Assembly: GCA_026388515.1 (NCBI GenBank) | Contig: JAPLJO010000040.1 | Coordinates: forward strand, 1,825 to 65,824 | From: Deltaproteobacteria bacterium | GTDB taxonomy: Bacteria > Desulfobacterota > Syntrophia > Syntrophales > UBA2210 | Direction of reading: 5' to 3' | DNA: 64,000 bases | Shown: positions 1 to 64,000 of the stretch, in pieces | How positions within the stretch are numbered: position 1 is the first letter of the stretch | How the letters are laid out: each line of letters begins with the position of its first letter | Position numbers and translations under genes: made by a program | Notes under the pieces: model-generated | Databases searched by the model: none | Told to the model about the DNA's origin: nothing | Seen by the model: the letters and a program-made list of their open reading frames with translations, nothing else

Positions 1-2
1 AG

Positions 3-251
3 AAGCGCATGGAGTACTATGCACGCACCACACACCTTGCGATCTCCTGTCACCATCTCCGGCATACGATGGCCACCCAGCTGCTCAATGCCGATGCAGA
101 GCTGGTGACCATCCAGGATCTCCTGGGGCATGACTCGATCAAGACGACACAGCGGTACTGTCGGGTATCAAACCTCAAAGTACAGAGAGATTACTACAAA
201 GCGATGGAGGTGATCATGCAACGAACGGCTGGCACCCCGAATAATCCTTGA
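3..251 (+). CDS. Tyrosine recombinase / phage-type integrase, C-terminal catalytic fragment (5' part outside the window)
   Basis: The frame is open from nt 3. The translation ...SCHHLRHTMATQLLNADAELVTIQDLLGHDSIKTTQRYCRV carries the HxxR ... LLGH ... Y block typical of XerC/D-integrase C-termini. Confidence 0.8.
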   Translation, partial: KRMEYYARTTHLAISCHHLRHTMATQLLNADAELVTIQDLLGHDSIKTTQRYCRVSNLKVQRDYYKAMEVIMQRTAGTPNNP

Positions 252-375
252 CGAAGAAGAGAAACTATGAGAATGTAAACACAACATAACATCCTAATAT
301 CAATAGGAAAAACAGAATATGTTACGTATAGAAAGCTGTAATCTTATACAGATTGATTTATACCGTGGTATCTCA

Positions 376-434
376 TATTCTTCCACCACAAGGGGGCAAT
401 ACCACTTGAGGCTCATTTCACTCTGAGAATTGAC
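376..434. repeat. Copy A of a short dispersed repeat (core AGGGGGCAATACCAC ... TTGAGGCTCATTTCACTCTGAGAATTG)
   Basis: By-eye alignment to 7141-7222 gives about 80 percent identity in two blocks. Copy A lacks a 20-nt segment present in copy B. Confidence 0.6.
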
Positions 435-454
435 GCCTTCGTAAAAAGTCGATT

Positions 455-590
455 ATGCCCTGTTTTGTCATTCCGTGCTTGACACGGAATCCAGCGTTTC
501 ACTGGTTCCCGGTTTTCACCGGGACGACGTCTGGACTCCTGCTTTCGCAGGAGTGACGTTCTGGGGCTTTTTGCGAGTTCGTCAGAATTA
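455..590. repeat. Intergenic hairpin-array element (three consecutive short stem-loops)
   Basis: Stem-loops: ATTCCGTG-cttga-CACGGAAT (470-490), TCCCGGT-tttc-ACCGGGA (507-524), ACTCCTGC-tttc-GCAGGAGT (535-554). One frame reads VIPCLTRNP...WTPAFAGVT, the signature I recognise from hairpin-repeat elements often mis-annotated as hypothetical proteins in anaerobic proteobacterial and Nitrospirae-type genomes. Confidence 0.55.
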
Positions 591-687
591 ACTTATAAAG
601 TTTCCTGCCCACAATCCTACGGAATAGTCCCCACATTGCTTCCCTGAGATTTTCTTATCTTCATTACAATAGAAGTTCTTTTACCTC

Positions 688-716
688 TTCATTCCTATGT
701 AATGAGGGGCATTGCA
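688..716. repeat. Possible third, partial copy of the dispersed repeat core (GAGGGGCATTGCA)
   Basis: An 11-nt exact match GGGGCATTGCA to copy B (7164-7174) plus weak flanking similarity. It lies 15-25 nt upstream of the 731 start codon. Confidence 0.35.
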
Positions 717-730
717 TCAGGAGGTCAGAT

Positions 731-1162
731 ATGAATAACTTCACTGATAATTTCTGGAAGAAGTTCTTCGTCCTTGCTTCCCTCTGGAACATCTCTGCCG
801 CACCGCTGTGTCTGATATTATACATCTACTTTCCATCCCTTATTTATACATCCGAAGGGCTCCAATACACGCACAATCCTGTCTTTGACAGTTTCTATTA
901 TATTGTAGTTGGCGCTGTCTTATTATTCGGTGTCGGCTACTACATGCCGTCCCGTGACCTTATGCTGAACCGTGGGATCATCTGGCTCGGTGCCATCGCC
1001 AAGATAGGCTTGGCGGTTGTCATATTTCAAATGTACTTCTTAAAGTATCTCACACTGCTTGTTCCCATTCTTCTCGTGGGGGACATAATCTGGGCTCTGT
1101 TTTTCTTCGTCTTTCTCAACCAGACAAAAGACAGGGTAAAGGTTAACAACTTGGTAGGATAA
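731..1162 (+). CDS. Hypothetical small integral membrane protein (about 4 TM segments)
   Basis: AGGAGG sits 7 nt upstream of the ATG. The 143-aa product has four hydrophobic stretches. No family recognised. Confidence 0.6.
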   Translation: MNNFTDNFWKKFFVLASLWNISAAPLCLILYIYFPSLIYTSEGLQYTHNPVFDSFYYIVVGAVLLFGVGYYMPSRDLMLNRGIIWLGAIAKIGLAVVIFQMYFLKYLTLLVPILLVGDIIWALFFFVFLNQTKDRVKVNNLVG

Positions 1163-1231
1163 TAAAGGTTAATAGCTTGTAGGATAAGCTGGGTTTAATT
1201 CAGAACTGTCTTTTTGTGGGGATCTCAAACA

Positions 1232-4200
1232 ATGCAATGCCCAACCTGCAAAACAAAAAACCCTACAAAGAAGAAGTTCTGCGGGAAATGTGGCGCAAAG
1301 TTAGTTGCGCTCTGTCCCAACTGCCAAGCAGAGAATCCACCGGATGATAAATTCTGTGGTGACTGCGGTTACGATTTAAGCGTACCCGCTACTAAGGTCC
1401 CACAACCTCCTAAAGAAGAAACTCACCCTACTATTTTAATCACCGATCACGAACGTAAATACGTCACTGTCCTCTTCTCCGACCTCTCCGGCTACACCGC
1501 CATGACTGAGAAACTTGATCCGGAAGAAGTCAAAGAAATCATGGGCAGAATCTTTGGGGAGATTGCCCAGGTGGTGGTCAAATACGAGGGCTTTATTGAA
1601 AAGTTCGTGGGCGATGCCATCCTGGCCTTGTTTGGAGTTCCCAAAACCCACGAGGATGATCCTGTCAGAGCAATACGCGCTGCCCGTGAAATTCATGAAC
1701 TCGTAAGGAGAATGAGTCCTCCCCTTGAAAAGAGAATTGGAAGATCTCTCTATATGCACACCGGTATCAACACTGGCCTTGTAGTGACAGGTGAACTGAA
1801 TCTCGAAAAAGGGACTCACGGCGTTTTGGGAGATACAATCAACATGGCTTCCAGATTATCTGGTCTTGCCAAGACCGACGAAATAATCGTAGGTCTTGAA
1901 ACCCATCATCAGGCGGAGGGGTATTTTAATTTTGAAACAATTGAACCCGCCAAGGTAAAAGGTAAGGAAGAGGATATCCTGACTTATAAAGTCCTCTCCC
2001 CCAAGGAAGCTCCCACCAAAACTCATCGTTTATCAGGCGTCCGTGCGGAACTGATTGGCCGCCGTGTCGAAATGCGACAACTGAAAGAGGCTGTTGATAA
2101 TCTCAAGCAGGGCAGATCATCCATTTTCTCAATCGTGGGAGATCCTGGAACCGGGAAAAGCCGCCTTGTGGAAGAGTTCAGGAACAGTTTAGATCTTGCT
2201 GCCACCCAGTGGAGAGAAGGCCATGCCTACGCCTATTCACAGAACATACCGTACTTCCCCCTTATAGATTTACTTAATCGTGCCTGGCAGATCAAGGAAG
2301 GAGATCCTCCGGAACAGGTCAGGCAGAAGGTGGAGAAGGGAACTAAAGCCCTCATAGCTGACCGGGAAGAGCTGGTTCCTTACATGGGCAGTCTCTATTC
2401 TCTTCCCTATCCTGAAACTGAACAGGTAGGCCCTGAAACCTGGAAGGCACGGCTCCATGAAGCCATGCAGCTTATTGTCACCAACCTCTGCAAGAGAGCG
2501 CCTACGATTGTGTGTATCGAGGACCTTCATTGGGCAGATCCTTCATCCATTGAACTTCTGAAAAACATACTTACAGACCTCAAATTCCCTGTTCTTTTTA
2601 TCTGCATCTACCGTCCGTCCTTCAGCCTCTTCACCAGCCACCTGATAAGCAGTTTACGAACTTACCAAGAGATCAGACTCCAAGATCTTTCCTCCTCAGA
2701 GTCCCAGGATATGGTGGAATCACTGCTGAAGACTAAAGACATCCCCGCTGATTTAAGGAAGTTCATCCAGGACAAGGTGGAAGGCAATCCCTTTTATCTG
2801 GAAGAAGCCATCAACGCCCTTATTGAGTCAGATGTCCTGGTGCAGGAAGAGAATATATGGAAACTCACCAAACCGATAACCGAAGCTAATATACCCTATA
2901 CGGTACAAGGTATTATATCTGCCAGACTTGATCGATTGGAAAGAGAAACCAAGCGTATTCTCCAGGAAGCTTCGGTTATTGGTAGATCATTTTTGTATGA
3001 CATACTCAGAAGAATCACTGAATTGAAAGAACACGTTGACAGAAGTCTTAACGGACTGGAGAGGTTGGACCTTATCCGCACAAGAACCTTACAGCCTGAC
3101 CTGGAATATATCTTCAAACACGCCTTAACCCAGGAGGTAGTCTACAACGGGATATTGAGAAAAGAGCGTCAGCACATTCATGAAAAGATAGCTCAGGTGA
3201 TGGAGGAATTGTTTCATGACCGGCTGCCCGAATTCTATGAGACTTTGGCCTACCACTTCAGGCAGGGCCGTTCCATTATAAAGGCAGTGGATTACCTGAT
3301 GAAGGCTGCCGAGAAGAGTTTCAGTAGATATGCCGTTGATGAAGCACATGAGTACTATCGGGAAGCCTTTGACCTCCTTACCAGCAAGTCAGATAAATCT
3401 AAGGAAGAGAATAAACTTCTTGTCGATCTCCTCCTCGACTGGGCAGTGGTCTATTATCATCGGGGAATTTACAATGAACTGTTAGATTTATTTCAGAAAC
3501 ATAAAAATTTGGCCATATCTCTGGAGGATAATGCCAGACTGGGGATGTTTTATAATTGGATGGGCGGGGCATTAAACAGATTGGAGAGACTCCGGGAATC
3601 CTATCAATATTTGTCTAAAGCTCTTGAGATTGGAAAAGAGCTGGGGGATGAAAAAATAACCGGCTATGCATATGGTTGGCTCATCTATACCTGTGCTGAT
3701 CTCGGACGATTGGACGAAGCTGTTGAGTTTGGAGAGAAGGTAAAAGCATTGGACGTCTATAAGTCTGACAAGGAGCTTTTTAGACTATCAACAGTCGCAA
3801 TGGGAGGAACATACTTTTTCAGAGGAGAGGGAAGGAAAGCCCATGAAGAAGGGGATGTCCTTATGGAGTATGGTCAGAAGCACTCCGAAGGAGCATGCAT
3901 TACACAGGGCCACGAGACGCATGGAAATGGCTATATGGCAATCGGGGATATTCCCAACGCTATAGAGTGCTACAAGAGGACAATCCAAACTGCATTAGAA
4001 CCTGTATTTGCCATCACTGCAAAAGTATTTCTTGGATATGCCTATGTTGTCAATGGCCAGTATGCGGAGGCTGAAACTGTGCTGAATGAAGTAACAGAAC
4101 TTTGTGAACACCAAGGTTATGGTTTCATGGGAAGTGCCGCTAAGGCCTCATCAGGTATTGTCATGATCACCAAGGGGAATTTCGAGCAGGGGATTGAGGT

Positions 4201-4600
4201 CGTGAAAGATGTGATGAAAAGTTATATCAACAATGAGAGTTGGTGGAGATATGCCTTAGTGAATTCAATGCTCGGTAGGGTCTATCTGCAAATCTACCAG
4301 GCATTCGGGAATATGAATGATTTTTCATCCATGGGACAAAGTGCAGAGTTTCTTGTGAAGACCGCTCCTGTTGCTCATGAGAAGGCGGAGGTATATTTAA
4401 CGACGGCCATTAAGAAAGCAAAGGAAATTGGAGCAAGCAGTATTCACGGACAATCGTGTCTGGAAATGGGACGGTTGCATAAGCTGCGAGGGAAAACTGA
4501 CGATGCCAGAAAATACATCGCCGATGCAATCCACATCTTGGAGGAGTGTGAGGCTGATGTCTTCCTGAAGCAGGCCAAGGAGGAACTGGCTTCCCTTTGA
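1232..4600 (+). CDS. Double zinc-ribbon / class III adenylate-guanylate cyclase domain / AAA (STAND-type) NTPase / TPR multidomain protein
   Basis: N-terminal zinc ribbons: CPTC..CGKCG and CPNC..CGDCG. Cyclase motifs: VLFSDLSGYT, KFVGDAILALFG, GDTINMASRL. Walker A is GDPGTGKS and Walker B-like is CIEDLHWAD. A long TPR-like helical tail follows. I chose the ATG at 1232 rather than the track's TTG at 1214. Confidence 0.85.
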   Translation: MQCPTCKTKNPTKKKFCGKCGAKLVALCPNCQAENPPDDKFCGDCGYDLSVPATKVPQPPKEETHPTILITDHERKYVTVLFSDLSGYTAMTEKLDPEEVKEIMGRIFGEIAQVVVKYEGFIEKFVGDAILALFGVPKTHEDDPVRAIRAAREIHELVRRMSPPLEKRIGRSLYMHTGINTGLVVTGELNLEKGTHGVLGDTINMASRLSGLAKTDEIIVGLETHHQAEGYFNFETIEPAKVKGKEEDILTYKVLSPKEAPTKTHRLSGVRAELIGRRVEMRQLKEAVDNLKQGRSSIFSIVGDPGTGKSRLVEEFRNSLDLAATQWREGHAYAYSQNIPYFPLIDLLNRAWQIKEGDPPEQVRQKVEKGTKALIADREELVPYMGSLYSLPYPETEQVGPETWKARLHEAMQLIVTNLCKRAPTIVCIEDLHWADPSSIELLKNILTDLKFPVLFICIYRPSFSLFTSHLISSLRTYQEIRLQDLSSSESQDMVESLLKTKDIPADLRKFIQDKVEGNPFYLEEAINALIESDVLVQEENIWKLTKPITEANIPYTVQGIISARLDRLERETKRILQEASVIGRSFLYDILRRITELKEHVDRSLNGLERLDLIRTRTLQPDLEYIFKHALTQEVVYNGILRKERQHIHEKIAQVMEELFHDRLPEFYETLAYHFRQGRSIIKAVDYLMKAAEKSFSRYAVDEAHEYYREAFDLLTSKSDKSKEENKLLVDLLLDWAVVYYHRGIYNELLDLFQKHKNLAISLEDNARLGMFYNWMGGALNRLERLRESYQYLSKALEIGKELGDEKITGYAYGWLIYTCADLGRLDEAVEFGEKVKALDVYKSDKELFRLSTVAMGGTYFFRGEGRKAHEEGDVLMEYGQKHSEGACITQGHETHGNGYMAIGDIPNAIECYKRTIQTALEPVFAITAKVFLGYAYVVNGQYAEAETVLNEVTELCEHQGYGFMGSAAKASSGIVMITKGNFEQGIEVVKDVMKSYINNESWWRYALVNSMLGRVYLQIYQAFGNMNDFSSMGQSAEFLVKTAPVAHEKAEVYLTTAIKKAKEIGASSIHGQSCLEMGRLHKLRGKTDDARKYIADAIHILEECEADVFLKQAKEELASL

Positions 4601-4791
4601 TTAATGGTTGAATGCATGCATTTTGGAGAGAATAGCCGGCCCAACGATTAAAGGAAATTATCGTCTTGTTTTTCGTGGAAAAATAATCCTGTCAATTTAA
4701 GTGAAATAATGGCGGTATTCTCAGTCCTAATGTGATACGTGCACTCGTACTGGATTGGGAGAAAAATAATTATGTGGAGAAAGGGACCCTG

Positions 4792-6144
4792 ATGAAGCCG
4801 CATCATCTCAAGGTGTTTTTAATAATCGCGATAGTGCTCTTTCAATCTCAAATTTTTTCACCCAGGAATGTGTATGCCTGGACGGAGCAGCCTCTCATTT
4901 CATATCGGATACTTCAAGTAATCCCGGAAGTGCGCAATGCAGAGCCGGTAGTTGTGGAAGACCTCGATTCATTTCTTATAGCCGAAGAAAAGAACCTTGC
5001 AGATTTGCTCGCACAAGAGGAAAAATGGGCGCGGCAGAATCTTTCATACTACAAGCCCCTGCCTGATGTGCTGGCATTCCAGCCAACCGGCTACCGCAGT
5101 GACGTACGGCAACGCTTCTGTCACGCCATCAGAGTCAATCCCGACTTTTACTTCAGCTTGTATCTTCAGTTGGTGCCGGGTGAAGATGCCGGCGGCAGGA
5201 CCGCCATTACGCCGAGGGAAATCACGTTTCTCAAAGACACCTCGGACTGGAAAAATACGAAATTTGCAGAACTGATTGCAGGGGAATCAGTATCTTCCCT
5301 TGATGTGGTAGTGACAGCAACTGAAGAACCGGATTTTGGCCTGGACGTGGGGCTGTATGAAGATAACGGCACTGATTTCGGAAAAGTGTATGGATTCGGC
5401 ACACAACCATTCGGGAATCCGAACCTCGAGTATGGCACCCAGGCACCTTTCCACATGGGGTACTACCATGAAGCGGGCATCATCAACACCTTTGCTGAAT
5501 TCATAACGCAGACATACCCTGAATACCGCATACATCTCTATCAGAGTCTCTCACGCTTTGCGTTTGAGACCGGACATAACTACTGGGGGTGGCGTTTCAT
5601 GGGTATGGGCCTTCAATACGTCATAGATTTAAACCAGCCCTATCATGTGAGTCTGTTGCCCGGCGTCAGTGTTGTAAAGATGATCTGGATGAGTATGCTT
5701 GATATGGTAGGAATCAGCGGTCCTAAAGCCGATGCTATTCAGCTTGTCTCAAACAGACACACGGCACTGGAAAAATTCCAGCAACTCATTCTTTATCGCG
5801 CGTATCAGGACGAAGTCAACGACAGTCCCATATTCGTGGTGCTGCGTACTATAGGGGAATGCCCACCATGGAATGATAGGATGCCACGTGATGTCATTAC
5901 AGTAGAGAGCTGTGCGCGTGCCAGGGAAACAGACAGGCTTCTTGAGGAGACAATGCCGGAGCGCTTCGTATCCGATCCAAGCTTCGAACTCGGCACCAGT
6001 CCCGAAAGAGACGATATAATTTTGAGGATACAGGAAAAGGGTGGACAGCAAGCAATCGACCGACTGACTGCTCAGGTGCGGGATCTCCTTAAACCGCTTC
6101 CCTCGTATACGTGTTCATATGTCAGAAGTATCAGGAATAAATAG
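4792..6144 (+). CDS. Secreted protein with zinc-dependent phospholipase C / S1-P1 nuclease-fold-like motifs (tentative)
   Basis: The signal peptide MKPHHLKVFLIIAIVLFQSQIFSPRNVYA|WTEQ would expose an N-terminal Trp, as in mature Bacillus PLC. MGLQYVIDLNQPYH resembles LSLHYLGDVNQPMH. RHTALEKF resembles HSKYENF (H-x3-E). Some ligand positions are not conserved. Confidence 0.5.
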   Translation: MKPHHLKVFLIIAIVLFQSQIFSPRNVYAWTEQPLISYRILQVIPEVRNAEPVVVEDLDSFLIAEEKNLADLLAQEEKWARQNLSYYKPLPDVLAFQPTGYRSDVRQRFCHAIRVNPDFYFSLYLQLVPGEDAGGRTAITPREITFLKDTSDWKNTKFAELIAGESVSSLDVVVTATEEPDFGLDVGLYEDNGTDFGKVYGFGTQPFGNPNLEYGTQAPFHMGYYHEAGIINTFAEFITQTYPEYRIHLYQSLSRFAFETGHNYWGWRFMGMGLQYVIDLNQPYHVSLLPGVSVVKMIWMSMLDMVGISGPKADAIQLVSNRHTALEKFQQLILYRAYQDEVNDSPIFVVLRTIGECPPWNDRMPRDVITVESCARARETDRLLEETMPERFVSDPSFELGTSPERDDIILRIQEKGGQQAIDRLTAQVRDLLKPLPSYTCSYVRSIRNK

Positions 6145-6171
6145 CCTACACTATTGATAGTGCGACTTTAC

Positions 6172-6933
6172 TTACATTCCCATCATGGAGCGAATCTCAG
6201 CATACTGCAGGTTGTACACCTGCAGGTAGTTGCCGGCGATCCATTGATTTTCAGCCTCCCAGTAATCATTTCGGTATCCCCCCTGCTGCACCTTGTTGGC
6301 CGCAAGGGTCAACATAATGGCCTGATCCTTCTGCCGTGCGGTGAATTTAACAGGAACACCCGCCCAGTCGATGATATTATCAAGAAGCGCTCCGCTGCTG
6401 GCGTACTGGTATGGTTCATAATACATGCGTTCCTTATCGGTGTAGGTACGTATCGTTTTCTTATCGTACTTGTCCACAATAGTGATGGAACGATAGGGAC
6501 GATAAGCAACCGCAAACAAGGTATATCCTTCCCCCTTCGCACCCTTGGCAGTATCGATGCTTGTCAATATGTAGTCCCAGGAATTAGGAATATCGGAAGC
6601 TTTCAGTATCCTCTGGAAGCTCTGAGTCGCCTGCTCCATTGTAGTAAATGCCTGGCCCGTATCGCCATCAGGAGAAACAACGTAGAAATTCTGGTTGTAT
6701 GCCGCACGATAGGTATCCGCTATGGTAATGGGTTTTCCGGCGATGAGCAGTTGTTTGTTGATTTCCTGTAATCCCGTGTCCGCTTCGACAAAGTAAGTTA
6801 ATGCCGCCATACCTTGTCCGAACCCCACCGCCATCTGTGTCCCTGTCATAGTACCCATTGAAGCAACGTTAAGCGGACAGGCATACAGACATATTGCCAG
6901 TAACAGTGAGAAAATCAGATATATTTTCTTCAT
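6172..6933 (-). CDS. Hypothetical secreted protein / possible lipoprotein
   Basis: N-terminal signal MKKIYLIFSLLLAICLYAC with a possible lipobox (LYAC). The composition is protein-like and the opposite-strand ORF looks spurious. No family recognised. Confidence 0.65.
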   Translation of the reverse strand: MKKIYLIFSLLLAICLYACPLNVASMGTMTGTQMAVGFGQGMAALTYFVEADTGLQEINKQLLIAGKPITIADTYRAAYNQNFYVVSPDGDTGQAFTTMEQATQSFQRILKASDIPNSWDYILTSIDTAKGAKGEGYTLFAVAYRPYRSITIVDKYDKKTIRTYTDKERMYYEPYQYASSGALLDNIIDWAGVPVKFTARQKDQAIMLTLAANKVQQGGYRNDYWEAENQWIAGNYLQVYNLQYAEIRSMMGM

Positions 6934-7140
6934 AATGTCACCCCACGTCTTTTGTTGTTAAAGATGAAACCCGAACAGGTAAAACGTGTACTGACCTCAA
7001 GAAAGCCACATTATAGAAAGAAATAGAAGAGGAGGTTTGAATAGTATGGTTTATTGTAACACAAGAACGGTAGAATTCAAGGATATTAACCGTTTTCTTT
7101 TCTTCCATTCATTAAATACATATTGACTTTCCTCCTGCAT

Positions 7141-7222
7141 ATTTCTTATTCTACCTCCGCAAGGGGGCATTGCAACTTGTCGAAATTTCCTCATATTGAG
7201 GTTCATTTCGTCCAGAATTGTA
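7141..7222. repeat. Copy B of the dispersed repeat (core AAGGGGGCATTGCAAC ... TTGAGGTTCATTTCGTCCAGAATTG)
   Basis: Aligned by eye with 376-434. It lies about 190 nt upstream of the patatin gene start and inside a 68-codon minus-strand ORF (7051-7257). Confidence 0.6.
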
Positions 7223-7405
7223 TAATATCCAAAAACTCCATCCGATATTCGATTCATACATTGCCTCCCAGACAGTTTATATATCCAATCACTGTGAAGA
7301 CGTTTTCATCTGGGATGGTATACTTCGATAGATTTGAAATGACTTCATGAGTCACAGGCGTCTCTTCTTTTCCGATTTTGTCGTCAATCAGGAGATAGAA
7401 TCTCT

Positions 7406-9613
7406 ATGATTATAGCGAATCAAAATGAAATTGCCCGCTTGCTATCAACAATATTTCCCCCGGATTCTTCGGAGAAATTTGCCGAGTCATTATTGGGCGA
7501 AATAGCTCCTCATGCAGAAAAGATGAATCTTCGTGAAAGAGACATTCTCATCCGTCAGGGTGATTCGAGTTTTTCAATTTATTATGTGATGAATGGGCGC
7601 TTTCATGTAATGACAGAACAGCCTGACGGAAGTACAACAGTAGTGGCAGAAATTGGACCGGGGGAACCAATCGGTGAGATACAGGCGCTGACAGGGGGCG
7701 TCCATACCGCGAATGTTCAAGCTGCCACTGATTCCACGGTAATCAAGCTGTCACAAAGAGCTGTTGAAATCATTATGGAGAAGGCGCCTGAGACTGTACA
7801 CCGACTATTGAAAACTGCCCGCATGCGCCTTCTGCGCAGCCAGTTGGCAATTTTGCTGCCCTCACTATTCGATTCACTCGATGACGAAGCGCTCCGGGAT
7901 ATACAGGGTAAGGTTCAATGGCATCATCTGCGCAGTGGGGAGATGCTTTTCCGCGAAGGCGACCCAGGCGACAGACTCTATATCGTAATACTCGGGCGCC
8001 TGCGGGTAACTCTCGAGGATAGCAAAGGAGAAAAAATAATAAATGAGGTGGCACGGGGAGAGATTATCGGTGAAATGGCGCTTTTCTCGTCCGAGCCGCG
8101 TTCCGCAACGGTGTATGCCGTGCGCGATTGTGACCTTGTCAGTATCTCACAGCCGGCGTTTGATGAGATTATAAAAAAATATCCCCAGGTGATGAGGACG
8201 ATAACCAAAGTACTCATCAACCGGCTTGCGAGGAGGAATCGTGAGGTGCCGAGTAAAGGCAGTGTCACAAATATTACGGTCATTCCCGCGAGCTACAATG
8301 CACCTGTCCATGAGTTTTCCGTCAGATTGTCAAAGGCACTCTCACTCCACGGCAAAGTTCTTCATATAACCGGCAGACTTGTCTGTGATAAATTCGGCAC
8401 TTCCCTGCTTCGAGATCCAGTGCCAAAGGAAACGTTGCAGGTAAAACTCGCGGCGTGGCTGGATGAGCAGGAGACAAAATATCCTTTCATCATTTACGAA
8501 GCCGACCCATCTTTATCACCGTGGACGCTGTGTTGTCTAAGCCAGGCGGATCAGATTCTGGCACTGGCACAAGCTTCGGACACGCCCGGATATGGTCCTG
8601 TGGCTTCATCGGTGCTTCCTTCGGTCACTCGCGCAACATGTTCAATGGTGATCCTCCATCCAGAGAGCGAAACGCTCCCATCCAATACCGGTGAATGGTT
8701 GAGGTCCTGGAATGCCGTGGACCATCAGCATGTCCACTGGGACATTACTTCTGATATCGAGCGCGTAGCACGTTACATTACGAACACATCAATGGGCCTT
8801 GTCCTTAGTGGTGGCGGGGCGCGGGGATTTGCTCACATCGGTGTGATTCGCGCCCTTAGAGAAGGAGGTATCCCTATTGATATGATCGGCGGAACGAGTA
8901 TGGGTGCTGTGATTGCAAGCGCCTATGCCTTGGGATGGGACGATCAGAAAATATATGATGAGACAAAAAACATTTTTTTTATAAATAATCCACTCAGTGA
9001 TTACACGTTTCCAATCGTATCTTTTTTCCGATGCCGCAATCTTGATAGAGTGCTTGAAAATAGTTACGGCGATACCTGCATAGAAGATCTCTGGATACGC
9101 TACTTCTGCATATCAACCAATCTCTCAATCGCCGAGATTGAAATACATGATCGTGGTTCATTGTGGAAGGCCGTACGCGCAAGCATCTCATACCCCGGTA
9201 TTGCCGTCCCTGTGGTGAAAGGCAACCATTTGTTGATTGACGGTGGTGTACTCAATAACCTTCCTATTGATATCATGAAAAAGCGCTGCAGGGGATCGGT
9301 TATTGCAGTAGATGTGAGCATCGAAGAAGACCTTACCGTAAATTATCCGGAAGTTCCCTCACCATGGAGAATGCTCTGGGACCGCGTTTCTCCGGTTAAG
9401 AAATACAGTAAATTTCCCAACATTCTGGATATTCTCACACGAACGGCAGAATTAAGCTGCATCAACAGGAAACAACAAACAATAGTGGACGCTGACTTAT
9501 ATCTGCGCCCTCCGGTTGATAATTTCAAGCTCCTGGATTTTAAATCGTTCGATAAGCTCGTTGATATCGGCTACGCCTACGCAAAAGAGGAAATAAAGAA
9601 GTGGGATAATTAA
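7406..9613 (+). CDS. Patatin-like phospholipase with two N-terminal cyclic-nucleotide-binding domains (NTE/PNPLA6-like architecture)
   Basis: CNB cassettes: GEPIGEIQALTGGVHTANVQA and GEIIGEMALFSSEPRSATVYA. Patatin motifs: SGGGARGFAHIGV (oxyanion), GTSMGA (GxSxG) and IDGGVLNNLP (catalytic Asp). AGGAGA RBS is present. Confidence 0.9.
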   Translation: MIIANQNEIARLLSTIFPPDSSEKFAESLLGEIAPHAEKMNLRERDILIRQGDSSFSIYYVMNGRFHVMTEQPDGSTTVVAEIGPGEPIGEIQALTGGVHTANVQAATDSTVIKLSQRAVEIIMEKAPETVHRLLKTARMRLLRSQLAILLPSLFDSLDDEALRDIQGKVQWHHLRSGEMLFREGDPGDRLYIVILGRLRVTLEDSKGEKIINEVARGEIIGEMALFSSEPRSATVYAVRDCDLVSISQPAFDEIIKKYPQVMRTITKVLINRLARRNREVPSKGSVTNITVIPASYNAPVHEFSVRLSKALSLHGKVLHITGRLVCDKFGTSLLRDPVPKETLQVKLAAWLDEQETKYPFIIYEADPSLSPWTLCCLSQADQILALAQASDTPGYGPVASSVLPSVTRATCSMVILHPESETLPSNTGEWLRSWNAVDHQHVHWDITSDIERVARYITNTSMGLVLSGGGARGFAHIGVIRALREGGIPIDMIGGTSMGAVIASAYALGWDDQKIYDETKNIFFINNPLSDYTFPIVSFFRCRNLDRVLENSYGDTCIEDLWIRYFCISTNLSIAEIEIHDRGSLWKAVRASISYPGIAVPVVKGNHLLIDGGVLNNLPIDIMKKRCRGSVIAVDVSIEEDLTVNYPEVPSPWRMLWDRVSPVKKYSKFPNILDILTRTAELSCINRKQQTIVDADLYLRPPVDNFKLLDFKSFDKLVDIGYAYAKEEIKKWDN

Positions 9614-9717
9614 ATGCAGGACACCGTAAAATACTGAATTGATAGAAGTGACATGAGCACGCAGTAGGTCATCCTGAAAATTCTTCTTATTTTGAATCAC
9701 GTCAGGAGATATTGAAA

Positions 9718-10359
9718 ATGCATCATGATGCAGACGCACGGTATGGGACGATTCCGGTGAAAGACAAGGTAGAATTTCTCACGGGCGTGTACGACAGGAT
9801 GACTGCGCTCAACACCAATGCCGATACCAAGGCGGGTGTCATGCTTACCTTCCACAGTATCTGGGCCATCTGCTTCGGCCCGAACGTTACGAAATTGATT
9901 ATCCAGCTTCCCGCACCACCGCTCAAAATGACTCTGTGGGTGGTGTCGTTTCTGTTAACTTGTGCCCTGTTTATCGCATTCATCCGTTCAGCATATTAGG
10001 CTGTCCTGATACTCCTGCCCAGGATTGATGCTCAAAAAGGTGAGGAACCAGCGAAACGGAGCCTCGTCTTTTTTGTCGATGTTGTTAAAATAGCAGGGAC
10101 CAATGTCGCCGAGAAATCAGCAAATTACAAAAAGCAGCTTGACAGAACAAGCTATGAGGACCTTGTCGATGACCTTGTGTATCGAATCAACGATATCGCC
10201 AATGTAGTGAATCAGAAATATGAGTGCACGAAAAAGGCAATAAAGCTCTCGCTATACACGTTTCTCCTGTGGGCAATCTCTCTTTTCTCAGTGATTATTA
10301 TGAACATGTTCTGGAGTGGGGGATACATTCATGCAATGCCCGAAATGCCAATTCGATAA
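9718..10359 (+). pseudogene. DUF5706/PycTM-like (Pycsar-effector-type) multi-TM protein interrupted by a single in-frame TAG at 9997-9999
   Basis: Track ORFs 9712-9999 and 10177-10359 are in the same frame, and the 177 nt between them has no other stop. The joined product has NADTKAGVML, ..LLPRID..SLVFFVDVV.. and DLVYRINDIANVVNQKYECTKKA, which match my recollection of the DUF5706/PycTM pattern. Confidence 0.55.
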
Positions 10360-10414
10360 TCCTGATGGACTTAACTTCTGCGGTCAATGTGGTTGCCAGT
10401 TAGAACAAACATGA
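10331..10414 (+). pseudogene. 27-codon zinc-ribbon stub, likely the truncated N-terminus of a larger zinc-ribbon protein
   Basis: MQCPKCQFDNPDGLNFCGQCGCQLEQT* parallels the cyclase N-terminus MQCPTCKTKNPTKKKFCGKCGAKL. It stops after one ribbon and overlaps the upstream gene end by 29 nt. Confidence 0.35.
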
Positions 10415-10534
10415 GTTGATACCGAAATTCAGTAAATGGTTAGTGAATTTATAAATAGTTAATAGGGAATGTCTTCGCGAAGGATGAGAAGAAACAGGAC
10501 AATACCCTTGTAAAGCCCGCGTCGGTTGGGGTTC

Positions 10535-10963
10535 TTACATGTGGTAGAGTTCGCTGCCGAGAATTCGAATCCAGTTGTTCTTCAGTACTTTCAGTGCCTG
10601 TTCCACAGGCTCCACGCCCAGAATCAGCACGGTGATTTCACCGGTCCCGATGCAGGGATATATGTAATCAACATTGATAGTGGCTTTCTTGAGCGGTTTG
10701 AGTACGGCGTTCAGTCCGCCGGGATGGTGCGGTACCACGCAGGCAATGACATCTTTTACATCAATGGCGTATCCCGCGGTCTTCATCACGTTGATTGCTT
10801 TTTCAGGGTCATTGGCGACAAAGTGCAGCTTTCCTTCTTTGCCCTGTGCGGTGAAGTAAAACGCGATGATATTAATCCCGTTGGTCCCTAAAAGGTCGCT
10901 GACACTCGACAGTGTACCGGGTTCGTTTTTCAGGGAATGGTCAATCTGTTTGACGGTTTTCAT
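10535..10963 (-). CDS. ACT-domain (small-molecule-binding) protein, tandem ACT
   Basis: Two repeats of the ACT-like pattern (LKNEPGTLSSVSDLLGTNGINI.. and PHHPGGLNAVLKPLKKATINV..). AAGGAG RBS is present. It is last in the oxidoreductase operon. Confidence 0.7.
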   Translation of the reverse strand: MKTVKQIDHSLKNEPGTLSSVSDLLGTNGINIIAFYFTAQGKEGKLHFVANDPEKAINVMKTAGYAIDVKDVIACVVPHHPGGLNAVLKPLKKATINVDYIYPCIGTGEITVLILGVEPVEQALKVLKNNWIRILGSELYHM

Positions 10964-10965
10964 CT

Positions 10966-11514
10966 TTACGCTCCTTTAATCACAAGCTCGGCACCGAGAG
11001 TGAGGCTCTTTTCGTTGATGGCCATTATGTCGGATTTTTTGCCTTTGAAAATTTCATGAAGAGCCTTCACGATTGATTCAATTGATGTCATTTTGGTGGC
11101 GGCGATAAATCCTCCGAGCATGATGATGTTGACGGAACGGTCATCGTTGAAATGTTTCTTCGCCAGTTCGTTCGCCGGTACACGATATACGGTGATGTCA
11201 TCGCGCGATGTTTTACGGTCGACGAGACTGGAGTTCAGCACAATCAGCCCACCTCTCGTGAGGGCACTCTCAAATTTGATAAGCGAGGGATTGTTCAATA
11301 TGACCGCATGGTCGGGGGACGATGCGACGGGCGAGAAGATTTCTTCATCGGAAACGGCGATCGTGCAGTTCGCGGTACCTCCCCGCATTTCCGCGCCGTA
11401 TGACGGAAGATAGGTCACTTCCTTGCCTTCCCTCATCGCCGCCACGGCGTACAGGTACCCCATCATGAGTACACCCTGGCCACCGAATCCTGCGAAGACG
11501 GTTTTTTTCAACAT
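10966..11514 (-). CDS. 2-oxoacid:ferredoxin oxidoreductase, gamma subunit
   Basis: FAGFGGQGVLMMG..LPSYGAEMRGG is typical of POR/KOR gamma subunits. The operon order delta-alpha-beta-gamma resembles OorDABC/KorDABG. Confidence 0.85.
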   Translation of the reverse strand: MLKKTVFAGFGGQGVLMMGYLYAVAAMREGKEVTYLPSYGAEMRGGTANCTIAVSDEEIFSPVASSPDHAVILNNPSLIKFESALTRGGLIVLNSSLVDRKTSRDDITVYRVPANELAKKHFNDDRSVNIIMLGGFIAATKMTSIESIVKALHEIFKGKKSDIMAINEKSLTLGAELVIKGA

Positions 11515-11525
11515 GGCTAAACGAC

Positions 11526-12281
11526 CTATTGTATCTTATCTCCCACAGTGTCCTTGATGACTTTGAGGGGGTATGTTTTCGTAATGGTTTCCTCTATCCA
11601 TTTACAGGAATCGACGGTGTTCATCTTCCAGTTCGTAGGGCAGGGCGAGAGTACCTCGACAAGGGAAAAACCAAGACCCGCCATCTGGATTTTAAATGCT
11701 CTGGTGATGGCTCGTTTCGTCTTCCTGATGTTTGCCGGGCTGTTCACCGTCGTCCGTTCAATGTAGACGCTCCCTTTTGTGAGGGCAAGCATCTCGCTCA
11801 GGTCAATGGGAGCTCCGTCCCGTGCGTAATCGCGTCCGCCGGGTGTGGTTGAAGAGTTCTGGCCGATGAGCGTCGTCGGCGCCATCTGTCCCCCCGTCAT
11901 TCCGTAGCAGCCGTTGTTCACAAAAATGGTGGTGATGTTTTCACCGCGATTTGCCGCGTGAATCGTCTCCGCGGTACCGATCGCCGCGATATCGCCGTCA
12001 CCCTGGTAGGTGAAAACCACTCTGTCGGGCAGAGACCGTTTGATGCCCGTTGCCACGGCGGCACATCTCCCGTGGGGTGATTCTCCCATATCGATGTCGA
12101 GATAATCGTAGGCAAGCACCGCACAGCCGGCGGGAGGCACTCCCACCACCTTGTGGGCAATGTCAAGTTCTTCTATGATTTCCGCAATCAGGCGGTGCAG
12201 GATGCTGTGGCCGCACCCCGGGCAGTAGTGAAACACGGCTTTTTTCAGTAATTTCGGTCGCTCAAAAACCTTTTTCTCCAT
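11526..12281 (-). CDS. 2-oxoacid:ferredoxin oxidoreductase, beta (TPP-binding) subunit
   Basis: It has the CPGCGH motif, the GDGD..AIG TPP-binding motif and VNNGCYGMTGGQ. Confidence 0.9.
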   Translation of the reverse strand: MEKKVFERPKLLKKAVFHYCPGCGHSILHRLIAEIIEELDIAHKVVGVPPAGCAVLAYDYLDIDMGESPHGRCAAVATGIKRSLPDRVVFTYQGDGDIAAIGTAETIHAANRGENITTIFVNNGCYGMTGGQMAPTTLIGQNSSTTPGGRDYARDGAPIDLSEMLALTKGSVYIERTTVNSPANIRKTKRAITRAFKIQMAGLGFSLVEVLSPCPTNWKMNTVDSCKWIEETITKTYPLKVIKDTVGDKIQ

Positions 12282-13364
12282 CTATTGTTCCTCTTCAAGG
12301 TTCTGGCGGTAGTAGAGGCTGCTGATCACCTTCGATATTTCATCGGGGGTGGAAATAATGCCGCCCGGCCGCCCGTAAAAATGCACCTTGCTTCTTCCTT
12401 CGAGAGAGAGCTTCACATCTTCAACCATTTGACCTGTACTCATTTCGAACACGAGAAAATGCTTTACAATCCTGCTCAATTCAACAATGGCGCCCTTGGG
12501 GAAAGGATAGAGTGAAATGGGGCGCAGGAGGCCCACCTTCAATCCCATTTCGCGCACTCTCTTTATGGCCCCCTTGGCGATTCGTGCCGCCGTGCCGTAG
12601 GCGATGACCACGAGGTTGGCGTCGTTCGTCAGATAGCTTTCATGCAGGATAAGGTCTCTGGTGATGCTTTCGTATTTTCGTTGCAGCTTCCAGTTGTGTT
12701 CTTCCATGTCGCGGGTATCGAGGATGAGCGACTTTATGAACCGGCTCGGACGCTGCGAGGCGCCATTGAGGATGTATGATTTTGGAGGTAGTGAGCGGGG
12801 ATCGATGGGTTCAGGGAGTATCACCGGTTCCATCATCTGGCCCATCATGCCATCGATGAGAATGATGACGGGAGATCGGTACCGGTCGGCACACTCGAAG
12901 GCTTTTACCGTCAGATCCGCCTGTTCCTGCCCTGAGGCGGGTGCCAGCACGATTGAATGGTAATCACCATGGCCGCCGCCTTTTGTCGCCTGAAAATAGT
13001 CGCCCTGGGCGGGAGCGATGTTGCCGAGACCCGGTCCGCCTCTCATTGTATTGATGATGACTGCGGGCAGTTCTGATGCCGCAAGGAATGAGATGCCTTC
13101 CTGTTTAAGGCTGAGACCGGGGCTTGAAGAACTCGTCATGGCACGGGCGCCCGTCATGGCGGCACCGAGTACCATGTTGATCGCGGCGATCTCGCTTTCC
13201 GCCTGGATAAACGTGGCGTCGCTTACTTTTGCCATGGCGCCCGCCATGTACTCGGTCAATTCATTCTGCGGTGTGATGGGATACCCCGCGTAGAAACGGC
13301 AGCCGGCACGGATTGCAGACTCGGCGATCACGTGGCTCCCACGCATCAACATCTTTTCACTCAC
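12282..13364 (-). CDS. 2-oxoacid:ferredoxin oxidoreductase, alpha subunit
   Basis: The N-terminus LMRGSHVIAESAIRAGCRFYAGYPITPQNE is typical of alpha subunits. It abuts the beta gene with no gap. Confidence 0.9.
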   Translation of the reverse strand: MSEKMLMRGSHVIAESAIRAGCRFYAGYPITPQNELTEYMAGAMAKVSDATFIQAESEIAAINMVLGAAMTGARAMTSSSSPGLSLKQEGISFLAASELPAVIINTMRGGPGLGNIAPAQGDYFQATKGGGHGDYHSIVLAPASGQEQADLTVKAFECADRYRSPVIILIDGMMGQMMEPVILPEPIDPRSLPPKSYILNGASQRPSRFIKSLILDTRDMEEHNWKLQRKYESITRDLILHESYLTNDANLVVIAYGTAARIAKGAIKRVREMGLKVGLLRPISLYPFPKGAIVELSRIVKHFLVFEMSTGQMVEDVKLSLEGRSKVHFYGRPGGIISTPDEISKVISSLYYRQNLEEEQ

Positions 13365-13596
13365 GGTAAACCTCTATCGCGACGTCGGGACATACCAGCG
13401 CGCAGAGCGCGCATCCGGAGCACGGTTTCCCCTCAGCGGGAGAATTTATGAATACGGCCGGATGATAGCCTTTTTCATTTAGATGCTCCGATATGACAAT
13501 AAGTTTGTTCGGACATACCGAAATACACAGGTAGCAGCCCTTGCAGACTTCACTGTCAATTACTATTCGTCCTGTTTTTGATTTTGTTGTCGTCAT
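13357..13596 (-). CDS. 2-oxoacid:ferredoxin oxidoreductase, delta subunit (2x[4Fe-4S] ferredoxin-like)
   Basis: Two cluster motifs, CKGCYLCISVCP and CSGCALCALVCP. It overlaps the alpha gene start by 8 nt. Confidence 0.85.
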   Translation of the reverse strand: MTTTKSKTGRIVIDSEVCKGCYLCISVCPNKLIVISEHLNEKGYHPAVFINSPAEGKPCSGCALCALVCPDVAIEVYRE

Positions 13597-13660
13597 ATCT
13601 CGCTGCGAATACGGACGGTATAATCATGTTTTGAAGGCCGCCGTAATTTGTAAGCTTGAG

Positions 13661-13689
13661 TGATTATGTCTTGTTTTAATATTTGTCAA
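13661..13689 (-). promoter_or_regulatory. Putative sigma70-type promoter for the oxidoreductase operon
   Basis: The minus strand reads TTGACA, a 17-nt spacer, then TAATCA, about 65 nt upstream of the delta-subunit start. Confidence 0.3.
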
Positions 13690-13730
13690 GTATTTTCATT
13701 TGATTAATAATCTTACGACGAACAAATAGG

Positions 13731-13759
13731 TTGACCCTTCAGTGATTAGTGTGTAATTT
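13731..13759 (+). promoter_or_regulatory. Putative sigma70-type promoter for the 13816-17843 gene set
   Basis: TTGACC, a 17-nt spacer, then TAATTT. It is divergent from the oxidoreductase promoter. Confidence 0.3.
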
Positions 13760-13815
13760 TTTCGACAAGGCGGATATCGTATCCACGTGACACTATCCTG
13801 CAAAAAAAAGGAGGC

Positions 13816-14097
13816 ATGCTGATGAATTTCTTCAATTCCATGGAAATCACCATTCCACTTTCGCAGGTAGCGATGCTTCTGACATTCAGCACCATCGCGC
13901 TTCTTCTGGGCAGAAAGCGTCTCGCACTGATTGTCTGTTACATTTTTACGGTATACTGGGGTTCCATTGTCAAACTTGACACTTTGATGATGACTGCAAA
14001 GGGAACAATTCACTATGGCGCCGCCACTGCATACTATGCGTTCGGTTTCATAGTGCTGCTCCTTGCCTGCATAGGATTTATCAAAAACCCGGACTGA
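13816..14097 (+). CDS. Hypothetical small membrane protein (about 3 TM)
   Basis: Strong AAGGAGG RBS and hydrophobic segments. The overlapping minus-strand 167-aa ORF looks non-coding. Confidence 0.5.
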   Translation: MLMNFFNSMEITIPLSQVAMLLTFSTIALLLGRKRLALIVCYIFTVYWGSIVKLDTLMMTAKGTIHYGAATAYYAFGFIVLLLACIGFIKNPD

Positions 14098-14189
14098 GAA
14101 GAACAAATCAGGAATTGCTGAGATGATTGAAACCGGTACTTTTAAGGAAGTCACGCAGATAAAGATAAGTGGGGAACCGGGAGGTTGAC

Positions 14190-14420
14190 ATGGGAGCACG
14201 GATAACGGCTTTTATAGAAGCACAATGCACGAGATGCGGAGTCTGTCTCAATAAATGCCCGGTGCTGGCGTTGCCGCTCGATGAAGCAAAAGCTGAGTTC
14301 GAGCGGTTGCTCGACAGGCGAACGCCCTCCGCAGTGCTCTCACGGTGCAATTCCTGTATGTCCTGCAATCTCTATTGCCCCGAAAAGGCGAATCCTTATA
14401 ATCTGATCCTCGAACGATGA
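14190..14420 (+). CDS. 2x[4Fe-4S] ferredoxin-like module (N-terminal part of an HdrD/GlpC-type Fe-S protein), ending at an in-frame TGA
   Basis: CTRCGVCLNKCP and CNSCMSCNLYCP motifs, with a GGGAGG RBS before the ATG at 14190. It is in the same reading frame as the next ORF. Confidence 0.6.
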   Translation: MGARITAFIEAQCTRCGVCLNKCPVLALPLDEAKAEFERLLDRRTPSAVLSRCNSCMSCNLYCPEKANPYNLILER

Positions 14421-14429
14421 ACTGAATGG

Positions 14430-15428
14430 ATGAATGCCATCCCGGGCCCTGATGACAGAGTGCTTCTCATAGGCAACTATACCCATCTGTTTCCCTTTAT
14501 AATCGGCGGGAGTGCGCTTCTCGATCATTTCAAGCCCATTGACAGGATCGATCACTGGGAAGGCGGCGCCTATCTGTACCAGGGCGGATATCTCGATCTC
14601 GTCAGGAAAATAGCTCTCTCGACCAGGCGTGATTTCGATGAATGGGGCGCGAAGGAGGTGGTCTTTCTCACCGATGCAGTACACCATCTTTGCAGCTCGG
14701 TACATCCCCGTGAGATGGGAGTATCTCATGAAAGAACGTTCGTCACTCTTAATGAGTGGCTCGCCGGAGAGCTTCAAGCGGGGGCCATTACCTTGCCTGC
14801 GGCACCCCTCGGCATGAGGGTGACCGTGCACGATAATTGCTATTCCAAGGTACACGGCGGATTGTACTGGGATACTCCCCGGGAACTGCTTCAACGGTGC
14901 GGCTGCACGGTGGTCGAGATGCGCCACATAAAAAAGGATTCGCTCTGCTGCGGCTTCGGTGCGGGTGCGTCATGGGTCCGGAACATGTCAATGCCCTTTG
15001 ACATCATATCGGAAGGGGCAAAAAAGATACGCGAAGCGGAAGACACCGGTGCGGAGGCGCTTGTTTCCTATTGCAGCGGGTGCATCTATCTTTTATGGGC
15101 GGCGCGCGAGCTGACGGGAAGCAAGATAAAAATTTACCATCTCCTTGAAGTCGTCAGAATGGCGATGGGTGAAACAATCAACTACCCGGAGGACCACGTG
15201 CGAAGGGCCTGGGATGTCATCGCGATTATCACCTACCAGCTCGGCATCTCTCTCTTTCAGAAGAATTTCTTTATAAAAGAACTATCCTATGATAACAGCA
15301 AATCAACATTTTCGCCTGGAAACCGGAGGATCCTGAAATCAATTCGATGGATCCTCGGTCCGCTGGTAATGCGGGCTGTCTACGGACGTGTATTCAGGGC
15401 GATGATGCCTTTGATAAGGACCCGCTGA
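14430..15428 (+). CDS. CCG-domain (cysteine-rich, heterodisulfide-reductase D-like) protein, C-terminal part of the split Fe-S protein
   Basis: HDNCYSK...LCCGFGAG...YCSGC is a CCG-domain signature. It starts 9 nt after the TGA in the same frame, and no clear RBS is visible. Confidence 0.6.
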   Translation: MNAIPGPDDRVLLIGNYTHLFPFIIGGSALLDHFKPIDRIDHWEGGAYLYQGGYLDLVRKIALSTRRDFDEWGAKEVVFLTDAVHHLCSSVHPREMGVSHERTFVTLNEWLAGELQAGAITLPAAPLGMRVTVHDNCYSKVHGGLYWDTPRELLQRCGCTVVEMRHIKKDSLCCGFGAGASWVRNMSMPFDIISEGAKKIREAEDTGAEALVSYCSGCIYLLWAARELTGSKIKIYHLLEVVRMAMGETINYPEDHVRRAWDVIAIITYQLGISLFQKNFFIKELSYDNSKSTFSPGNRRILKSIRWILGPLVMRAVYGRVFRAMMPLIRTR

Positions 15429-15446
15429 TTTCGGGAGGCACAGGCG

Positions 15447-17843
15447 ATGCATCTTCAGGAAGGAACAGTGCTTCATGAATGGGATGTACAGACTCCCCCA
15501 CGCGGGGAAAGCCTGCGGTTTACGGCAATCAAACATCAGCTTCTTTCCACCCCCATACATCTCTGCAGTGAACGTGCGGAACTGATTACCGACTATTTCA
15601 AGCATTATGATGACCGCACCAAGCCGATGATTATCAGGAAGGCCCGGGCACTCCGCCATCTTCTTTCACGCAAGTCCGTGAAGATATTTCCCGATGAACT
15701 TATCGTCGGCAACGTCGGTGGTTACAGAAAGTCCGCCATCATACAGCCGGAACTTGCCGGCGTCATCATGGGCGAAGAACTTCTCTGGATCAACCGCAGA
15801 AAAACAAATCCCTTTCCGATGCCGTGGAATGCGAGGTTACGGTTGTTTTTCAGTGTGTTTCCCTACTGGTATTTCAGAAACATGGCATTCCGGGCGTTTG
15901 CCGGCAGACGCCGCTTGTACCACTTTGCAAGATATCTTTTCGAACAGCTGAACGCCACGTACTACCTTATCAACGAAGCGGGCGGCATCGGGCATTTTCT
16001 TCCTCACTACGAGAAAATGATTACCATTGGCGTCAAGGGATACGTGAAAGAGCTGGGAGACAGGCAGGAAGATCTCCACCGGGCGGCGAAAATTGCCTGT
16101 GAAGGCCTCGTTGAATATGCGCAAAGGCTTGGCGCTGAGGCGGGTCGTCTCTCGCTTCAGGAGAAAGACCCGGTGAGGGCGGAAGAACTCGGGGAAATGG
16201 CCCGGATATGCGCAAAGGTGCCCCGTGAGCCCGCGGAAACGTTCCATGAAGCCGTTCAGTCGCTCTGGCTCACCCATATGGCAGTCTGCCTGGAAGGTAT
16301 CAATTCAGCGGTCTCTTTTGGACGAATCGACCAGTACCTCTATCCTTTTTACGCGCGCGACATTGAAGCGGGAATCATCACGAAGGAAAGGGCACGCGAA
16401 ATACTGCTGTCCTTTTCGGCGAAGACAACCGAGCACGTATTTCTGATGTCCGGACGGACAAGCGAATACCATGGTGGTTATCTCGTCGCACAGGCCGCCA
16501 CTGTGGGAGGAATGGACCGCGAGGGTAATGACGCGGTCAACGAACTCACCTATCTTTTCCTCGACGTGATGGAAGAGGCGGGACTGCGGGACCCCAATTA
16601 CCTTGCCAGGGTTCACCGGAATTCGCCTGTTGAATACGTGCGCAGGGTTGCCGAAGTGGCGAAAAAAGGAAATGCCGTTCCCGCGATTTTCAATGACGAT
16701 GTCACAATACCTGCTCTCGTGCGTCATGGCTGCCCCATCGGGGAAGCCCGTGACTATGGACTCGTCGGGTGCGTGGAGCCGACACTTCCGGGAAAGAGCT
16801 TTTTCTCCACCGATGCGGCGCTCTTTAATCTTCCGTTATGCCTCCTGCTCACGCTCAATGGGGGAAGAATGCCGGGTCGGATGACGCGTGTCGGTGCGAA
16901 GACGGCTGACAGATCAACCTTCACAGATATGGATGAGATTATGGATGCGTTTCGCGTGCAGGTTGAACACATGGTCCGGCGCCTTATCGACGATATCCGC
17001 ATTATCGAAGAAGGAAACCGGGACTATCACCCCACGCCTTTTTCTTCGATGCTCGTCGAAGGTTGTGCGACATCGGGCAGGGACGTCACTGCGGGGGGCG
17101 CCCTCTTCAATTCAAGCGGCATTCAGGGAGTCGGCGTGGCTGACACTGCGGATTCACTTGCGGCGATAGACGAGCTTGTATTTCGAACCAGAAAATACAC
17201 ACTGGATGAAATCAACGCAGCATTGCAGCGGAATTTCAAAGGAAACGAGCCGCTCCGCCGCGAGCTCTTTAATGCACCAAAGTTTGGAAACAACAATCCG
17301 CTTCCGGATGCCTATGCAAGCCGTGTCGTCAAAATCTTCCACGACGCGCTGACGCAGTATCGTAACACTCGGGGTGGTGTCTACGTATCGGGATTTTATT
17401 CGTCGACCTCGCACGTGGGATTCGGCAAAAGAACAGGTGCACTGCCGAGCGGCAGGAGAGCCGGCGAGCCTTTCGCGGCGAGCCTTGGAGCGGCACACGG
17501 GGCCGATAGAACAGGAACTACGGCGCTTCTCAATTCCGTGGCTCAGATCGATTCCACCCTTGCTCCGAACGGCTATGCCCTGAATCTGCGTTTTGACCCC
17601 GCCATGGTGTCCGGTGAACGGGGAGTGAACATCCTGACCTCGCTGATGAGAGGATTCTTCGAGTCCGGCGGTATGGAAATGCAGCTCAACGTAATTGATC
17701 CGGACATGCTTGAGGACGCCTGTGCGAATCCCGGGAAATATCCCGGCATCGTGGTCAGGGTTGCCGGCTACTGCGCCTATTTTGACGATTTACCCGTGTC
17801 CGTGAAGAAGGAAATCATTTCGAGAACGAGACTCTCGATATAA
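15447..17843 (+). CDS. Glycyl-radical enzyme, PFL2/glycerol-dehydratase-like family (substrate unknown)
   Basis: C-terminal glycyl-radical motif VVRVAGYCAYFDDL and Cys loop LVGCVEPTLPGKSF. It is 798 aa with a GGGAGG RBS. Confidence 0.9.
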   Translation: MHLQEGTVLHEWDVQTPPRGESLRFTAIKHQLLSTPIHLCSERAELITDYFKHYDDRTKPMIIRKARALRHLLSRKSVKIFPDELIVGNVGGYRKSAIIQPELAGVIMGEELLWINRRKTNPFPMPWNARLRLFFSVFPYWYFRNMAFRAFAGRRRLYHFARYLFEQLNATYYLINEAGGIGHFLPHYEKMITIGVKGYVKELGDRQEDLHRAAKIACEGLVEYAQRLGAEAGRLSLQEKDPVRAEELGEMARICAKVPREPAETFHEAVQSLWLTHMAVCLEGINSAVSFGRIDQYLYPFYARDIEAGIITKERAREILLSFSAKTTEHVFLMSGRTSEYHGGYLVAQAATVGGMDREGNDAVNELTYLFLDVMEEAGLRDPNYLARVHRNSPVEYVRRVAEVAKKGNAVPAIFNDDVTIPALVRHGCPIGEARDYGLVGCVEPTLPGKSFFSTDAALFNLPLCLLLTLNGGRMPGRMTRVGAKTADRSTFTDMDEIMDAFRVQVEHMVRRLIDDIRIIEEGNRDYHPTPFSSMLVEGCATSGRDVTAGGALFNSSGIQGVGVADTADSLAAIDELVFRTRKYTLDEINAALQRNFKGNEPLRRELFNAPKFGNNNPLPDAYASRVVKIFHDALTQYRNTRGGVYVSGFYSSTSHVGFGKRTGALPSGRRAGEPFAASLGAAHGADRTGTTALLNSVAQIDSTLAPNGYALNLRFDPAMVSGERGVNILTSLMRGFFESGGMEMQLNVIDPDMLEDACANPGKYPGIVVRVAGYCAYFDDLPVSVKKEIISRTRLSI

Positions 17844-17966
17844 TTACCGTGACTTCATACAGGGTATATCGTCATATCGTATACATTCCCGTGAACCACA
17901 TCATGCCGGATTATTACCATGAGGAAGTGCGTGATTCGATAATCACTCTGCCGGAGGGAATTGCAT

Positions 17967-18251
17967 ATGCGGATTCTCATGCTGGAAAAAATAGGGACCA
18001 CACTCTTCGGTTGTATTGACGACGGCGTTCACTATCATGTGATTTCAGTGGAGAGGGGCGGGGTCCTTTCGGTTGAAAAAAGTTATTACAGTGGGAATTA
18101 TAAGAGTTACGAAGATTTCGTTTTCTGTTTTGCGGAAACGGAACCCGCGGCGTATTTTCTTGAAAGCCCCGTGACTGTCGGTGCATCCCGGTTGGACGAT
18201 TTAAACTATGAGTATCTGCTCGCGGTCTGGGAACAGATATGGATGGCGTAG
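17967..18251 (+). CDS. Hypothetical protein
   Basis: GGAGGGA RBS sits 8 nt upstream of the ATG at 17967. No recognisable motifs. Confidence 0.4.
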   Translation: MRILMLEKIGTTLFGCIDDGVHYHVISVERGGVLSVEKSYYSGNYKSYEDFVFCFAETEPAAYFLESPVTVGASRLDDLNYEYLLAVWEQIWMA

Positions 18252-18301
18252 CCGGTGAAACATGACGCGTCACATGACGTGTTCACTTCACGCGCTGTCC
18301 G

Positions 18302-19117
18302 TCAGAAAGAGTGAGCATCAGAAGGGAACTTTTCTTTTTTTACTTCCTCGATATACTGAGAAAAGGCCCGTCGCATTTCCTTGCCGAGTTCGGCATATCG
18401 TTTCACGAATTTTGTGGTGAACATATCGAACATGCCCAGCATGTCGTTCACCACAAGCACCTGTCCGTCGCACTGCACTCCCGCGCCGATTCCGATGGTG
18501 GGAATGGTGAGAGATGATGTTATTTCCTTTGCGAGTGAGGCGGGAACACATTCGAGTACAAGAGAAAATGCACCTGCTTGCTCGAGAATCTTTGCATCAT
18601 CGAGAATCCTCCGCGCCGCACTTTTATCCTTGCCCTGCACCCGGTATCCGCCGAGCTGATGGACGGATTGGGGGGTGAGACCAAGATGGCCCATTACGGG
18701 GATCCCGGACTCGACGATTTTCCTGACGTTTTCCGCCATCTCCCTGCCGCCTTCGAGCTTCACCCCGTGGGCGCCGGCCTCCTTCATGAATCGTCCCGCG
18801 TTGGTGAGTGCGTGCTCCACCGAAACCTGATATGACATGAACGGCATGTCGCCGATTACCATGGCACGCTTGGTTCCGCGGGTGACCGCCTTCGTATGGT
18901 GAATCATTTCATCCATGGTGACGGGAAGGGTGCTCTCATAGCCCATCACCACCATGCCAAGGGAATCGCCCACGAGGATGATGTCGATACCCGCCTCGTC
19001 CATAAGCGAAGCGGTGACAAAGTCGTAGGCGGTGAGCATGGTAATCTTGTCTCCCGTTTTCTTCATCTGCCTCACTGACATGGTGGTGACTTTCGGCATA
19101 GTGCCCTGTTTACTCAT
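18302..19117 (-). CDS. panB: 3-methyl-2-oxobutanoate hydroxymethyltransferase
   Basis: The motifs [28 protein letters not shown] and GVKLEGG are typical of PanB. Confidence 0.9.
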
Positions 19118-19997
19118 GTGGTGTGGTTCCTTTCAGTAATGAAATGAGTGCCCGTGCCTTCTGGTCGGACACAAGGTCATTTTCCAGGCCGAGGCGGGTC
19201 GTAAAGATGCCCATCTCACGGTAGAGTTGAGAAAGCCAGGGCAGTTTCGCATCAATCGCCGCAAGGTGCTTTTCAATCGTTCCCACGTCGCCGCGTGCAA
19301 TCGGTCCCGTGAGTGAGTGTTCAACCCCCCTGTGTTCGATGTTATTGATGGTTCCCCTGACGAGGGGCCAGAAGGATTTTACCGCATCATCGCCGCGAAG
19401 TCCGAGGTGCTGGTGAATCGAACGGACGAGATAGATGAGCGTCACGAGATAGTTCGATGCAATGCACGCGGCCGCGTGGTAGAGGGGTTTATCTTCATCG
19501 GGAACGAAGAAAAACGTGCCGCCGAGATCGCGCACAATTTGAATGGTCCAGGATTCAATCTCCTTTTGTGCCGTGATTCCGAATGTGCTTCCGGGAATAT
19601 TTTCAATGGCGCCCCGCACGTCGGCAAATGACTGGAGGGGATGAATGCTTGCCACATATGCTCCGGACTGTCGTGCGGCTTCGAGAAGATCAAGACCACC
19701 CGCACCGCTCGCATGCACTACTCTTTTCCCGGGCGAAAAAACTCCCTTTCCGGCCATCTCATCGCACACCGCCTTGATGGCATCGTCAGTGGTGGTGATA
19801 AACACCGAATCGGCGTGTGCGGCGGCGGAGGCGGCGTCCGTGCAGGGAAGGCCCCCTGTATATAAAATGCCGGATCGAAGCGCTTCAGCCGAGCAGTCGG
19901 ATACGGCGACGATATCATGGCCTGCCGACCTGAGTAAGAAGCCGAGGGCGCTTCCGACTTTTCCGAGACCTATTATCGCGATTCTGTCTTTTTCCAT
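19110..19997 (-). CDS. Rossmann-fold / DUF2520-type oxidoreductase, putative PanG-type ketopantoate reductase
   Basis: N-terminal [17 protein letters not shown] dinucleotide fold. Its stop overlaps the panB start by 8 nt. I recall this family being annotated as the alternative ketopantoate reductase PanG in pan operons. Confidence 0.55.
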
Positions 19998-20257
19998 TGC
20001 GGCGCCTGAAAAAACAAAAGACCCCCCCGCGTCTATCGGAAAGGCCTCCGGTTTTCATATGAATCTGTGCTGACCATTCCGTCTCAGTCCTTCAGCGGAT
20101 CCAAGCGGTGGCGAAGGACTATCACAGCGGTGGTGCGGTTGTCAATAATGATTCTCACCGCACCTATCCTTTTGATTCTTGTATTTTTATACCCTGATAG
20201 TGTAGTGAGAAAGAAATTCAGCAATAGAAGTTTCTGAAACGTGCACGGGAAGGCGAC

Positions 20258-20908
20258 ATGAGGGAAATTGATCTCATGATATTTGATTTTGACGGGACGC
20301 TCGTGGATTCAGGCAATGACTTGGCGGAGGCGGTGAATCACTCGCTCAGGATGCTCAATTTACCCGTCTGTGAAGAAGAGGAAATCCTTCATTTTATCGG
20401 CGACGGTGTGGCGAAATTAATCGAACGATCGCTGGGCGAAGGCAACATGCACCGTTTTGCCGAGGCGTTACAAATCTTCATGGATTATTATGATGCCCAT
20501 CTTCTTGATACTACGCGTCTCTACCCCGGCGTTCCTGAGGTGCTCGAGTACTATGGTAATACAAGGAAAGTGATTCTCACCAACAAACGGTCGAGATTCA
20601 CGGAGAGGATTGCCCGCGCACTCGATATCACACGCTTCTTTGACGGTATTTTCTGTCCGGATACCTGCCCCTGCACGAAACCGGATCCGCGTTGTGTGGG
20701 ATGGCTCCTCGGTACGTTAAAGACCCCGTGTGAGTATGGAAAAATTGTGATTATCGGAGACGGGGTAAACGATGTACTGCTCGCACAAAACTCCGGCATC
20801 GTAAGCTGTGCACTTTTTTGCGGATATACCGAAAGGGAGACTCTCATGGCGCTCGCGCCTGATTACTGCTGTGATAAAATTGATGAAGTGGAAAGGTTCT
20901 TTATCTGA
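20258..20908 (+). CDS. HAD-superfamily hydrolase (phosphoglycolate phosphatase-like)
   Basis: Motif I is IFDFDGTLVDS, with later TNK and GDGVNDV motifs. Confidence 0.75.
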   Translation: MREIDLMIFDFDGTLVDSGNDLAEAVNHSLRMLNLPVCEEEEILHFIGDGVAKLIERSLGEGNMHRFAEALQIFMDYYDAHLLDTTRLYPGVPEVLEYYGNTRKVILTNKRSRFTERIARALDITRFFDGIFCPDTCPCTKPDPRCVGWLLGTLKTPCEYGKIVIIGDGVNDVLLAQNSGIVSCALFCGYTERETLMALAPDYCCDKIDEVERFFI

Positions 20909-20965
20909 CGGCAGGCATGACGGTTCCTGTACTTTACGTGAGCAATAGTATGAGAATGGTTGCCA

Positions 20966-22375
20966 ATGCGTGACAGGGTTAAAAAGACGATCGAACGATA
21001 CCGGATGCTTGAGAAAGGCGACCGTGTGGGAATCGCCGTTTCAGGAGGTCCGGACTCGGTTGCGTTATTGAAAGTTCTCCACGAGCTTCGTCATTCCGGC
21101 GGGCTCTCGCTTGTTGTCCTGCATCTGAATCACTGTATCAGGGGGGAGGAATCAGACCATGATGCGGCCTTCGTTAGTTCTCTGGGAGCGCAACTCGTAA
21201 TTCCCGTGGAAGTGAAGACGGTATCAATCCCGCAGTTAAAGCGGCGCGTCAAAGGATCAATTGAAGAAATCGCACGAAACGAACGGTATGCATTTTTCCG
21301 GAATGCCGCCGACACGCATCATCTTACGAAAGTTGCCTTGGGACATACACTCAATGACCAGGTCGAAACCGTGCTCATTAATATTATGAGGGGAAGCGGA
21401 CCCGAAGGATTGCGTGGAATGCTCCCGGTCCGGGACGGCATCTTCATCCGCCCTCTCATCGAATCCACGAGAGAGGAGGTGCTGGCATTTCTTCAGAAGG
21501 AAGGGCTTGCCTGTACCACCGACGCCACCAATGAGAGTGACGAGTATCTCAGAAACAGGGTGCGGCATTTTCTCATTCCCGAGCTTGAGCGTACCTTCGA
21601 CCGGCATGTCACCGGAAACATCAGCCGTATGGCGGAAATCATACGTTATGAAGACGAGTATATGAAAAAAGCCGCGATGGATACACTGAACACATGGGGG
21701 ATTATAACGGGCGCGCATGAATACCGGATGAATGTTACCCTGCTCCGCGGGCTCCATGTGGCACTTGTGCGGCGTATGGTGAAGGCCCTGCTTGAAGAAC
21801 TGAGCTCCGGAAACAATGGAATTGAATACCGCCATGTTCAGGAAGTGATTGATCTCATCGAGAGCGGGAGGCCCTGCGGTGTGGTGAGCCTTCCTTTTTC
21901 CATCACCGCAGCACGCGACTATGACATGATTCACATCTCAAGGGGTCGGACGGATGACAGTACGAGGAGGTGTTCGTCCAGGACGCAGACCGCTCGGGCA
22001 TTTACCTATCCTGTCACGATACCGGGCTCTGTTGAAATCAGTGAGACAGGCGACGAAATCCGGTTCAGTTTTGTCACTCCCGAAGAAGTGCATTTCGAGC
22101 GCGGAATGCAGGCGTTCATGAATTATGATGCCCTCACGCCGCCTCTTTCGGTGAGAAACGTGCGCGAGGGAGATCGGATTCAGCCGCTGGGTATGAAGGG
22201 CTATAAAAAATTGAAGTCCCTTTTCATCGACGAAAAAATACCCTGGAGAAAAAGAAAGATCATACCCCTCGTCGCGGACAGTCATTCGGTGGTATGGATT
22301 CCGGGTGTGAGACTGAGCGAGCGGGTCAGGATTACCGATGCAACGGAAAGAGTGGTAAAAGTGGAAGTTATTTGA
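20966..22375 (+). CDS. tilS: tRNA(Ile)-lysidine synthetase
   Basis: PP-loop SGGPDSVALL, HLNHCIRG and a C-terminal TilS substrate-binding-like tail. It sits upstream of ftsH, as in many bacteria. Confidence 0.85.
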   Translation: MRDRVKKTIERYRMLEKGDRVGIAVSGGPDSVALLKVLHELRHSGGLSLVVLHLNHCIRGEESDHDAAFVSSLGAQLVIPVEVKTVSIPQLKRRVKGSIEEIARNERYAFFRNAADTHHLTKVALGHTLNDQVETVLINIMRGSGPEGLRGMLPVRDGIFIRPLIESTREEVLAFLQKEGLACTTDATNESDEYLRNRVRHFLIPELERTFDRHVTGNISRMAEIIRYEDEYMKKAAMDTLNTWGIITGAHEYRMNVTLLRGLHVALVRRMVKALLEELSSGNNGIEYRHVQEVIDLIESGRPCGVVSLPFSITAARDYDMIHISRGRTDDSTRRCSSRTQTARAFTYPVTIPGSVEISETGDEIRFSFVTPEEVHFERGMQAFMNYDALTPPLSVRNVREGDRIQPLGMKGYKKLKSLFIDEKIPWRKRKIIPLVADSHSVVWIPGVRLSERVRITDATERVVKVEVI

Positions 22376-22462
22376 TAAGTGTAGAAGCCATTCATTACCG
22401 ATGCATTATGTCATATTTCGGTACCGCGCAGATGTCGTGCGGGGCAGGGAGACGGGAATCAG

Positions 22463-24319
22463 GTGAATCAGTTACAGAAAAATATCGCACTCTGGATTGT
22501 CATCAGCCTCATCTTCATACTTCTTTTCCATATGTTTAATCAACCACGCGGAAAGAGTGAAGAAATCGTCTACAGTGACTTTATAAGTCATGTCGAGAAG
22601 GGGAGGGTGGCCGAAGTTACCATCCAGGGAGAAAACATAGAAGGCCGTTACGGTGACGGTAAGAATTTCAAGACCTACATTCCCCAGGATGCGGCGCTTG
22701 TGCCGCTCTTGAAGGAAAAGGGAGTGAAAATCGCGGTTAAACCGTCGGAGTCCAATCCCTGGTACATGACGGTCCTCATCTCATGGTTGCCGATAATCCT
22801 GCTCATCGGCGTGTGGATATTCTTCATGAGGCAGATGCAGTCAGGCGGCGGCAAGGCGATGGCCTTTGGCAAAAGCCGCGCAAAATTAATGACCGACAAG
22901 ACAAAGAAAGTCACCTTTGACGACGTGGCGGGCATTGATGAGGCAAAAGAAGAGTTGCAGGAAATAGTGGATTTTTTAAAAGACCCGAAAAAGTTTACCA
23001 AGTTAGGAGGGAGAATTCCGAAAGGGGTGCTGCTCGTAGGCCCTCCGGGTACCGGTAAGACGCTTCTTGCGAGGGCGATTGCAGGCGAGGCCGAAGTGCC
23101 GTTTATGAGCATCAGCGGTTCCGATTTCGTAGAGATGTTCGTCGGTGTGGGAGCGTCGCGCGTGAGGGATCTTTTCAACCAGGGGAAAAAGAACGCACCC
23201 TGCATAATCTTTATAGATGAACTCGATGCGGTGGGCCGCCATCGCGGTGCGGGACTTGGGGGAGGACATGACGAGCGGGAACAGACTTTGAATCAAATGC
23301 TCGTCGAAATGGATGGTTTCGAAACGAATGAGGGTGTCATCCTCATGTCGGCGACGAACCGCCCCGATGTGCTTGATCCCGCGCTTCTGCGACCGGGGAG
23401 ATTCGACCGCCTGGTGATGGTCGCCCTTCCCGATATCAGAGGACGGGAAAAAATATTTCGGGTTCACGTGAAGAAAGTGCCTCTCGGCAAAGATGTTGAT
23501 CTTATGGTTCTGGCAAGGGGCACGCCTGGTTTTTCAGGGGCCGATATAGAGAATCTCGTCAATGAGGCGGCATTGAGCGCGTCGAGACTCAACAAGAACG
23601 CCGTCGAGATGTATGATTTTGAGTTTGCAAAAGATAAGGTTCTCATGGGAACCGAACGAAGAAGTCTGGTCATCAGCGATCAGGAGAAACGAAACACCGC
23701 CTATCACGAAGCGGGTCATGCACTGGTGGCCAAACTGATACCGGGAACCGATCCGATTCACAAGGTGACCATCATACCGCGCGGCAGGGCGCTCGGGTTG
23801 ACCCAGCAGCTGCCCGTCGATGAAAAACACACCTATCCACGGCAGTACCTGATCAACAATATTACCATTCTTCTCGGGGGACGGGCCGCCGAGGAGCTCG
23901 TACTCAAAGATCTCACGACGGGATCGGGCAATGACATCGAACGGGCCACGGAGCTCGCGAGGAAAATGGTATGCGAATGGGGGATGAGCCAGATGATGGG
24001 ACCCCTCACCTACGGAAAGAAGGAAGAACAGATATTTCTGGGGAGGGAAATCGCGCGCCATAAGGATTACAGCGAAGAGACCGCCAAGATGATCGATAAG
24101 GAAGTTTCACGCATAGTGACTGAAAACTATGAAAGGGCAAAGACGGCACTCACTGAAAATATCGAGGTGCTTCACAAAGTGGCGGAGGAACTGCTCTTGA
24201 AGGAAGTCCTCAATGCCGATGAACTGGACGCGATACTACTCAGCGCGCGAAGTGCCGGCGAAACGCCACACGATCAACCCCACGGGCCTGCAATGGAGGA
24301 GAAACAGGTTTCAAACTGA
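22463..24319 (+). CDS. ftsH: ATP-dependent zinc metalloprotease FtsH
   Basis: It has two N-terminal TM segments, Walker [12 protein letters not shown], the SRH region and zinc motif HEAGHAL. Confidence 0.95.
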
Positions 24320-24425
24320 GTACTGTACGAGCTCTTCATGTGCCCGTTCTCCATATTTTTCCCCACCGGCAGTATCATTCTTGTCATACTAATTGAGGCA
24401 CCTGCAGAAAGGGAAAGAGCAGTAT

Positions 24426-25619
24426 ATGAGACACCTGCATATTGCAACAGCCGAAGAAGGTGAAAAAGAACTGATACGGATAGGCGTCGATCCTTACGGT
24501 ATCGAAACCATGGTTCCCAAGATGGAGAAGTTTAACCTTTTACTTGAAGATATCGTGTGTAAGGTCGCGAATATACTGAAACAGGAAGCGCTATCGGTCG
24601 GGGGTGATGTTGCAGTCGCACGGGGGGCAGTAGATTGCAGTGTCGAGAGGACTGATGCACTGATAATCGGTAACGTGAAACAGATGAGGGCACTTGCGCA
24701 AAAGCTCTCCATCCAGCCTTTCGGGTTGCGAAAGATTGCTGAAGATATCGGTACAGTCCTGAATAATCTGGCAAGGCATTCCTTTCAACTCACCACGCCG
24801 CGAAGGACCATGGAAATCGGTTCCAAGACCCTCGTCATGGGAATTCTGAATGTAACGCCTGATTCCTTTTCAGACGGGGGCCGTTTCGAAGATACTGAAG
24901 CGGCGATCGAGTTCGGTGCCGCGATGGAAGAAGCAGGTGCCGATATCATCGACGTCGGCGGGGAATCGACCCGCCCGGGGTCCTCACCGGTTTCTCAAGA
25001 GGAGGAACTGCATCGCGTTATTCCCGTGATCAGGGTTCTTGCGGGTCGTCTCGCTGTCCCAATTTCCATTGATACAAGAAAGGCAGAGGTGGCTGAAGAA
25101 GCCCTCAAGGCCGGCGCGGAAATAGTAAATGACGTCAGTGCCCTCACATTCGATGAAGAAATGAAGTCAGTCGTGGCTCACCATGGAGTACCCGTGGTGC
25201 TCATGCACATGCGGGGAACACCACTCACCATGCAGGAGGGAAGCCTTTCATACCGCTCACTCCGGGGGGACATCATCTGTTTTCTCGAGACACGTATCGC
25301 CGATGGGGAACGAGCGGGGATTCATGGGGAGCAGATTATCATCGATCCCGGACTTGGCTTCGGAAAATCGCTTGAAGACAACTTGAGAATCATTAAATAT
25401 CTGAGTGAGTTCAAAGTGCTCGGGAGACCGATTATGGTGGGTGTTTCACGAAAGCGTTTCATAGGAGGGGTGACGGGCGGTGAACCGAAGGATCGCCTTG
25501 AAGGTGCCGCCGCGGCGGTCACGGGAGCGATTATGCAGGGAGCCCACATAGTGCGGGTACACGATGTCCGTTTCATGAAGCGGGTCTCGGTCATGGTGGA
25601 TGCCCTCATGAGGTGCTGA
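24426..25619 (+). CDS. folP: Dihydropteroate synthase with about 135-aa N-terminal extension
   Basis: The core begins at LVMGILNVTPDSFSDGG, with DVGGESTRPG and GVSRKRF motifs. I chose the ATG at 24426 over the track's TTG at 24393. Confidence 0.85.
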   Translation: MRHLHIATAEEGEKELIRIGVDPYGIETMVPKMEKFNLLLEDIVCKVANILKQEALSVGGDVAVARGAVDCSVERTDALIIGNVKQMRALAQKLSIQPFGLRKIAEDIGTVLNNLARHSFQLTTPRRTMEIGSKTLVMGILNVTPDSFSDGGRFEDTEAAIEFGAAMEEAGADIIDVGGESTRPGSSPVSQEEELHRVIPVIRVLAGRLAVPISIDTRKAEVAEEALKAGAEIVNDVSALTFDEEMKSVVAHHGVPVVLMHMRGTPLTMQEGSLSYRSLRGDIICFLETRIADGERAGIHGEQIIIDPGLGFGKSLEDNLRIIKYLSEFKVLGRPIMVGVSRKRFIGGVTGGEPKDRLEGAAAAVTGAIMQGAHIVRVHDVRFMKRVSVMVDALMRC

Positions 25620-25620
25620 A

Positions 25621-26010
25621 ATGATATACGGCGTAGGCATTGATCTCGTTGAAGTGCCCCGGGTTCAAGGCATGATCGAGCGTTGGGGTGAACGATTCGT
25701 CACAAGGTGTTTTTCACCCGCAGAAATTTCATATTGCCGGCGCAGGAAGAATGCCGCGCCGCATTATGCGGCTCGTTTCGCCGTGAAAGAAGCCTTCCTG
25801 AAATGTCTCGGCATAGGAATAACAGGGGGTGTTTCAATGAGGGATGTTGCAGTGGTGCACTCGGAACGGGGGGAGCCGGAATTACAGGTGGTCGGGAAAC
25901 CCTTTGAAATGATGAAGGAGAGGGGAATATCGTCCGCCCGCGTCAGCATCTCTCATACGGATCGCTACGCCGCAGCCATAGTAACCCTTGAAATGTCGGG
26001 GGACTTCTGA
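25621..26010 (+). CDS. acpS: Holo-[acyl-carrier-protein] synthase
   Basis: GIDLVEVPR, FAVKEAFLK and ISHT motifs in a 129-aa product. Confidence 0.85.
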   Translation: MIYGVGIDLVEVPRVQGMIERWGERFVTRCFSPAEISYCRRRKNAAPHYAARFAVKEAFLKCLGIGITGGVSMRDVAVVHSERGEPELQVVGKPFEMMKERGISSARVSISHTDRYAAAIVTLEMSGDF

Positions 26011-26053
26011 TACTGGATGCTCTATTTTTCCCGTGAGTGAACACACAGGATGT

Positions 26054-26539
26054 ATGAAACGCGATCACGTGACGGTATATTCACACAGTGAAGAGGAAAC
26101 CCAGGCCATAGGGGCAATTATGGGCAGGATCATGACGGCGGGCGATATCATAGGCCTTTCGGGTGAACTGGGAGCGGGGAAAACATGCATTGCCCGTGGC
26201 ATTGCGAAGGGCATGGGAATATCCCGGCATTACCACATCACCAGCCCCACCTTTACCCTCATCAATGAATATCCCGGAAAGGTCCCCCTCTACCATATGG
26301 ACATGTACCGCCTTTCCGATTCGTCGGATGTAAATGATGTAGGGTATTACGACTACCTCGGGGGGAAGGGCATCGTTGTCGTAGAGTGGGCGGAAAAGAT
26401 TGCCGATGCGCTTCCCGCGCATGCATTTCATATCACCATCGAGCATTGTGATGAAAGCGGGCGGAAGCTTGATATTGAAGGAACAGTGGACACCATCGCG
26501 GTTCTTAAAAGTAAACTCAAAGAGGGAGGTCTCATATAA
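26054..26539 (+). CDS. tsaE: tRNA threonylcarbamoyladenosine biosynthesis ATPase TsaE
   Basis: The P-loop SGELGAGKT, SPTFTL and YHMDMYR are typical of TsaE/YjeE. The start was moved to the ATG at 26054, after the acpS stop. Confidence 0.8.
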   Translation: MKRDHVTVYSHSEEETQAIGAIMGRIMTAGDIIGLSGELGAGKTCIARGIAKGMGISRHYHITSPTFTLINEYPGKVPLYHMDMYRLSDSSDVNDVGYYDYLGGKGIVVVEWAEKIADALPAHAFHITIEHCDESGRKLDIEGTVDTIAVLKSKLKEGGLI

Positions 26540-27766
26540 GTGGCCCTGATAGTGCAGAAGTACGGAGGAACATCGGTAGCCGATCTCGGCAGGATTCGTA
26601 ATGTCGCAAAGAGAGTGGCGAAAACCAGGGACGCCGGTAATGACGTGGTGGTGGTGCTGTCTGCAATGGCGGGTGAGACGGACAGGCTGATACGGCTTGC
26701 ACACGAGGCGTCTCTGAATACTCCCAGTCTGCGTGAGTATGATGCCCTCATTTCAACGGGAGAACAGGTGACTGTATCGATCCTCGCAATGGTGCTCAAT
26801 GCAATGGGATACAGGGCGATGTCGCTTCTCGGGTTTCAGGTGCGCATCATGACAGACAACGCCCATTCAATGGCGAGAATCATGAATATTGATACCGGTG
26901 TCGTCACGAATGCGTTGAGCGAGGGCACCATCGTCATCGTGGCGGGGTTTCAGGGAGTTGATGAGAACAGCAACATCACGACTCTCGGCAGGGGCGGATC
27001 CGATACCAGCGCAGTCGCGATCGCTGCGGCGTTGAAAGCCGACTGGTGCGATATTTATACCGATGTCGACGGCGTCTATACCACGGATCCGAATGTCTAC
27101 AAAAAGGCGCGAAAGCTGAAGAAAATATCCTATGAAGAAATGCTTGAGCTCGCGAGTGCGGGTGCAAAGGTGCTGCAGCACCGGGCGGTGGAGCTGGCAA
27201 GTAATTTCAGGGTTCCCGTGTATGTCAAATCGTCGTTCAATGATGATGAAGGAACGCTGGTCACGGTGGAGGACAGTGATATGGAAAAAGAAGTGGTATC
27301 GGGCGTTACGTGCGACAAGAATCAGGCAAAGGTCATGGTAGTGCATGTGCCGGACAAACCGGGCATCGCTGCAAAGTTATTCACCCCGCTTTCAGACCGC
27401 GGCATTATCGTGGACATGATAATCCAGAATGCAAGTTACGAGGGATTTGCCGACTTGACGTTCACAGTATCGAAGAAAGACGTTCCGCAGGTTCGTGAGA
27501 TATTTGACACCGTGGCAAGGGAGACACAGGCATCACGTGTTGAGTTCGATGAGAACATCTCAAAAATATCCATCGTGGGAATCGGCATGAAAAGTCACGC
27601 AGGCGTTGCATCCCGAATGTTTTCAGCACTCGCACGGGATGGAATCAATATCATGATGATAAGCACGTCGGAGATAAAAATATCGTGCGTGATTGAAGAG
27701 AAATATACCGAACTCGCCGTCAGGGTTCTTCACGACGCCTTCAAACTGGAAAAAGAAAGGAAATAG
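26540..27766 (+). CDS. lysC: Aspartate kinase
   Basis: VQKYGGTSV N-terminus, GRGGSDTSA, and tandem C-terminal ACT domains. GTG start with an upstream GGGAGG. Confidence 0.9.
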   Translation: MALIVQKYGGTSVADLGRIRNVAKRVAKTRDAGNDVVVVLSAMAGETDRLIRLAHEASLNTPSLREYDALISTGEQVTVSILAMVLNAMGYRAMSLLGFQVRIMTDNAHSMARIMNIDTGVVTNALSEGTIVIVAGFQGVDENSNITTLGRGGSDTSAVAIAAALKADWCDIYTDVDGVYTTDPNVYKKARKLKKISYEEMLELASAGAKVLQHRAVELASNFRVPVYVKSSFNDDEGTLVTVEDSDMEKEVVSGVTCDKNQAKVMVVHVPDKPGIAAKLFTPLSDRGIIVDMIIQNASYEGFADLTFTVSKKDVPQVREIFDTVARETQASRVEFDENISKISIVGIGMKSHAGVASRMFSALARDGINIMMISTSEIKISCVIEEKYTELAVRVLHDAFKLEKERK

Positions 27767-27770
27767 CCGG

Positions 27771-28346
27771 GTGAATTACTGCTCTCGGGAATTATGTGCG
27801 AGACAGTCTTCAGGCGCCATTGTCCTTTTGATGATGGTGCTCGCGGTCTTCGGCGTAAAGTATTATTTCCATGCATTCCCGGCAATGAACAATTCCGACA
27901 TTCCAGGCCATATAGATGCTGATCGCGCGGCGCTGATTATAGGGTTCAGAGAAGGTGGCGCAGACGATGGTGTGTACTTTCTGCCGGGGAATATTACGCT
28001 TGCAGGGTTCTTTGAAATCATCGGACATAAAAAAATACTGTACGAGCATTTACGATTACTTTCAAGCGGAGACGTCATCACGGTCCGGAGTGAGAACGGC
28101 CGGCGCACGGCGACTGTAGCAGCGATGAGTAATGTTGAAAGAATGGCGCTCGGCCTGCCTATTCCCGTCAATACCGCAAGCACCGGGGATTTCACGATGA
28201 TACCGGGTATAGGTCTGCAGCTTGCAGGGGCAATCGTTGACGAGCGTACGAAAAAAGGTCACTTTTCGGGAATTGACGACCTCAGATCAATTCGTGGTCT
28301 GGGACAAAAGAAGCTGAAACTGTTAAGTAACTACTTGTATTTCTGA
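27771..28346 (+). CDS. ComEA-like helix-hairpin-helix DNA-binding protein
   Basis: N-terminal TM segment. The C-terminus has VNTAS..MIPGIGLQLAGAIV..R...G.F..IDDL..IRGLGQKKL (HhH). The GTG start at 27771 was chosen by eye. Confidence 0.7.
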   Translation: MNYCSRELCARQSSGAIVLLMMVLAVFGVKYYFHAFPAMNNSDIPGHIDADRAALIIGFREGGADDGVYFLPGNITLAGFFEIIGHKKILYEHLRLLSSGDVITVRSENGRRTATVAAMSNVERMALGLPIPVNTASTGDFTMIPGIGLQLAGAIVDERTKKGHFSGIDDLRSIRGLGQKKLKLLSNYLYF

Positions 28347-28368
28347 TAACAAAAAGGTCATCTAATTC

Positions 28369-28397
28369 TTGACATTATCGTAAAAAATCAGAATATA
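28369..28397 (+). promoter_or_regulatory. Putative promoter (first of two TTGACA boxes) upstream of tRNA-Pro
   Basis: TTGACA, a 17-nt spacer, then AATATA. The 15-nt string AATTCTTGACATTAT recurs at 28420-28434. Confidence 0.35.
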
Positions 28398-28468
28398 AAT
28401 GGCCTTTTCCCTTGCCATCAATTCTTGACATTATAAGTGGGGAGTGATAGGGCTTCCAAACGATGAGT

Positions 28469-28545
<77 letters not shown>

Positions 28546-28631
28546 TTTTTCAGTCATGATTCTCGTCCGGTGAAGTTTCACCGTCCGCGTGCAGTAATCA
28601 CGGCAAGTCTCCTTCAGCAAGAGGTTCAAAG

Positions 28632-28660
28632 TTGACAATTAGTTATGCAATTAATATATT
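28632..28660 (+). promoter_or_regulatory. Putative sigma70 promoter for tRNA-Leu / tig
   Basis: TTGACA, a 17-nt spacer, then TATATT, ending 20 nt before the tRNA 5' end. Confidence 0.5.
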
Positions 28661-28679
28661 TAGAAAGACCTCAGGGCTT

Positions 28680-28767
28680 GCGAGAGTGGCGGAACTGGAA
28701 GACGCACTGGACTTAGGATCCAGCCCGCATACAGCGGTTAGGGGTTCAACTCCCCTCTCTCGCACCA
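28680..28767 (+). tRNA. tRNA-Leu (anticodon UAG), long variable arm
   Basis: Acceptor GCGAGAG/CTCTCGC, anticodon stem CTGGA/TCCAG, loop CT-TAG-GA, a long variable arm, T-arm AGGGG-TTCAACT-CCCCT, encoded CCA. Confidence 0.9.
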
Positions 28768-28789
28768 TCACATGATAAGGAGCGAAGTT

Positions 28790-30133
28790 GTGTCTGTAAC
28801 GAATCAAGGTGTAACAACAATAGAGGAACTCAGCCCGGTCAAAAAGAAACTATCTTTTGAAATAGCATGGGACGATGTAAAGAAGGAACTGGATGCGGCC
28901 TATGAATCGGTCGGTAAAAGTACAAGAATCAAGGGATTTCGTCCGGGTAAGACACCCAGGAAAATTCTGGAAATGCATTTCAAGGAAAGGGCCGAAGGTG
29001 AGGCGATAACAAATATTATTTCAAGGTGTTACACCGGTGCACTGCAGGACAATAAAATCATCGCCGTCGATCATCCAACAATCGATCAGAATGGAATTGT
29101 CCAGAATGGAAACTTTGTGTTCACCGCCGTTGTCGAGACACAGCCTGAATTTGAACCTGAAGGATATGTGGGGATAGAGGCGGAGAGGGAGATTGTCGAG
29201 GTTGCCGAAAGCGATGTGGAGCAACGTCTGGAAGAAATACGAAATATGATGGCAACACTTGAAGAGGTGGGGGAAGACAGGGGGGTCGTCGAAGGAGACC
29301 ACGTTCTTCTTGATTTTCAGGTATCTGTGGAAGGTGAAACGCGTGCCGATCTCAACACTAAGGACTATATGTTTCAGGTCGGCAGCCGGAAGCTCATCCC
29401 CGAGTTTGAAGAAAAGATAGTCGGTATTAAAAAGGGAGAGACAAAAGAGGTGGAAATCACCTTTCCGCAAAACTATGATGCGGAGAATCTTGCCGGCAGG
29501 GCGGGTACATTTACCGTGACGATAAAAGACATACGAAAGAAGATACTGCCTCCGCTGGATGAATCGTTTCTGAAGAACTTCGAGAAGTTTGAATCACTGG
29601 AGGATCTCAGGAAGAATATACGGCTCTCGCTTGAAGAAGAGGGGAAGATACGCATCGAATCCGCGTTCAGAAACCGGCTCATCGACGCCATACTCGAACC
29701 GAACAGTTTTGACGTGCCTTCGGCATGGGTTGAGCGGCAGATTCAGTATATGGTATTTGAAATGCAGCAGCGTATGATTATGAATGGTATGAAGCACGAA
29801 AAGGCTTCAGAAATAGCCTTCGGCATGAAGGACCGTTTCAGAGATCAGGCGACGAAAACAGTGAGGACGACGGTTCTTCTCAGCCGGATAGCAGAGAAAG
29901 AATCCCTGTCGGTGGACGAAAGCGATATAGAAGAGGCGCTGAGAAGCATTGCCGCACGATATGGCAGAGATTATGAGTCGGTACGAAAAAATTATGCCGA
30001 TGGTGATACAATGCTGAGGCTCAGGGATGAAATACTCGAAAAAAAGGCCCTGCATTTTGTTGAAGAAAAAGCAATGGTGAAAGAGGTGAAGATGAGCGCA
30101 GTGCAGCCTGCTGAGGGGGAGAAGAGCGAATGA
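28790..30133 (+). CDS. tig: Trigger factor
   Basis: The [13 protein letters not shown] signature, a PPIase-like middle domain and position upstream of clpP-clpX. I preferred the GTG at 28790 (AAGGAG 8 nt upstream) over the track's ATG at 28772, which starts 5 nt after the tRNA. Confidence 0.9.
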
Positions 30134-30726
30134 CCCTGATTCCCATGGTGCTCGAACAGGACGGCAGGGGTGAGCGGGCGTTTGATATATACTCGCGCCT
30201 TTTAAGGGATCGAATCGTGTTTCTCGGTACCGCGATAGATGATGAGGTTTCAAATCTCATTATTGCTCAGATGCTGTACCTTGAGTCCGAGGACCCGGAC
30301 AAGGAAATATTTTTCTATTTGAATACACCCGGCGGGGTGATAAGTGCCGGTATGGCGATTTACGATACCATGCAGTATATCAAACCGCCGGTCTCTACCG
30401 TATGCATGGGACAGGCGGCGAGCATGGGAGCGGTGCTCCTTGCTGCCGGTGAGCAGGGCAAGCGGTTTGCGCTGCCGAATGCGAGAATCATAATTCACCA
30501 GCCCATGGGAGGATCCCAGGGGCAGGCGACGGATATCGCCATTCAGGCGAAGGAAATACTCCGGCTCAAGCATGAATTGAACAGGATACTTTCAGCACAC
30601 ACCGGCCGGCCGATAGAAAAAGTGGAAAACGATACCGAGCGTGATTACTTCATGACGAGCGCGGAAGCGAAAGAATACGGCATCATTGATGAGGTTATCA
30701 TCAAAAGATCTTCCCTCGTGAAGTAA
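30130..30726 (+). CDS. clpP: ATP-dependent Clp protease proteolytic subunit
   Basis: [19 protein letters not shown] (active Ser) and IHQP (His). ATGA overlap with the tig stop. Confidence 0.95.
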
Positions 30727-30737
30727 AAGGAGATTCC

Positions 30738-32027
30738 ATGGCCAGACGATCAGGGAATTACAATGACAACCACAGTATACTCTACTGCTCATTCTGCGGC
30801 AAGACACAGAATCAGGTGAGGAAGCTGGTTGCCGGACCGTCCGCGTATATCTGTGACGAGTGTATCGACCTCTGCCGTTGCGTCGTCGAAGAAGAAACGG
30901 GTATTCATGATGTCAAGCACACGAAGCAGAGCATCCCTGAACCGAAAGAAATCAAGAAATTTCTCGACCAGTACGTCGTCGGTCAGGAGAGAACGAAAAA
31001 GATTCTTTCTGTTGCGGTCTATAATCACTACAAACGGCTGTTCTCGGATTTTGACAGTAAAGGCGTTGAGCTTCAGAAAAGCAACATTCTGCTTATCGGA
31101 CCGACGGGCTCGGGAAAGACGCTCCTGGCGCGTACCCTGGCGAGACTGCTCGACGTCCCCTTTGCGATTGCCGATGCGACGTCACTCACTGAGGCGGGGT
31201 ACGTGGGGGAAGACGTTGAAAATATAATACTCAGCCTGCTTCAGAATGCGGAATACGACGTGCAGCGTGCGTCCCGGGGCATTGTCTACATCGACGAGAT
31301 TGACAAAATTGCCAAGAAATCCGGCAATCCATCAATTACGCGGGATGTATCGGGAGAAGGAGTTCAACAGGCGCTTCTCAAAATAATTGAGGGCACGATG
31401 GCCAATGTGCCCCCCAAGGGCGGGCGAAAGCACCCGCAACAGGAGTTCATTCAAGTTGATACAACCAATATTCTTTTCATATGCGGCGGCGCTTTCGTGG
31501 GATTGGAAGATATCATTCAGAAGCGGTTAGGCATGAGTGCAGTCGGCTTCAGGGCTGAAATCAAGAGCAAAAAAGAAAAGAACATAGGGGAGACGCTTGC
31601 CGAGGTGCAGCCCGAGGATCTTTTGAAATACGGATTGATACCGGAATTCGTCGGGAGACTGCCGGTGCTCGCCACGTTATATGACCTGACAGAACATGAC
31701 CTGGCGAGGATACTCATCGAACCGAAAAATGCCATTGTGAAGCAGTATAAGAAAATGTTCGAGTTTGAGAAGGTAAAGCTCACCTTTACCGACGGTGCCC
31801 TGAAAGCCATTGCACGCCTTTCCGAAAAGAGAAAATCGGGCGCCCGGGGACTGCAGGCCATTATGGAGACCATCATGCTCGATCTTATGTATGAGATTCC
31901 CTCGCGGCGCGATGTGAAGGAATGTCTCATCAATGAAGAGGTCGTGCTGACCAGGGAAAAGCCGATGTTGCTCTTTGAAGCAAAAACAGAGACCGCCCCT
32001 GAAAGAAAACAAAAAGAAATCGGATAG
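30738..32027 (+). CDS. clpX: ATP-dependent Clp protease ATP-binding subunit ClpX
   Basis: N-terminal zinc-binding CSFCGK...CDEC, Walker [12 protein letters not shown] and IVYIDEIDK. Confidence 0.95.
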
Positions 32028-32041
32028 GAAGAAATTAACAT

Positions 32042-34462
32042 ATGTTTAATTTTAATAAAAATCGAGAAACCAGAAATGGAGAATTGATCATCCCCCTTCT
32101 CCCCCTCCGGGATGTGGTCGTATTTCCACACATGATCGTGCCGCTCTTTGTGGGGCGCGAGAAATCAATCAATGCGCTCGAATCATCAATGAAATATGAA
32201 AAGGGAATATTTCTCGCCGCCCAGCGGAACGCGGAGAAAGATGACCCCGCCGATGATGATATTTACCGGATCGGCACGATTGGTTCAATCATTCAACTCC
32301 TGCGGCTGCCGGACGGGACCGTGAAGGCACTCATCGAGGGTAAGAAAAGGGGAATAATAAAGGAATATATTCCCAATGAAAAGTTCTTCCTTGTCAGCGC
32401 GGAAGAACTCGAGGACGCAGTCAATCCGCGGGATAATTTAAAAATCGAAGCACTGATGAGGAACATAGTAAACACCCTCGAGCGATACGCGAAACTGAGC
32501 AAGAAGGTGCCCATCGAAATACTGGGATCGATTTCGTCGATAACCGATCCAGTGCGACTGGCGGACCTTGCATCGTCGCATCTCCATGTGAAACTCGATG
32601 AGAAGCAGAAGATTCTCGAATCCCACGACATCGGTGAACGGCTGGAGAAAATCTATTCCCTTATGATGGCGGAAATAGAGATAATGGAAATTGAAGGCCG
32701 CATCAAAAAGAGGGTCAAGAAGCAGATGGAAAAGACCCAGAAGGACTATTATCTGAACGAGCAGATGCGCGCCATTCAGAAAGAAATGGGGGAAGACGAC
32801 AGCTTCAAGAACGAGATCAGAGAACTGGAAAAGAAGCTCAAGAACAAAAAAATATCCAATGAGGCTCACGCCAAGGTGGAACATGAAATTAAGAAGCTTA
32901 AAATGATGGCTCCCATGTCGGCGGAAGCCACCGTCGTGCGAAATTATATAGACTGGCTGCTGTCGCTGCCTTGGAACGAAAAGACGGAAAATGACAAGAC
33001 ACTCAAGGAATCGGAAACAATACTCGAAGAAGATCACTATGGACTGAAGAAGGTCAAGGAGAGAATCCTTGAATATCTGGCGGTGCAGCATCTCGTGAAA
33101 AAGAAAAAGGGGTCGATACTCTGTCTTGTGGGTCCTCCGGGTGTGGGGAAGACATCCGTTGCGAAATCAATTGCACGGGCGACCAACCGGAAGTTCGTCC
33201 GCCTGTCCCTTGGCGGCTTGAGGGATGAAGCGGAAATAAGGGGACACCGAAGGACATATATCGGTGCCATGCCGGGAAAGATTGTTCAGCTCCTGCGGAA
33301 AGCGGGCTCCAATAATCCCGTATTTTGTCTCGATGAAATCGATAAGCTTAGCTCTGACTTTCGCGGCGATCCCTCGTCGGCGCTCCTTGAGGTGCTTGAT
33401 ACCGAGCAGAATTTTGCATTTAACGACAATTATCTCGAGGTAGACTACGATGTATCGGAAGTGATGTTCATCACCACTGCGAACGTGCTGCAGACCATAC
33501 CTGCGGCGCTGCAGGACCGAATGGAGGTAATTCGCATCGCGGGATACATCGAGCCGGAAAAGCTCAATATCGCGAAGAAGTATCTCGTGCCAAAGGAAAT
33601 GGAGGCGAACGGCCTGAATGACAGCACCATCACTTTTTCGGATGGTGCGCTGCTCGCGCTGATACGGAATTACACACGGGAGGCGGGTGTACGTAATCTC
33701 CAGAGAGAAATCGCATCGATATGCAGGAAGGTGGCGCGCACCATTGTTGCCGATGGTGCGAATGGAAAGGTCAGAATAACGGCAAACTCGGTGGAAAAAT
33801 TTCTGGGTGTGAAGAAATTCAGATTCGGCCAGACCGAGGGCAGGGACAGAATCGGATTGGCGGTCGGTCTTGCATGGACGGAAGTAGGTGGTGAATTGCT
33901 GAACATTGAAGCAACGGTAATGCCCGGCACGGGGAAACTGACACTTACGGGGAAGCTCGGCGATGTGATGCAGGAATCCGCTCAGGCAGCATTTACCTAT
34001 GTAAGGTCGAAAGCCGAGAGCCTAGGTCTCGATAAGAATTTCTACAAAGAACTCGATGTCCATGTACACGTGCCGGAAGGAGCCATACCCAAGGATGGTC
34101 CTTCGGCGGGAATCGCGATGGCCACATCTATTGCATCGGCCTTCCTGAAAAGAAAGGTACGGAATGATTGTGCCATGACGGGAGAAATTACACTCCGGGG
34201 GAACGTGCTTCCCATTGGAGGATTGAAGGAAAAGCTTCTTGCGGCACATAGAGGACATGTAAAAACAGTTATAATTCCGAAAGAAAATGAAAAAGACCTT
34301 GAAGACGATATTCCGGCGAATGTGCTGAAGGAACTGGAAATCGTGCTGGTCGAAAATGTTGAAGAGGTCATTCAGCGGGCGATGATTCCCGAGGTATCGA
34401 CAGTCACGGAAAGCGTGACGATAGAGGAACCGGTGCAGAGAGTGCACCTGACTATAAATTAG
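32042..34462 (+). CDS. lon: Lon protease
   Basis: [13 protein letters not shown]-domain, GPPGVGKTS Walker A and protease motif KDGPSAGIA. Confidence 0.95.
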
Positions 34463-34483
34463 CCGAGATTGCTCAAATAGCAC

Positions 34484-34512
34484 TTGACATCATTACCGTT
34501 TTTCTCTACATT
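34484..34512 (+). promoter_or_regulatory. Putative sigma70 promoter for the tRNA-Val/tRNA-Asp pair
   Basis: TTGACA, a 17-nt spacer, then TACATT, about 30 nt before the tRNA-Val 5' end. Confidence 0.5.
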
Positions 34513-34543
34513 TGCACTCCCTTTCACGGGGCATAATCAGTAA

Positions 34544-34619
34544 AGGCGGATAGCTCAGCTGGGAGAGCGCCACGCTTACACCGTGGAAGTCGCAGGTTCA
34601 AGTCCTGTTCCGCCTACCA
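34544..34619 (+). tRNA. tRNA-Val (anticodon UAC)
   Basis: Acceptor AGGCGGA/TCCGCCT, D-arm GCTC-AGCTGGGA-GAGC, anticodon stem CCACG/CGTGG, loop CT-TAC-AC, encoded CCA. Confidence 0.9.
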
Positions 34620-34626
34620 TGTATAC

Positions 34627-34703
<77 letters not shown>

Positions 34704-34710
34704 AAAAATA

Positions 34711-34740
34711 AAAGGGGGTTTTTTATAAACCCCCTTTTTG
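34711..34740. terminator. Rho-independent terminator, probably bidirectional
   Basis: Stem AAAGGGGGTT/AACCCCCTTT (10 bp) with a 7-nt loop, an A-run upstream and a T-run downstream. Confidence 0.6.
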
Positions 34741-34751
34741 TCAGTGTGCAG

Positions 34752-34790
34752 GGCAGGGGGTGGATTCAAATCCGTCCCCTGCCTTTTTTT
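34752..34790 (+). terminator. Second rho-independent terminator
   Basis: Stem GGCAGGGG/CCCCTGCC with inner GGAT/ATCC pairing, followed by T7. Confidence 0.6.
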
Positions 34791-34817
34791 CGGTATAAGA
34801 ACAGAAAATGATAATAC

Positions 34818-35189
34818 TCAGAATCGTACTCTGAGCAGCTCCATGGTAGTCTGAACACCGCCTCCGGCGATAGCGTGTGATGAGGTGGTTATCGTCGGCA
34901 TGGCGATTTTCATTGTGTCACCTTCCAGTTCAACAAATGCCGTCGCTTCATACATGCCGAAGAGCATACCCGCGATAGCACCCGTGGCGGTACCATATCC
35001 TATATACTCCCAGTGGTCGGATGGTGTATGGGTGAATAACATTAATGCAGCGCCGATTATTGTACCCGTGGCGGTACCGTAGAGTGTGTCAATCAATACG
35101 ATGCTTCCGACCGTTTCTCCCGCCATACACGTAGCCGCAGTAACGATCATGAACAAGATACACAGAAAAAAGGCGATAATCTTTTTCAT
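34818..35189 (-). CDS. Small secreted/membrane protein with Gly-rich (glycine-zipper-like) segments
   Basis: Signal peptide MKKIIAFFLCILFMIVTAATCMA, then repeated GTATGxIxGA motifs. Confidence 0.55.
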   Translation of the reverse strand: MKKIIAFFLCILFMIVTAATCMAGETVGSIVLIDTLYGTATGTIIGAALMLFTHTPSDHWEYIGYGTATGAIAGMLFGMYEATAFVELEGDTMKIAMPTITTSSHAIAGGGVQTTMELLRVRF

Positions 35190-35345
35190 GGTTGACTCCT
35201 TAACCTTTATCGTGACGTCGCGACGCTAACATATTTATACGGCTTAATCAATTGCTTGTTGAGTGATCGTGACGGGTATTGCCCAATCCACACAATCATG
35301 GTAGGTAAGTATCCGTTTTCCGTTTCTAAAAAATCGGAGGGACAC

Positions 35346-36723
35346 ATGAAGATATCCAGCGTTCATGAGATGAGAGCGCTTGACCGCAACGCAGTGTCAA
35401 TCTATGGCATTGATGAACTGATTTTGATGGAAAATGCTGGCACGGCGGTCTGCCGTGTTATTGAGAACGAATTTGGTATGAAGGGGAAAACTTTTCTCGT
35501 ACTGTGTGGCCCCGGGAACAATGGAGGCGACGGGTTTGTCGTGGCACGGAAGATACATTCAAACGGCGGTCACGTCGAGGTTGTCATCGCAGGGGCCAGG
35601 GATGCCTATAAGGGTCCGGCAAAGAAGAATCTCGACATAATAATGCGATTGCCCGTCAAAATCCGTGATATCACATCGGTCAGGTCACTCAGCGGACCGG
35701 TCAGCAGAAGTGAGGCTATCATCGACGCGATATTCGGGACAGGCATTACCCGTCGCATTGAAGGGATGCACCGCGACATTATCGAGAGGATAAACAAAAG
35801 CGGCAGGACGATATTCAGTGTCGATATACCGTCAGGGGTGAACGGCGACACGGGGCAGATAATGGGTATCGCGGTGCGTGCGGATCATACAGTGACCTTC
35901 GGCCTTCCGAAACGGGGAAACATGCTCTTCCCCGGCTGCGATTTATGCGGGAAGCTGTATGTATGCCATATATCATTTCCGCCGGAGCACTACGACAACG
36001 GTGCGATTAAAGTTGCCGTTAATAAACCTCCTCCGCTCCCGGCGAGATACAGGGATGCGCACAAAGGCAGTTGTGGTGACGCCCTTTTCATTGCAGGTTC
36101 GGCAAATTATTACAGCGCCCCATATTGTGGTCCTCGGGCCCGGAATATCCACAGACAACGAAACACAGAAGCTCGCATGCCGCCTTGCCGTGCGCATTGA
36201 AAAACCCCTTATTATAGATGGTGACGGTATCACCGCACTGATTCCAGAGATCAAATCTATGGCAAAACGTAAAAAGCCGACAGTTCTCACACCTCACCCC
36301 GGCGAGATGTCACGAATCACCGGGCGAAGCGTCAATGAGATTGAAGAAATGAGGATCCCCCTGCTGCAGGAAACGGCGCGTGCGTTACATTCAATAGTCG
36401 TATTGAAAGGAGCCCATACGCTGATAGGATATCCCGATGGAAGGGTAGCAGTGAACATGAGCGGCAATGCCGGTATGGCGACGGCGGGATCCGGAGATGT
36501 TCTTACGGGAACAATCGCAGCGATGTATGGACTGGGACTGTCCATTGAAGATGCTGTAGCAAAAGGAGTGTTCATCCATGGCCTCAGCGGGGACCTCGCT
36601 GCCGGGGATATCGGCGAAGACGGAATAACGGCAGAAGACATACTCAATTATCTGCCGTCCGCCGTTGCTGCGGATCGGGATGACGAGGCATTGCGGAAGC
36701 GCTACGAAATTCCGGTTATATAG
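35346..36723 (+). pseudogene. nnr: Bifunctional NAD(P)H-hydrate repair enzyme (epimerase + ADP-dependent dehydratase) with internal deletion and frameshift near 36117-36124
   Basis: The N-domain CGPGNNGGDGFVVAR is intact. The dehydratase domain starts HKGSCGDALFIAGSANYYSAP in frame 3 and continues as HIVVLGPGIS...TPHPGE...GSGDVLTG in frame 1. About 50 residues normally found between these blocks are absent. Confidence 0.7.
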
Positions 36724-36742
36724 ATACACGGAGGATTTTGTG

Positions 36743-37930
36743 ATGACGGTCGCAAGGAAAATTGAAGAATTCATGGCGCAATCGTCATGGATAAGAAAAA
36801 TGTTCGAAGAGGGAATTCGGCTCAAAAAGGAATACGGTGACGATAAAGTCTATGACTTCAGCCTCGGCAATCCTAATATCCACATCGAGGTTCCGGAACA
36901 TTTTAAAAAAATACTCCTGGAGACCGCGCGGGATTCAGGGTTGCGGGTTCACGCCTACATGCCGAACGCCGGTTTTCATGAAACAAGAACGGCCATTGCT
37001 GAATATCTCAGCGATGAGCACAAGGCGGAACTCACCCATGATCATGTGATAATGACCTGTGGTGCCGGCGGTGCTCTCAATGTGGCATTGAAAACGCTTC
37101 TTGATCCCGGGGATGAAGTCATCATCCCGGTGCCTTTTTTCGCAGAGTACCGTTTTTACATTGACAATCATGGCGGTGTGCCCCGTTATGTGGAGACACA
37201 TGATGATTTTTCACTTGATATAGAGGCGATCGCCGATGCCATCACGGACAGGACGAAAATCGTACTCATTAATTCCCCGAATAATCCGACGGGGAAGGTC
37301 TATGACAGACGCTCCATCGAACGTCTGGGCGAGTTGCTTACACAGAAGAGTAACGAACGGGACAATCATATTTATCTTATTGCTGATGAACCTTACCGGG
37401 ATATTGTGTTCGATGGAATCAGGGTGCCAAGCATTTTTCAGGCATATGACTGCAGTATTATCGCCACCTCCTATTCAAAAACGCTTTCCATACCCGGCGA
37501 GAGGATCGGATATCTTGCGGTCAATCCGGGGATTCCGGGCTGGGAGTCCGTTATCAACGGGATGGTCGTCTCAACAAGGATACTCGGTTTCGTGAATGCC
37601 CCCGCACTTATGCAGCGAATTGTCGCTAAAATGCAGGGTGTAATTGTGGACATCGAGTATTACAGGAAAAAAAGGGATATCCTCTGCGACGGTCTCGCCA
37701 CGATCGGATACGAGTTCATAAAACCGCAGGGTGCGTTCTATCTTTTCCCGAAGTCACCAATCGATGATGATGTTGAGTTTGTATCGGCGCTGCAAAGACG
37801 GCAGATACTTACCGTCCCGGGGCGTGGATTCGGCCGAGCAGGTTACTTCAGAATTGCGTATTGTGTTGATGACAGGACCATACTGAATTCGATGAAGGGT
37901 TTTGCGGAGGTGATGGCGGAGTACCGGTAG
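36743..37930 (+). CDS. Class I/II pyridoxal-phosphate-dependent aminotransferase (aspartate/alanine aminotransferase-like)
   Basis: YDFSLGNP, NSPNNPTG and SYSKTLSIPGERIGY (PLP Lys). The ATG at 36743 was chosen. Confidence 0.85.
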   Translation: MTVARKIEEFMAQSSWIRKMFEEGIRLKKEYGDDKVYDFSLGNPNIHIEVPEHFKKILLETARDSGLRVHAYMPNAGFHETRTAIAEYLSDEHKAELTHDHVIMTCGAGGALNVALKTLLDPGDEVIIPVPFFAEYRFYIDNHGGVPRYVETHDDFSLDIEAIADAITDRTKIVLINSPNNPTGKVYDRRSIERLGELLTQKSNERDNHIYLIADEPYRDIVFDGIRVPSIFQAYDCSIIATSYSKTLSIPGERIGYLAVNPGIPGWESVINGMVVSTRILGFVNAPALMQRIVAKMQGVIVDIEYYRKKRDILCDGLATIGYEFIKPQGAFYLFPKSPIDDDVEFVSALQRRQILTVPGRGFGRAGYFRIAYCVDDRTILNSMKGFAEVMAEYR

Positions 37931-37970
37931 CGGAAGGAAGCGGTCATGTTCATGTGGATGAGGTGGCATC

Positions 37971-38309
37971 ATGAAGGAGTATCGCCCCTGGGGTTATTAT
38001 GAAGTACTTGTTGACGAGCCGGACCATAAGATAAAGCGCATTACCGTCTATCCGAAGCAGCGCTTCAGCCTGCAGCGTCATCTCAAACGGGACGAACACT
38101 GGTTCGTTCTCGGCGGGACGGCGAATATTACCATCGGTACCAGTGAGAAATCATATGCAGCCGGCCAATCACTCGACATACCGAGGGAGATCCTTCACCG
38201 GCTCCGTAATGATGAAGACGTTGATGTGACGTTCATTGAGATTCAGACGGGTGATTATTTCGGTGAAGATGATATTGAGCGCCTGGAAGATGATTACGGA
38301 AGACGGTAA
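37971..38309 (+). CDS. Cupin-domain protein (mannose-6-phosphate isomerase type II C-terminal-like)
   Basis: RPWGYYEVL...SLQRHLKRDEHWFVLGG is typical of the small PMI-type cupin. Confidence 0.7.
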   Translation: MKEYRPWGYYEVLVDEPDHKIKRITVYPKQRFSLQRHLKRDEHWFVLGGTANITIGTSEKSYAAGQSLDIPREILHRLRNDEDVDVTFIEIQTGDYFGEDDIERLEDDYGRR

Positions 38310-38361
38310 CAGAATAAACAGGACCTGTGCGACTCCCCATAATGAGTAGTGAGGACATTGA

Positions 38362-39348
38362 ATGCTTATCGCCGCCGACATAGGTGGAACTAAAACGGTG
38401 CTGGGAATATTTACGAGAGACAAAGGTCCGTGTACGCCTATTTTTGATAAAACCTATACGAGCAACTCCTTTTCAAGCTTCGAGGATATTGTCGCTGAGT
38501 TCATCACCGCGGCCGGTGTAAAGCCCGACAAGGGAATATTCGCGGTATCGGGCCCCGTCCTTGGTGTGGAGGCAAGACCGACGAATCTTCCCTGGAGTGT
38601 GGGAATAAGGAAATTACGCAACCGGTTCAATATTTCATCGGTACGGCTGATTAATGACATTGCGGCGATGGCGTATGCGGTTCCCGCACTTGATAATGAT
38701 GATTTTCATAGTCTGAATGAGGGTGTCGAGACTGCCGACGGCATGAGGGCGGTGATTGCACCGGGAACGGGATTGGGAGAGGCGTTCTTTCATAAGGTGC
38801 GAGGACGTATAAAGGTATATGCATCGGAAGGGGGCCATGCGGATTTTCCACCCACCGATGAACTCACCTGGAGTCTTACGCAGCATCTGGAAGAAAAATA
38901 CCATCATGTAAGCTGCGAACAGGTATGTTCCGGCAAGGGGATAGTGAATATCTATAAATTTTTAAGAGATGCGGGATATTGTGAAGAACCGGAATGGCTG
39001 AAGTCTGAACTTTCTCATGCCCGTGACAAGTCAACTGTCATTATACAGACATGCAATGACCTCACGAGACAAAACGAGCTGACATCAACCACCCTTGAAC
39101 TTTTCATGTCACTGCTTGGTGCCGAGGCAGGGAACATGGCACTGAAAGTGATGGCAACCGGCGGAATATATCTTGGTGGAGGCATTCCAAGGAGGATTGT
39201 GCCTGCCCTTGCCGCCGGTCCATTTATGAAGGCTTTTGCGGCAAAGGGCCGTTTTTCCGATATGATGTCGCGCATTCCGGTTCGAATAATCCTTAATGAA
39301 AAAGCGGCGCTTATCGGCACGGCACGTATCGGACTGGGGCTGTCATGA
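38362..39348 (+). CDS. glk: Glucokinase
   Basis: The ADIGGTKT N-terminus, RLINDIAAMAY and GGIYLGGGI are typical of Glk. Confidence 0.85.
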   Translation: MLIAADIGGTKTVLGIFTRDKGPCTPIFDKTYTSNSFSSFEDIVAEFITAAGVKPDKGIFAVSGPVLGVEARPTNLPWSVGIRKLRNRFNISSVRLINDIAAMAYAVPALDNDDFHSLNEGVETADGMRAVIAPGTGLGEAFFHKVRGRIKVYASEGGHADFPPTDELTWSLTQHLEEKYHHVSCEQVCSGKGIVNIYKFLRDAGYCEEPEWLKSELSHARDKSTVIIQTCNDLTRQNELTSTTLELFMSLLGAEAGNMALKVMATGGIYLGGGIPRRIVPALAAGPFMKAFAAKGRFSDMMSRIPVRIILNEKAALIGTARIGLGLS

Positions 39349-39369
39349 GTATGATTGACCGGTATCACT

Positions 39370-40287
39370 TCAGGTCTTTGAGGCTTCTTTCTCTTTATTC
39401 ATCATATAAATCCACAACTGAGATATAAGCATTCCTGCAAGTATCAGCGCGCATCCGACAAACTGCCGCCCCGTCATGGTTTCGTTGAGAATCAGGTAAC
39501 CGCCCATAGCTGCGAACACCGCTTCCATGCTGAGAAGAATGGCGGCATGGGCGGGATGTGCGCTTTTCTGTGCGACGACCTGCATGGTGTACGCAATGCC
39601 CACCGAAACAACTCCGCCGTAGAACAAGGGGAGGCCGGCCTGAAGCAGTCCGTGCATGGTTATCGTTTCCAATGAAATTGCGACACACATGCTGCAGAAG
39701 GAACAGACGGCATATTGAGCGAATGCAAGCTTGAAAGAATCTACCTGCGGCGAGAGCCACCCTATGATGATGACATGCAGCGCCCAGAACATCGCCCCGA
39801 CCAGTACAAGCATGTCTCCGTAATTTATCGCGAGCCGTGATGTCACGCTCAACAGGTAAAGACCGCATAGCGATAGAACGGCACCAATCCATGTGCCCGC
39901 GGTGGAGTGTCGTCCGAGCAATATGAGGATAATCGGCACCACGACGACATAAAGCCCGGTGATAAAGCCTGCATTCCCGGCGGTCGTGTAGACAATACCC
40001 ACCTGCTGGAGCGAGGCGCCGCTGAAAAGGACCAGTCCCGCCAGCAATCCTCCACCTATGACCCGTGGCCTGTGAAAATGGAGACGGTTCTCATGTTGAA
40101 TTTGCGATACATTCTTTGTTCGAGCCATCAGGGGAAGAAGCACGAGACATCCTAGCGCAAAGCGCACTCCATTGAAGGTAAATGGTTCCACAAATTCCAT
40201 GCCGACCCGCTGTGCCACAAAGGCAAACCCCCAGAGAAATGCCGTGGCAAGCAGAATTGCATCCGATTTGAGTGTGACGTTGTTCAT
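39370..40287 (-). CDS. DMT-superfamily (EamA-type) transporter
   Basis: Ten hydrophobic segments in an EamA repeat layout. The start was moved to the ATG at 40287 (MNNVTLKSDAILLATAFLWGFAFVAQR). Confidence 0.8.
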   Translation of the reverse strand: MNNVTLKSDAILLATAFLWGFAFVAQRVGMEFVEPFTFNGVRFALGCLVLLPLMARTKNVSQIQHENRLHFHRPRVIGGGLLAGLVLFSGASLQQVGIVYTTAGNAGFITGLYVVVVPIILILLGRHSTAGTWIGAVLSLCGLYLLSVTSRLAINYGDMLVLVGAMFWALHVIIIGWLSPQVDSFKLAFAQYAVCSFCSMCVAISLETITMHGLLQAGLPLFYGGVVSVGIAYTMQVVAQKSAHPAHAAILLSMEAVFAAMGGYLILNETMTGRQFVGCALILAGMLISQLWIYMMNKEKEASKT

Positions 40288-40403
40288 TCGATTACACTTT
40301 CTTTTATTCTTCGCGGGAGGATTCACCCGAAGCGTTGATGGTGATAATGGGGCGAGACGATACACGAGATATGCATGAGAATCAATCACGAAAAGAGTGC
40401 GCC

Positions 40404-41264
40404 CTAAAACCTCATCAGAATGACGGTGGCAATCGTCATGGCGATTGCCGCGGCTTTTTGCATGGTTATCCGCTCGCTGAAAATCATGGCGGAGAGAATG
40501 ATGGCTATCACGAAATGCATGCCTGTAATCGAGATGATGAGTGAAAGAGGACCTTCGGCGAGTGCCTTCATGAGAGATAAGAAACCGGCGAAATTGACCA
40601 CGCCTATAATCGCACCGATGAGAAGAGATTTGTTCAGGTTATCATGCACTCGTTCTTTCTGCAGTATTTCTCCAAGCGGGTAGGTTAATAGCGTGCCGGT
40701 GATATACGACAGTGCGATGAAAGCGTATGGGTTGACATGAACTGCCGCAAACTTACTGGAGATAGCTGCGACCGCACCTGATATGAGTGCGATGAGCGCA
40801 AAAAGGATGCCGCGTTTTGAGATCCCGGGTCCGGAGACGGTGTCATCACCATGCCGTACAAAGAAAATGATTACGGGGATCGCAATGATGAGTCCTATGC
40901 ATTGAAAGAGTGATGGTTCGTCACTGAAATAGAGAATCGAAAAAATAACTACGATCACCGTGCCGAGTCGTGACAATGGATAGACGACATTTCCACTTAT
41001 GTATTTAAGCGCTTCTATTGTGCTGATGGTGCCGATCACAAATGCAGTTCCATTGATACACGATACGACGAGAAGATACGTTATATGTTCGAGCCGTTCA
41101 TGCCGGATGAAAAAAAATAGAATGCCGAGAAGTGATACGGTAACCATGAATGTTATCGTGGTAGTGGCGGTGTCGCACTTCCACTCCGCGGATACTTTGT
41201 AAAGGAAACGCTGAATACCGAAAAGAATGAGTGCAATGAGGGAAAAGTAATACCAGGATGCCAT
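40404..41264 (-). CDS. DMT-like / EamA-like integral membrane transporter
   Basis: About 10 TM segments and a size typical for the family. The family call comes from topology only. Confidence 0.65.
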   Translation of the reverse strand: MASWYYFSLIALILFGIQRFLYKVSAEWKCDTATTTITFMVTVSLLGILFFFIRHERLEHITYLLVVSCINGTAFVIGTISTIEALKYISGNVVYPLSRLGTVIVVIFSILYFSDEPSLFQCIGLIIAIPVIIFFVRHGDDTVSGPGISKRGILFALIALISGAVAAISSKFAAVHVNPYAFIALSYITGTLLTYPLGEILQKERVHDNLNKSLLIGAIIGVVNFAGFLSLMKALAEGPLSLIISITGMHFVIAIILSAMIFSERITMQKAAAIAMTIATVILMRF

Positions 41265-41487
41265 ACTCCGCCTCGTTCTGGTTTAAAAACCAGCTCCGTC
41301 TGGACCGGAGTCTCAATACAATTCTAGTGATTTTGAACGTCACCCTTTTCGAAAAACGCCTCTATTACGAGAACTTTCAACTTTAAACATAAAAAGCAGA
41401 ATACTTGATCCGGCAACCAGTTGAAGTTATTTGTCTAACATTGGGATAATAGTGTAGGCTGATTTATAATGAATTTTGAGGTTAGAT

Positions 41488-42120
41488 TTAAAATACAGCG
41501 TATATGGAGAATGCGTAGCCGGGTTTAAATGTATCCGTTCCGGTTTGAAGATATGTAGATATAATATTATATCCTCTTATATCGTACCAATTAACAAGTC
41601 TTTTTGTTTCCATTTTAATTGTCGTATTATCATACAAAAGTTCTAATCCCAAGGCAATCCGTTGATTTTTAAAAAGCTCTATACCCAAGGCTCCGAAAAA
41701 ACCAGGATAACTTGATAAAAAGTAATCAGATGTTATGATATGTTGTATGATACCAAAACGGAAATATGGTGTCATAGAGGACATTAATCCAAATGTGTAT
41801 CCCATATTAATGTTAATAGGAATGTCAAGATAGTGAGAATTACCTAAAGTATATATAGAGGGACCGATGCCCGTTCCGATGCGCATACCATTGTCAAACT
41901 GCAAATAGGGTTGGAATGAAATGCCGAAAGGGAATGCACCGGGATCGGTATCTGTTGCTTTGGTTGCTATGAGGTTTTCTTCGATATTGTCGGCAATATG
42001 CGTAAAGCCTACCACATAAGATATTCCAACCGGATAACGCCACTCATCTGCAGCGGCGAAACGCGAATACGAAATTACAGTGGCGATACAAAGGAGTGAT
42101 AATAGAATATTTCTTTTCAT
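41488..42120 (-). CDS. Outer-membrane beta-barrel protein (hypothetical), AT-rich gene
   Basis: Signal peptide MKRNILLSLLCIATVISYSRFAAA, alternating aromatic/Gly beta-strand pattern and a C-terminal ...YAVF ending in Phe. Confidence 0.6.
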   Translation of the reverse strand: MKRNILLSLLCIATVISYSRFAAADEWRYPVGISYVVGFTHIADNIEENLIATKATDTDPGAFPFGISFQPYLQFDNGMRIGTGIGPSIYTLGNSHYLDIPININMGYTFGLMSSMTPYFRFGIIQHIITSDYFLSSYPGFFGALGIELFKNQRIALGLELLYDNTTIKMETKRLVNWYDIRGYNIISTYLQTGTDTFKPGYAFSIYAVF

Positions 42121-42327
42121 GGAAAAATCACATCCCCTGGCGGGAATAGCAAACCTTCTTGAAGAATAACCACAGTGAATAGCGCACCTTCATGAGATCA
42201 GTCATACGGTCGAGGTACTATATAAAGAGTTGGTAAGTAATTCAATAACATTGCCCGGTGACACGGTCAAGCCTAAATTGAGTATCTGCCGTTCAGGATA
42301 TGATGAATCGAGGCCAGGTTGAAATTC

Positions 42328-42603
42328 TCAGTACGAGATTATGAATCCATCAAGGTCGCCTTTATATGGCTCGAAATTAATATCAAAAGTATCAACGGAA
42401 GCGAGCCTTGGACCCTTCCGGCACCATGCAATCATGCGGTCAACGTCTTCCTTCGTACCTTCAAATAAAGCTTCAACGCTGCCACCGGGGAGATTTCTCA
42501 CCCATCCCCTGATATTGAGGCTGAGAGCCTGCCGTTGCGTTTCAGCCCGGAAGAACACACCCTGCACACGGCCGGTAACTACCACACGTACTCTTTGTTT
42601 CAT
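42328..42603 (-). CDS. acyP: Acylphosphatase
   Basis: VTGRVQGVFFR...GWVRNLPGGSVEA is the classic acylphosphatase signature, in a 91-aa product. Confidence 0.85.
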   Translation of the reverse strand: MKQRVRVVVTGRVQGVFFRAETQRQALSLNIRGWVRNLPGGSVEALFEGTKEDVDRMIAWCRKGPRLASVDTFDINFEPYKGDLDGFIISY

Positions 42604-42628
42604 GGGATATGCATGAGTACTGCATGTA

Positions 42629-44943
<2,315 letters not shown>

Positions 44944-45065
44944 TCGCCCGTAAATACGTTACGATACTATCTATAGAGATATTAAAAGTCAAATCAAAAT
45001 CCTCGTATATATAATTAAATCCTTGTGTTTTGACCCGGCCGGACTATAATTCAAAATAAAAAATC

Positions 45066-45548
45066 ATGATTAGAATCGGTATTATTTCAGATACACATCT
45101 TTCTGATGCCACTCCTGAACTTGATAGACTTATTGAGTATCATTTCAATGATATTGAAGTGATACTGCATGCAGGCGATCTCGTCCATATGGATGTGCTC
45201 AACGCATTTGGAGGGAAACGGATTCATGCTGTCTGTGGAAATATGGACACAGCGGATGTCGTTAAAACTCTTCCCAGGAAGAAAGTTCTTGAATTTGATG
45301 GTTACCGGATCGGCCTGATCCACGGCGGGGGAGACCCCTCGGGCATGGAATCCCGTCTGAAAGATGAATTCGATACCGTTCATTGCATCGTGTATGGACA
45401 CACGCACAAGCCTTACAACGAAGTTCACGAAGGCATACTTTATTTTAATCCCGGCTCACCAACGGATAAAATATTTTCACCATTTAACTCCCTCGGAATA
45501 CTAACGATAGATACAACAATCAGCGGGAGCATAATCAGGTTACCGTAA
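45066..45548 (+). CDS. YfcE/MJ0936-type metallophosphoesterase
   Basis: It has the ISDTH, AGDL, CGNMD and GHTH motifs. Confidence 0.8.
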   Translation: MIRIGIISDTHLSDATPELDRLIEYHFNDIEVILHAGDLVHMDVLNAFGGKRIHAVCGNMDTADVVKTLPRKKVLEFDGYRIGLIHGGGDPSGMESRLKDEFDTVHCIVYGHTHKPYNEVHEGILYFNPGSPTDKIFSPFNSLGILTIDTTISGSIIRLP

Positions 45549-45569
45549 CGTACGGTGCGAGGCGACGAC

Positions 45570-46046
45570 ATGGAACATATCATTACACCCGGAAGGATTA
45601 AATATATTCGGGGCGGGAAGGTCGAAGGATGCATTTTTTGTAAAGATTCCATACGGGAAGATGATCTGGTACTGCATGAAGGAGAAACCAGTTATATAGT
45701 TATGAATAAGTATCCCTATACCACCGGTCATGTCATGATTGTTCCCTACCGGCATATCTGCGAATTGAAAGAAATGACTCCCGATGAGAGACTTGAAATG
45801 ATGAACCTGCTGGAAATGACCATCGGGGCATTAAAGAGGGAATTGAATCCTGAAGGGTTTAACGTGGGCATGAATCTGGGAAGAGCTGCCGGTGCGGGTG
45901 TTGAGTGTCATCTCCACCTGCATGTGGTCCCCCGCTGGGTTGGCGACACCAATTTTGCAACTGTGCTTGGCGATGTGCGTATAATACCTGAAGACATTAA
46001 AGCGACGAGGAAGATATTACTGGCTTCATTTGGCAAGTGTACGTAG
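45570..46046 (+). CDS. HIT-family nucleotide hydrolase/transferase
   Basis: It has the CIFC motif and the histidine triad HLHLHVVPRW. Confidence 0.8.
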   Translation: MEHIITPGRIKYIRGGKVEGCIFCKDSIREDDLVLHEGETSYIVMNKYPYTTGHVMIVPYRHICELKEMTPDERLEMMNLLEMTIGALKRELNPEGFNVGMNLGRAAGAGVECHLHLHVVPRWVGDTNFATVLGDVRIIPEDIKATRKILLASFGKCT

Positions 46047-46134
46047 CCGCAAAGAAAGATAATTTCCATAATGAAAAAAAGCTTACGGAATCGATAGAAA
46101 CGTCTGCACAGCCTCGGCGGGTTTGAATCCACCC

Positions 46135-46602
46135 ATGAAATTTCTTGCCGATTGTACACTTGGGAAACTGACTTTATGGCTTCGCATTCTCGGTTACGAC
46201 ACCGCGTATTCAAGAAGCACCATTGACAGGTCACTCCTGAATCAGGGACTGATTGAGGAAAGAATCGTTCTGACGCGCCGTCGTGATATGTTGAAGCGAA
46301 ATTACTCGGGTATGGTGATGATTCTTTGGGCCGACAGGGTGTGGGATCAGATCGAAGAACTAAAGAAAAATATCAACCTTGAACCTTCTTTGGAAATATT
46401 ATTTTCAAGGTGCGTGAACTGCAATACTAAGCTGCACGAAGTCAGCCGTGCCGATATTGAGGGCAGAGTTCCGTCATACATATTTAAGACACATGCGCAG
46501 TTCCATACATGTCAGCATTGCGGTAGAATTTTCTGGCCGGGAACTCACCGGGAGAGGATGCTCACTGCAATGGCTGAGCACAATCTGTTTCATCACCCTT
46601 GA
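46135..46602 (+). CDS. Mut7-C RNase-domain (DUF82, PIN-like + zinc ribbon) protein
   Basis: FLADCTLGKLTLWLRILGYDT, then C-terminal CVNCN...CQHCGRIFWPGTH. Confidence 0.7.
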   Translation: MKFLADCTLGKLTLWLRILGYDTAYSRSTIDRSLLNQGLIEERIVLTRRRDMLKRNYSGMVMILWADRVWDQIEELKKNINLEPSLEILFSRCVNCNTKLHEVSRADIEGRVPSYIFKTHAQFHTCQHCGRIFWPGTHRERMLTAMAEHNLFHHP

Positions 46603-47074
46603 TTTTTTCAATGGCATGCCTGAGCGCGGGTATAAGAACGGAGAGATTTTCACGAGCCCCTTTCGGACTGCCCGGAAGATTGATTATGAGTGATTTATTT
46701 CTGATACCCACCACTGCTCTTGAAATCATTGCATAAGGCGTTTTTGACATGCTTTCAAGGCGCATCATCTCTGCCATCCCGGGGATCAACTTGTCAACCA
46801 CTTCCAGCGTGGCATCGGGTGTGACGTCTCGGGGGCTTACGCCGGTGCCGCCTGTGGTTACGATGAGATCAAGCTTCCTGTGGTCGGCATAGTCGATGAG
46901 TTTCTGCTTTATCATATCCTTGTCATCGGGGATGATCTCATACGCATCTACCCGTACTGACATGCCTTCAAGCAGGTGCAGCACCTCCCGCCCGCTCACA
47001 TCCTCCCGCATTCCCCGGGAACCCTTGTCGCTGACCGTTAATACACCACCCGTTAGTGAGGTCGGTACAGTCAT
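46562..47074 (-). CDS. moaB: Molybdenum cofactor biosynthesis protein B / MogA-family
   Basis: VSDKGS...LIVTTGGTGVSPRDVTPDA...PGSPKG is typical of MoaB/MogA. Its 3' end overlaps the Mut7-C gene by 41 nt (convergent). Confidence 0.8.
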   Translation of the reverse strand: MTVPTSLTGGVLTVSDKGSRGMREDVSGREVLHLLEGMSVRVDAYEIIPDDKDMIKQKLIDYADHRKLDLIVTTGGTGVSPRDVTPDATLEVVDKLIPGMAEMMRLESMSKTPYAMISRAVVGIRNKSLIINLPGSPKGARENLSVLIPALRHAIEKIKGDETDCAQPLQ

Positions 47075-49146
47075 TCCTTCTTTTTGGATTCGGAAATTAT
47101 TTTTTCCTGAAGATGGGACGGAACTTCTTCATAGTGCGATATTTCATATGAAAAAGTTCCGCGACCGCTTGTTATCGACGTAATGATTGGAGCGTAATCC
47201 AGTATTTCCGCCAGCGCTACCTGGCCTCTGATTACCTGGTTCCGTCCAATTTTATCCATCCCGAGAATTCTTCCGCGGCGGCTGTTAAGATCACCAATCA
47301 CATCGCCCATATATTCATCGGGTATTTCAATATTGATAATGACTATGGGTTCGAGAAGCGTCGGCTGGCATTGCTGGAATCCTTTTTTAAAACCCATGGA
47401 ACCGGCTATTTTGAAAGCCATTTCAGAGGAGTCAACTGCATGATATGATCCATCGATCAGAGAGACCTTTACATCCACTACGGGATATCCGGCGATTATT
47501 CCCTCCTCCATTGCTTCAACGATACCTTTTTCAACTGCGGGAATATATGATTTTGGGATCACACCCCCCACAATCTTGTCTTCAAACTTGAAACCTTCTC
47601 CCCTCGGAAGCGGTTCGATATCGAGCCATGTATCGCCATACTGTCCTCTGCCGCCTGACTGTTTTTTGTATTTACCCTGAATTGTGGTTTTACCCTTTAT
47701 TGTTTCTTTGTATGGCACTTTGGGGTGCCGTAGATTCATCTCAACCCCGAATTTTCTTTTGAGTTTTTCAATCGTTACATCAAGATGGACCTGTCCTACC
47801 CCGGCGATGATGGTTTCTCTTGTTTCATCGTTTCTGTAAAGCTGCAGCGTCGGGTCCTCGTCGCGGAGCCTGTTGAGAGACGAAATTATCTTTTCTTCAT
47901 CACCCTTGGATTTGGGTTCCACGGCATATGAAACCACGGCATGAGGGAGTTTCACAATGTCGAGAATAATAGGAGCCTTCTCATTGCAGAGGGTGTCGCC
48001 CGTTGCCGTTTCCTTTAATTTTGCGACGGCGCCGATATCCCCGGGAATAAGTTTTTCGGCGGGTTTCTGGTTTTTCCCTTCGAGATAGAAAATATTTCCG
48101 AGCCGCTCGGTTATTTTTCTTGAAGCATTATAAAAAGGTGAATCCGATGTCAGTGTACCGGAATACACCCTGAAGAGAGTCAATTTTCCCGCGTAAGGAT
48201 CGGTAATCGTTTTAAATACTATGGAAGAGAACGGCGTTGCTTCATCAGGCGTTCTTTCCATTACTTCATCACTGCCTGGTTTCTTTCCCTTTGCCGCGCC
48301 TCTGTCGACAGGTGATGGCAGGTACTCTACAATCATATCGAGTAACGCGGCCACTCCAATCCCGTTCAGTGCGGAGCCACAGGTTGCGGGGATAATATCA
48401 CCCGATAGAATTCCCTTTCGGAGTCCATTTTTAATCTCTTCTTCAGAAAGATCACCCTGTTCAAGGTATTTTTCCATAAGGAATTCATCACGTTCGGCGA
48501 CATCTTCCAGAAGAATTTCCCTGAATTTTTTTGCTTCATCCATCAGGTCGGCAGGTATGTCCTCACGCTTGAATTTTTCCTTCGCGTCGTCGTACAAAAG
48601 CGCTTTCATTCCGATAAGATCTATCACCCCTCTCAATGCGTCTTGAGCGCCGATCGGAAGATAACAGGGACTTGCCTTTCTGCCGAATGTTGTGGTTATG
48701 GAGCCAAGCGCTTTTATAAAGTCAGCCCGCTCTTTATCCATTTTGTTTACGAATATGATCCGGGGAAGTGACAGTTCTTCGGCAAACATCCAGACATTTT
48801 CCGTCTGGAATTCAACGCCGCTTATAGCATCAACGAGTACAACCGCCGCATCGGCAACACGCAGGCCGTATTTCATTTCAAGAGAGAAATTAACGTCACC
48901 GGGAGTATCGATCAAATTTATCCTGTGTTTATTCCATTCGCAGAAATTGACTGCGACATTAAGCGACACGTGTCGTTTTTGCTCCTCGGGTTCAAAGTCG
49001 AATACGGATGTGCCGTTTCCCACACTGCCGGGCTTATCCGTTTTTCCGCTGGTAGAAAGCAGCGACTCACAGAGAGTCGTTTTCCCGGTCTGACCATGAC
49101 CCGCAAAAGCGATATTTCTCAAATTGTGTGAGCTATATGATGCCAT
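47071..49146 (-). CDS. fusA: Elongation factor G paralog
   Basis: G-domain motifs AGHGQTGKTTL, DTPG and NKMD, plus EF-G domains II-V. The start was moved to the ATG at 49146. Confidence 0.85.
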   Translation of the reverse strand: MASYSSHNLRNIAFAGHGQTGKTTLCESLLSTSGKTDKPGSVGNGTSVFDFEPEEQKRHVSLNVAVNFCEWNKHRINLIDTPGDVNFSLEMKYGLRVADAAVVLVDAISGVEFQTENVWMFAEELSLPRIIFVNKMDKERADFIKALGSITTTFGRKASPCYLPIGAQDALRGVIDLIGMKALLYDDAKEKFKREDIPADLMDEAKKFREILLEDVAERDEFLMEKYLEQGDLSEEEIKNGLRKGILSGDIIPATCGSALNGIGVAALLDMIVEYLPSPVDRGAAKGKKPGSDEVMERTPDEATPFSSIVFKTITDPYAGKLTLFRVYSGTLTSDSPFYNASRKITERLGNIFYLEGKNQKPAEKLIPGDIGAVAKLKETATGDTLCNEKAPIILDIVKLPHAVVSYAVEPKSKGDEEKIISSLNRLRDEDPTLQLYRNDETRETIIAGVGQVHLDVTIEKLKRKFGVEMNLRHPKVPYKETIKGKTTIQGKYKKQSGGRGQYGDTWLDIEPLPRGEGFKFEDKIVGGVIPKSYIPAVEKGIVEAMEEGIIAGYPVVDVKVSLIDGSYHAVDSSEMAFKIAGSMGFKKGFQQCQPTLLEPIVIINIEIPDEYMGDVIGDLNSRRGRILGMDKIGRNQVIRGQVALAEILDYAPIITSITSGRGTFSYEISHYEEVPSHLQEKIISESKKKE

Positions 49147-49239
49147 TGAGATGCCTTTCTTTTTGATAAAAAACAATCTTGACTGTTTAACTTATTCCTT
49201 TTTTTAATGTCAAGACAATTTTCTTTTTGGGATAAGCAA

Positions 49240-49268
49240 TTGACTATCATTGATAATTATGTTATAAA
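49240..49268 (+). promoter_or_regulatory. Putative sigma70 promoter for carD operon
   Basis: TTGACT, a 17-nt spacer, then TATAAA, about 40 nt upstream of the carD ATG. Confidence 0.45.
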
Positions 49269-49309
49269 AAACCGCTCATTAAATAATATGTCAGGAGTTG
49301 GATGGTACA

Positions 49310-49792
49310 ATGTTTAAAGTAGGAGATATGGCAGTGTATCCGTCTCACGGAGTGGGGATAATAGAAGCCATCGAGAACAGGGAAATACTGGGGTGTAAGC
49401 AGTATTTTTATGTAATGAAGATACTCGGCAATAATGCAACTATCATGATTCCCCGTGATGGTGCCGTGTCCGTAGGTTTACGTGAGATCATATCCGAAGA
49501 TGAAATACCGAGAATATACGAAATACTCCGCGAAAAAGGAGTGATAATCGACAAACAGACATGGAACAAGCGATATAAAGAATACTGGGAAAAAATTAAA
49601 ACGGGATCGGTCTATGAAATTGCGAAAGTATTGAGAGATTTATTGACTCTTAAACTCGATAAGGACCTGTCCTTCGGGGAACGAAAGATGATGGATACGG
49701 CAAAAAATCTGCTTGTGAAGGAGATATCCATCGCAACGAATTGTGAAGAAGAAGATGTTGAACGTGATTTGAACGCGATTTTCAGCAATTGA
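49310..49792 (+). CDS. carD: CarD-family transcriptional regulator
   Basis: The MFKVGDMAVYPSHGVGIIEAIE N-terminus is characteristic of CarD/CdnL. Confidence 0.85.
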   Translation: MFKVGDMAVYPSHGVGIIEAIENREILGCKQYFYVMKILGNNATIMIPRDGAVSVGLREIISEDEIPRIYEILREKGVIIDKQTWNKRYKEYWEKIKTGSVYEIAKVLRDLLTLKLDKDLSFGERKMMDTAKNLLVKEISIATNCEEEDVERDLNAIFSN

Positions 49793-49854
49793 TTGTACTG
49801 CGGAAACGTTCTTTGAAAATTTTTCATTTTATCCTACACGATGGAGGGGGCAAT

Positions 49855-50859
49855 ATGTTTCAATTTGTACTACGATTATTTCTTATTATTGTCTGTTCGC
49901 TGAGTGGATATTTTATATTTAATAGGTTGTGGAGCTTCCCAATATCATTGCTGGGTTTGATATCAGGCATCATTCTCTCATTGCTTACAATTGAACTCGA
50001 AAAATCGATACGCAAACTGTCTCTCAGAACCATAACAGGTGGAACGGTAGGATTATTGTTTGGTATTTTTATATCGTTCCTATTTGTGTATGGCCTGAGG
50101 TATATTCCGCAGTGGGACAAATCAAGCTCAATTCCGTGGGAATATGTTTATATACTCATCACCTGTGTTCTCGGGTATCTTGGTCTGCTGCTAGGTTCCA
50201 TGAAGGTCGGGGAACAGGGCTTTTCGATTGCAACGCCGGCTGAGGAAGATGAATGCATTAATGCCAGAATACTGGATACCAGCGTAATAATCGATGGGCG
50301 TTTGGCAGACATATGCGATACAGGATTCATTGATGGAACGCTCATTGTTCCACGATTCGTACTTGAGGAACTGCAGCAGATTGCAGATTCATCCGATCAC
50401 CTGAAGCGCTCCCGGGGTCGGCGTGGCCTCGAAGTACTCAATAAGATGCAGAAAAGTCCCGGGATAAAAATTGATATCGTAGATGTTGATTTTCCGAAGG
50501 TGAAAGGAGTCGATGCAAAACTCGTTCAGTTGGCAAAAGCGAAAAACGGCAGAATCGTCACAAATGACTATAACCTCAATAGAATCGCCGAATTGCAGGG
50601 GATAAAAATTCTTAATGTGAACGAACTGGCCAATGCCTTGAAGCCGGTGGTGCTGCCTGGTGAAACAATGGTGGTTAAAGTTATTAAGGAGGGAAAGGAA
50701 CAGGGTCAGGGTGTTGCGTACCTTGATGACGGGACAATGGTAGTGGTGGATAATGCCAGTAAGTATCAGGGACAGACCGTGCAGGTTGTGGTAACCAGTG
50801 TTCTTCAGACAACTGCAGGTCGAATGATTTTCTCAGACTTAAAGCATGTCGTTCCTTGA
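49855..50859 (+). CDS. Membrane-anchored PIN/TRAM-domain protein (YacL-like)
   Basis: N-terminal TM segments, PIN motif ILDTSVIIDGR and a C-terminal TRAM-like beta domain. The position between carD and ispD matches Bacillus yacL. Confidence 0.8.
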   Translation: MFQFVLRLFLIIVCSLSGYFIFNRLWSFPISLLGLISGIILSLLTIELEKSIRKLSLRTITGGTVGLLFGIFISFLFVYGLRYIPQWDKSSSIPWEYVYILITCVLGYLGLLLGSMKVGEQGFSIATPAEEDECINARILDTSVIIDGRLADICDTGFIDGTLIVPRFVLEELQQIADSSDHLKRSRGRRGLEVLNKMQKSPGIKIDIVDVDFPKVKGVDAKLVQLAKAKNGRIVTNDYNLNRIAELQGIKILNVNELANALKPVVLPGETMVVKVIKEGKEQGQGVAYLDDGTMVVVDNASKYQGQTVQVVVTSVLQTTAGRMIFSDLKHVVP

Positions 50860-50964
50860 GGAAGTATTTATCTAATGATACATAATTGGATACTACGCCT
50901 GTGTCCGAGGTTTAACGATACCTGATCCCGGACTTTTTTCCGTTTTATTACTTTTTTTGAACTT

Positions 50965-51714
50965 ATGAGTACAATTAGTGGAAATAGAACGGCCGCTATT
51001 ATAGCCGCCGCCGGCTCCGGCAGGCGGATGAATAGCGTCGTAGCGAAGCAATACCTTTGTCTTTCCGGAATTCCTGTGGTTGTCCACGCAATGAGCCCAT
51101 TTGAGAAGGCGAAATCCGTCGATGAGATAGTCCTCGTGGTTCCGGTGGCCGATATTGATTTTGTAAAACAGAATATAGTACGCGCCTACGGCTTTGAAAA
51201 AGTAACCCATGTACTGAGCGGTGGGGAAAAGCGGCAGGATTCGGTCATGGAGGCGCTCCGGAGAATCAGGGATGAGGTCGATGTCGTGGTGATACATGAT
51301 GGAGCACGCCCTTTTGTTGAGACAGGGCATATTGATATGCTTATCAGGGAAGCACGAAGCTGTGGTGCCGTGGTGACGGGTATTCCCGTCACCGATACGA
51401 TAAAAATGGTAAATAGCGAATACAGAGTGACGCGAACAATAGATCGAACTATGCTCTGGCAGGCCCAAACACCCCAGGCCTTTGATAAGAATCTAATCAT
51501 GGAAGCCTATATCAGCGCATATAAAAATGGATTTTACGGCACCGATGACGCATCACTTGTTGAGAGAATGGGGATTGAGGTAAGGATGGTCCGTGGCACG
51601 TTAAAAAACATCAAAATAACCACTGAGGATGATATTCAATTCGCACTGCAACTGATCGGTGGAAATAGAGGAAACAGAAGATTTAACGCTACAGCGGACA
51701 ACCGATCTAAGTGA
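50965..51714 (+). CDS. ispD: 2-C-methyl-D-erythritol 4-phosphate cytidylyltransferase
   Basis: AAIIAAAGSGRRM, HDGARP and VTDTIK motifs. Confidence 0.9.
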   Translation: MSTISGNRTAAIIAAAGSGRRMNSVVAKQYLCLSGIPVVVHAMSPFEKAKSVDEIVLVVPVADIDFVKQNIVRAYGFEKVTHVLSGGEKRQDSVMEALRRIRDEVDVVVIHDGARPFVETGHIDMLIREARSCGAVVTGIPVTDTIKMVNSEYRVTRTIDRTMLWQAQTPQAFDKNLIMEAYISAYKNGFYGTDDASLVERMGIEVRMVRGTLKNIKITTEDDIQFALQLIGGNRGNRRFNATADNRSK

Positions 51715-51745
51715 AGGTGCATCAGGGGAGGGATTTCGATATCGT

Positions 51746-52225
51746 ATGAAAGTCGGTTTTGGATATGACAGTCACCGTTTTGCCGGTGATAGAAAATTGC
51801 TTCTGGGGGGAGTCGAAGTACCCTACGACAGAGGTCTTGTCGGCCATTCCGATGCAGATGTTCTTATACATGCAATTGCCGATGCTCTGTTAGGTGCGGT
51901 TGGTAAAGGTGACATAGGATGTCATTTCCCGGATACTGATTCCACCTTTAAGGATATTTCAGGCATGAAGCTTCTACACACCGTCAGTAATATTGTTATT
52001 AATAGCGGATATGAAACGGTTCATATAGATGCAACGATAGTGATTGAAAAGCCGATGATCAAGGACTACGTACATCGTATGTCAGCGAATATATCAAGTG
52101 TATTGAGCATTGACATCGGTCAGGTAAATATTAAAGTAAAATCAAATGAAGGAATGGGATGGATAGGCAGTGGTGAGGGTGCCGCCTCCTGCGCTGTGGT
52201 AACGGTTAAAAAAAAGGATATATAG
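51746..52225 (+). CDS. ispF: 2-C-methyl-D-erythritol 2,4-cyclodiphosphate synthase
   Basis: The ATG at 51746 gives MKVGFGYDSHRF. GHSDADVLIHA is present. Confidence 0.9.
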   Translation: MKVGFGYDSHRFAGDRKLLLGGVEVPYDRGLVGHSDADVLIHAIADALLGAVGKGDIGCHFPDTDSTFKDISGMKLLHTVSNIVINSGYETVHIDATIVIEKPMIKDYVHRMSANISSVLSIDIGQVNIKVKSNEGMGWIGSGEGAASCAVVTVKKKDI

Positions 52226-52241
52226 TTGCGCCACAATACTG

Positions 52242-53795
52242 TTAAAGAGGAATGTTGCTGTGTTTTTTCTGAAGTCGTTTTTCCGTTTTATCTTTATACG
52301 TTTCAAGAAGAGTGACTATCTTTTTACGGGTATCCGAGGGTGTGATAATCTCATCAACCGATCCCATGGAGGCGGCGAAATAGGGATTACTGAATTGCGC
52401 TTCGTAACGTGCGATCAGTTCACTGCGTTGTGCCGCTTGATCTTCCGCCTGAGCAATTTCCCTTCGGTAAATAATGTTACATGCTCCCTCGGCGCCCATA
52501 ACCGCCATCTCGGCAGTCGGCCATGCCATTACATAATCTGCACCAAGATTTTTGCTGCACATTCCGATATACGCACCGCCGTAATCCTTGCGCACCACAA
52601 TCGTAAGCTTTGGAACCGTGGCCTCTGAATAAGAATAAAGAAGTTTTGCGCCGTGACTGATAATGCCGGACCACTCCTGTTCAGTGCCGGGCATATATCC
52701 GGGGACATCAGCAAGGGTGACAAGAGGGATGTTGAACGAGTCACAGAATCGAATGAACCGTGATGCCTTGTCCGATGCATTAATATCAATAACACCTGCG
52801 TTGAAACGCGGGTTGTTGGCAACAACGCCTACGGGACTCCCCATGATTCTGATGAAGGCCACAATCATATTCTTTGCCCATTGCTCATGAGGCTCAAACA
52901 ATTCGCCGTCATCGGCGATGGCTCTGATTACTTTTTTCATGTCATAAGTTCTTGTCGGCTTATCGGGGATTATCGTGTCGAGTTCGGGGCAAACTCTGTC
53001 ACTGGTATCACCGGTTTCGCAAATTGGTAGAGGACTGTGACAACTGTCGGGGAGGTATGAAAGCATCTTCTTCATGGTGGCAATGCAGTGGTCGTCGTTG
53101 TCTGCAGCGAAATGGCACACGCCGCTTTTTGTGGCGTGCGCCATGGCTCCTCCGAGCTCTTCATGGGTGACCTTCTCCCCAATGACGGTTTCCACCACCT
53201 CGGGTCCGGTTATGTACATATAACTGCTTCCCTTCACCATGAATACCCAATCGGTGAGCGCGGGAGAATATACCGCCACACCGGCGGTAGGTCCCATGAT
53301 GGCCGCAAGCTGGGGAACGTAGCCAGAGGCAATTACTTTCCGGAAGAATATGCCGCCCCCCCCGTCAAGCGCAGGCACGCCTTCCTGAATTCGTACACCG
53401 CCGGAATCATTCATGTAGACAATGGGTTTCTTTGCATCAATTGCCATGTCCATTATTTTCCATATTTTCTTTGCCTGCATTTCACCGAGGCTTCCACCGG
53501 CACTTGTAAAATCCTGTGAGGCGACAAACACAATACGTCCGTTCACTTTACCGAATCCAGTGACGATACCGTCACCTTTGATTTCCTTGTCTCCAAGACC
53601 GAAGAGAGTCGAACGGTGCTTGACGAAAATACGGACTTCCTGGAAGGAATCTTTATCAAAGAGCAGATCGATTCTTTCCCTCGCGGTAAGTTTGCCGAGG
53701 GAATGCTGCTTTTTAATCATTTCATCACCGCCCATCGTCATAAGGCGGTTTTTCTCCATTTGAAAATTCCTGATTTTATCGGCCGTGGAACTCAT
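52242..53795 (-). CDS. Acyl-CoA carboxylase carboxyltransferase subunit (methylmalonyl-CoA decarboxylase alpha / propionyl-CoA carboxylase beta family)
   Basis: The length (517 aa) and motifs GKLTARERIDLL, QDFTSAGGSLGE and AWPTAEMAVMG fit the family. Confidence 0.9.
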   Translation of the reverse strand: MSSTADKIRNFQMEKNRLMTMGGDEMIKKQHSLGKLTARERIDLLFDKDSFQEVRIFVKHRSTLFGLGDKEIKGDGIVTGFGKVNGRIVFVASQDFTSAGGSLGEMQAKKIWKIMDMAIDAKKPIVYMNDSGGVRIQEGVPALDGGGGIFFRKVIASGYVPQLAAIMGPTAGVAVYSPALTDWVFMVKGSSYMYITGPEVVETVIGEKVTHEELGGAMAHATKSGVCHFAADNDDHCIATMKKMLSYLPDSCHSPLPICETGDTSDRVCPELDTIIPDKPTRTYDMKKVIRAIADDGELFEPHEQWAKNMIVAFIRIMGSPVGVVANNPRFNAGVIDINASDKASRFIRFCDSFNIPLVTLADVPGYMPGTEQEWSGIISHGAKLLYSYSEATVPKLTIVVRKDYGGAYIGMCSKNLGADYVMAWPTAEMAVMGAEGACNIIYRREIAQAEDQAAQRSELIARYEAQFSNPYFAASMGSVDEIITPSDTRKKIVTLLETYKDKTEKRLQKKHSNIPL

Positions 53796-53965
53796 ATCAA
53801 CCGTTATCCTTTCAGACGGAAATTCTATTTTTTCGTTTAAATATCATGGATTTTGGTGTGATTGCAATAAGGTAATTCCGCCTTGACCTCACGGTTTCAG
53901 TAATATATATGAACCCTGAATTTTGCGTTTCCGAAATGCCGGAAATGAAGAAAGAGGTATGCGGA

Positions 53966-55162
53966 ATGAAGTTTATCAATGAAGTCGATATAAAAGGTAA
54001 AAGGGTGCTGTGCAGATTCGATTTTAATATACCGCTTGATGATAACTTAAATATTGCCGATGACCGGAGAATCAGAGCGGCAGTGCCGACGATCAATTAT
54101 GCGCTGGATGAAGGAGCGAAGGTCATCATTGTTTCTCATCTCGGGAGACCTAAAGGCAAAGTCGTGGAGAATTTAAGGCTCACCCCTGCAGCACGGAGGC
54201 TGTCCCGGCTTATCGACAAAGAAGTGATAGTGGAAAGGGATTGCATTGGCGAAGATATTACCTATCTCATCAATACAATGAAACCGAAAGATATTGTATT
54301 TCTCGAAAACCTGAGGTTTCACAAGGAAGAAACGGCGAATGATGATGAGTTTGCCAGAAAGCTTGCGGCATACGCCGATGTGTATGTGGATGATGCCTTT
54401 GGAAACGCCCACAGAAGCCATGCGTCCAATGTGGGAATAACGAAGTACGTCAGGGAATGCTGCGCGGGGTTTCTCGTAAAAAGGGAATTGAATTTTTTTA
54501 CCAACGCATTGGAGAATCCGCGACGGCCGCTCGTGGCGATAATAGGCGGGTCCAAGGTGTCTGATAAGCTGGAAGCTATTGCAAACCTGGTCAAGATCGC
54601 CGACAAGATAATTGTCGGCGGAGGAATGGCGTTTACATTTCTAAAGTCGCTTGGACTCGAGGTGGGAAGTTCGCTTGTCGAGGATGATCTTATCAGAAAG
54701 GCCCAGGATGTTATTAAGACGGTAAGCCAGTCAGGAGTGCGATTTTATCTTCCCGTGGACTGTGTCATCGCGCAGAAGAGAGAAAAATCGGCGGTTACAA
54801 AGAATGTTCCTGTTCAGGAAATGATTCCAAACTGGATGGGACTTGATATCGGCCCGGCATCTATACGTCTTTTTTCAGAGGTGCTCAATGATGCCCGTAC
54901 GGTGGTATGGAATGGTCCCATGGGTGTCTTTGAGATAGACGCCTTCAGCAGGGGAACCTATGCGGTGGCGCGGATGCTCGCAGATTCTCATGCAATGACC
55001 ATTGTGGGGGGAGGGGATACGGATGTGGCAATTCAGAGAACCGGGGAGAATGATAATATATCATACATATCAACAGGTGGCGGCGCATTCCTCGAGCTTG
55101 TAGAAGGTAAAAAACTGCCTGCAATTGAAGCACTAAATGAATCTGAGAGAAATCAGAAATGA
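53966..55162 (+). CDS. pgk: Phosphoglycerate kinase
   Basis: KRVLCRFDFNIPL, SHLGRPKG and GGGDT motifs. Confidence 0.95.
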   Translation: MKFINEVDIKGKRVLCRFDFNIPLDDNLNIADDRRIRAAVPTINYALDEGAKVIIVSHLGRPKGKVVENLRLTPAARRLSRLIDKEVIVERDCIGEDITYLINTMKPKDIVFLENLRFHKEETANDDEFARKLAAYADVYVDDAFGNAHRSHASNVGITKYVRECCAGFLVKRELNFFTNALENPRRPLVAIIGGSKVSDKLEAIANLVKIADKIIVGGGMAFTFLKSLGLEVGSSLVEDDLIRKAQDVIKTVSQSGVRFYLPVDCVIAQKREKSAVTKNVPVQEMIPNWMGLDIGPASIRLFSEVLNDARTVVWNGPMGVFEIDAFSRGTYAVARMLADSHAMTIVGGGDTDVAIQRTGENDNISYISTGGGAFLELVEGKKLPAIEALNESERNQK

Positions 55163-55232
55163 ATAACGGAACAACAATGAATGGCGCGAGTGTGATAGTG
55201 CGAAGGGAACAGGCCGCGCAGTTTGATGGATA

Positions 55233-55973
55233 ATGCGAAATATCAGGATAGTAATAGAATATGATGGAACAGACTATTGCGGCTGGCAGATTCAGCCCAA
55301 CGGGATAAGCATTCAGGAGGTGCTCGAAAACACAATTGCTGGTATCACCCAGGAACCTGTTCGATTAACCGGATCGGGTCGCACTGATGCCGGCGTTCAT
55401 GCATTGAATCAGGTGGCGAATTTTATGACGCACTCGTCTATTCCGTGTTCAAACCTCTTAAAGGGCATTAACAGTCTCCTTCCCTGCGACATATCGGTAA
55501 AAGAAGTGCGGGATGTTGATGAAAACTTCCATGCACGCTACTCGGCGAAAAGCAAGGCATATCTGTACAGGATTAATAATTGCTCCGTGCGATCGGCACT
55601 CGGTTACAGGTATGCCTGGCATATCAGTGAATCAATCAACATCGAAACAATGGATGAATCTTCACGTGTGCTTGTGGGAACCCACGATTTTTCGTCATTT
55701 TGCGCGTCCGACGGTGATTCGGAAAATCATATACGGACTGTGACATCGATCGGTATAAGTGGTGTCGCAGGCGGCAGCATTGAAGTGCACGTCGAGGCGA
55801 ACGGTTTTTTACGCTACATGGTAAGAAACATTGTGGGTACGCTTGTCGATATAGGAAAACGAAAAATAACCGCTGATGAGTTCCGGCAGATATTTGAAGC
55901 AAGAGACAGGACAAAAGCAGGCATTACCGCACCGCCGCAGGGTTTGTATCTGAAGGAAGTAAAATACATTTGA
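55233..55973 (+). CDS. truA: tRNA pseudouridine(38-40) synthase
   Basis: YDGTDYCGWQIQP and GSGRTDAGVHA (catalytic Asp). Confidence 0.9.
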   Translation: MRNIRIVIEYDGTDYCGWQIQPNGISIQEVLENTIAGITQEPVRLTGSGRTDAGVHALNQVANFMTHSSIPCSNLLKGINSLLPCDISVKEVRDVDENFHARYSAKSKAYLYRINNCSVRSALGYRYAWHISESINIETMDESSRVLVGTHDFSSFCASDGDSENHIRTVTSIGISGVAGGSIEVHVEANGFLRYMVRNIVGTLVDIGKRKITADEFRQIFEARDRTKAGITAPPQGLYLKEVKYI

Positions 55974-56063
55974 GCGGGATATGCATATAAGAACTATCAG
56001 GCATATATGCCCTCATCAAATAACAATGAACGGACCCGCGGTGTGAGGAAAGGCGAAACGTTC

Positions 56064-58865
56064 ATGCCCACACATGACATTCATAAAAAAAGAAGAACCC
56101 CGGCGAGCGTAAAACGATGGTCGGCACTACTGATTATCGCTTTTTTGATTGCCGCTGCCAGCCTTCAATCCTGTCTGGTCGCTACCGAGCGCATGGTTAT
56201 TATTCCCCCCATCGGAACATTATTCGAAGGAGACTATACCGTAGATCCTTACATTGAATCGCATATACCTCGAGTGGTGGCAGTAATTCCATTCGTCGAC
56301 TTGTCACGAAGTAAGGAAGGTTTTGAAAAGGTACGCAGGGGATTTTATAACCACTTCAGCTCTCTCCCCTACACCGACATTGAAATTTACCGGGTTGATG
56401 AACTATTGAGGAAGGCAGGACTCACTGACCCCGCGGTGATACGTGATACCCCGCCGCAGGAACTTGGAAAAATTCTCAAAGCGGATGCCGTGGTATTCGG
56501 CACGATATCGAATTTCGACAAGCTGTTTGCGGTGTTATATTCTCAGGTGGCGGTCGGTGCAAAAATAGAAATGTATGACACCAGAGAGGGACATTTTCTC
56601 TGGAGCGGAGAGCACGTATCCCGCATACATGAAGGCGGCATCGCCACGACACCCGTGGGGCTGATCGCCACCATTATTGCCACTTCTTTGAACGTGAGGG
56701 ATATTCAATTATTAAGAGCCTGTGATGATCTTTTCAGGGATATGGTGAAGACCATTCCCGTTCCTGATATCCGTGACATGAGCCATCCACCAGCCATCGC
56801 CCTTCTTACGCAGGATACGAAAAATGCACCAAAGAGGGGCGGGGATATAATACAGGTAGTGCTTCAGGGTGCACCTGGAATGAATGCCTACTTTGATATT
56901 GGTGATTTCAGGAAGGGCGTGGAAATGAAAGAAGTCGAACCCGGCGGATATCTGGGCAGTTACCGTGTGGAACCGGGTGACAATGTAAAGGGTGCGATTG
57001 TGACGGGATATCTGAGCGACAGCGCGGGAAACACCTCACTCTGGATTGATGCCATCGGATCGGTGACCATCGATACCACGCCGCCGACGGTACCGGAACG
57101 AATGAAGAGCGCGGGCAGGAACGGGATCGTGACACTCTCATGGAACGGCAACAAGGAAGATGATCTCGCAGGCTATACTATCTATCGCAGTACGACACCT
57201 CTCAGTGGTTTTGTAAAAATAACCGGTACGGAGTTCACCACATTCGGCGATGAAGGCCTCCTCAATAACCAGCGTTATTTTTACAGGGTGACGGCATACG
57301 ATTTTGCAGGCAACGAAAGTGATATGAGCGCCACGTGCGAGGGCATACCGGTGGCACCGGGACCGACGCCGGTGACCGGCACGGTGGAGAATGACACGAC
57401 GTGGTATGCAGGGTCGAGTCCCTATGTCATCGAAGGGGCGGTCATTGTTCGGGACAAGGCGTTGCTTTCAATAGAACCGGGCACGGTTATCATTTCACGG
57501 GGGGAGCCCATTATCGTTGAGGGTCGTATCAATGCCGCAGGCGACGAAGCACACATGATTCGATTCGAGGCTGAAAAAGGCATGCAGTGGGCGGGTATTA
57601 TATTTCAAAACGTAAAAGAAAAGGAGAATTTCCTTGCACAGTGCCGCATATCAGATGCACAGACAGGCATTATATGCCGGTCGTCATCGCCGGTCATCGA
57701 CAATTGCGAACTGACGGATAACGGTGTCGGCATTATAATAAGCGACTCATTCTCAAGACCGGTCATTCGAAACTGTGTGATTCGAAAAAACGGCGATGCC
57801 GGGATGGTCATCGAAAACAGCGCACGTCCTCTTGTCAGCGCCAATATAGTGCGGGACAACGGGAAAGGCGGTGTCATCATCCGTAATGCCGAACCTCTTT
57901 TACAGGCAAACTCGATACTACAGAACAGAGGCCCCGGTATCGATGTTGAAAATAGCATCGCCACGATAACCAATAACAACATATATGATAATCTCCCGGT
58001 GAACATGAAAGCGGATTATGAAGGACAGACGGTGAATGCCCGTGATAACTGGTGGGGAACCGCTGAGGGGAGAGAGATACTTTTATGTATAGCGGGAAGA
58101 ATCGACATAACCTCCGTACTTGACGGACCGTATCCTGAGGGAAATACGAAGAAACTTTCCATCATTCGGCGTGAGATGCCGGCTGCGATAAATGCCGATT
58201 CATATTGCATTGTGTCGGAAAGTCCCTATACGATCGCAAAGGAAGTAGTGATAGATGGAGGAGCAACACTGTATATAGAACCGGGAGTCACCCTGCTTTT
58301 TGATCAGAATACATCGATAGAATTGAAAAACGGCGGGATCATCGCAAAGGGAACGCGTGAACGTCCAATAGTGTTTTCAGCATCAGCAGCGTCACCGACG
58401 CCTGGTTTTTACATGAATGCCGTCAGATTTACGGGGTCAGGACAGACGACGAACAGTTTTTTTGAATACTGCAGCGTGAGATATGCAGTAACCGCCTTCG
58501 ACATATTTCATGGAACGCCGGATATATCCTACTGTTACGTCGCGGATACTGCACAGGGGGGAATTTATTGCAGAAATGATGCGGCGCCAACAATATCCTT
58601 CACGACATTCAGAAATAATCGAGGAATGGGCGCGATTCAATGTGTGGGAATGTCAAAGCCGTTCATCGCGCATAATAATTTTGAAGGTAACACGCTTGCG
58701 ATTCAGGCATTTTCAACAATATGCATCGATGCCCGAAACAACTGGTGGGGCGAAGCACCTCCGGATCGGTCACTTATTCTTGAGGGCGGTGAGGAAAGCA
58801 TCACAATCACTCCCTGGCTCGTTGAGCGTGCCCACAATGCCTTTGATATGAATCTAACGGAATAA
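56064..58865 (+). CDS. Large lipoprotein: DUF799-like N-domain + Ig/FN3-like domains + two right-handed parallel beta-helix modules
   Basis: Lipobox AAASLQSC. VVAVIPFVDLS...ADAVVFGTISNF...MYDTREGHFLWSGEH fits the DUF799/GNA1162-type pattern. DLAGYTIYRS...YFYRVTAYDFAGNES is FN3-like. Repeated I/V-x-N/D-N/C-x-I turns resemble PbH1 beta-helix repeats. Confidence 0.7.
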   Translation: MPTHDIHKKRRTPASVKRWSALLIIAFLIAAASLQSCLVATERMVIIPPIGTLFEGDYTVDPYIESHIPRVVAVIPFVDLSRSKEGFEKVRRGFYNHFSSLPYTDIEIYRVDELLRKAGLTDPAVIRDTPPQELGKILKADAVVFGTISNFDKLFAVLYSQVAVGAKIEMYDTREGHFLWSGEHVSRIHEGGIATTPVGLIATIIATSLNVRDIQLLRACDDLFRDMVKTIPVPDIRDMSHPPAIALLTQDTKNAPKRGGDIIQVVLQGAPGMNAYFDIGDFRKGVEMKEVEPGGYLGSYRVEPGDNVKGAIVTGYLSDSAGNTSLWIDAIGSVTIDTTPPTVPERMKSAGRNGIVTLSWNGNKEDDLAGYTIYRSTTPLSGFVKITGTEFTTFGDEGLLNNQRYFYRVTAYDFAGNESDMSATCEGIPVAPGPTPVTGTVENDTTWYAGSSPYVIEGAVIVRDKALLSIEPGTVIISRGEPIIVEGRINAAGDEAHMIRFEAEKGMQWAGIIFQNVKEKENFLAQCRISDAQTGIICRSSSPVIDNCELTDNGVGIIISDSFSRPVIRNCVIRKNGDAGMVIENSARPLVSANIVRDNGKGGVIIRNAEPLLQANSILQNRGPGIDVENSIATITNNNIYDNLPVNMKADYEGQTVNARDNWWGTAEGREILLCIAGRIDITSVLDGPYPEGNTKKLSIIRREMPAAINADSYCIVSESPYTIAKEVVIDGGATLYIEPGVTLLFDQNTSIELKNGGIIAKGTRERPIVFSASAASPTPGFYMNAVRFTGSGQTTNSFFEYCSVRYAVTAFDIFHGTPDISYCYVADTAQGGIYCRNDAAPTISFTTFRNNRGMGAIQCVGMSKPFIAHNNFEGNTLAIQAFSTICIDARNNWWGEAPPDRSLILEGGEESITITPWLVERAHNAFDMNLTE

Positions 58866-59013
58866 CCACACACACCAACGGCAGAAGGGTTCATTCGACG
58901 CGGCGGCATATAGCGATGCAGCCGGGAAAAGGAATCTCAAAGCGCATTTTTTGATTGATACACGGCTCAAGAAACGTTATCGTGCATCCGCTTTACATCA
59001 TAAGGAGGACATT

Positions 59014-59934
59014 ATGAAACGGAATGGTTTGCTTCTTCTTGCGATTGGCACTCTGATGTGCGCAATGGGTGTTGCAGCATATGACACCTGCGGCCAGTCT
59101 GAGGGTGAGCAAAAGGGATACATCGAGCAGGTTGGAGCCGATGGATATATTAACTGGTCCACAGGCGAAATCGAAGCGGTAGGGATAGGCGGTCCGCCGG
59201 AGAAGTTTACTGGTAAACCACAGGCGCGACCAATGGCGATAAGGGCCGCACAGCTCGATGCGTACAGAAATCTTCTGGAAATTACGAAAGGTGTTCGCGT
59301 CGACTCGGCAACGATTGTGAAGGATTACACCGTTGAAAGCGATACTATCCGTACTCAGGTGGAGGGAATCGTCAGGGGCGCCCGGATTGTAAAGACGGAA
59401 TATCTGTCGGACGGCACCGTTGAAGTGACACTGAAGATGGCCTTTCGAGACGGACTCTCACAGGTGGTTATGAATAATATGGCGGACAAGAAAGAGAAAG
59501 CGGAGCCTTCACCGGTATCCCAGACGGCCCCGCAGGCACGGGCGGCGACATCGGAACCATCAACGGCGAAACAGGCATCACCGCCGCCACCGGTGGCATA
59601 CACGGGACTCGTCGTCGATGCTCGCGGTCTTGGTGCACGGCCCGCCATGTCACCGAAACTGATAAATGAAGACGGGAAGGAGATGTACGGCACACAGAAT
59701 GTGGACAGGGAGTATGCGGTGCAGCAGGGAATAAGCGGATATGCGAAAGAGCTCAGCGCCGCACAGACAAATCCGAGGGTTACCAACGATCCTGTCACGG
59801 TAAAGGCAATCAAAACTGACGGGCCCGGCAAATCGAATATCGTCATCAGCAACAAGGATATCGCTCGAATCTTCGCAGTGTCTGATACTCCTGATTTTAT
59901 AAAAAAGTGCAGGGTAATGATCGTTCTCGACTGA
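59014..59934 (+). CDS. LPP20-family lipoprotein-like secreted protein
   Basis: Signal peptide MKRNGLLLLAIGTLMCAMGVAA. RPMAIRAAQLDAYRNLLEITKGVRVDS...VEGIVRGARIV matches the LPP20 domain pattern. A Pro/Ala-rich linker and a C-terminal domain follow. Confidence 0.65.
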   Translation: MKRNGLLLLAIGTLMCAMGVAAYDTCGQSEGEQKGYIEQVGADGYINWSTGEIEAVGIGGPPEKFTGKPQARPMAIRAAQLDAYRNLLEITKGVRVDSATIVKDYTVESDTIRTQVEGIVRGARIVKTEYLSDGTVEVTLKMAFRDGLSQVVMNNMADKKEKAEPSPVSQTAPQARAATSEPSTAKQASPPPPVAYTGLVVDARGLGARPAMSPKLINEDGKEMYGTQNVDREYAVQQGISGYAKELSAAQTNPRVTNDPVTVKAIKTDGPGKSNIVISNKDIARIFAVSDTPDFIKKCRVMIVLD

Positions 59935-59982
59935 AGGGCACCGGCTCCTCATAGCGTTGAATGTACGTCATAATGAACATTG

Positions 59983-60018
59983 ACCGCGGCTGTCCCTTTG
60001 TGGTGGCCGCGGTTTTTT
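59983..60018 (+). terminator. Rho-independent terminator after the LPP20-like gene
   Basis: Stem ACCGCGGC/GCCGCGGT (8 bp) followed by T6. It lies inside the track's extended mutL ORF, which supports the downstream GTG start. Confidence 0.65.
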
Positions 60019-60042
60019 AACATCTGCGAAGGAGTTGTATCG

Positions 60043-61833
60043 GTGGGACAAAAAATTCAGGTCATGGCCGAGGAACTGGCCGGCAGGATCGCCGCAGGCG
60101 AAGTAGTCGAACGGCCGGCCTCAATTGTGAAAGAACTTGTTGAAAATGCCATTGATGCGGGTGCGACGGAAATCGTGGTTGATCTTGAAAAGGGCGGCAA
60201 GAAGTCGATACGGGTGACGGACAATGGGTGCGGTATAGAGAGAGAACAAGTGGAGATTGCGTTTCAGCGGAACGCCACCAGCAAGATCTATGAGTTTGAA
60301 GATATATACCGAATTCGTTCATTTGGATTCCGTGGCGAGGCTCTTTACAGCATCGCATCGATTTCAGAAGTTGAAATGTATACGAAAATAGCGGGGGCGG
60401 TAACGGGAAGCAGAATCGTCGTTGAGAACGGCATCATTAAAGAAATATCAGATGCCGGGTGTCCCCAGGGCACCTCCCTGCGCATTTCCCGTATATTTGC
60501 CGCCACTCCGGTGCGAATGAAGTTTCTCAAAGCCGACTCGACGGAACTGGGCCATTGCATTGATGCAGTTGTTCGCTGTGCCCTCGCCAATCCGACGATC
60601 AAGGTATCGGTCAACGTCAATAAAAAATCAGTTCTTGCCGTACCTCGAACCGGGAGCTATGCAGAAAGAATATCGCTCGTGCTGGGAGATCATGTGGAAC
60701 GTGAAACCGTTTCGGTGGAACACCCGGGTACTGCCATGGAACTCATCGGGTTTGTGTCCCGACCACGGTTCACACTTTCAAATGGAAGGGGAATGATGTT
60801 TTATGTGAATGGAAGATACGTTCGTGACAGCCTGCTGCACAATGCGATAATGTCGGCATACAGAAGACTCATCGAGCCGAGGCGCTACCCGTCGGCGATT
60901 ATTTTTCTTGATCTTCCCGCGGGAGAGGTTGACATAAACGTTCACCCGACGAAGCGCGAAGTGCGGTTTAAAAATCCTTCCATGGTATTTGAATTCATAA
61001 CACATGCAATCGCCAATACCCTCTCTGTCCTCACATCTGATAAAAAGTCCCATGATCCTTCATCGTTCTATGAGCTGCCGGGAGCCGGCGAAGGCAATGT
61101 AGTGAAGGGCGACGGGGAGAAGGACCGGAGATATACCATTGCCGCCGGTCCCGATAAAAAAATGTTTACGGAGAGGCATGCGGCAGAGAAACATGTGTTA
61201 TTTCGTTCCGCGCCGTTGCTGGGCGAAATCAACGGTGAGAGTGGAAAGGAATCCTATTTTTCAAGTCTCCATTACATCGGGAGGGTGTCGGGGACCTATC
61301 TGCTTTTCACGGCTCCCGACGCTATCGTGGTGATTGACCAGCACGCCGCGCATGAGAGAATACTTTTTGAGAAATTGAGAAGGCAGCTTATGGAAGCAGG
61401 CATGGAATCACAGCGGCTTCTCCTTCCGGAACTGCTCACTCTTAGTCCTGCACTGTACGCGCCGCTCATTGACCACCTTCAGATACTGAACGAACTCGGA
61501 TTCGAGGTTGAGCCTTACGGTCCTCACACAGTGATAGTAAAGAGCATTCCCACGCTGTTTTCACATCTTCCAATTTCCATTATCATGCCTGATATAATTG
61601 ACGAACTGGTGAAATCGGGGAAATCGATGCAGATCGAAGCATTGCGTGACACAATTGCAGCGCTCCTTGCCTGCAGAGGAGCAGTCAAGGCGGGAGAATC
61701 ACTCACAGAGGCTGAGATTGCCGGCCTCTGCCGCGATCTTGATGACGCGCCGTATTCGACGAATTGTCCGCATGGAAGGCCGGTATTCATAATCATGAAC
61801 AATGCCGAGCTCGAACGATTGTTCAAGCGGTAG
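60043..61833 (+). CDS. mutL: DNA mismatch repair protein MutL
   Basis: IAAGEVVERPASIVKELVENAIDAG, the GFRGEAL motif and a C-terminal dimerisation domain. GTG start with GAAGGAG 8 nt upstream. Confidence 0.9.
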   Translation: MGQKIQVMAEELAGRIAAGEVVERPASIVKELVENAIDAGATEIVVDLEKGGKKSIRVTDNGCGIEREQVEIAFQRNATSKIYEFEDIYRIRSFGFRGEALYSIASISEVEMYTKIAGAVTGSRIVVENGIIKEISDAGCPQGTSLRISRIFAATPVRMKFLKADSTELGHCIDAVVRCALANPTIKVSVNVNKKSVLAVPRTGSYAERISLVLGDHVERETVSVEHPGTAMELIGFVSRPRFTLSNGRGMMFYVNGRYVRDSLLHNAIMSAYRRLIEPRRYPSAIIFLDLPAGEVDINVHPTKREVRFKNPSMVFEFITHAIANTLSVLTSDKKSHDPSSFYELPGAGEGNVVKGDGEKDRRYTIAAGPDKKMFTERHAAEKHVLFRSAPLLGEINGESGKESYFSSLHYIGRVSGTYLLFTAPDAIVVIDQHAAHERILFEKLRRQLMEAGMESQRLLLPELLTLSPALYAPLIDHLQILNELGFEVEPYGPHTVIVKSIPTLFSHLPISIIMPDIIDELVKSGKSMQIEALRDTIAALLACRGAVKAGESLTEAEIAGLCRDLDDAPYSTNCPHGRPVFIIMNNAELERLFKR

Positions 61834-61837
61834 GGAA

Positions 61838-62773
61838 ATGACGATTGACATGAATATGCCTTTGCGACTGGTGGTTATTGCAGGCCCCACCGGCGTGGGA
61901 AAGTCAGAACTGGCACTGGATCTTGCCGAACTGATGGGCGGTGAAATCGTGAGTGCAGATTCGATGCAGGTATACCGGCATATGGACATCGGTACAGCAA
62001 AACCCGATCGTCAGACAAGGATAAGAATAAATCACCACATGATAGATATCGTAGATCCGGATGAGGAATTCAACGCGGCGCTTTTTGCCCGTGAAGCCGA
62101 TACGGTGATTCATGATATCGCACGAAGGGGATGCCACATTATTATTGCGGGGGGAACAGGCCTGTATGTGCGAGCACTACTCAGGGGACTTTTCGACGCC
62201 CCCCCATGCAACCGTCAACTCAGGTCGTCGTACCGTCTCGAGGCGGAAAAACAAGGCGATGACTATTTATATTACGAGCTGAACCGCCGGGACGGTGCAG
62301 CAGCCCGTCACATACACCCCCATGATAGAATGAGAATCATACGAGCACTTGAAATTCTGGACATTACGGGAGAGATGATGTCGGAAAAAAGGCAGCAGCA
62401 TCTATTTGCAGAGAAACGGTATGACTGTCTTTTTATAGGGCTCGCCATGGAGAGGCCTCTCCTTTACGAAAGAATCAACCGTCGCGTCGATGCCATGATT
62501 GAGGAGGGACTTGTGGAAGAAGTGGAGGAACTACTGTCGAGGGGATACGATGAAACACTGAAGCCGATGCAGTCGATGTGTTATAAATATACCATTGACT
62601 ATCTGGAGGGGAAGAGGACCAGGGATGAGGCCGTCTCTCTGATCAAGCGCGACACACGGCGCTATGCAAAACGACAGATTACCTGGTTCGGGAACGAGGA
62701 AGGTATTGTATGGATGCCGCCGCATGACCGCACCGCAATTTATAATGCAGTGAAAGGTTATTTAAATCTTTGA
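61838..62773 (+). CDS. miaA: tRNA dimethylallyltransferase
   Basis: The P-loop IAGPTGVGKS, SADSMQVYR.MDIGTAKP and position after mutL (the conserved mutL-miaA pair). Confidence 0.9.
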   Translation: MTIDMNMPLRLVVIAGPTGVGKSELALDLAELMGGEIVSADSMQVYRHMDIGTAKPDRQTRIRINHHMIDIVDPDEEFNAALFAREADTVIHDIARRGCHIIIAGGTGLYVRALLRGLFDAPPCNRQLRSSYRLEAEKQGDDYLYYELNRRDGAAARHIHPHDRMRIIRALEILDITGEMMSEKRQQHLFAEKRYDCLFIGLAMERPLLYERINRRVDAMIEEGLVEEVEELLSRGYDETLKPMQSMCYKYTIDYLEGKRTRDEAVSLIKRDTRRYAKRQITWFGNEEGIVWMPPHDRTAIYNAVKGYLNL

Positions 62774-62880
62774 TATTGTAAGCCTATCGGGTAAAAATGC
62801 TTGACTTCACCAGGATATGCATATAAATCTTTGCTCTACTGAAATGAGTACAATCTTCATGTGCAGTGAAGGGTGGTTAG

Positions 62881-63471
62881 ATGAATCTACGTGCAGCAGT
62901 GAAGTGCCTGGTTATCATTGCAGCTGCAATTACAATCGGTGCCTGTGCACACCCCGAACGGCAGCCGTTAAGTCAGCTTGATACCCCGGAACATCATACC
63001 TACACGGGAATGAGATTACTGAACCAGGGAAAGTATGATGACGCGGAGAGGGAATTCAATCTGTCACTTCAGCTCGATGACAGATTTTCGACAGCATATA
63101 CGGGCAGCGGTCTCGTAAAAGCCTATCATGGCGAGCATGATGCAGCCGCTGATCTGATGAAAAAAGCGAAGAAATATGCAGCCACCGACAGGGAAAAGAG
63201 CCTTTCCCGTGTGGGGTTATTGCGTATCGCGCTCATGAGCAAACGTGACGGCTGGCTTGAAGACGCCGAAGAGGCTTTTGCCGAGGCCGTCACCCTTGAC
63301 GCCAATCTCGCCGCGCTGCTGCTTGAGGAGTTCAGAATCGATGAGGTGTATAAAAAAGTTCGGCGTATCGATGTATGCAACCGGGTTCAAATCGCCCGAA
63401 GAAACGATACAGCAGGGGCGGCAGCAACAACCTCTTGCGAGCGACATCGGAGACCATGTACTCGCAGCTGA
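62881..63471 (+). CDS. TPR-like lipoprotein; 3' end uncertain because the coding signal appears to change frame downstream
   Basis: Lipobox ITIGAC and TPR-like helices (GKYDDAEREFNLSLQLDDRFSTAYTGSGLV...). The last ~40 codons of this frame look non-protein-like, while frame 2 and then frame 3 carry protein-like sequence to 63710. Confidence 0.5.
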   Translation: MNLRAAVKCLVIIAAAITIGACAHPERQPLSQLDTPEHHTYTGMRLLNQGKYDDAEREFNLSLQLDDRFSTAYTGSGLVKAYHGEHDAAADLMKKAKKYAATDREKSLSRVGLLRIALMSKRDGWLEDAEEAFAEAVTLDANLAALLLEEFRIDEVYKKVRRIDVCNRVQIARRNDTAGAAATTSCERHRRPCTRS

Positions 63472-63845
63472 TATGGGCGAAATAATACAAATCGGCGTGC
63501 GCGGTCTGGAGGTGTTTCCCGACGGAAGCTTCCGGTTTCGGATGTGAGAAATGACCTTCCGTATTTCAATGCAATCATGGTGGTGACGACACGGGGAATT
63601 ATGGAGATGCGGGGTCTTACCTCGGGTGAATTCGGCCCTCTCGCGACTGTGGCGGGAGCGGATGCGCTTCTTGTGACAAAAAACATCAAGGAAGAATTGA
63701 AAATATTTTGATGCACCTGCGGAAAGGCAGAGCGAATCGCACATAATGTTCATCTGTATAGTACTATAACCTGAATGCATGGGAAGGCGTAGGGTGGCAC
63801 CATACGCCTTTGGTTTATATACACTTTTGATTGTAAGGACTGGTT

Positions 63846-64000
63846 ATGGAAGAGGTAATGCTTGAAAAATCTTACTCGCCCCGTGAGGTCGAGGATCGAT
63901 GGTATGCCTACTGGCAGAACAAGGGCTTATTCAGGGCGTGTGATACCAGTGACAAGGCGCCGTACTGTATCGTCATACCGCCTCCGAATGTGACGGGTAT
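63846..64000 (+). CDS. valS: Valyl-tRNA synthetase, N-terminal fragment (continues beyond the window)
   Basis: MEEVMLEKSYSPREVEDRWYAYWQNKGLF...YCIVIPPPNVTG matches the ValRS N-terminus. It is not in the ORF track because there is no stop in the window. Confidence 0.85.
   Translation, partial: MEEVMLEKSYSPREVEDRWYAYWQNKGLFRACDTSDKAPYCIVIPPPNVTG

Follow-up and report, generated by a model that had tools for sequence, protein, structure and literature searches.

A probable mosaic of cNMP-signalling genes, partly decayed, beside an integrase in a Syntrophales bacterium

The 64,000-nucleotide stretch of DNA analyzed here (the window; from a Deltaproteobacteria bacterium) opens with a block in which a class III cyclase gene, a gene for a patatin with cNMP-binding (CNB) domains and a PycTM gene lie within 9 kb, on the same strand and beside an integrase (Table 1). 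Do these genes form one system, as an earlier note on this DNA had proposed in suggesting a relay from the cyclase to the patatin? The parts of the block are known cNMP-signalling parts. On balance, we favor the reading that it is a mosaic, partly decayed cNMP-signalling stretch beside an integrase, and not one system.

Table 1. Features of the block and of the gene that borders it, in window coordinates.
Position	Strand	Feature	Remark
3..251	+	Integrase C-terminus, last 82 residues of a tyrosine recombinase	Truncated by window edge
369..408	+	40-nt motif, copy 1, core CAAGGGGGCA..ACTTG	320 nt upstream of orf731-cyclase unit
731..1162	+	Four-TM protein, 143 aa	NCBI MCX5851158.1; 69 nt upstream of cyclase
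1232..4600	+	Intact Zn-ribbon / class III cyclase / AAA_16 (STAND-like) NTPase / TPR protein, 1122 aa	Pfam
4792..6144	+	Secreted protein, 450 aa	NCBI start (alternative GTG at 4732); large unannotated family
6172..6933	-	Lipoprotein-like ORF, 253 aa	Separates cyclase unit from patatin unit
7140..7179	+	40-nt motif, copy 2	227 nt upstream of patatin start
7406..9613	+	Intact CNB-CNB-NTE_Ploop-patatin, 735 aa	Pfam
9718..10359	+	PycTM-type effector pseudogene	Pfam PycTM, PADLOC PycTM
10331..10414	+	27-codon Zn-ribbon stub, MQCPKCQFDNPDGLNFCGQCGCQLEQT and stop	tblastn with L168 cyclase N-terminus
10535..10963	-	ACT-domain gene, first of core 2-oxoacid:ferredoxin oxidoreductase operon	Pfam ACT_8/ACT

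The recombinase fragment is XerC/D- or phage-integrase-like (Pfam Phage_integrase, 7.2e-13, profile positions 125-169 of 172), with partial XerC/XerD-like matches in NCBIfam and matches to integrase families in PHROGs. The integrase C-terminus that the earlier note had read at the opening of the window was thus confirmed. Its description of the block as integrase-flanked held on the left side, where the integrase itself is cut by the window edge, but the right side is without an integrase. The right-hand limit is the ACT gene, which POR adjoins (Pfam); here core metabolism does begin on the other strand, as claimed, with ACT and 2-oxoacid:ferredoxin oxidoreductase genes. The sibling strain that served as comparison genome (L163; 96-97% nucleotide identity) has the same stub/ACT junction, and the tRNA-Pro-like 3' fragment between its stub and ACT gene suggests that the block is an old integrated island. 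The GC content of the block (0.44-0.49, compared to 0.49-0.55 in the following 15 kb) is not distinctive, since stretches of core genes at 40-56 kb (ligA, fusA) have the same values, in agreement with earlier hand counts. The genes form two plus-strand units with one minus-strand gene between them.

The cyclase, whose product is identical to NCBI protein P0121, was assigned to a 'type-1' subfamily. Pfam placed a DZR zinc ribbon at 9-52, Guanylate_cyc at 81-259 (2.5e-20), AAA_16 at 279-463 (1.6e-22), and TPR_12 along with other TPR models. The metal-binding Asp residues and the Asn/Arg of the cyclase are intact, as are Walker A (GDPGTGKS) and Walker B (CIEDLHW), bearing out the zinc ribbon, class III cyclase, Walker A/B NTPase and TPR architecture reported earlier. 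The solved structure closest to the cyclase domain is Cya2 (2W01, 3.5e-27), and the Lys at the purine-specifying position (IEKFVGDA) indicates that the product is probably cAMP. More than 4700 homologues match over the full length at 55-65% identity; the nearest, 65% identical, is placed among metabolic genes, and other type-1 cyclases likewise. Column conservation in the type-1 family is 0.81-0.88 for the cyclase and NTPase and only 0.49-0.66 for the TPR region. By analogy with STAND proteins, this variable region would bind a ligand, and ligand binding together with nucleotide-dependent oligomerization would join the cyclase domains and turn synthesis on.

Judged by its domains, the patatin is a bacterial neuropathy-target-esterase (NTE) family lipase. 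The two cNMP_binding domains (7.6e-44) and the Patatin domain (1.2e-33) were recovered by Pfam with an NTE_Ploop domain (5.6e-34) between them, which the earlier note had not named; the catalytic motifs GGGARG, GTSMG and DGG, which it had called intact, are present and invariant across the family. CNB-B contains a canonical GEMALFSSEPRSATV cassette, and in CNB-A a His replaces the Arg. The canonical phosphate-binding cassette in the second CNB domain argues that the protein is probably a cNMP-regulated (lyso)phospholipase. Homologues of the same architecture number more than 4000 ('NTE family protein/lysophospholipid hydrolase' in JGI naming), and the closest solved patatin is PlpD (5FQU). Housekeeping contexts are frequent in the CNB-NTE-patatin family; relatives with 46% and 51% identity have HSP20/DnaK/GrpE or metabolic genes as neighbors.

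The PycTM gene scored 31.2 bits with Pfam PycTM (cut-off 27.2) and covered the whole PADLOC PycTM model (5e-21). The single in-frame TAG seen earlier in this PycTM-like gene was located at 9997-9999, where the sibling strain has CAG; in this genome TAG serves as a normal stop codon and ends 11 of 49 long ORFs. The family stop at 10312-10314 is also lost, TGA in the sibling having become TGG, so the ORF end at 10359 is an artefact; family members are uniformly 198 aa long. A three-way DNA alignment revealed that the gene is a chimera (A::B) of two tandem copies that the sibling carries intact; the crossover falls near 9825-9835. The stub that follows begins 16 nt past the ancestral PycTM stop, with the Shine-Dalgarno sequence GGGGGA, and the sibling has the same stub. 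It does resemble a cyclase N-terminus, as had been observed, but one of a PycTM-linked subfamily (L168; 71% identity over 24 aa by tblastn, with KCQF-NPDGLNFC in common) more than that of the window's own cyclase (54%). No further cyclase remnant was found between the stub and the ACT gene by tblastn with the L168 cyclase. The stub is what remains of a second STAND cyclase ('type-2', L168-like), likely the lost partner of the PycTM gene. With a pseudogene and a 27-codon stub, the Pycsar-like part of the window is, to judge from its sequence, non-functional.

Elsewhere this cassette is whole. In four of the five PycTM clusters sampled, a STAND-cyclase gene precedes a 198-aa PycTM gene with 12-nt spacing, in differing genomic contexts. 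The upstream cyclases have a Zn-ribbon- or TIR-cyclase-AAA_16-TPR architecture (directly upstream of PycTM in P0276, P0253, P0251 and P0252, with unlike flanks in each), and that of P0276, a TIR-cyclase, is 55% identical to the window cyclase. The tightly conserved partner of such STAND cyclases is the small PycTM, not the patatin, and the analogy to PycTM and Pycsar drawn earlier was upheld. One by-product of interest is a Pycsar-like variant in which the cyclase is STAND-fused.

We evaluated the possibility of a dedicated defense relay, in which the STAND/TPR-gated cyclase would sense infection and its cNMP would open the CNB-gated patatin, resulting in membrane damage and cell death; in strains with an intact gene, the cNMP would also open PycTM. 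Such a relay draws on the closeness of the three genes beside the integrase, on a cyclase family whose variability lies in the TPR region, as in immune receptors, and on the position of the patatin, 2.8 kb downstream of the cyclase and 104 nt upstream of the PycTM gene, an arrangement kept in the sibling. It also draws on recurrences elsewhere. In a Bellilinea MAG (L006), a STAND-cyclase gene is followed by a CNB-NTE-patatin gene after a 7-nt gap, with a convergent CNB-PP2C gene. In a metagenome contig (L175), the patatin is embedded among five STAND cyclases, one TIR-fused, together with ParE/RHH and a MalT/BTAD STAND protein, and L010 is another independent recurrence. STAND-cyclase and CNB-NTE-patatin genes can therefore be operonic, as in L006.

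Co-occurrence of the two families across genomes supported the relay only in part. At 82 loci of the closest relatives of the window cyclase (476 kb of flank), we found no patatin and no PycTM; the most frequent neighbor was another cyclase paralogue (19-26 loci). On the patatin side (80 loci, 1.13 Mb of flank), most loci were without a cyclase, and a class III cyclase lay within 10 kb at six (six such genes in the flank), a raw count that may still reflect a moderate enrichment of cyclases around patatin genes over their genome-wide density. In the window, the two genes belong to different transcription units, with two unrelated genes between them, one on the opposite strand. The window cyclase and patatin do not form a conserved module that is inherited as a unit; of the relay proposed earlier, the recurrence of the pairing stood, but a conserved pair did not. 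The uniform architecture and frequent housekeeping contexts of the large patatin family also speak against a defense relay. A PADLOC search of the block gave no matching defense system, and its matches for the patatin were to the CNB portions of PycTIR models, with weak ones to CBASS lipases; PycTM, the sole unambiguous defense-type gene, is inactivated in the window. We consider the relay unlikely.

The remaining genes were analyzed as well. The four-TM protein had no match in Pfam, NCBIfam, PADLOC or PHROGs; in L093, a homologue with 27% identity is encoded downstream of a type-1 cyclase, at a distance of 40 nt. The secreted protein belongs to a family of 576 representatives (E<=1e-3) with invariant or near-invariant W30, H33, D181, H221, H262, H275-x3-D279-x5-H285 and H323-x3-E327. 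Pfam searches of 40 members found nothing, and the best ten PDB matches of the family profile were all Zn phospholipases C (E 0.004-0.06), which makes a distant relationship to Zn-dependent phospholipase C / P1-nuclease-like enzymes probable. Homologues were absent from all 82 cyclase and 80 patatin loci, and the gene is cargo unrelated to either. The lipoprotein-like product had no family match (Pfam, NCBIfam, PADLOC, PHROGs); its cluster contains near-identical strains only, and a single-sequence AF2 model (pLDDT 34) was unusable. The two copies of the 40-nt motif are 80% identical; a repeat search found just these two within 64 kb and none in shuffled sequence, and no RNA structure was found in the motif. 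Its presence upstream of both units, with a chance expectation of about 1e-4 by our own estimate, hints at co-regulation of the cyclase and patatin units, as a relay would have it.

That shared motif also weighs against simple coincidence, by which a physiological cyclase and a housekeeping NTE-like lysophospholipase would be unlinked and the PycTM gene and stub would be old mobile-element junk. The two families are very large and in most cases occur separately, and the metabolic neighbors of type-1 cyclases, the chaperone genes beside patatin relatives and the intervening genes without a link to either family agree with this view. However, an enzyme gated by CNB domains depends on some source of cNMP, and the window has a single cyclase-family gene, 2.8 kb away; the recurrences in L006, L010 and L175 are independent. 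Coincidence, too, seems to us improbable.

According to the mosaic reading, which we prefer, the block would hold three separate cNMP-related pieces: an intact sensor-synthase (Zn-ribbon/cyclase/AAA_16/TPR) of a very large, highly conserved family; an intact, putatively cNMP-regulated NTE-family lipase; and the ruins of a two-gene, Pycsar-like cassette of STAND cyclase and PycTM, as the alignment with the sibling shows. The window cyclase may supply the patatin via a diffusible cNMP pool, but on this reading the pair would not be a dedicated module. Counting against the mosaic reading are the position of the patatin between a cyclase and, just downstream, a genuine effector gene of Pycsar type, kept in the sibling, and the closeness of STAND-cyclase and CNB-patatin genes that arose independently in at least two further lineages, in one of them as an operon.

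How do these parts compare with known systems? In passages of one paper, on NTP-dependent conflict systems with cNMP-cyclase effector modules, cyclases are outputs that generate a signal for regulated NTPase systems. Those passages on cNMP cyclases deal with vWA-MoxR/VMAP systems and with a caspase system of two genes, and the word 'patatin' is absent from the paper's text (PMC7159879). The window cyclase resembles Avs/AVAST proteins in its N-terminal output, central STAND-like NTPase and more variable C-terminal TPR sensor, but its output is a signalling cyclase, not a direct toxin, and its sole Avs match was Avs1b (PADLOC, 15 bits over 74 residues). In the fusion of a class III cyclase to an NTPase module it is like mycobacterial Rv0386, a multidomain STAND-type class III cyclase; proteins of the Rv0386 type, however, have a LuxR helix-turn-helix at their C-terminal end, not TPR alone.

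The domain order and full set of catalytic motifs of the patatin are those of NTE / PNPLA6 / Swiss-cheese, and the CNB sites of Drosophila Swiss-cheese are reportedly required for catalysis (PMC12710771). Unlike NTE / PNPLA6, it is bacterial and soluble, with two CNB domains instead of three and without an N-terminal TM anchor. Type I CBASS (CD-NTase and CapV patatin) uses a nucleotide-activated patatin phospholipase as a membrane-damaging effector (PMC12480259), and the likeness is a functional analogy. The CBASS element suggested earlier was not recovered: PADLOC found no CD-NTase or other CBASS component in the block, the patatin reached 32.6 bits on NCBIfam CBASS_lipase (CapV; cut-off 200), and, unlike in CapV, sensing would go through CNB domains.

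Pycsar consists of a PycC cyclase and a PycTM or PycTIR effector (PMC11224242). The likeness lies in the PycTM family membership of the effector gene (Pfam PF18967; full PADLOC model), in relatives that directly follow a class III cyclase gene, and in the score of the L168-type cyclase against a PADLOC PycC model (4.8e-22). The partner cyclases differ from PycC in length (about 1120-1200 aa; PADLOC PycC models have 226-486 positions), in their fusion to a Zn ribbon or TIR, an AAA_16 STAND-like NTPase and TPR repeats, and in specificity residues that look purine-type (Lys in type-1, Glu in type-2). The solved structures nearest to the window cyclase are adenylate/guanylate cyclases, not PycC, and the window itself retains a pseudogene and a stub. 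Pucsar is reported in a preprint as an offshoot of Pycsar in which the cyclase makes cGMP and TIR or TM effectors are activated by a purine cNMP; the terms 'STAND NTPase' and 'TPR' occur in its text (bioRxiv 10.64898/2026.08.12.744502). The guanylate-type Glu of the type-2, PycTM-linked cyclases is like Pucsar.

All the elements that the earlier note had read from the block (1-10530) were recovered (table below), and the window proteins are identical to NCBI MCX5851158-MCX5851165 (locus tags NT072_, 69,102-nt contig). The genes beyond 10.5 kb are core genes, namely an ACT / 2-oxoacid:ferredoxin oxidoreductase operon, a glycyl-radical enzyme, tig, lon, ligA, fusA and acyl-CoA carboxylase. Hand counts of GC had not set the block apart, and our values agree: the block has a GC content of 0.44-0.49, lower than the next 15 kb and equalled by core-gene stretches at 40-56 kb. 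We rejected GC content as island evidence, since these core genes are equally AT-rich. PHROGs matched the integrase alone, window 1-11000 contained no Rfam match, and promoter and terminator scans gave a signal no higher than background.

Coordinates of features in the window and in comparison loci (TM, transmembrane; CNB, cNMP-binding domain)
Sequence	Position	Strand	Feature	Detail
Window	3-251		Tyrosine recombinase, C-terminus	Pfam 7.2e-13
Window	369-408		40-nt direct repeat, first copy	Core CAAGGGGGCA..ACTTG
Window	731-1162	+	orf731, four-TM protein upstream of the cyclase
Window	1232-4600	+	Type-1 cyclase, 1122 aa	Double zinc ribbon, Guanylate_cyc 81-259, AAA_16 279-463, TPR (Pfam)
Window	4792-6144		orf4792-6144, secreted protein
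Window	7140-7179		40-nt direct repeat, second copy
Window	7406-9613	+	Patatin	Two cNMP-binding domains and patatin (Pfam); GGGARG, GTSMG and DGG intact
Window	9718-10359	+	PycTM pseudogene	Pfam 31.2 bits (cut-off 27.2); PADLOC PycTM 5e-21, whole model
Window	9997-9999		In-frame TAG of the pseudogene
Window	10312-10314		TGG at the place of the PycTM family stop
Window	10331-10414	+	Zinc-ribbon stub	ORF of 27 codons
Window	10535-10963	-	ACT gene	Right boundary of the block
Window	49789-50859		PIN+TRAM domain protein	Amid an otherwise core region
L163, sibling strain	2579-2606		tRNA-Pro-like 3' end (T-arm, acceptor stem, CCA)	Between stub and ACT gene
L006, Bellilinea (Chloroflexota) MAG	6268-15949		Cyclase-patatin pair and convergent genes
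L175, contig of patatin P0013	1-22232		Patatin amid cyclase-AAA_16 genes
L120, cyclase locus	3441-4064		Small TM+CNB protein
L093, cyclase locus	13388-13780		Homologue of orf731 protein	27% identity
L164, cassette locus	1693-2532		Apyc1-like host gene	Pfam Anti-Pycsar_Apyc1 / Lactamase_B_2

The window cyclase joins a class III cyclase, an AAA_16 (STAND-like) NTPase and TPR in one chain, with both metal-binding Asp, the Asn/Arg pair, Walker A and Walker B intact. It has more than 4700 homologues, hundreds of them 55-65% identical across the full ~1115 residues, and D84, D128, N204, R208, GxxGxGKS and EDLH are invariant among the 19 homologues that we aligned. In the same alignment, per-column conservation was 0.81-0.88 in the cyclase, NTPase and helical parts and 0.49-0.66 in the TPR region, the pattern expected if a conserved output were coupled to a putative diversifying sensor. 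The nearest solved cyclase domain is that of Synechocystis Cya2 (2W01, 3.5e-27); the window cyclase carries Lys at the position of the guanine-specifying Glu of Cya2, which suggests an adenylate-type enzyme by established class III cyclase rules. The TOMM kinase/cyclase equivalog was rejected as its identity (270 bits against 705.75). The L093 homologue of the orf731 protein lies on an unrelated metagenome contig, 40 nt downstream of a type-1 cyclase, and the orf731 product is a possible accessory protein of the membrane, with weak conservation.

PycTM-like proteins form a uniform family of 198 aa, and we sampled five PycTM clusters on contigs long enough to read. In four of the five, a cyclase-AAA_16-TPR gene lies immediately upstream on the same strand. 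The cluster P0276 (HGW-Deltaproteobacteria-2 and others) follows a TIR-cyclase-STAND gene (1206 aa, 55% identical to the window cyclase) and precedes RlmL and DUF4126. P0253 and P0251 each follow a Zn-ribbon-cyclase-STAND gene (1123 and 1121 aa, respectively) at a 12-nt gap, with an acyltransferase downstream of the former and OEP downstream of the latter; P0252 follows a gene of the Zn-ribbon-cyclase-STAND type, 63% identical to the cyclase of P0253, and precedes a ferredoxin gene. Because the flanking genes differ in each of the four cases, cyclase and PycTM move together as one cassette. A second subfamily, type-2, is formed by the P0253 and P0252 cyclases, which share 34% and 28% identity, respectively, with the window cyclase, and both members checked (L168 and L182, respectively) have the guanylate-type Glu at the specificity position. 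The predicted model of the PycTM family is confident (pLDDT 86) and forms a bundle of long helices; Foldseek against the PDB gave no match at E<=0.001, and no relatives of the 198-aa family were found in IMG/VR viral contigs.

Type-2 genes often occur in tandem after type-1 genes with no PycTM present. Such tandems, whose members are ~30-35% identical, were seen at L084, L093, L097, L110, L120, L145 and others among the cyclase loci L083-L162; their window-like type-1 member carries Lys at the specificity site, and the tandems may be hetero-oligomeric or dual-signal sensors. The Apyc1-like host gene of L164, found also in L165 and L166, lies ~3 kb upstream of the TIR-cyclase-STAND and PycTM cassette. 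Its product could regulate by degrading cNMP, or its position could be coincidental.

In the window itself the cassette has decayed. The sibling strain L163, with DNA 96-97% identical to the window, has the gene order patatin, PycTM-A, PycTM-B, the same stub and the ACT operon, and its PycTM is intact. A three-way alignment with L163 showed that the single PycTM of the window has its 5' end from copy A and its body from copy B, an arrangement that resulted from unequal recombination with the removal of one copy. The TAG of the window corresponds to CAG (Gln) in copy B of L163; TAG is an ordinary stop in this genome, ending 11 of 49 long ORFs, and we therefore rejected read-through or recoding. 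The family stop, TGA in L163, is lost in the window, and so the ORF appears to end only at 10359. The stub starts 16 nt past the ancestral stop of PycTM and is preceded by a ribosome-binding site, GGGGGA. The earlier note had likened it to the N-terminus of the window cyclase; the zinc ribbon is present, but the type-2 N-terminus (71% identity, KCQF-NPDGLNFC in common) fits it better. It is thus what is left of a second cyclase, which disappeared before the window and L163 strains diverged. Only the stub adjoins the window PycTM, the intact cyclase being 5.1 kb off in another transcription unit. The window thus carries only the remains of a STAND-cyclase/PycTM cassette.

The tRNA-Pro-like fragment of L163 agrees with the tRNA-Pro(GGG) of the window at 23 of 26 positions (3'-end reference sequence, GGGTTCAAATCCTGCCGCCCCGACCA), and the corresponding site in the window (~10440-10470) lacks it. 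The fragment is probably an old attachment-site repeat, and its orientation fits a tRNA-integrated element with the integrase at the left edge of the window. With the integrase on the left and the tRNA 3' fragment on the right in L163 alone, the block may have a tRNA-integrated origin; a search for its left flank through orf731 yielded a single contig of 986 nt. An integron reading of the XerC/integron-integrase-like fragment was rejected, as the integrase is oriented towards the genes and no repeats of the attC type turned up. The two copies of the 40-nt direct repeat are 80% identical and are the only ones in the 64 kb. They precede the orf731-cyclase unit and the patatin-PycTM unit, respectively, by 230-320 nt, with a chance expectation of ~1e-4 by our own estimate. 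This motif may serve both units as a common operator or promoter, and it hints at their co-regulation. It was rejected as a sigma-54 promoter (by inspection, its GG-to-TTG spacing exceeds the required one by a base) and as an RNA (no stable fold).

Two genes separate these units. In the family of orf4792-6144, with at least 576 representative relatives, a conserved Trp comes after the signal peptide, and the motifs H-x3-D-x5-H and H-x3-E are conserved too. The family has no Pfam model, and each of the ten PDB entries that match its profile best is a zinc phospholipase C, with marginal E values (0.004-0.06), so that the protein is probably a secreted, distant Zn-PLC/P1-nuclease-like enzyme. The product of orf6172 (minus strand) is lipoprotein-like but not annotatable, and its single-sequence AlphaFold model was unusable (pLDDT 34). 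Neither gene occurs in any of the cyclase or patatin loci, and we treated both as unrelated cargo.

The window patatin carries, between its CNBs and its patatin domain, an NTE_Ploop domain that the earlier note did not name, and all three Pfam models score far over their cut-offs. The protein has the architecture of bacterial neuropathy-target esterases (NTE-family CNB-patatins). More than 4000 homologues share an identical architecture, many of them named 'NTE family protein/lysophospholipid hydrolase' by JGI, and GGGxRG, GxSxG and DGG are invariant among 21 aligned members. The second CNB (CNB-B) has a canonical GEMALFSSEPRSATV cassette; in the first (CNB-A), His replaces Arg, a feature common across the family. 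We found no study of bacterial CNB-NTE-patatins in the literature searched.

The linkage between cyclase and patatin was evaluated from both sides. On the cyclase side we analyzed 80 metagenome loci and two others holding the closest relatives (52-65% identity), with 476 kb of flank, in which tblastn and a family HMM found neither a patatin domain nor PycTM. The recurrent neighbour was a cyclase paralogue (19 loci by tblastn, 26 within 5 kb by clustering), followed by PAS sensor proteins; at four loci a type-1 cyclase has a small TM+CNB protein beside it. The nearest homologue of the window cyclase (65% identity) is surrounded by fatty-acid and aromatic metabolism genes. The small proteins (L120, L085, L086 and L123; ~140-210 aa) carry TM helices at the N-terminus and a cNMP-binding domain at the C-terminus, and are possible membrane cNMP receptors.

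On the patatin side, 80 species-representative genome loci with 1.13 Mb of flank contained six class III cyclase genes, a raw count that may or may not amount to an enrichment. Two of the six immediately adjoin the patatin. At L006, 7 nt separate a 1222-aa cyclase-AAA_16-TPR gene from the CNB-NTE-patatin gene downstream of it, and CNB-SpoIIE(PP2C) and BTAD-AAA_16 genes are convergent on the pair; this is a compact cNMP neighbourhood with two CNB-gated enzymes. At L010 (Acidobacteriaceae MAG), an FHA-cyclase lies 348 nt after the patatin. Closer relatives of the window patatin differ in their settings. P0013 (49% identity) lies amid five cyclase-AAA_16 genes, one of them TIR-fused, in a region that also carries a MalT/BTAD STAND gene and a ParE/RHH toxin-antitoxin pair and looks like a defence island. 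P0016 (46%) has three HSP20 genes, DnaK and GrpE beside it in six independent contigs, and P0005 (51%) is followed by metabolic genes. Patatins are absent from the cyclase loci and the patatin contexts are mixed; therefore the pairing is no conserved two-gene system. It arose more than once, once as an operon.

We consider it fairly probable that known cNMP-signalling parts make up the block as a mosaic, on what is probably an old island, and that it is no new three-way system. The earlier note had proposed a dedicated relay, in which a STAND/TPR-gated cyclase makes the cNMP that opens the CNB-gated phospholipase. The recurrent pairing and the L006 operon favour this relay, but adjacency is not conserved, with a patatin at none of the 82 cyclase loci and only those six cyclase genes at the patatin loci; we judge it unlikely. 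Pure coincidence, which the same lack of adjacency would suit and the repeated pairing would not, is improbable to a like degree.

Under the preferred mosaic reading, ligand binding to the TPR and NTPase-driven oligomerisation would activate the cyclase, by analogy with STAND proteins. The product would be a purine cNMP, because of the Lys at the specificity position, and CNB-B of the patatin would bind it, regulating lipid hydrolysis. Where a strain has PycTM intact, membrane disruption could be set off by this cyclase or by a sister enzyme. A wider proposal, which we put forward only tentatively, is that STAND/TPR-fused cyclases with a Zn-ribbon or TIR N-terminus might both sense infection and synthesise the signal in a Pycsar-like family not yet described. 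The 198-aa PycTM would be its usual effector; some lineages (L006, L175 and perhaps the window) would use a CNB-gated NTE-type patatin also or instead, and the window would show such a system in decay, with one cyclase and the patatin left. If true, such a family would provide a concrete receptor for how Pycsar-type cyclases switch on. The window also carries a caution: three nearby cNMP-related genes do not make a conserved system, and the sole clear defence-type gene is dead. The bacterial CNB-NTE-patatins are very numerous, and in at least one lineage their operonic tie to a cyclase gives a starting point for finding the signal to which they respond.

The earlier note had drawn analogies to CBASS, Avs and Pycsar and suggested that the block combines them as a new type, a suggestion that gives way to the mosaic reading. 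Overall, the note's interpretation found partial support. No block protein matched a PADLOC CD-NTase, as a CBASS synthase would. The patatin is not a CapV by profile, scoring 32.6 bits against the NCBIfam CBASS_lipase cut-off of 200, with PADLOC phospholipase effectors at 1e-10. The cyclase fell outside Avs/AVAST, the Avs1b match (5.5e-4, 15.3 bits) covering residues 461-534 alone. The window PycTM belongs to the Pycsar effector family by profile, but it is not intact, and where a Pycsar effector adjoins its cyclase it adjoins the 27-codon stub; in relatives (L164-L174 and L182) the cyclase and effector are adjacent with a gap of 12 nt. PADLOC PycC, whose clades make cCMP or cUMP, matches the window cyclase weakly (4e-14, 50 bits) and the L168 cyclase at 4.8e-22; the cyclases here have adenylate/guanylate cyclases as best PDB matches and Lys or Glu at the purine-specifying position, and may or may not belong to PycC. 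The accessible portions of the literature searched held no description of a STAND-cyclase and PycTM cassette; the available part of a 2026 preprint on Pucsar (bioRxiv 10.64898/2026.08.12.744502) reports cGMP cyclases with TIR or TM effectors and mentions STAND NTPases and TPR. The authors of PMC11224242 leave open how infection activates Pycsar cyclases. A cyclase with a STAND NTPase and variable TPR, tightly coupled to PycTM, is a testable candidate receptor-synthase. The novel element is this STAND-fused-cyclase/PycTM cassette of the related loci, which we rate as a variant of Pycsar-type systems.

Follow-up and report, generated by a model that had tools for sequence, protein, structure and literature searches.

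A soluble bacterial NTE-family patatin with two non-equivalent cyclic-nucleotide-binding domains, encoded near a STAND-type cyclase

The 735-residue protein encoded at 7406..9613 on the plus strand of the window (the whole 64,000-nucleotide stretch of DNA analysed here, from a Deltaproteobacteria bacterium) is a soluble bacterial member of the neuropathy target esterase (NTE; PNPLA6-like) family and is ordinary within that very large family. It carries two tandem cyclic-nucleotide-binding (CNB) domains in front of a patatin lipase domain. Judging from its sequence, the second of them, CNB-2, is likely the true sensor of a cyclic nucleotide (cNMP), with every canonical contact to a 3',5'-cyclic nucleotide kept. 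Which ligand binds, how the enzyme is activated and what it does in the cell are inferred from the architecture, its conservation and the neighbourhood statistics. They point to a lipase that may be gated by a cNMP through CNB-2, in a locus that may form a Pycsar-like module with the phospholipase as a second effector, and we regard the case for this reading as evenly balanced.

The reading frame starts with ATG and is preceded by an AGGAG ribosome binding site at 7390-7394, 11 nt 5' of the start. Its product is identical to NCBI MCX5851162.1, a record that already carries the same annotation and name. Three Pfam families were matched: cNMP_binding in two stretches (E=7.6e-44, 148 bits), NTE_Ploop (PF24179) at residues 289-457 (E=5.6e-34, 118.3 bits against a cut-off of 27) and Patatin at residues 465-623 (E=1.2e-33). 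The scores are far above the gathering cut-offs, and the matches are therefore not due to chance. The chain runs from CNB-1 through CNB-2 and the NTE P-loop-like domain (8270..8776, plus strand), which joins the sensor to the lipase, to the patatin catalytic domain (8798..9274, plus strand). The sequence features of the NTE branch are present, namely the patatin motifs, a P-loop-like domain directly before the patatin domain and an N-terminal CNB fold. The reading frame, its translation and the Pfam matches confirm the patatin gene with two CNB domains that the initial annotation had placed here. No transmembrane segment was found in the protein (the 19-residue Kyte-Doolittle maximum is 1.38). 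Its AF2 model has a mean pLDDT of 82 and a pTM of 0.77.

The catalytic residues of the patatin domain are complete, as had been claimed earlier. The oxyanion hole GGGARG spans residues 469-474 (8810-8827), the nucleophile motif GTSMG residues 496-500 (8891-8905) with Ser498, and DGG residues 612-614 (9239-9247) with Asp612. In a 32-sequence alignment, G469-G471, S498, D612 and G613 are invariant. By these motifs, the domain is a patatin-type serine lipase with a predicted Ser498-Asp612 dyad and an oxyanion hole at residues 469-474. The nearest solved catalytic structure is that of PlpD (5FQU/5FYA; E=2.6e-27, TM-score 0.81 on the target), whose solved chains (about 250-314 residues) cover no more than the patatin domain of the protein. 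The RssA model, with a profile of 301 positions, scored 90.3 bits against an equivalog cut-off of 272 bits. To our knowledge, neither PlpD nor RssA has CNB or P-loop-like domains.

The two CNB domains differ in their phosphate-binding cassettes. CNB-1 covers residues ~25-145 (7478..7840, plus strand); it corresponds to the first cNMP_binding stretch, with limits taken from jackhmmer, and is modelled by AF2 as a beta-sandwich with helices. CNB-2 covers residues ~150-280 (7853..8245, plus strand), with the best cNMP_binding stretch at 173-259 and a C-helix at residues 249-278. The cassette of CNB-2, GEMALFSSEPRSATVYA (residues 222-238; 8069..8119, plus strand), has the canonical form Gly-Glu ... 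Arg-[Ser/Thr]-Ala, with Gly222, Glu223, Arg232, Ser233 and Ala234. In CNB domains of known structure, the Gly, Glu, Arg and Ser residues are conserved and contact the ribose and the phosphate (PMC11224242). G222, E223, R232 and A234 are invariant in the 32-sequence alignment, and CNB-2 also resembles the CNB portion of PycTIR as modelled in PADLOC (E=1.6e-34). The cassette of CNB-1, GEIQALTGGVHTANVQA (residues 90-106; 7673..7723, plus strand), keeps Gly90-Glu91 and Thr101-Ala102 and lacks the cassette arginine: in an alignment of 117 sequences, His100 falls in the column of the phosphate-contacting Arg. The initial annotation had described both of these cassettes in the same way.

This difference is a property of the whole family and no peculiarity of this gene. 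Across the 117 sequences, the Arg column of CNB-2 holds Arg in 116 and His in one, whereas that of CNB-1 holds 54 Arg, 33 Tyr, 21 His, four Pro and two Asn. Within the protein's own clade (at least 46% identity), the CNB-1 column contains nine His, three Pro, two Asn and a single Arg, so that Arg is missing in 14 of 15; in 113 of 169 wider relatives the CNB-1 cassette cannot be aligned at all. Because the phosphate-clamping Arg is lost in the clade and the cassette is unalignable in most of the wider family, CNB-1 is most likely an accessory module, which may be of low affinity, differently tuned or purely structural. The earlier proposal of one sensing site beside a degenerate or differently tuned one fits this pattern of conservation.

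The best fold matches for residues ~25-280 are the tandem CNB-A/B domains of PKA-R and PKG, which share the logic of two linked sites with the present protein. PKA-R keeps Arg at both CNB sites. In the 735-residue protein, by contrast, the N-terminal site has His, and the output is a covalently attached lipase instead of a released kinase. The closest architectural relatives are PNPLA6/NTE, PNPLA7 and Drosophila Swiss-cheese, which likewise combine N-terminal CNB domains, PF24179 and a Ser-Asp patatin domain. The bacterial protein is shorter (~735 residues against ~1300 in animal NTE) and lacks the N-terminal transmembrane anchor of the ER-bound animal enzyme; the missing anchor sets it apart from animal NTE but not from the bacterial branch. 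We take Rv2565 to be another NTE-family protein. It has been named as a CNB protein with a functional tie to a cyclase-like gene (PMC4886424). Animal NTE has three CNB domains (PMC9025805), whereas the protein described here has two. In the searchable literature, we found no bacterial NTE member with demonstrated nucleotide gating.

A class III cyclase of 1128 residues, encoded at 1214..4600 on the plus strand, is the candidate signal source. Its sequence agrees fully with NCBI MCX5851159.1 (1122 residues) over 99% of the length, and it combines a zinc ribbon, a Guanylate_cyc domain (residues 81-259), an AAA_16 STAND NTPase and TPR repeats. D90, K130, D134, N210 and R214 are retained, together with a Walker A motif at residues 309-316. 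Lys130 aligns with a Glu of the guanylyl cyclase Cya2 (2W01) and corresponds to Lys in the adenylate-cyclase fusion entry 6FHT. This residue lies at the purine-specifying position and suggests a purine product, probably derived from ATP. The PycC models scored about 50 bits or less against this cyclase. The two proteins are the sole cyclase and the sole CNB protein in the window.

The cyclase gene lies 2.8 kb 5' of the patatin gene. Two unrelated genes separate them, one of which is on the opposite strand. The first of these (4732..6144, plus strand) encodes a 470-residue protein with an N-terminal hydrophobic segment (hydropathy peak 1.78 at residue 26). The second (6172..6933, minus strand) encodes a 253-residue protein with a signal- or lipoprotein-like N-terminus and splits any operon of cyclase and patatin. 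The NCBI numbering (...159 for the cyclase and ...162 for the patatin) leaves space for exactly two intervening genes. Neither protein could be assigned to a family, as no match was found in Pfam, NCBIfam or PADLOC, and no homologue of either was present in any of 176 fetched loci. A conserved role for the two genes was considered and rejected on these grounds. An AT-rich stretch of 472 bp (6934..7405) precedes the patatin gene and offers space for a promoter of its own (GC=0.37 over 6901-7500). The Rfam search of 1-11000 gave no family at E<=0.1, so no regulatory RNA was found 5' of the patatin gene, and the matches in promoter and terminator scans were no commoner than in shuffled sequence. 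The cyclase and patatin genes form no operon and are not co-transcribed. With one cyclase in 64 kb, such closeness has a chance of ~9%, and the spacing in the window alone does not reach significance. An integrase remnant at 3-251 and a lower GC content over 1-10.5 kb fit a genomic island.

Evidence for a link comes from other loci of the family. A class III cyclase is present at 23 of 165 non-redundant CNB-NTE loci, which are not phylogenetically independent. Per 100 kb, there are 5.3 cyclases within 1 kb of the CNB-NTE gene and 0.14 at 5-10 kb, an enrichment of ~38-fold (binomial p=8e-7, again over loci that are not phylogenetically independent). At seven loci, a cyclase on the same strand ends within 11 bp upstream of the CNB-NTE reading frame or overlaps it. 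At L088, a locus of the closest clade, a cyclase overlaps the CNB-NTE start codon. Three of the four other informative close relatives (at least 46% identity) have a cyclase nearby, which is of the STAND type in two. Five cyclase-STAND paralogues surround the CNB-NTE gene at L081, and cyclases of the same family flank it on both sides at L086; both loci are devoid of PycTM. Single-linkage clustering of the neighbours put sensor kinases and GGDEF proteins, which are unrelated, into one group with the cyclases, and the size of the resulting 36-locus cluster was therefore not used as evidence. CNB-lipoxygenase and CNB-PP2C, other enzymes fused to CNB domains, cluster at the same loci.

The initial annotation had named the CNB-patatin as the most plausible receiver of the cyclase product. 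The proposal gains from the enrichment and from the absence of any other cyclase or CNB protein in the window, but it is weakened by the lack of an operon, by the three nearest homologues of the cyclase (L169-L171), none of which has a CNB protein within 10 kb, and by a rival receiver that the annotation had overlooked. This is a PycTM-family gene (a Pycsar membrane effector) at 9718..10359 on the plus strand, 104 bp downstream of the patatin gene. The gene is broken by an in-frame TAG at 9997-9999, where the intact homologues of 198 residues have Gln, and the loss of its own stop codon has extended it. Its sequence is a chimera of both tandem copies present in a sister strain. Read through the TAG, it matches the PADLOC PycTM model (E=5.2e-21, covering 3-156 of 160) and Pfam PF18967 (31.2 bits against a cut-off of 27.2). 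In the sister strain (L172), the patatin gene is followed by two intact PycTM genes in synteny with the window, and the patatin protein is 97% identical over the C-terminal 358 residues. In three of three independent contexts (L173, L174 and L175/L176), a gene of this PycTM subfamily immediately follows a member of the same cyclase-STAND family, and PycTM is for this reason a rival receiver of the cyclase signal. No PycTM gene was found at the other 168 CNB-NTE loci searched.

The direct pairing of the cyclase family with PycTM also favours a housekeeping explanation, which we consider a serious contender although somewhat on the unlikely side. The protein would be a cNMP-regulated (lyso)phospholipase that serves lipid homeostasis or stress and responds to the cell-wide cAMP pool; the STAND-cyclase would be a coincidental neighbour, with PycTM as its cognate effector. 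The missing CNB neighbours of the three nearest cyclase homologues and the opposite-strand gene between cyclase and patatin are consistent with this explanation, as is the role of the eukaryotic NTE/PNPLA6-7 proteins in lipid homeostasis. The distribution of the family points in the same direction. More than 6000 homologue clusters have the same three Pfam families, and PF24179 is present in 120 of 120 among the homologues listed; the family is spread across phyla with a single conserved architecture. Its neighbourhoods are heterogeneous (HSP20, acetyl-CoA hydrolase and SDRs), a relative at 46% identity being placed among HSP20 and acetyl-CoA-hydrolase genes, and for 86% of the CNB-NTE loci the sampled flanks contain no cyclase. 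Of 72,556 plasmid records, 28 contain the family, and most of these are chromids; phages yielded no full-length copy. This rarity is unlike typical mobile defence cargo. A metagenome scan with the single protein as the query gave no matches, and a repeat with the clade alignment gave only relatives at 43% identity or less. Against the housekeeping explanation stand the ~38-fold excess of cyclases within 1 kb relative to 5-10 kb, which includes several gene pairs that overlap, the cyclase-STAND genes around CNB-NTE at L081 and L086 of the protein's own clade, where PycTM is absent, and the same-strand order of patatin and then PycTM, which is preserved in the sister strain.

If the lipase is gated through CNB-2, activation could proceed as follows. 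A cNMP would bind to CNB-2; cAMP is the most likely one, owing to the Lys at the purine-specifying position of the nearby cyclase. Binding would shift the C-helix of CNB-2, which leads straight into the P-loop-like domain, and this movement may relieve an autoinhibition of the patatin domain or drive oligomerisation or membrane recruitment. The patatin domain would then hydrolyse (lyso)phospholipids. On the side of the cyclase, the TPR and NTPase part may oligomerise on a trigger and so allow the cyclase domains to pair into active dimers. The CNB-patatin and, in the original state of the locus, the PycTM membrane effector would both respond to the product, which would make the locus a Pycsar-like island for signalling or defence with the phospholipase as a second effector. 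A more specific version, in which a purine cNMP made by the STAND-cyclase activates the CNB-patatin alongside or in place of PycTM in an undescribed Pycsar-like signalling or abortive-infection system, is put forward only tentatively, and we think it rather unlikely.

The proposed locus shares with Pycsar the scheme of a cyclase of the class III fold, which would make a 3',5'-cNMP, and an effector that would read it by a CNB domain. The likeness extends to the PycTM-family gene directly downstream of the patatin gene and to the pairing of the cyclase family with PycTM elsewhere. In contrast to Pycsar, the cyclase of the window shares its chain with a zinc ribbon, a STAND NTPase and TPR repeats, cyclase and effector do not share one operon, and the PycTM gene is interrupted by TAG. 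The Pycsar cyclase product is cCMP or cUMP, while Lys130 points to a purine here. The described effectors of Pycsar are PycTM and PycTIR only (PMC11224242), and the abstract on Pucsar likewise names TIR and TM effectors; a patatin output is absent among these.

Alternatively, the CNB domains may sense no nucleotide and act as autoinhibitory or protein-interaction modules, with the lipase under the control of a partner protein, a lipid or phosphorylation; we consider this improbable. Direct regulation of NTE-family catalysis by cNMPs is not established in animals. The lysophospholipase activity of PNPLA7 was unchanged by cNMP analogues (PMC5704489), and the regulatory region of SWS/NTE binds a PKA catalytic subunit (PMC9025805). 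CNB folds can also be retuned, as is indicated by trypanosome PKA-R structures, which are titled cAMP-independent and inosine- or guanosine-bound, and by a triple mutant with a newly introduced Arg (T318R), whose structure contains a ligand (both according to the PDB titles). The lack of the phosphate-clamping Arg in CNB-1 agrees with such a role. However, the contact set of CNB-2 is complete, and its near-universal Arg and invariant Gly, Glu and Ala are hard to explain without binding of a cyclic phosphate. The cyclase enrichment beside CNB-NTE genes likewise argues for a cNMP ligand.

A CapV-type effector of CBASS, which would answer a cyclic oligonucleotide, is suggested by the patatin domain and by weak matches to the PADLOC phospholipase effectors (E=1.3e-10) and to CBASS_lipase of NCBIfam, but this assignment is effectively refuted and was rejected: the CBASS_lipase score (NF041079) of 32.6 bits falls short of the 200-bit cut-off, the patatin domain is nearer to RssA and PlpD, and no CD-NTase-type family was detected in the 16 larger ORFs of 1-25.6 kb by Pfam or in the seven ORFs near the gene by PADLOC and NCBIfam. 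Sensing would occur here through CNB domains, which the 317-position CBASS_lipase profile is too short to hold, and we know of no CNB domains in CapV. The homology to CapV is limited to the patatin core, and the messenger of CapV comes from a CD-NTase. CapV, too, is a lipase with the patatin fold; a nucleotide second messenger activates it, and its action harms the membrane (PMC12480259). Of the two parallels drawn in the initial annotation, the NTE-like architecture is upheld by the presence of PF24179, and that with CapV is an analogy only.

The combination of a STAND-cyclase, a CNB-patatin and PycTM suggests that a phospholipase effector and a STAND sensor may belong to the repertoire of cNMP-based defence modules of the Pycsar type; neither appears in the Pycsar descriptions consulted. 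Whether the CNB domains of the NTE family, including those of the human disease gene PNPLA6, bind cNMPs, and how such binding would affect the enzyme, is the question that these genes address. The bacterial CNB-NTE members beside a cyclase are small and soluble test cases, for which we predict that CNB-2 binds and CNB-1 does not. If the undescribed Pycsar-like system with the CNB-patatin as its effector is real, the protein would be the first natural case of NTE-family CNB domains acting as real nucleotide sensors and would provide a tractable bacterial model for the regulation of human PNPLA6/NTE.

The patatin gene (7406..9613, + strand) encodes a protein of 735 residues from an ATG start, with AGGAG lying 11 nt 5' of the start codon, and is preceded by its own AT-rich upstream region of 472 bp. 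The reading frame and motifs quoted in the initial annotation were all recovered in the translation: GGGARG (residues 469-474), GTSMG (496-500), DGG (612-614), the CNB-1 cassette GEIQALTGGVHTANVQA (90-106) and the CNB-2 cassette GEMALFSSEPRSATVYA (222-238). The Pfam domain matches were far beyond chance, with cNMP_binding in two stretches (E=7.6e-44), the P-loop-like domain of the neuropathy target esterase (NTE) family, PF24179, at residues 289-457 (E=5.6e-34) and the Patatin domain at residues 465-623 (E=1.2e-33). No hydrophobic segment of membrane-span length was found by hydropathy. An AlphaFold2 model built with 32 homologues was confident (mean pLDDT 82, pTM 0.77). For the N-terminal third, the closest solved folds were the tandem CNB-A/B domains of PKG and of PKA regulatory subunits; for the catalytic domain, the closest was the patatin-like PlpD. 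The solved-fold matches included no full-length structure of the NTE family. The Ser-Asp catalytic set of a patatin lipase is intact.

NCBI MCX5851162.1, encoded on a 69-kb contig of a Deltaproteobacteria MAG, has the identical sequence, and a homologue search returned 6195 clusters at E<=1e-10. Each of the 120 matches listed has these three Pfam families, and their length is almost always 720-780 residues. Relatives occur in representative genomes of Nitrospirota, Thiotrichaceae, Chloroflexota, Acidobacteriota, Gemmatimonadota, Myxococcota, Actinomycetota, Bacteroidota and many Proteobacteria. The proposed NTE-family architecture therefore holds, and the branch to which the protein belongs is a large and known bacterial one; the protein shows every defining sequence feature of this branch that was tested. 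The patatin gene adds one more member to a family already known and annotated, whose bacterial members are called CNB-NTE here.

The two CNB domains differ in conservation. The phosphate-clamping Arg of CNB-2 is present in 116 of 117 aligned sequences, and Gly222, Glu223, Arg232 and Ala234 of this domain are invariant in an alignment of 32 sequences. In solved CNB domains, the Gly/Glu/Arg/Ala positions make the contacts to the phosphodiester and to the ribose 2'-OH (PMC11224242). The equivalent column of CNB-1 in the same alignment holds R (54), Y (33), H (21), P (4) and N (2); in the 15 sequences that share 46% identity or more with the patatin protein, it holds H (9), P (3), N (2) and R (1). 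The Arg of CNB-1 was lost in the clade of the patatin protein, where the replacement residue is not itself fixed, and the remaining cassette (Gly-Glu ... Thr-Ala-x-Val-x-Ala) is retained. Judged from sequence, CNB-2 is canonical and CNB-1 degenerate, and the conservation pattern lends good support to the earlier proposal of one putative sensing site and one degenerate or differently tuned site. This non-equivalence is a family-wide trait, not one particular to the patatin gene of the window. In the wider family, the CNB-1 cassette could not be aligned at 113 of 169 loci, and many of the relatives concerned match only from about residue 150 on, which suggests single-CNB forms. Trypanosome PKA-R structures are titled in the PDB as cAMP-independent and inosine- or guanosine-bound, and a triple mutant introducing an Arg (T318R) is also titled as solved with bound ligand. 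Because these structures bind inosine or guanosine, other ligands are possible for CNB folds, and by analogy CNB-1 need not be inert. In the wider-family alignment, His replaces Arg at the CNB-2 phosphate-binding position in 29 of 169 proteins; the same set includes variants of the catalytic motifs (GTSIG in 42, DGA in 37). In a sub-branch of the wider family, canonical cNMP binding may have been lost completely.

The window holds only one cyclase and one CNB protein, the patatin protein. The cyclase gene (1214..4600, + strand) encodes 1128 residues comprising a double zinc ribbon, a class III cyclase domain (residues 81-259), an AAA_16 STAND NTPase and TPR repeats, all assigned with Pfam. The metal-binding residues D90 and D134 are retained, as are those of the transition state (Asn210, Arg214) and the Walker A motif, and the protein is predicted to be a competent STAND-fused class III enzyme. 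Lys130 aligns with a Glu of the guanylyl cyclase Cya2 (2W01), and its equivalent is Lys in an entry named bacteriophytochrome-adenylate cyclase (6FHT). Therefore, Lys130 points to ATP as the substrate, and the predicted product is most likely cAMP. The cyclase and patatin genes are not one operon: they are 2.8 kb apart, and two genes intervene, one of 470 aa with an N-terminal hydrophobic segment (4732-6144, + strand) and one of 253 aa with a signal- or lipoprotein-like N-terminus (6172-6933, - strand). Neither had a match in Pfam, NCBIfam or PADLOC, or a homologue at any comparison locus.

The 2.8-kb spacing is not significant alone. We searched the flanks of 168 loci encoding CNB-NTE relatives with an iterated cyclase profile, and three duplicate contigs were taken out to leave 165 non-redundant loci, many of them on short contigs. 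A class III cyclase was found at 23 of the 165. Cyclase density was 5.3 per 100 kb within 1 kb of the CNB-NTE gene, 0.82 at 1-2.5 kb, 1.43 at 2.5-5 kb and 0.14 at 5-10 kb; the excess within 1 kb has a binomial p of 8e-7, calculated over loci that are not phylogenetically independent. At seven loci, a same-strand cyclase overlaps the CNB-NTE reading frame or ends <=11 bp upstream of it. Across the family, the adjacency of cyclases to CNB-NTE genes is non-random. The patatin protein had been proposed as the most plausible receiver of whatever the neighbouring cyclase makes, and the proposal is partly supported: this enrichment favours it, but the two genes share no operon, and none of the three nearest cyclase homologues on long contigs has a CNB protein within 10 kb. 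With 6496 clusters at E<=1e-20, the family to which the cyclase belongs is very large, and identities of 55-65% are frequent in it.

Among the closest relatives whose context is usable, some loci show the linkage. At comparison locus L081 (1-22232), the CNB-NTE gene, which is 49% identical, has around it five cyclase-AAA_16-TPR paralogues, of which one bears an N-terminal TIR domain. L086 has cyclases of the window family on both sides of the CNB-NTE gene, and at L088 a cyclase overlaps the CNB-NTE start codon. No cyclase was found at L082-L084, which belong to the same group of close relatives. L081 also holds a MalT-WHD/BTAD STAND protein and an RHH/ParE toxin-antitoxin pair. Elsewhere, a CNB-lipoxygenase (L044, 7520-9964) and a CNB-PP2C/SpoIIE phosphatase (L007, 12166-13452) lie near a CNB-NTE gene and a cyclase; loci with such additional CNB-fused enzymes look like cNMP-signalling gene clusters.

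A gene of the PycTM family, a Pycsar membrane effector, which the initial annotation had overlooked, lies 104 bp 3' of the patatin gene (9718..10359, + strand) when an in-frame TAG (9997-9999) is read through. This frame matches the PADLOC PycTM model (E=5.2e-21, positions 3-156 of 160) and Pfam PF18967 (31.2 bits, cut-off 27.2). Intact homologues have 198 residues and a Gln at the stop position, which implies a change of CAG to TAG. A sister strain (L172), whose protein is 97% identical to the patatin protein over the C-terminal 358 residues, keeps the patatin-PycTM arrangement with two tandem copies, PycTM-a (1182-1778) and PycTM-b (1833-2429), followed as in the window by ACT and 2-oxoacid:ferredoxin oxidoreductase genes. 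The window gene is a chimera of which residues 1-29 are identical to copy a and the rest is ~96% identical to copy b. Its own stop codon is lost, and the frame extends 17 codons further. These three signs, the chimera, the nonsense codon and the stop loss, mark the window copy as decayed.

The same PycTM subfamily lies directly 3' of a cyclase-STAND gene of the window family in three independent contexts. In L173 (4290-8597), a TIR-cyclase-AAA_16-TPR gene is 91 bp upstream of PycTM; L174 (366-8597) has two fragmented copies; and in L175 (4617-8597) and L176 (4064-8044), near-identical contigs counted as one context, a zinc ribbon-cyclase-AAA_16-TPR gene is 12 bp upstream. The recurrent module of this cyclase and a 198-aa PycTM looks like a STAND-regulated form of Pycsar. 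An Apyc1-like metallo-beta-lactamase-fold gene lies near the module of L173 (299-1138). No PycTM gene was found at the other 168 CNB-NTE loci searched. From the PycTM and CNB-NTE contexts together, the cyclase-STAND family therefore has two recurrent kinds of partner, and the window has both. PycTM is a rival, or former co-receiver, for the cyclase product.

The left edge of the window truncates a tyrosine recombinase gene (Phage_integrase), of which the 3' end is present (3-251, + strand). GC content over 1-10.5 kb lies mostly between 0.42 and 0.51, lower than the 0.52-0.57 of the neighbouring oxidoreductase genes (~11.1-13.5 kb). Together, these suggest a genomic island of the cyclase, the two intervening genes, the patatin gene and PycTM. 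Its left border falls outside the window, and on the right neither a tRNA nor an att repeat was identified. The flanking anaerobe core genes (10535-13364, - strand; 14430-17843, + strand) encode an ACT-domain protein, a 2-oxoacid:ferredoxin oxidoreductase operon, a CCG-domain protein and a glycyl-radical (PFL-like) enzyme, in an order common to the sister strain.

The locus resembles Pycsar in its overall logic and its CNB sensor, the CNB part of the patatin protein matching the PycTIR model (E=1.6e-34), and in the PycTM gene that adjoins the patatin gene. However, the effectors described for Pycsar are limited to the TM and TIR types (PMC11224242), and the abstract of the Pucsar preprint names the same two, whereas the candidate effector here is a patatin. 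The cyclase also differs: it is STAND-fused, has a purine-type residue and shares no operon with the patatin gene. The idea of a cyclase beside a gene of this kind has a precedent, because M. tuberculosis Rv2565 is already on record as a CNB protein with an associated cyclase-like gene (PMC4886424).

A tentative reading, possible rather than probable, is that the locus is a Pycsar-like system in which a STAND-class III cyclase makes a purine cNMP that switches on the CNB-patatin, beside or in place of PycTM. A trigger sensed by the TPR/STAND part would cause the cyclase to oligomerise; the active sites of class III cyclases form at the dimer interface. The cNMP, probably cAMP, would bind CNB-2, whose C-helix (residues 249-278) runs into the P-loop-like domain and would pass on the change. 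The patatin domain would then be released or assembled and hydrolyse (lyso)phospholipids, and the outcome would be either CapV-like membrane damage (PMC12480259) or lipid remodelling like that of animal NTE (PMC9025805).

Several observations stand against a defence role for the whole CNB-NTE family. The family is ubiquitous; its neighbours are mostly heterogeneous, metabolic or stress genes; plasmids seldom carry it (28 of 72,556 records, most of them non-mobilizable chromids); and no full-length copy was found in the phages searched. Direct cNMP control of catalysis is not established for the mammalian enzymes; the activity of PNPLA7 was unchanged by cNMP analogues, but its localisation shifted (PMC5704489). 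The parallel to CapV of CBASS drawn in the initial annotation fails as a matter of membership, the score of the patatin protein (32.6 bits against a cut-off of 200) ruling out a CapV identity.

The interest of the patatin gene lies in its locus context and not in the gene itself. Judged from gene neighbourhood only, the STAND-cyclase, the CNB-patatin and the decayed PycTM may be a variant of the Pycsar kind that uses a phospholipase as its effector.

Follow-up and report, generated by a model that had tools for sequence, protein, structure and literature searches.

In the Pycsar anti-phage system, PycTM is described as the effector of transmembrane type (Tal et al. 2021, cited through PMC11224242 and PMC12489823). 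That such effectors are activated by a cyclic nucleotide and impair the membrane is likewise taken from studies of Pycsar (PMC11224242, PMC12489823, PMC13069673). By analogy, intact members of the subfamily discussed here would be activated by a cyclic nucleotide that an adjacent cyclase produces and would then damage the membrane, and the NTPase-TPR part of that cyclase would serve as the sensor. In Pfam the family is PF18967 (PycTM, 'Pycsar effector protein', formerly DUF5706), with a gathering score of 27.2 bits. No mention of the name 'DUF5706' was found in the literature searched.

Here we analyze a gene of this family that is interrupted by an amber codon. It lies in a 64-kb stretch of DNA from a Deltaproteobacteria bacterium, referred to as the window. 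The analysis makes it likely that the locus is a real gene for a recombinant PycTM membrane effector, recently inactivated to a pseudogene. The features on which the argument depends are given below. L001 and L002 are related loci, each with two tandem PycTM genes (copies 1 and 2), L016 is a contig from a second assembly, and P0001 is an intact homologue.

1214-4600, plus strand: candidate signal generator, intact, 1128 aa, with double zinc ribbon, class III nucleotide cyclase, AAA_16 and TPR (Pfam)
7406-9613, plus strand: patatin phospholipase, intact, 735 aa, with two cNMP-binding domains, an NTE P-loop and a patatin domain (Pfam); same position in L001 and L002
9680-9819, plus strand: upstream region and first ~34 codons, apparently derived from copy 1; of 49 informative sites, 41 agree with copy 1 and 2 with copy 2
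9718-10314, plus strand: PycTM-family gene, probably chimeric and now a pseudogene; 198 codons and the former stop position; matches PF18967 across the stop; 89% identity to the intact 198-aa P0001
9820-9830, plus strand: putative crossover block GCCGATACCAA, 11 nt coding for the conserved ADTK, identical in both parental copies; last copy-1 site 9819, first copy-2 site 9831
9831-10311, plus strand: remaining ~161 codons, apparently derived from copy 2; of 137 informative sites, 127 agree with copy 2 and 4 with copy 1; L001 copy 2 is 97.3% identical at the nucleotide level
9997-9999, plus strand: premature amber TAG at codon 94, where the 17 aligned homologues have Q, K or E; present in L016
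10312-10359, plus strand: lost native stop (TGG for TGA) and 15-codon read-on to TAA; codon 199 is TGA in all four L001 and L002 genes
10331-10414, plus strand: zinc-ribbon mini-ORF of 27 codons; below-threshold Pfam matches to DZR (24.0 bits, cut-off 27.3) and Zn_Ribbon_1 (20.7 bits, cut-off 25)

The Interrupted Gene and Its Family

The ORFs at 9712-9999 and 10177-10359 lie in a common frame, and the TAG at 9997-9999 is the sole stop within 9712-10359, as the initial annotation had stated. That annotation joined them into a product of 213 aa. The single frame stands, but the last 15 residues of this product are non-native, since all homologues end in MNMF and four orthologous or paralogous genes carry TGA at codon 199. 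The probable start is the ATG at 9718, with AGGAG 9 nt upstream, and the first ten residues, MHHDADARYG, are identical in the window gene and the homologue P0004. The 5' region, the ribosome-binding site and the start of the gene are all intact. Re-initiation beyond the TAG was considered and rejected: the first in-frame ATG, GTG or TTG is the GTG at 10177, which lies 60 codons further on and has no obvious ribosome-binding site.

The joined protein matches PF18967 over residues 79-180 with 31.2 bits (E 3e-7), above the Pfam threshold and across the stop. The C-terminal half alone scores 24.9 bits, under the threshold, and the N-terminal half alone gave no match in the Pfam scan. The window copy thus has no uninterrupted coding sequence for the full domain (TAG at codon 94). 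The assignment to the PycTM/DUF5706 family, originally made from motifs, is borne out by this match. The conserved blocks as they appear in the alignment are ADTKA, the invariant P101-R102, a block around F119 and D121, and YRINDIA...K167. The intact homologues P0001, P0004 and P0045 cover the PADLOC PycTM models (PDLC02363-5) from end to end (E about 1e-22). The family therefore qualifies as a PycTM/PycTIR-type effector by the Pycsar definition, the window copy being disrupted. Several CBASS '2TM effector' models of PADLOC are also matched over their full length by intact homologues, with E from 1e-11 to 1e-14. The initial annotation had pointed out that the product has no cNMP-binding domain of its own. 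This absence is normal for the family, because the PycTM models of PADLOC span no more than 154-165 positions and a stand-alone membrane protein is its usual form.

A search of 5.8 billion protein clusters recovered 61 relatives, nearly all of 196-199 aa and all with a precomputed PF18967 match. The best homologue aligns end to end with the joined protein at 89% identity (E 1e-111), a similarity well outside what chance would give, and about 60 homologues are intact 198-aa proteins. An intact form of the window protein itself was not found in the protein collection, where the best match is at 89%. In a profile search of 1.84 billion representatives, 134 relatives had E < 1e-3 and only 4 had E < 1e-30. 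The immediate subfamily is narrow, to judge from these searches, and the loci that carry it belong to Syntrophaceae, Smithella or 'Deltaproteobacteria' metagenome-assembled genomes (MAGs).

The AlphaFold model of P0001 (mean pLDDT 88) shows helices at residues 14-60, 68-97 and 146-197, with lower confidence for 98-145, and strong hydrophobic segments are centered on residues 77-92 and 183-189. When PDB sequences were searched with the family profile, no match at E <= 1 emerged. Foldseek comparison of the model with the PDB yielded only non-specific long-helix matches, all with E > 0.2, and no fold-based mechanism. The alignment contains 28 invariant positions, 12 of which lie beyond residue 94 (P101, R102, D121, G127, Y137, Y146, R156, D159, V164, K167, F182, W185). 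According to the model, a 93-aa product would be deprived of these 12 residues, of the cytosolic helical region and of the last membrane helix, and the effector is most likely non-functional.

Probable Chimeric Origin and the Two Stop-Codon Lesions

The contig L001 (ENA ERZ27248148) is syntenic with the window and shows 96-97% identity in the flanks. Its gene order is patatin, PycTM copy 1 (1182-1778, the gene of P0004), PycTM copy 2 (1833-2429, the gene of P0001), ACT and oxidoreductase genes. L002 likewise has the patatin gene and two PycTM genes; the window has a single PycTM gene and lacks 651 bp of the two-gene arrangement of L001. A three-way alignment of the window with L001 copy 1 and L001 copy 2 gave the pattern of sites listed above, from which the window gene is best read as a chimera whose 5' end comes from copy 1 and whose remainder comes from copy 2, formed through an in-frame deletion of 651 bp. 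The copies form two orthologous clades, with identities of 77-87% and 79% within them and 59-65% between them. Since identities are higher within than between clades, the duplication is old and predates the split of L001 and L002, and the single gene of the window is the derived state.

At codon 94 the copy-2 orthologues of both L001 and L002 have CAG, and their copy-1 genes have GAA. At the protein level the column holds Q in the three closest homologues and E or, most commonly, K in the others, the distant members having mostly K. The earlier suggestion that the two halves are unlikely to be independent genes is consequently upheld, because orthologues carry a sense codon where the window has the stop. 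On this comparison the TAG is a nonsense mutation, apparently produced by a single C-to-T change from CAG (Gln). A premature stop thus stands against a sense codon in intact orthologues and is reproduced in a second assembly, as befits a pseudogene. The loss of the native stop appends WSGGYIHAMPEMPIR, 15 non-native residues, before the TAA at 10357-10359; all homologues end in MNMF at the corresponding place. We read the lost native stop as a possible sign that the 3' end is not under selection in the window.

Comparison of L001 with L002 gave dN/dS of 0.09-0.11 for both copies, which indicates purifying selection on the family. Between the window and L001, the copy-2 part differs by 6 synonymous and 6 non-synonymous changes (dN/dS 0.29; neighbors 0.06-0.20), numbers too small for a decision. 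The ratio is not clearly above that of the neighbors and carries no signal of long-term relaxed selection. When changes were polarized with P0002 and P0003 as outgroups, most of the amino-acid differences proved to have arisen in L001, and for the copy-2 part only V59, Q94stop and stop199W were left as derived on the side of the window. Given so few derived changes, the lesion looks recent. That two of the three affect stop codons is an odd coincidence for random drift.

Genomic Neighborhood

In L001 and L002 the PycTM gene begins 2-80 nt after the patatin gene. By PADLOC matches, the patatin gene upstream of the window copy is also similar to the patatin effectors of CBASS and to the part of PycTIR that binds nucleotides. 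An exact-product look-up of the window patatin protein returned no record. Downstream, the zinc-ribbon mini-ORF shows 71% identity to the first 24 residues of the cyclase of L012, and in L003 and L006 a cyclase gene of this kind starts directly after the PycTM gene. We therefore read the 27-codon ORF as the likely 5' stub of a deleted zinc-ribbon-cyclase-AAA_16-TPR gene. As a separate observation, the stub has no differences from L001 over 84 nt against a regional divergence of 3-5%, which may reflect chance (about 3% probability) or a residual constraint on a mini-protein.

The intact cyclase at 1214-4600 lies 5.1 kb upstream of the PycTM gene with three genes between them; the cyclase sequence that adjoins the PycTM gene is only the 27-codon stub. 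The intact protein has weak, generic matches to PADLOC PycC models (E 4e-14). Its best solved relatives are ordinary adenylate or guanylate cyclases such as PDB 2w01, and the alignment with 2w01 shows its metal-binding Asp and its N/R motifs. A tblastn search found no further PycTM copy or other cyclase remnant elsewhere in the window. The genes at 4732-6144 and 6172-6933, between the cyclase and the patatin gene, encode a protein of 470 aa whose N-terminus is signal-like and, on the opposite strand, a putative lipoprotein of 253 aa; these two proteins have no Pfam or PADLOC match and no homologue in the related loci.

Two further genes of the window are broken. A gene with ferredoxin-type and CCG domains at 14169-15428 is one ORF of 452 aa in L001 and is split in the window into ORFs of 83 and 332 aa. 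At 14418-14420, where 120 bp are missing relative to L001, an in-frame TGA has arisen at the junction CGA TG|A ACT, and an exact-product look-up of the 332-aa ORF returned no record. The nnr gene (bifunctional NAD(P)H-hydrate repair, 35256-36723) shows a change of frame near 36120-36135: its first ORF corresponds to residues 10-262 of PDB 2ax3 and its second, in another frame, to residues 321-498, ~58 residues being missing. It is the third lesion with an internal deletion in the window. These other lesions fit a genome that is accumulating disruptions.

Alternative Explanations

If the amber codon were decoded, by pyrrolysine, a suppressor tRNA or programmed read-through, a full-length protein would be made, perhaps conditionally. 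The frame after the TAG does stay open and protein-like, lysine occupies the TAG column in most distant homologues, and a pyrrolysine system is encoded by some anaerobic lineages of the Deltaproteobacteria type. TAG is however an ordinary stop here, terminating 11 of the 53 large ORFs of the window (TGA 27, TAA 15), among them the two largest subunit genes of the 2-oxoacid:ferredoxin oxidoreductase. Alignments of the POR gamma, beta and alpha products with those of L001 run from end to end at 98-99% identity. On the same stop usage, a genome-wide reassignment of TAG or TGA was rejected. Furthermore, the nearest orthologues have Gln and the column is variable (Q, E or K), so that no special residue is needed. 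None of the four tRNAs in the 64-kb window (Pro, Leu, Val, Asp) has a CUA anticodon, an Rfam scan of 9000-11000 gave no match, and the RNA fold of the 120 nt that follow the TAG is no more stable than the folds of shuffled sequences (z = -0.8). A promoter and terminator scan revealed nothing above background. The native stop is mutated as well, and the resulting non-native tail speaks for a 3' half that has escaped selection. Recoding is thus unlikely, because TAG is a regular stop and neither a suppressor tRNA in the 64-kb window nor an Rfam element or a stable RNA fold around the gene was found, and we consider the production of a full-length protein by this route extremely improbable.

The TAG, and perhaps the fusion too, could also be an artefact of sequencing, assembly or strain mixing, the organism carrying an intact gene or genes. 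Such a reading could draw on the several structural lesions found within a few kb relative to a 96%-identical contig (the 651-bp fusion, the 120-bp deletion, and the nnr deletion and frameshift), and on the end of contig L015 at 10318, beside a site (10317) that is variable between the window and L001, which hints at mixed strains. Against it, a different assembler working on raw reads (Logan, SRR20698648) reproduces window positions 7826-10951 in a contig of 3,126 bp (L016) at 100.000% identity, unbroken through the junction, the TAG and the TGG, and the exact 93-aa truncated product is on record there. The parental copies have only 11 identical bases in common at the L001 junction, too few for a k-mer collapse, and single-base substitutions in a consensus are rare. 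The Logan match excludes an assembler or polishing artefact as the origin of the TAG; the reads are possibly those behind the window, and a minority intact allele may exist. A search of metagenome contigs with a 38-mer around the TAG (first base N, fitting both alleles) gave no match. Overall, an artefact is very unlikely. As a side observation, L015 (Logan, sister run SRR20698647) has 99.9% identity to window 10318-12933 with 3 mismatches and stops one base past 10317, so that strains may co-exist in the samples.

A further alternative accepts the lesion and sees it as adaptive. The 93-residue fragment, an amphipathic helix followed by a helical hairpin, could itself be selected, for example as a partner of other PycTM-like proteins or of the patatin with a dominant-negative or regulatory effect, or else the loss of the effector could have been favored once it was toxic with its cyclase gone. 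The intact 5' region, ribosome-binding site and start would agree with this, as would the presence of only one derived non-synonymous change besides the nonsense mutation in the copy-2 part of the window lineage. Moreover, the cyclase that adjoins the gene was already a stub, and toxic abortive-infection effectors are often lost. Yet no homologue of ~93 aa occurs among the relatives, nearly all of which are 196-199 aa long, and the short entries look like fragments at contig ends. The N-terminal fragment alone, as noted, has no Pfam match, and in L001 both copies are intact and under purifying selection despite sharing the dead cyclase stub. We regard this alternative as unlikely, though less so than the two preceding ones, and retain the recently inactivated recombinant effector as the preferred reading.

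A Scenario for the Decay of the Locus

In the inactivation scenario, the ancestor would have carried two tandem 198-codon PycTM paralogues after a cNMP-binding patatin gene, followed by a zinc-ribbon-cyclase-AAA_16-TPR gene. The body of the cyclase gene would first have been deleted, leaving the 27-codon stub, an event common to the window and its 96%-identical relative. In the window lineage, an unequal in-frame crossover at the 11-nt block would then have fused the 5' end of copy 1 to copy 2 with the loss of 651 bp. A C-to-T change would have converted Gln-94 from CAG to TAG and an A-to-G change the native TGA to TGG, either before or after the crossover. Translation should now stop behind residue 93, where the first strongly hydrophobic helix ends.

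Taken alone the finding is routine, a case of ordinary gene decay within a cluster for cyclic-nucleotide signaling, in which a defence-type effector is lost by one base change. It offers a clean and dated example of the erosion of a module, through the deletion of a cyclase, the fusion of paralogues over 11 nt, and a nonsense mutation combined with a stop loss. The more interesting lead is the pairing of this narrow PycTM subfamily with large sensor-type cyclases in syntrophic anaerobes.

Pairing of PycTM Genes with Large Cyclases

All loci outside the window lineage (L003-L014) have a large cyclase-AAA_16-TPR gene immediately next to the PycTM gene; the two genes share their orientation and are separated by as few as 13 nt, and the cyclase directly adjoins the PycTM gene in 11 other loci. 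The partner cyclases are multidomain proteins of 1,100-1,200 aa. The wider flanks of the related loci hold mostly metabolic genes and are not obvious defence islands.

Several loci show variations. In HGW-Deltaproteobacteria-2 (L009/L010, 5290-8910 and 1299-2138) the partner is a TIR_2-cyclase-AAA_16-TPR protein of 1206 aa, and in L009 TIR_2 takes the place of the zinc ribbon. Three genes upstream in the same genome (L009) is a gene with a Pfam match to Anti-Pycsar Apyc1/metallo-beta-lactamase. In L006 (4565-5796) the PycTM-cyclase pair is followed by a stand-alone cNMP-binding protein of 144 aa and a metallo-beta-lactamase-fold protein of 266 aa, and then by cyclase fragments, an arrangement that looks like a writer/reader/eraser cassette in its putative domain content. 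In L011 (1366-8887) and L008 (18-9731) several ORFs (cyclase-AAA_16 and TPR pieces) take the place of a single partner cyclase gene, and such genes stand in tandem; partner cyclase genes in some MAG loci may be prone to decay or to assembly problems.

We tentatively raise the possibility, which we consider somewhat doubtful, that PycTM proteins of 198 residues and their constant cyclase neighbor (zinc ribbon or TIR, class III cyclase, AAA_16, TPR) constitute an undescribed Pycsar-like module of Syntrophales. The cyclase would contain a STAND-like sensor, some loci would add a cNMP reader and a metallo-beta-lactamase-fold candidate phosphodiesterase, and the window would represent a module that was rewired to a patatin phospholipase and is decaying. 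If the pairing is a real signaling or immunity system, Pycsar-like logic would extend to cyclases with a built-in NTPase-TPR sensor.

Comparison with Known Systems

The gene resembles the PycTM of Pycsar in sequence family (Pfam, PADLOC), in being a small stand-alone membrane protein that lacks a cNMP-binding domain, and in having relatives that lie beside a class III nucleotide cyclase. It differs in that the window copy is, on present reading, chimeric and cut at codon 94, and in that the partner of the subfamily is a multidomain cyclase of 1,100-1,200 aa instead of a small PycC. With the CBASS 2TM effectors it shares the full-length model matches obtained by intact homologues and two strongly hydrophobic segments. 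However, its vicinity contains no CD-NTase gene, and its partner belongs to the class III cyclases.

The neighboring genes invite comparisons of their own. Multidomain proteins of the mycobacterial Rv0386 type combine a class III cyclase, an ATPase and TPR. The product of 1214-4600 and the partner genes are similar in combining Guanylate_cyc, AAA_16 and TPR; they depart from it in their N-terminal double zinc ribbon (TIR_2 in L009), in the lack of a detected HTH in these proteins, and in their consistent pairing with a PycTM gene. The gene upstream of the window copy, with its two cNMP_binding domains, NTE_Ploop and Patatin, is like the NTE-family cNMP-binding patatin phospholipases; its proximity to a PycTM gene is seen only in the window, L001 and L002.
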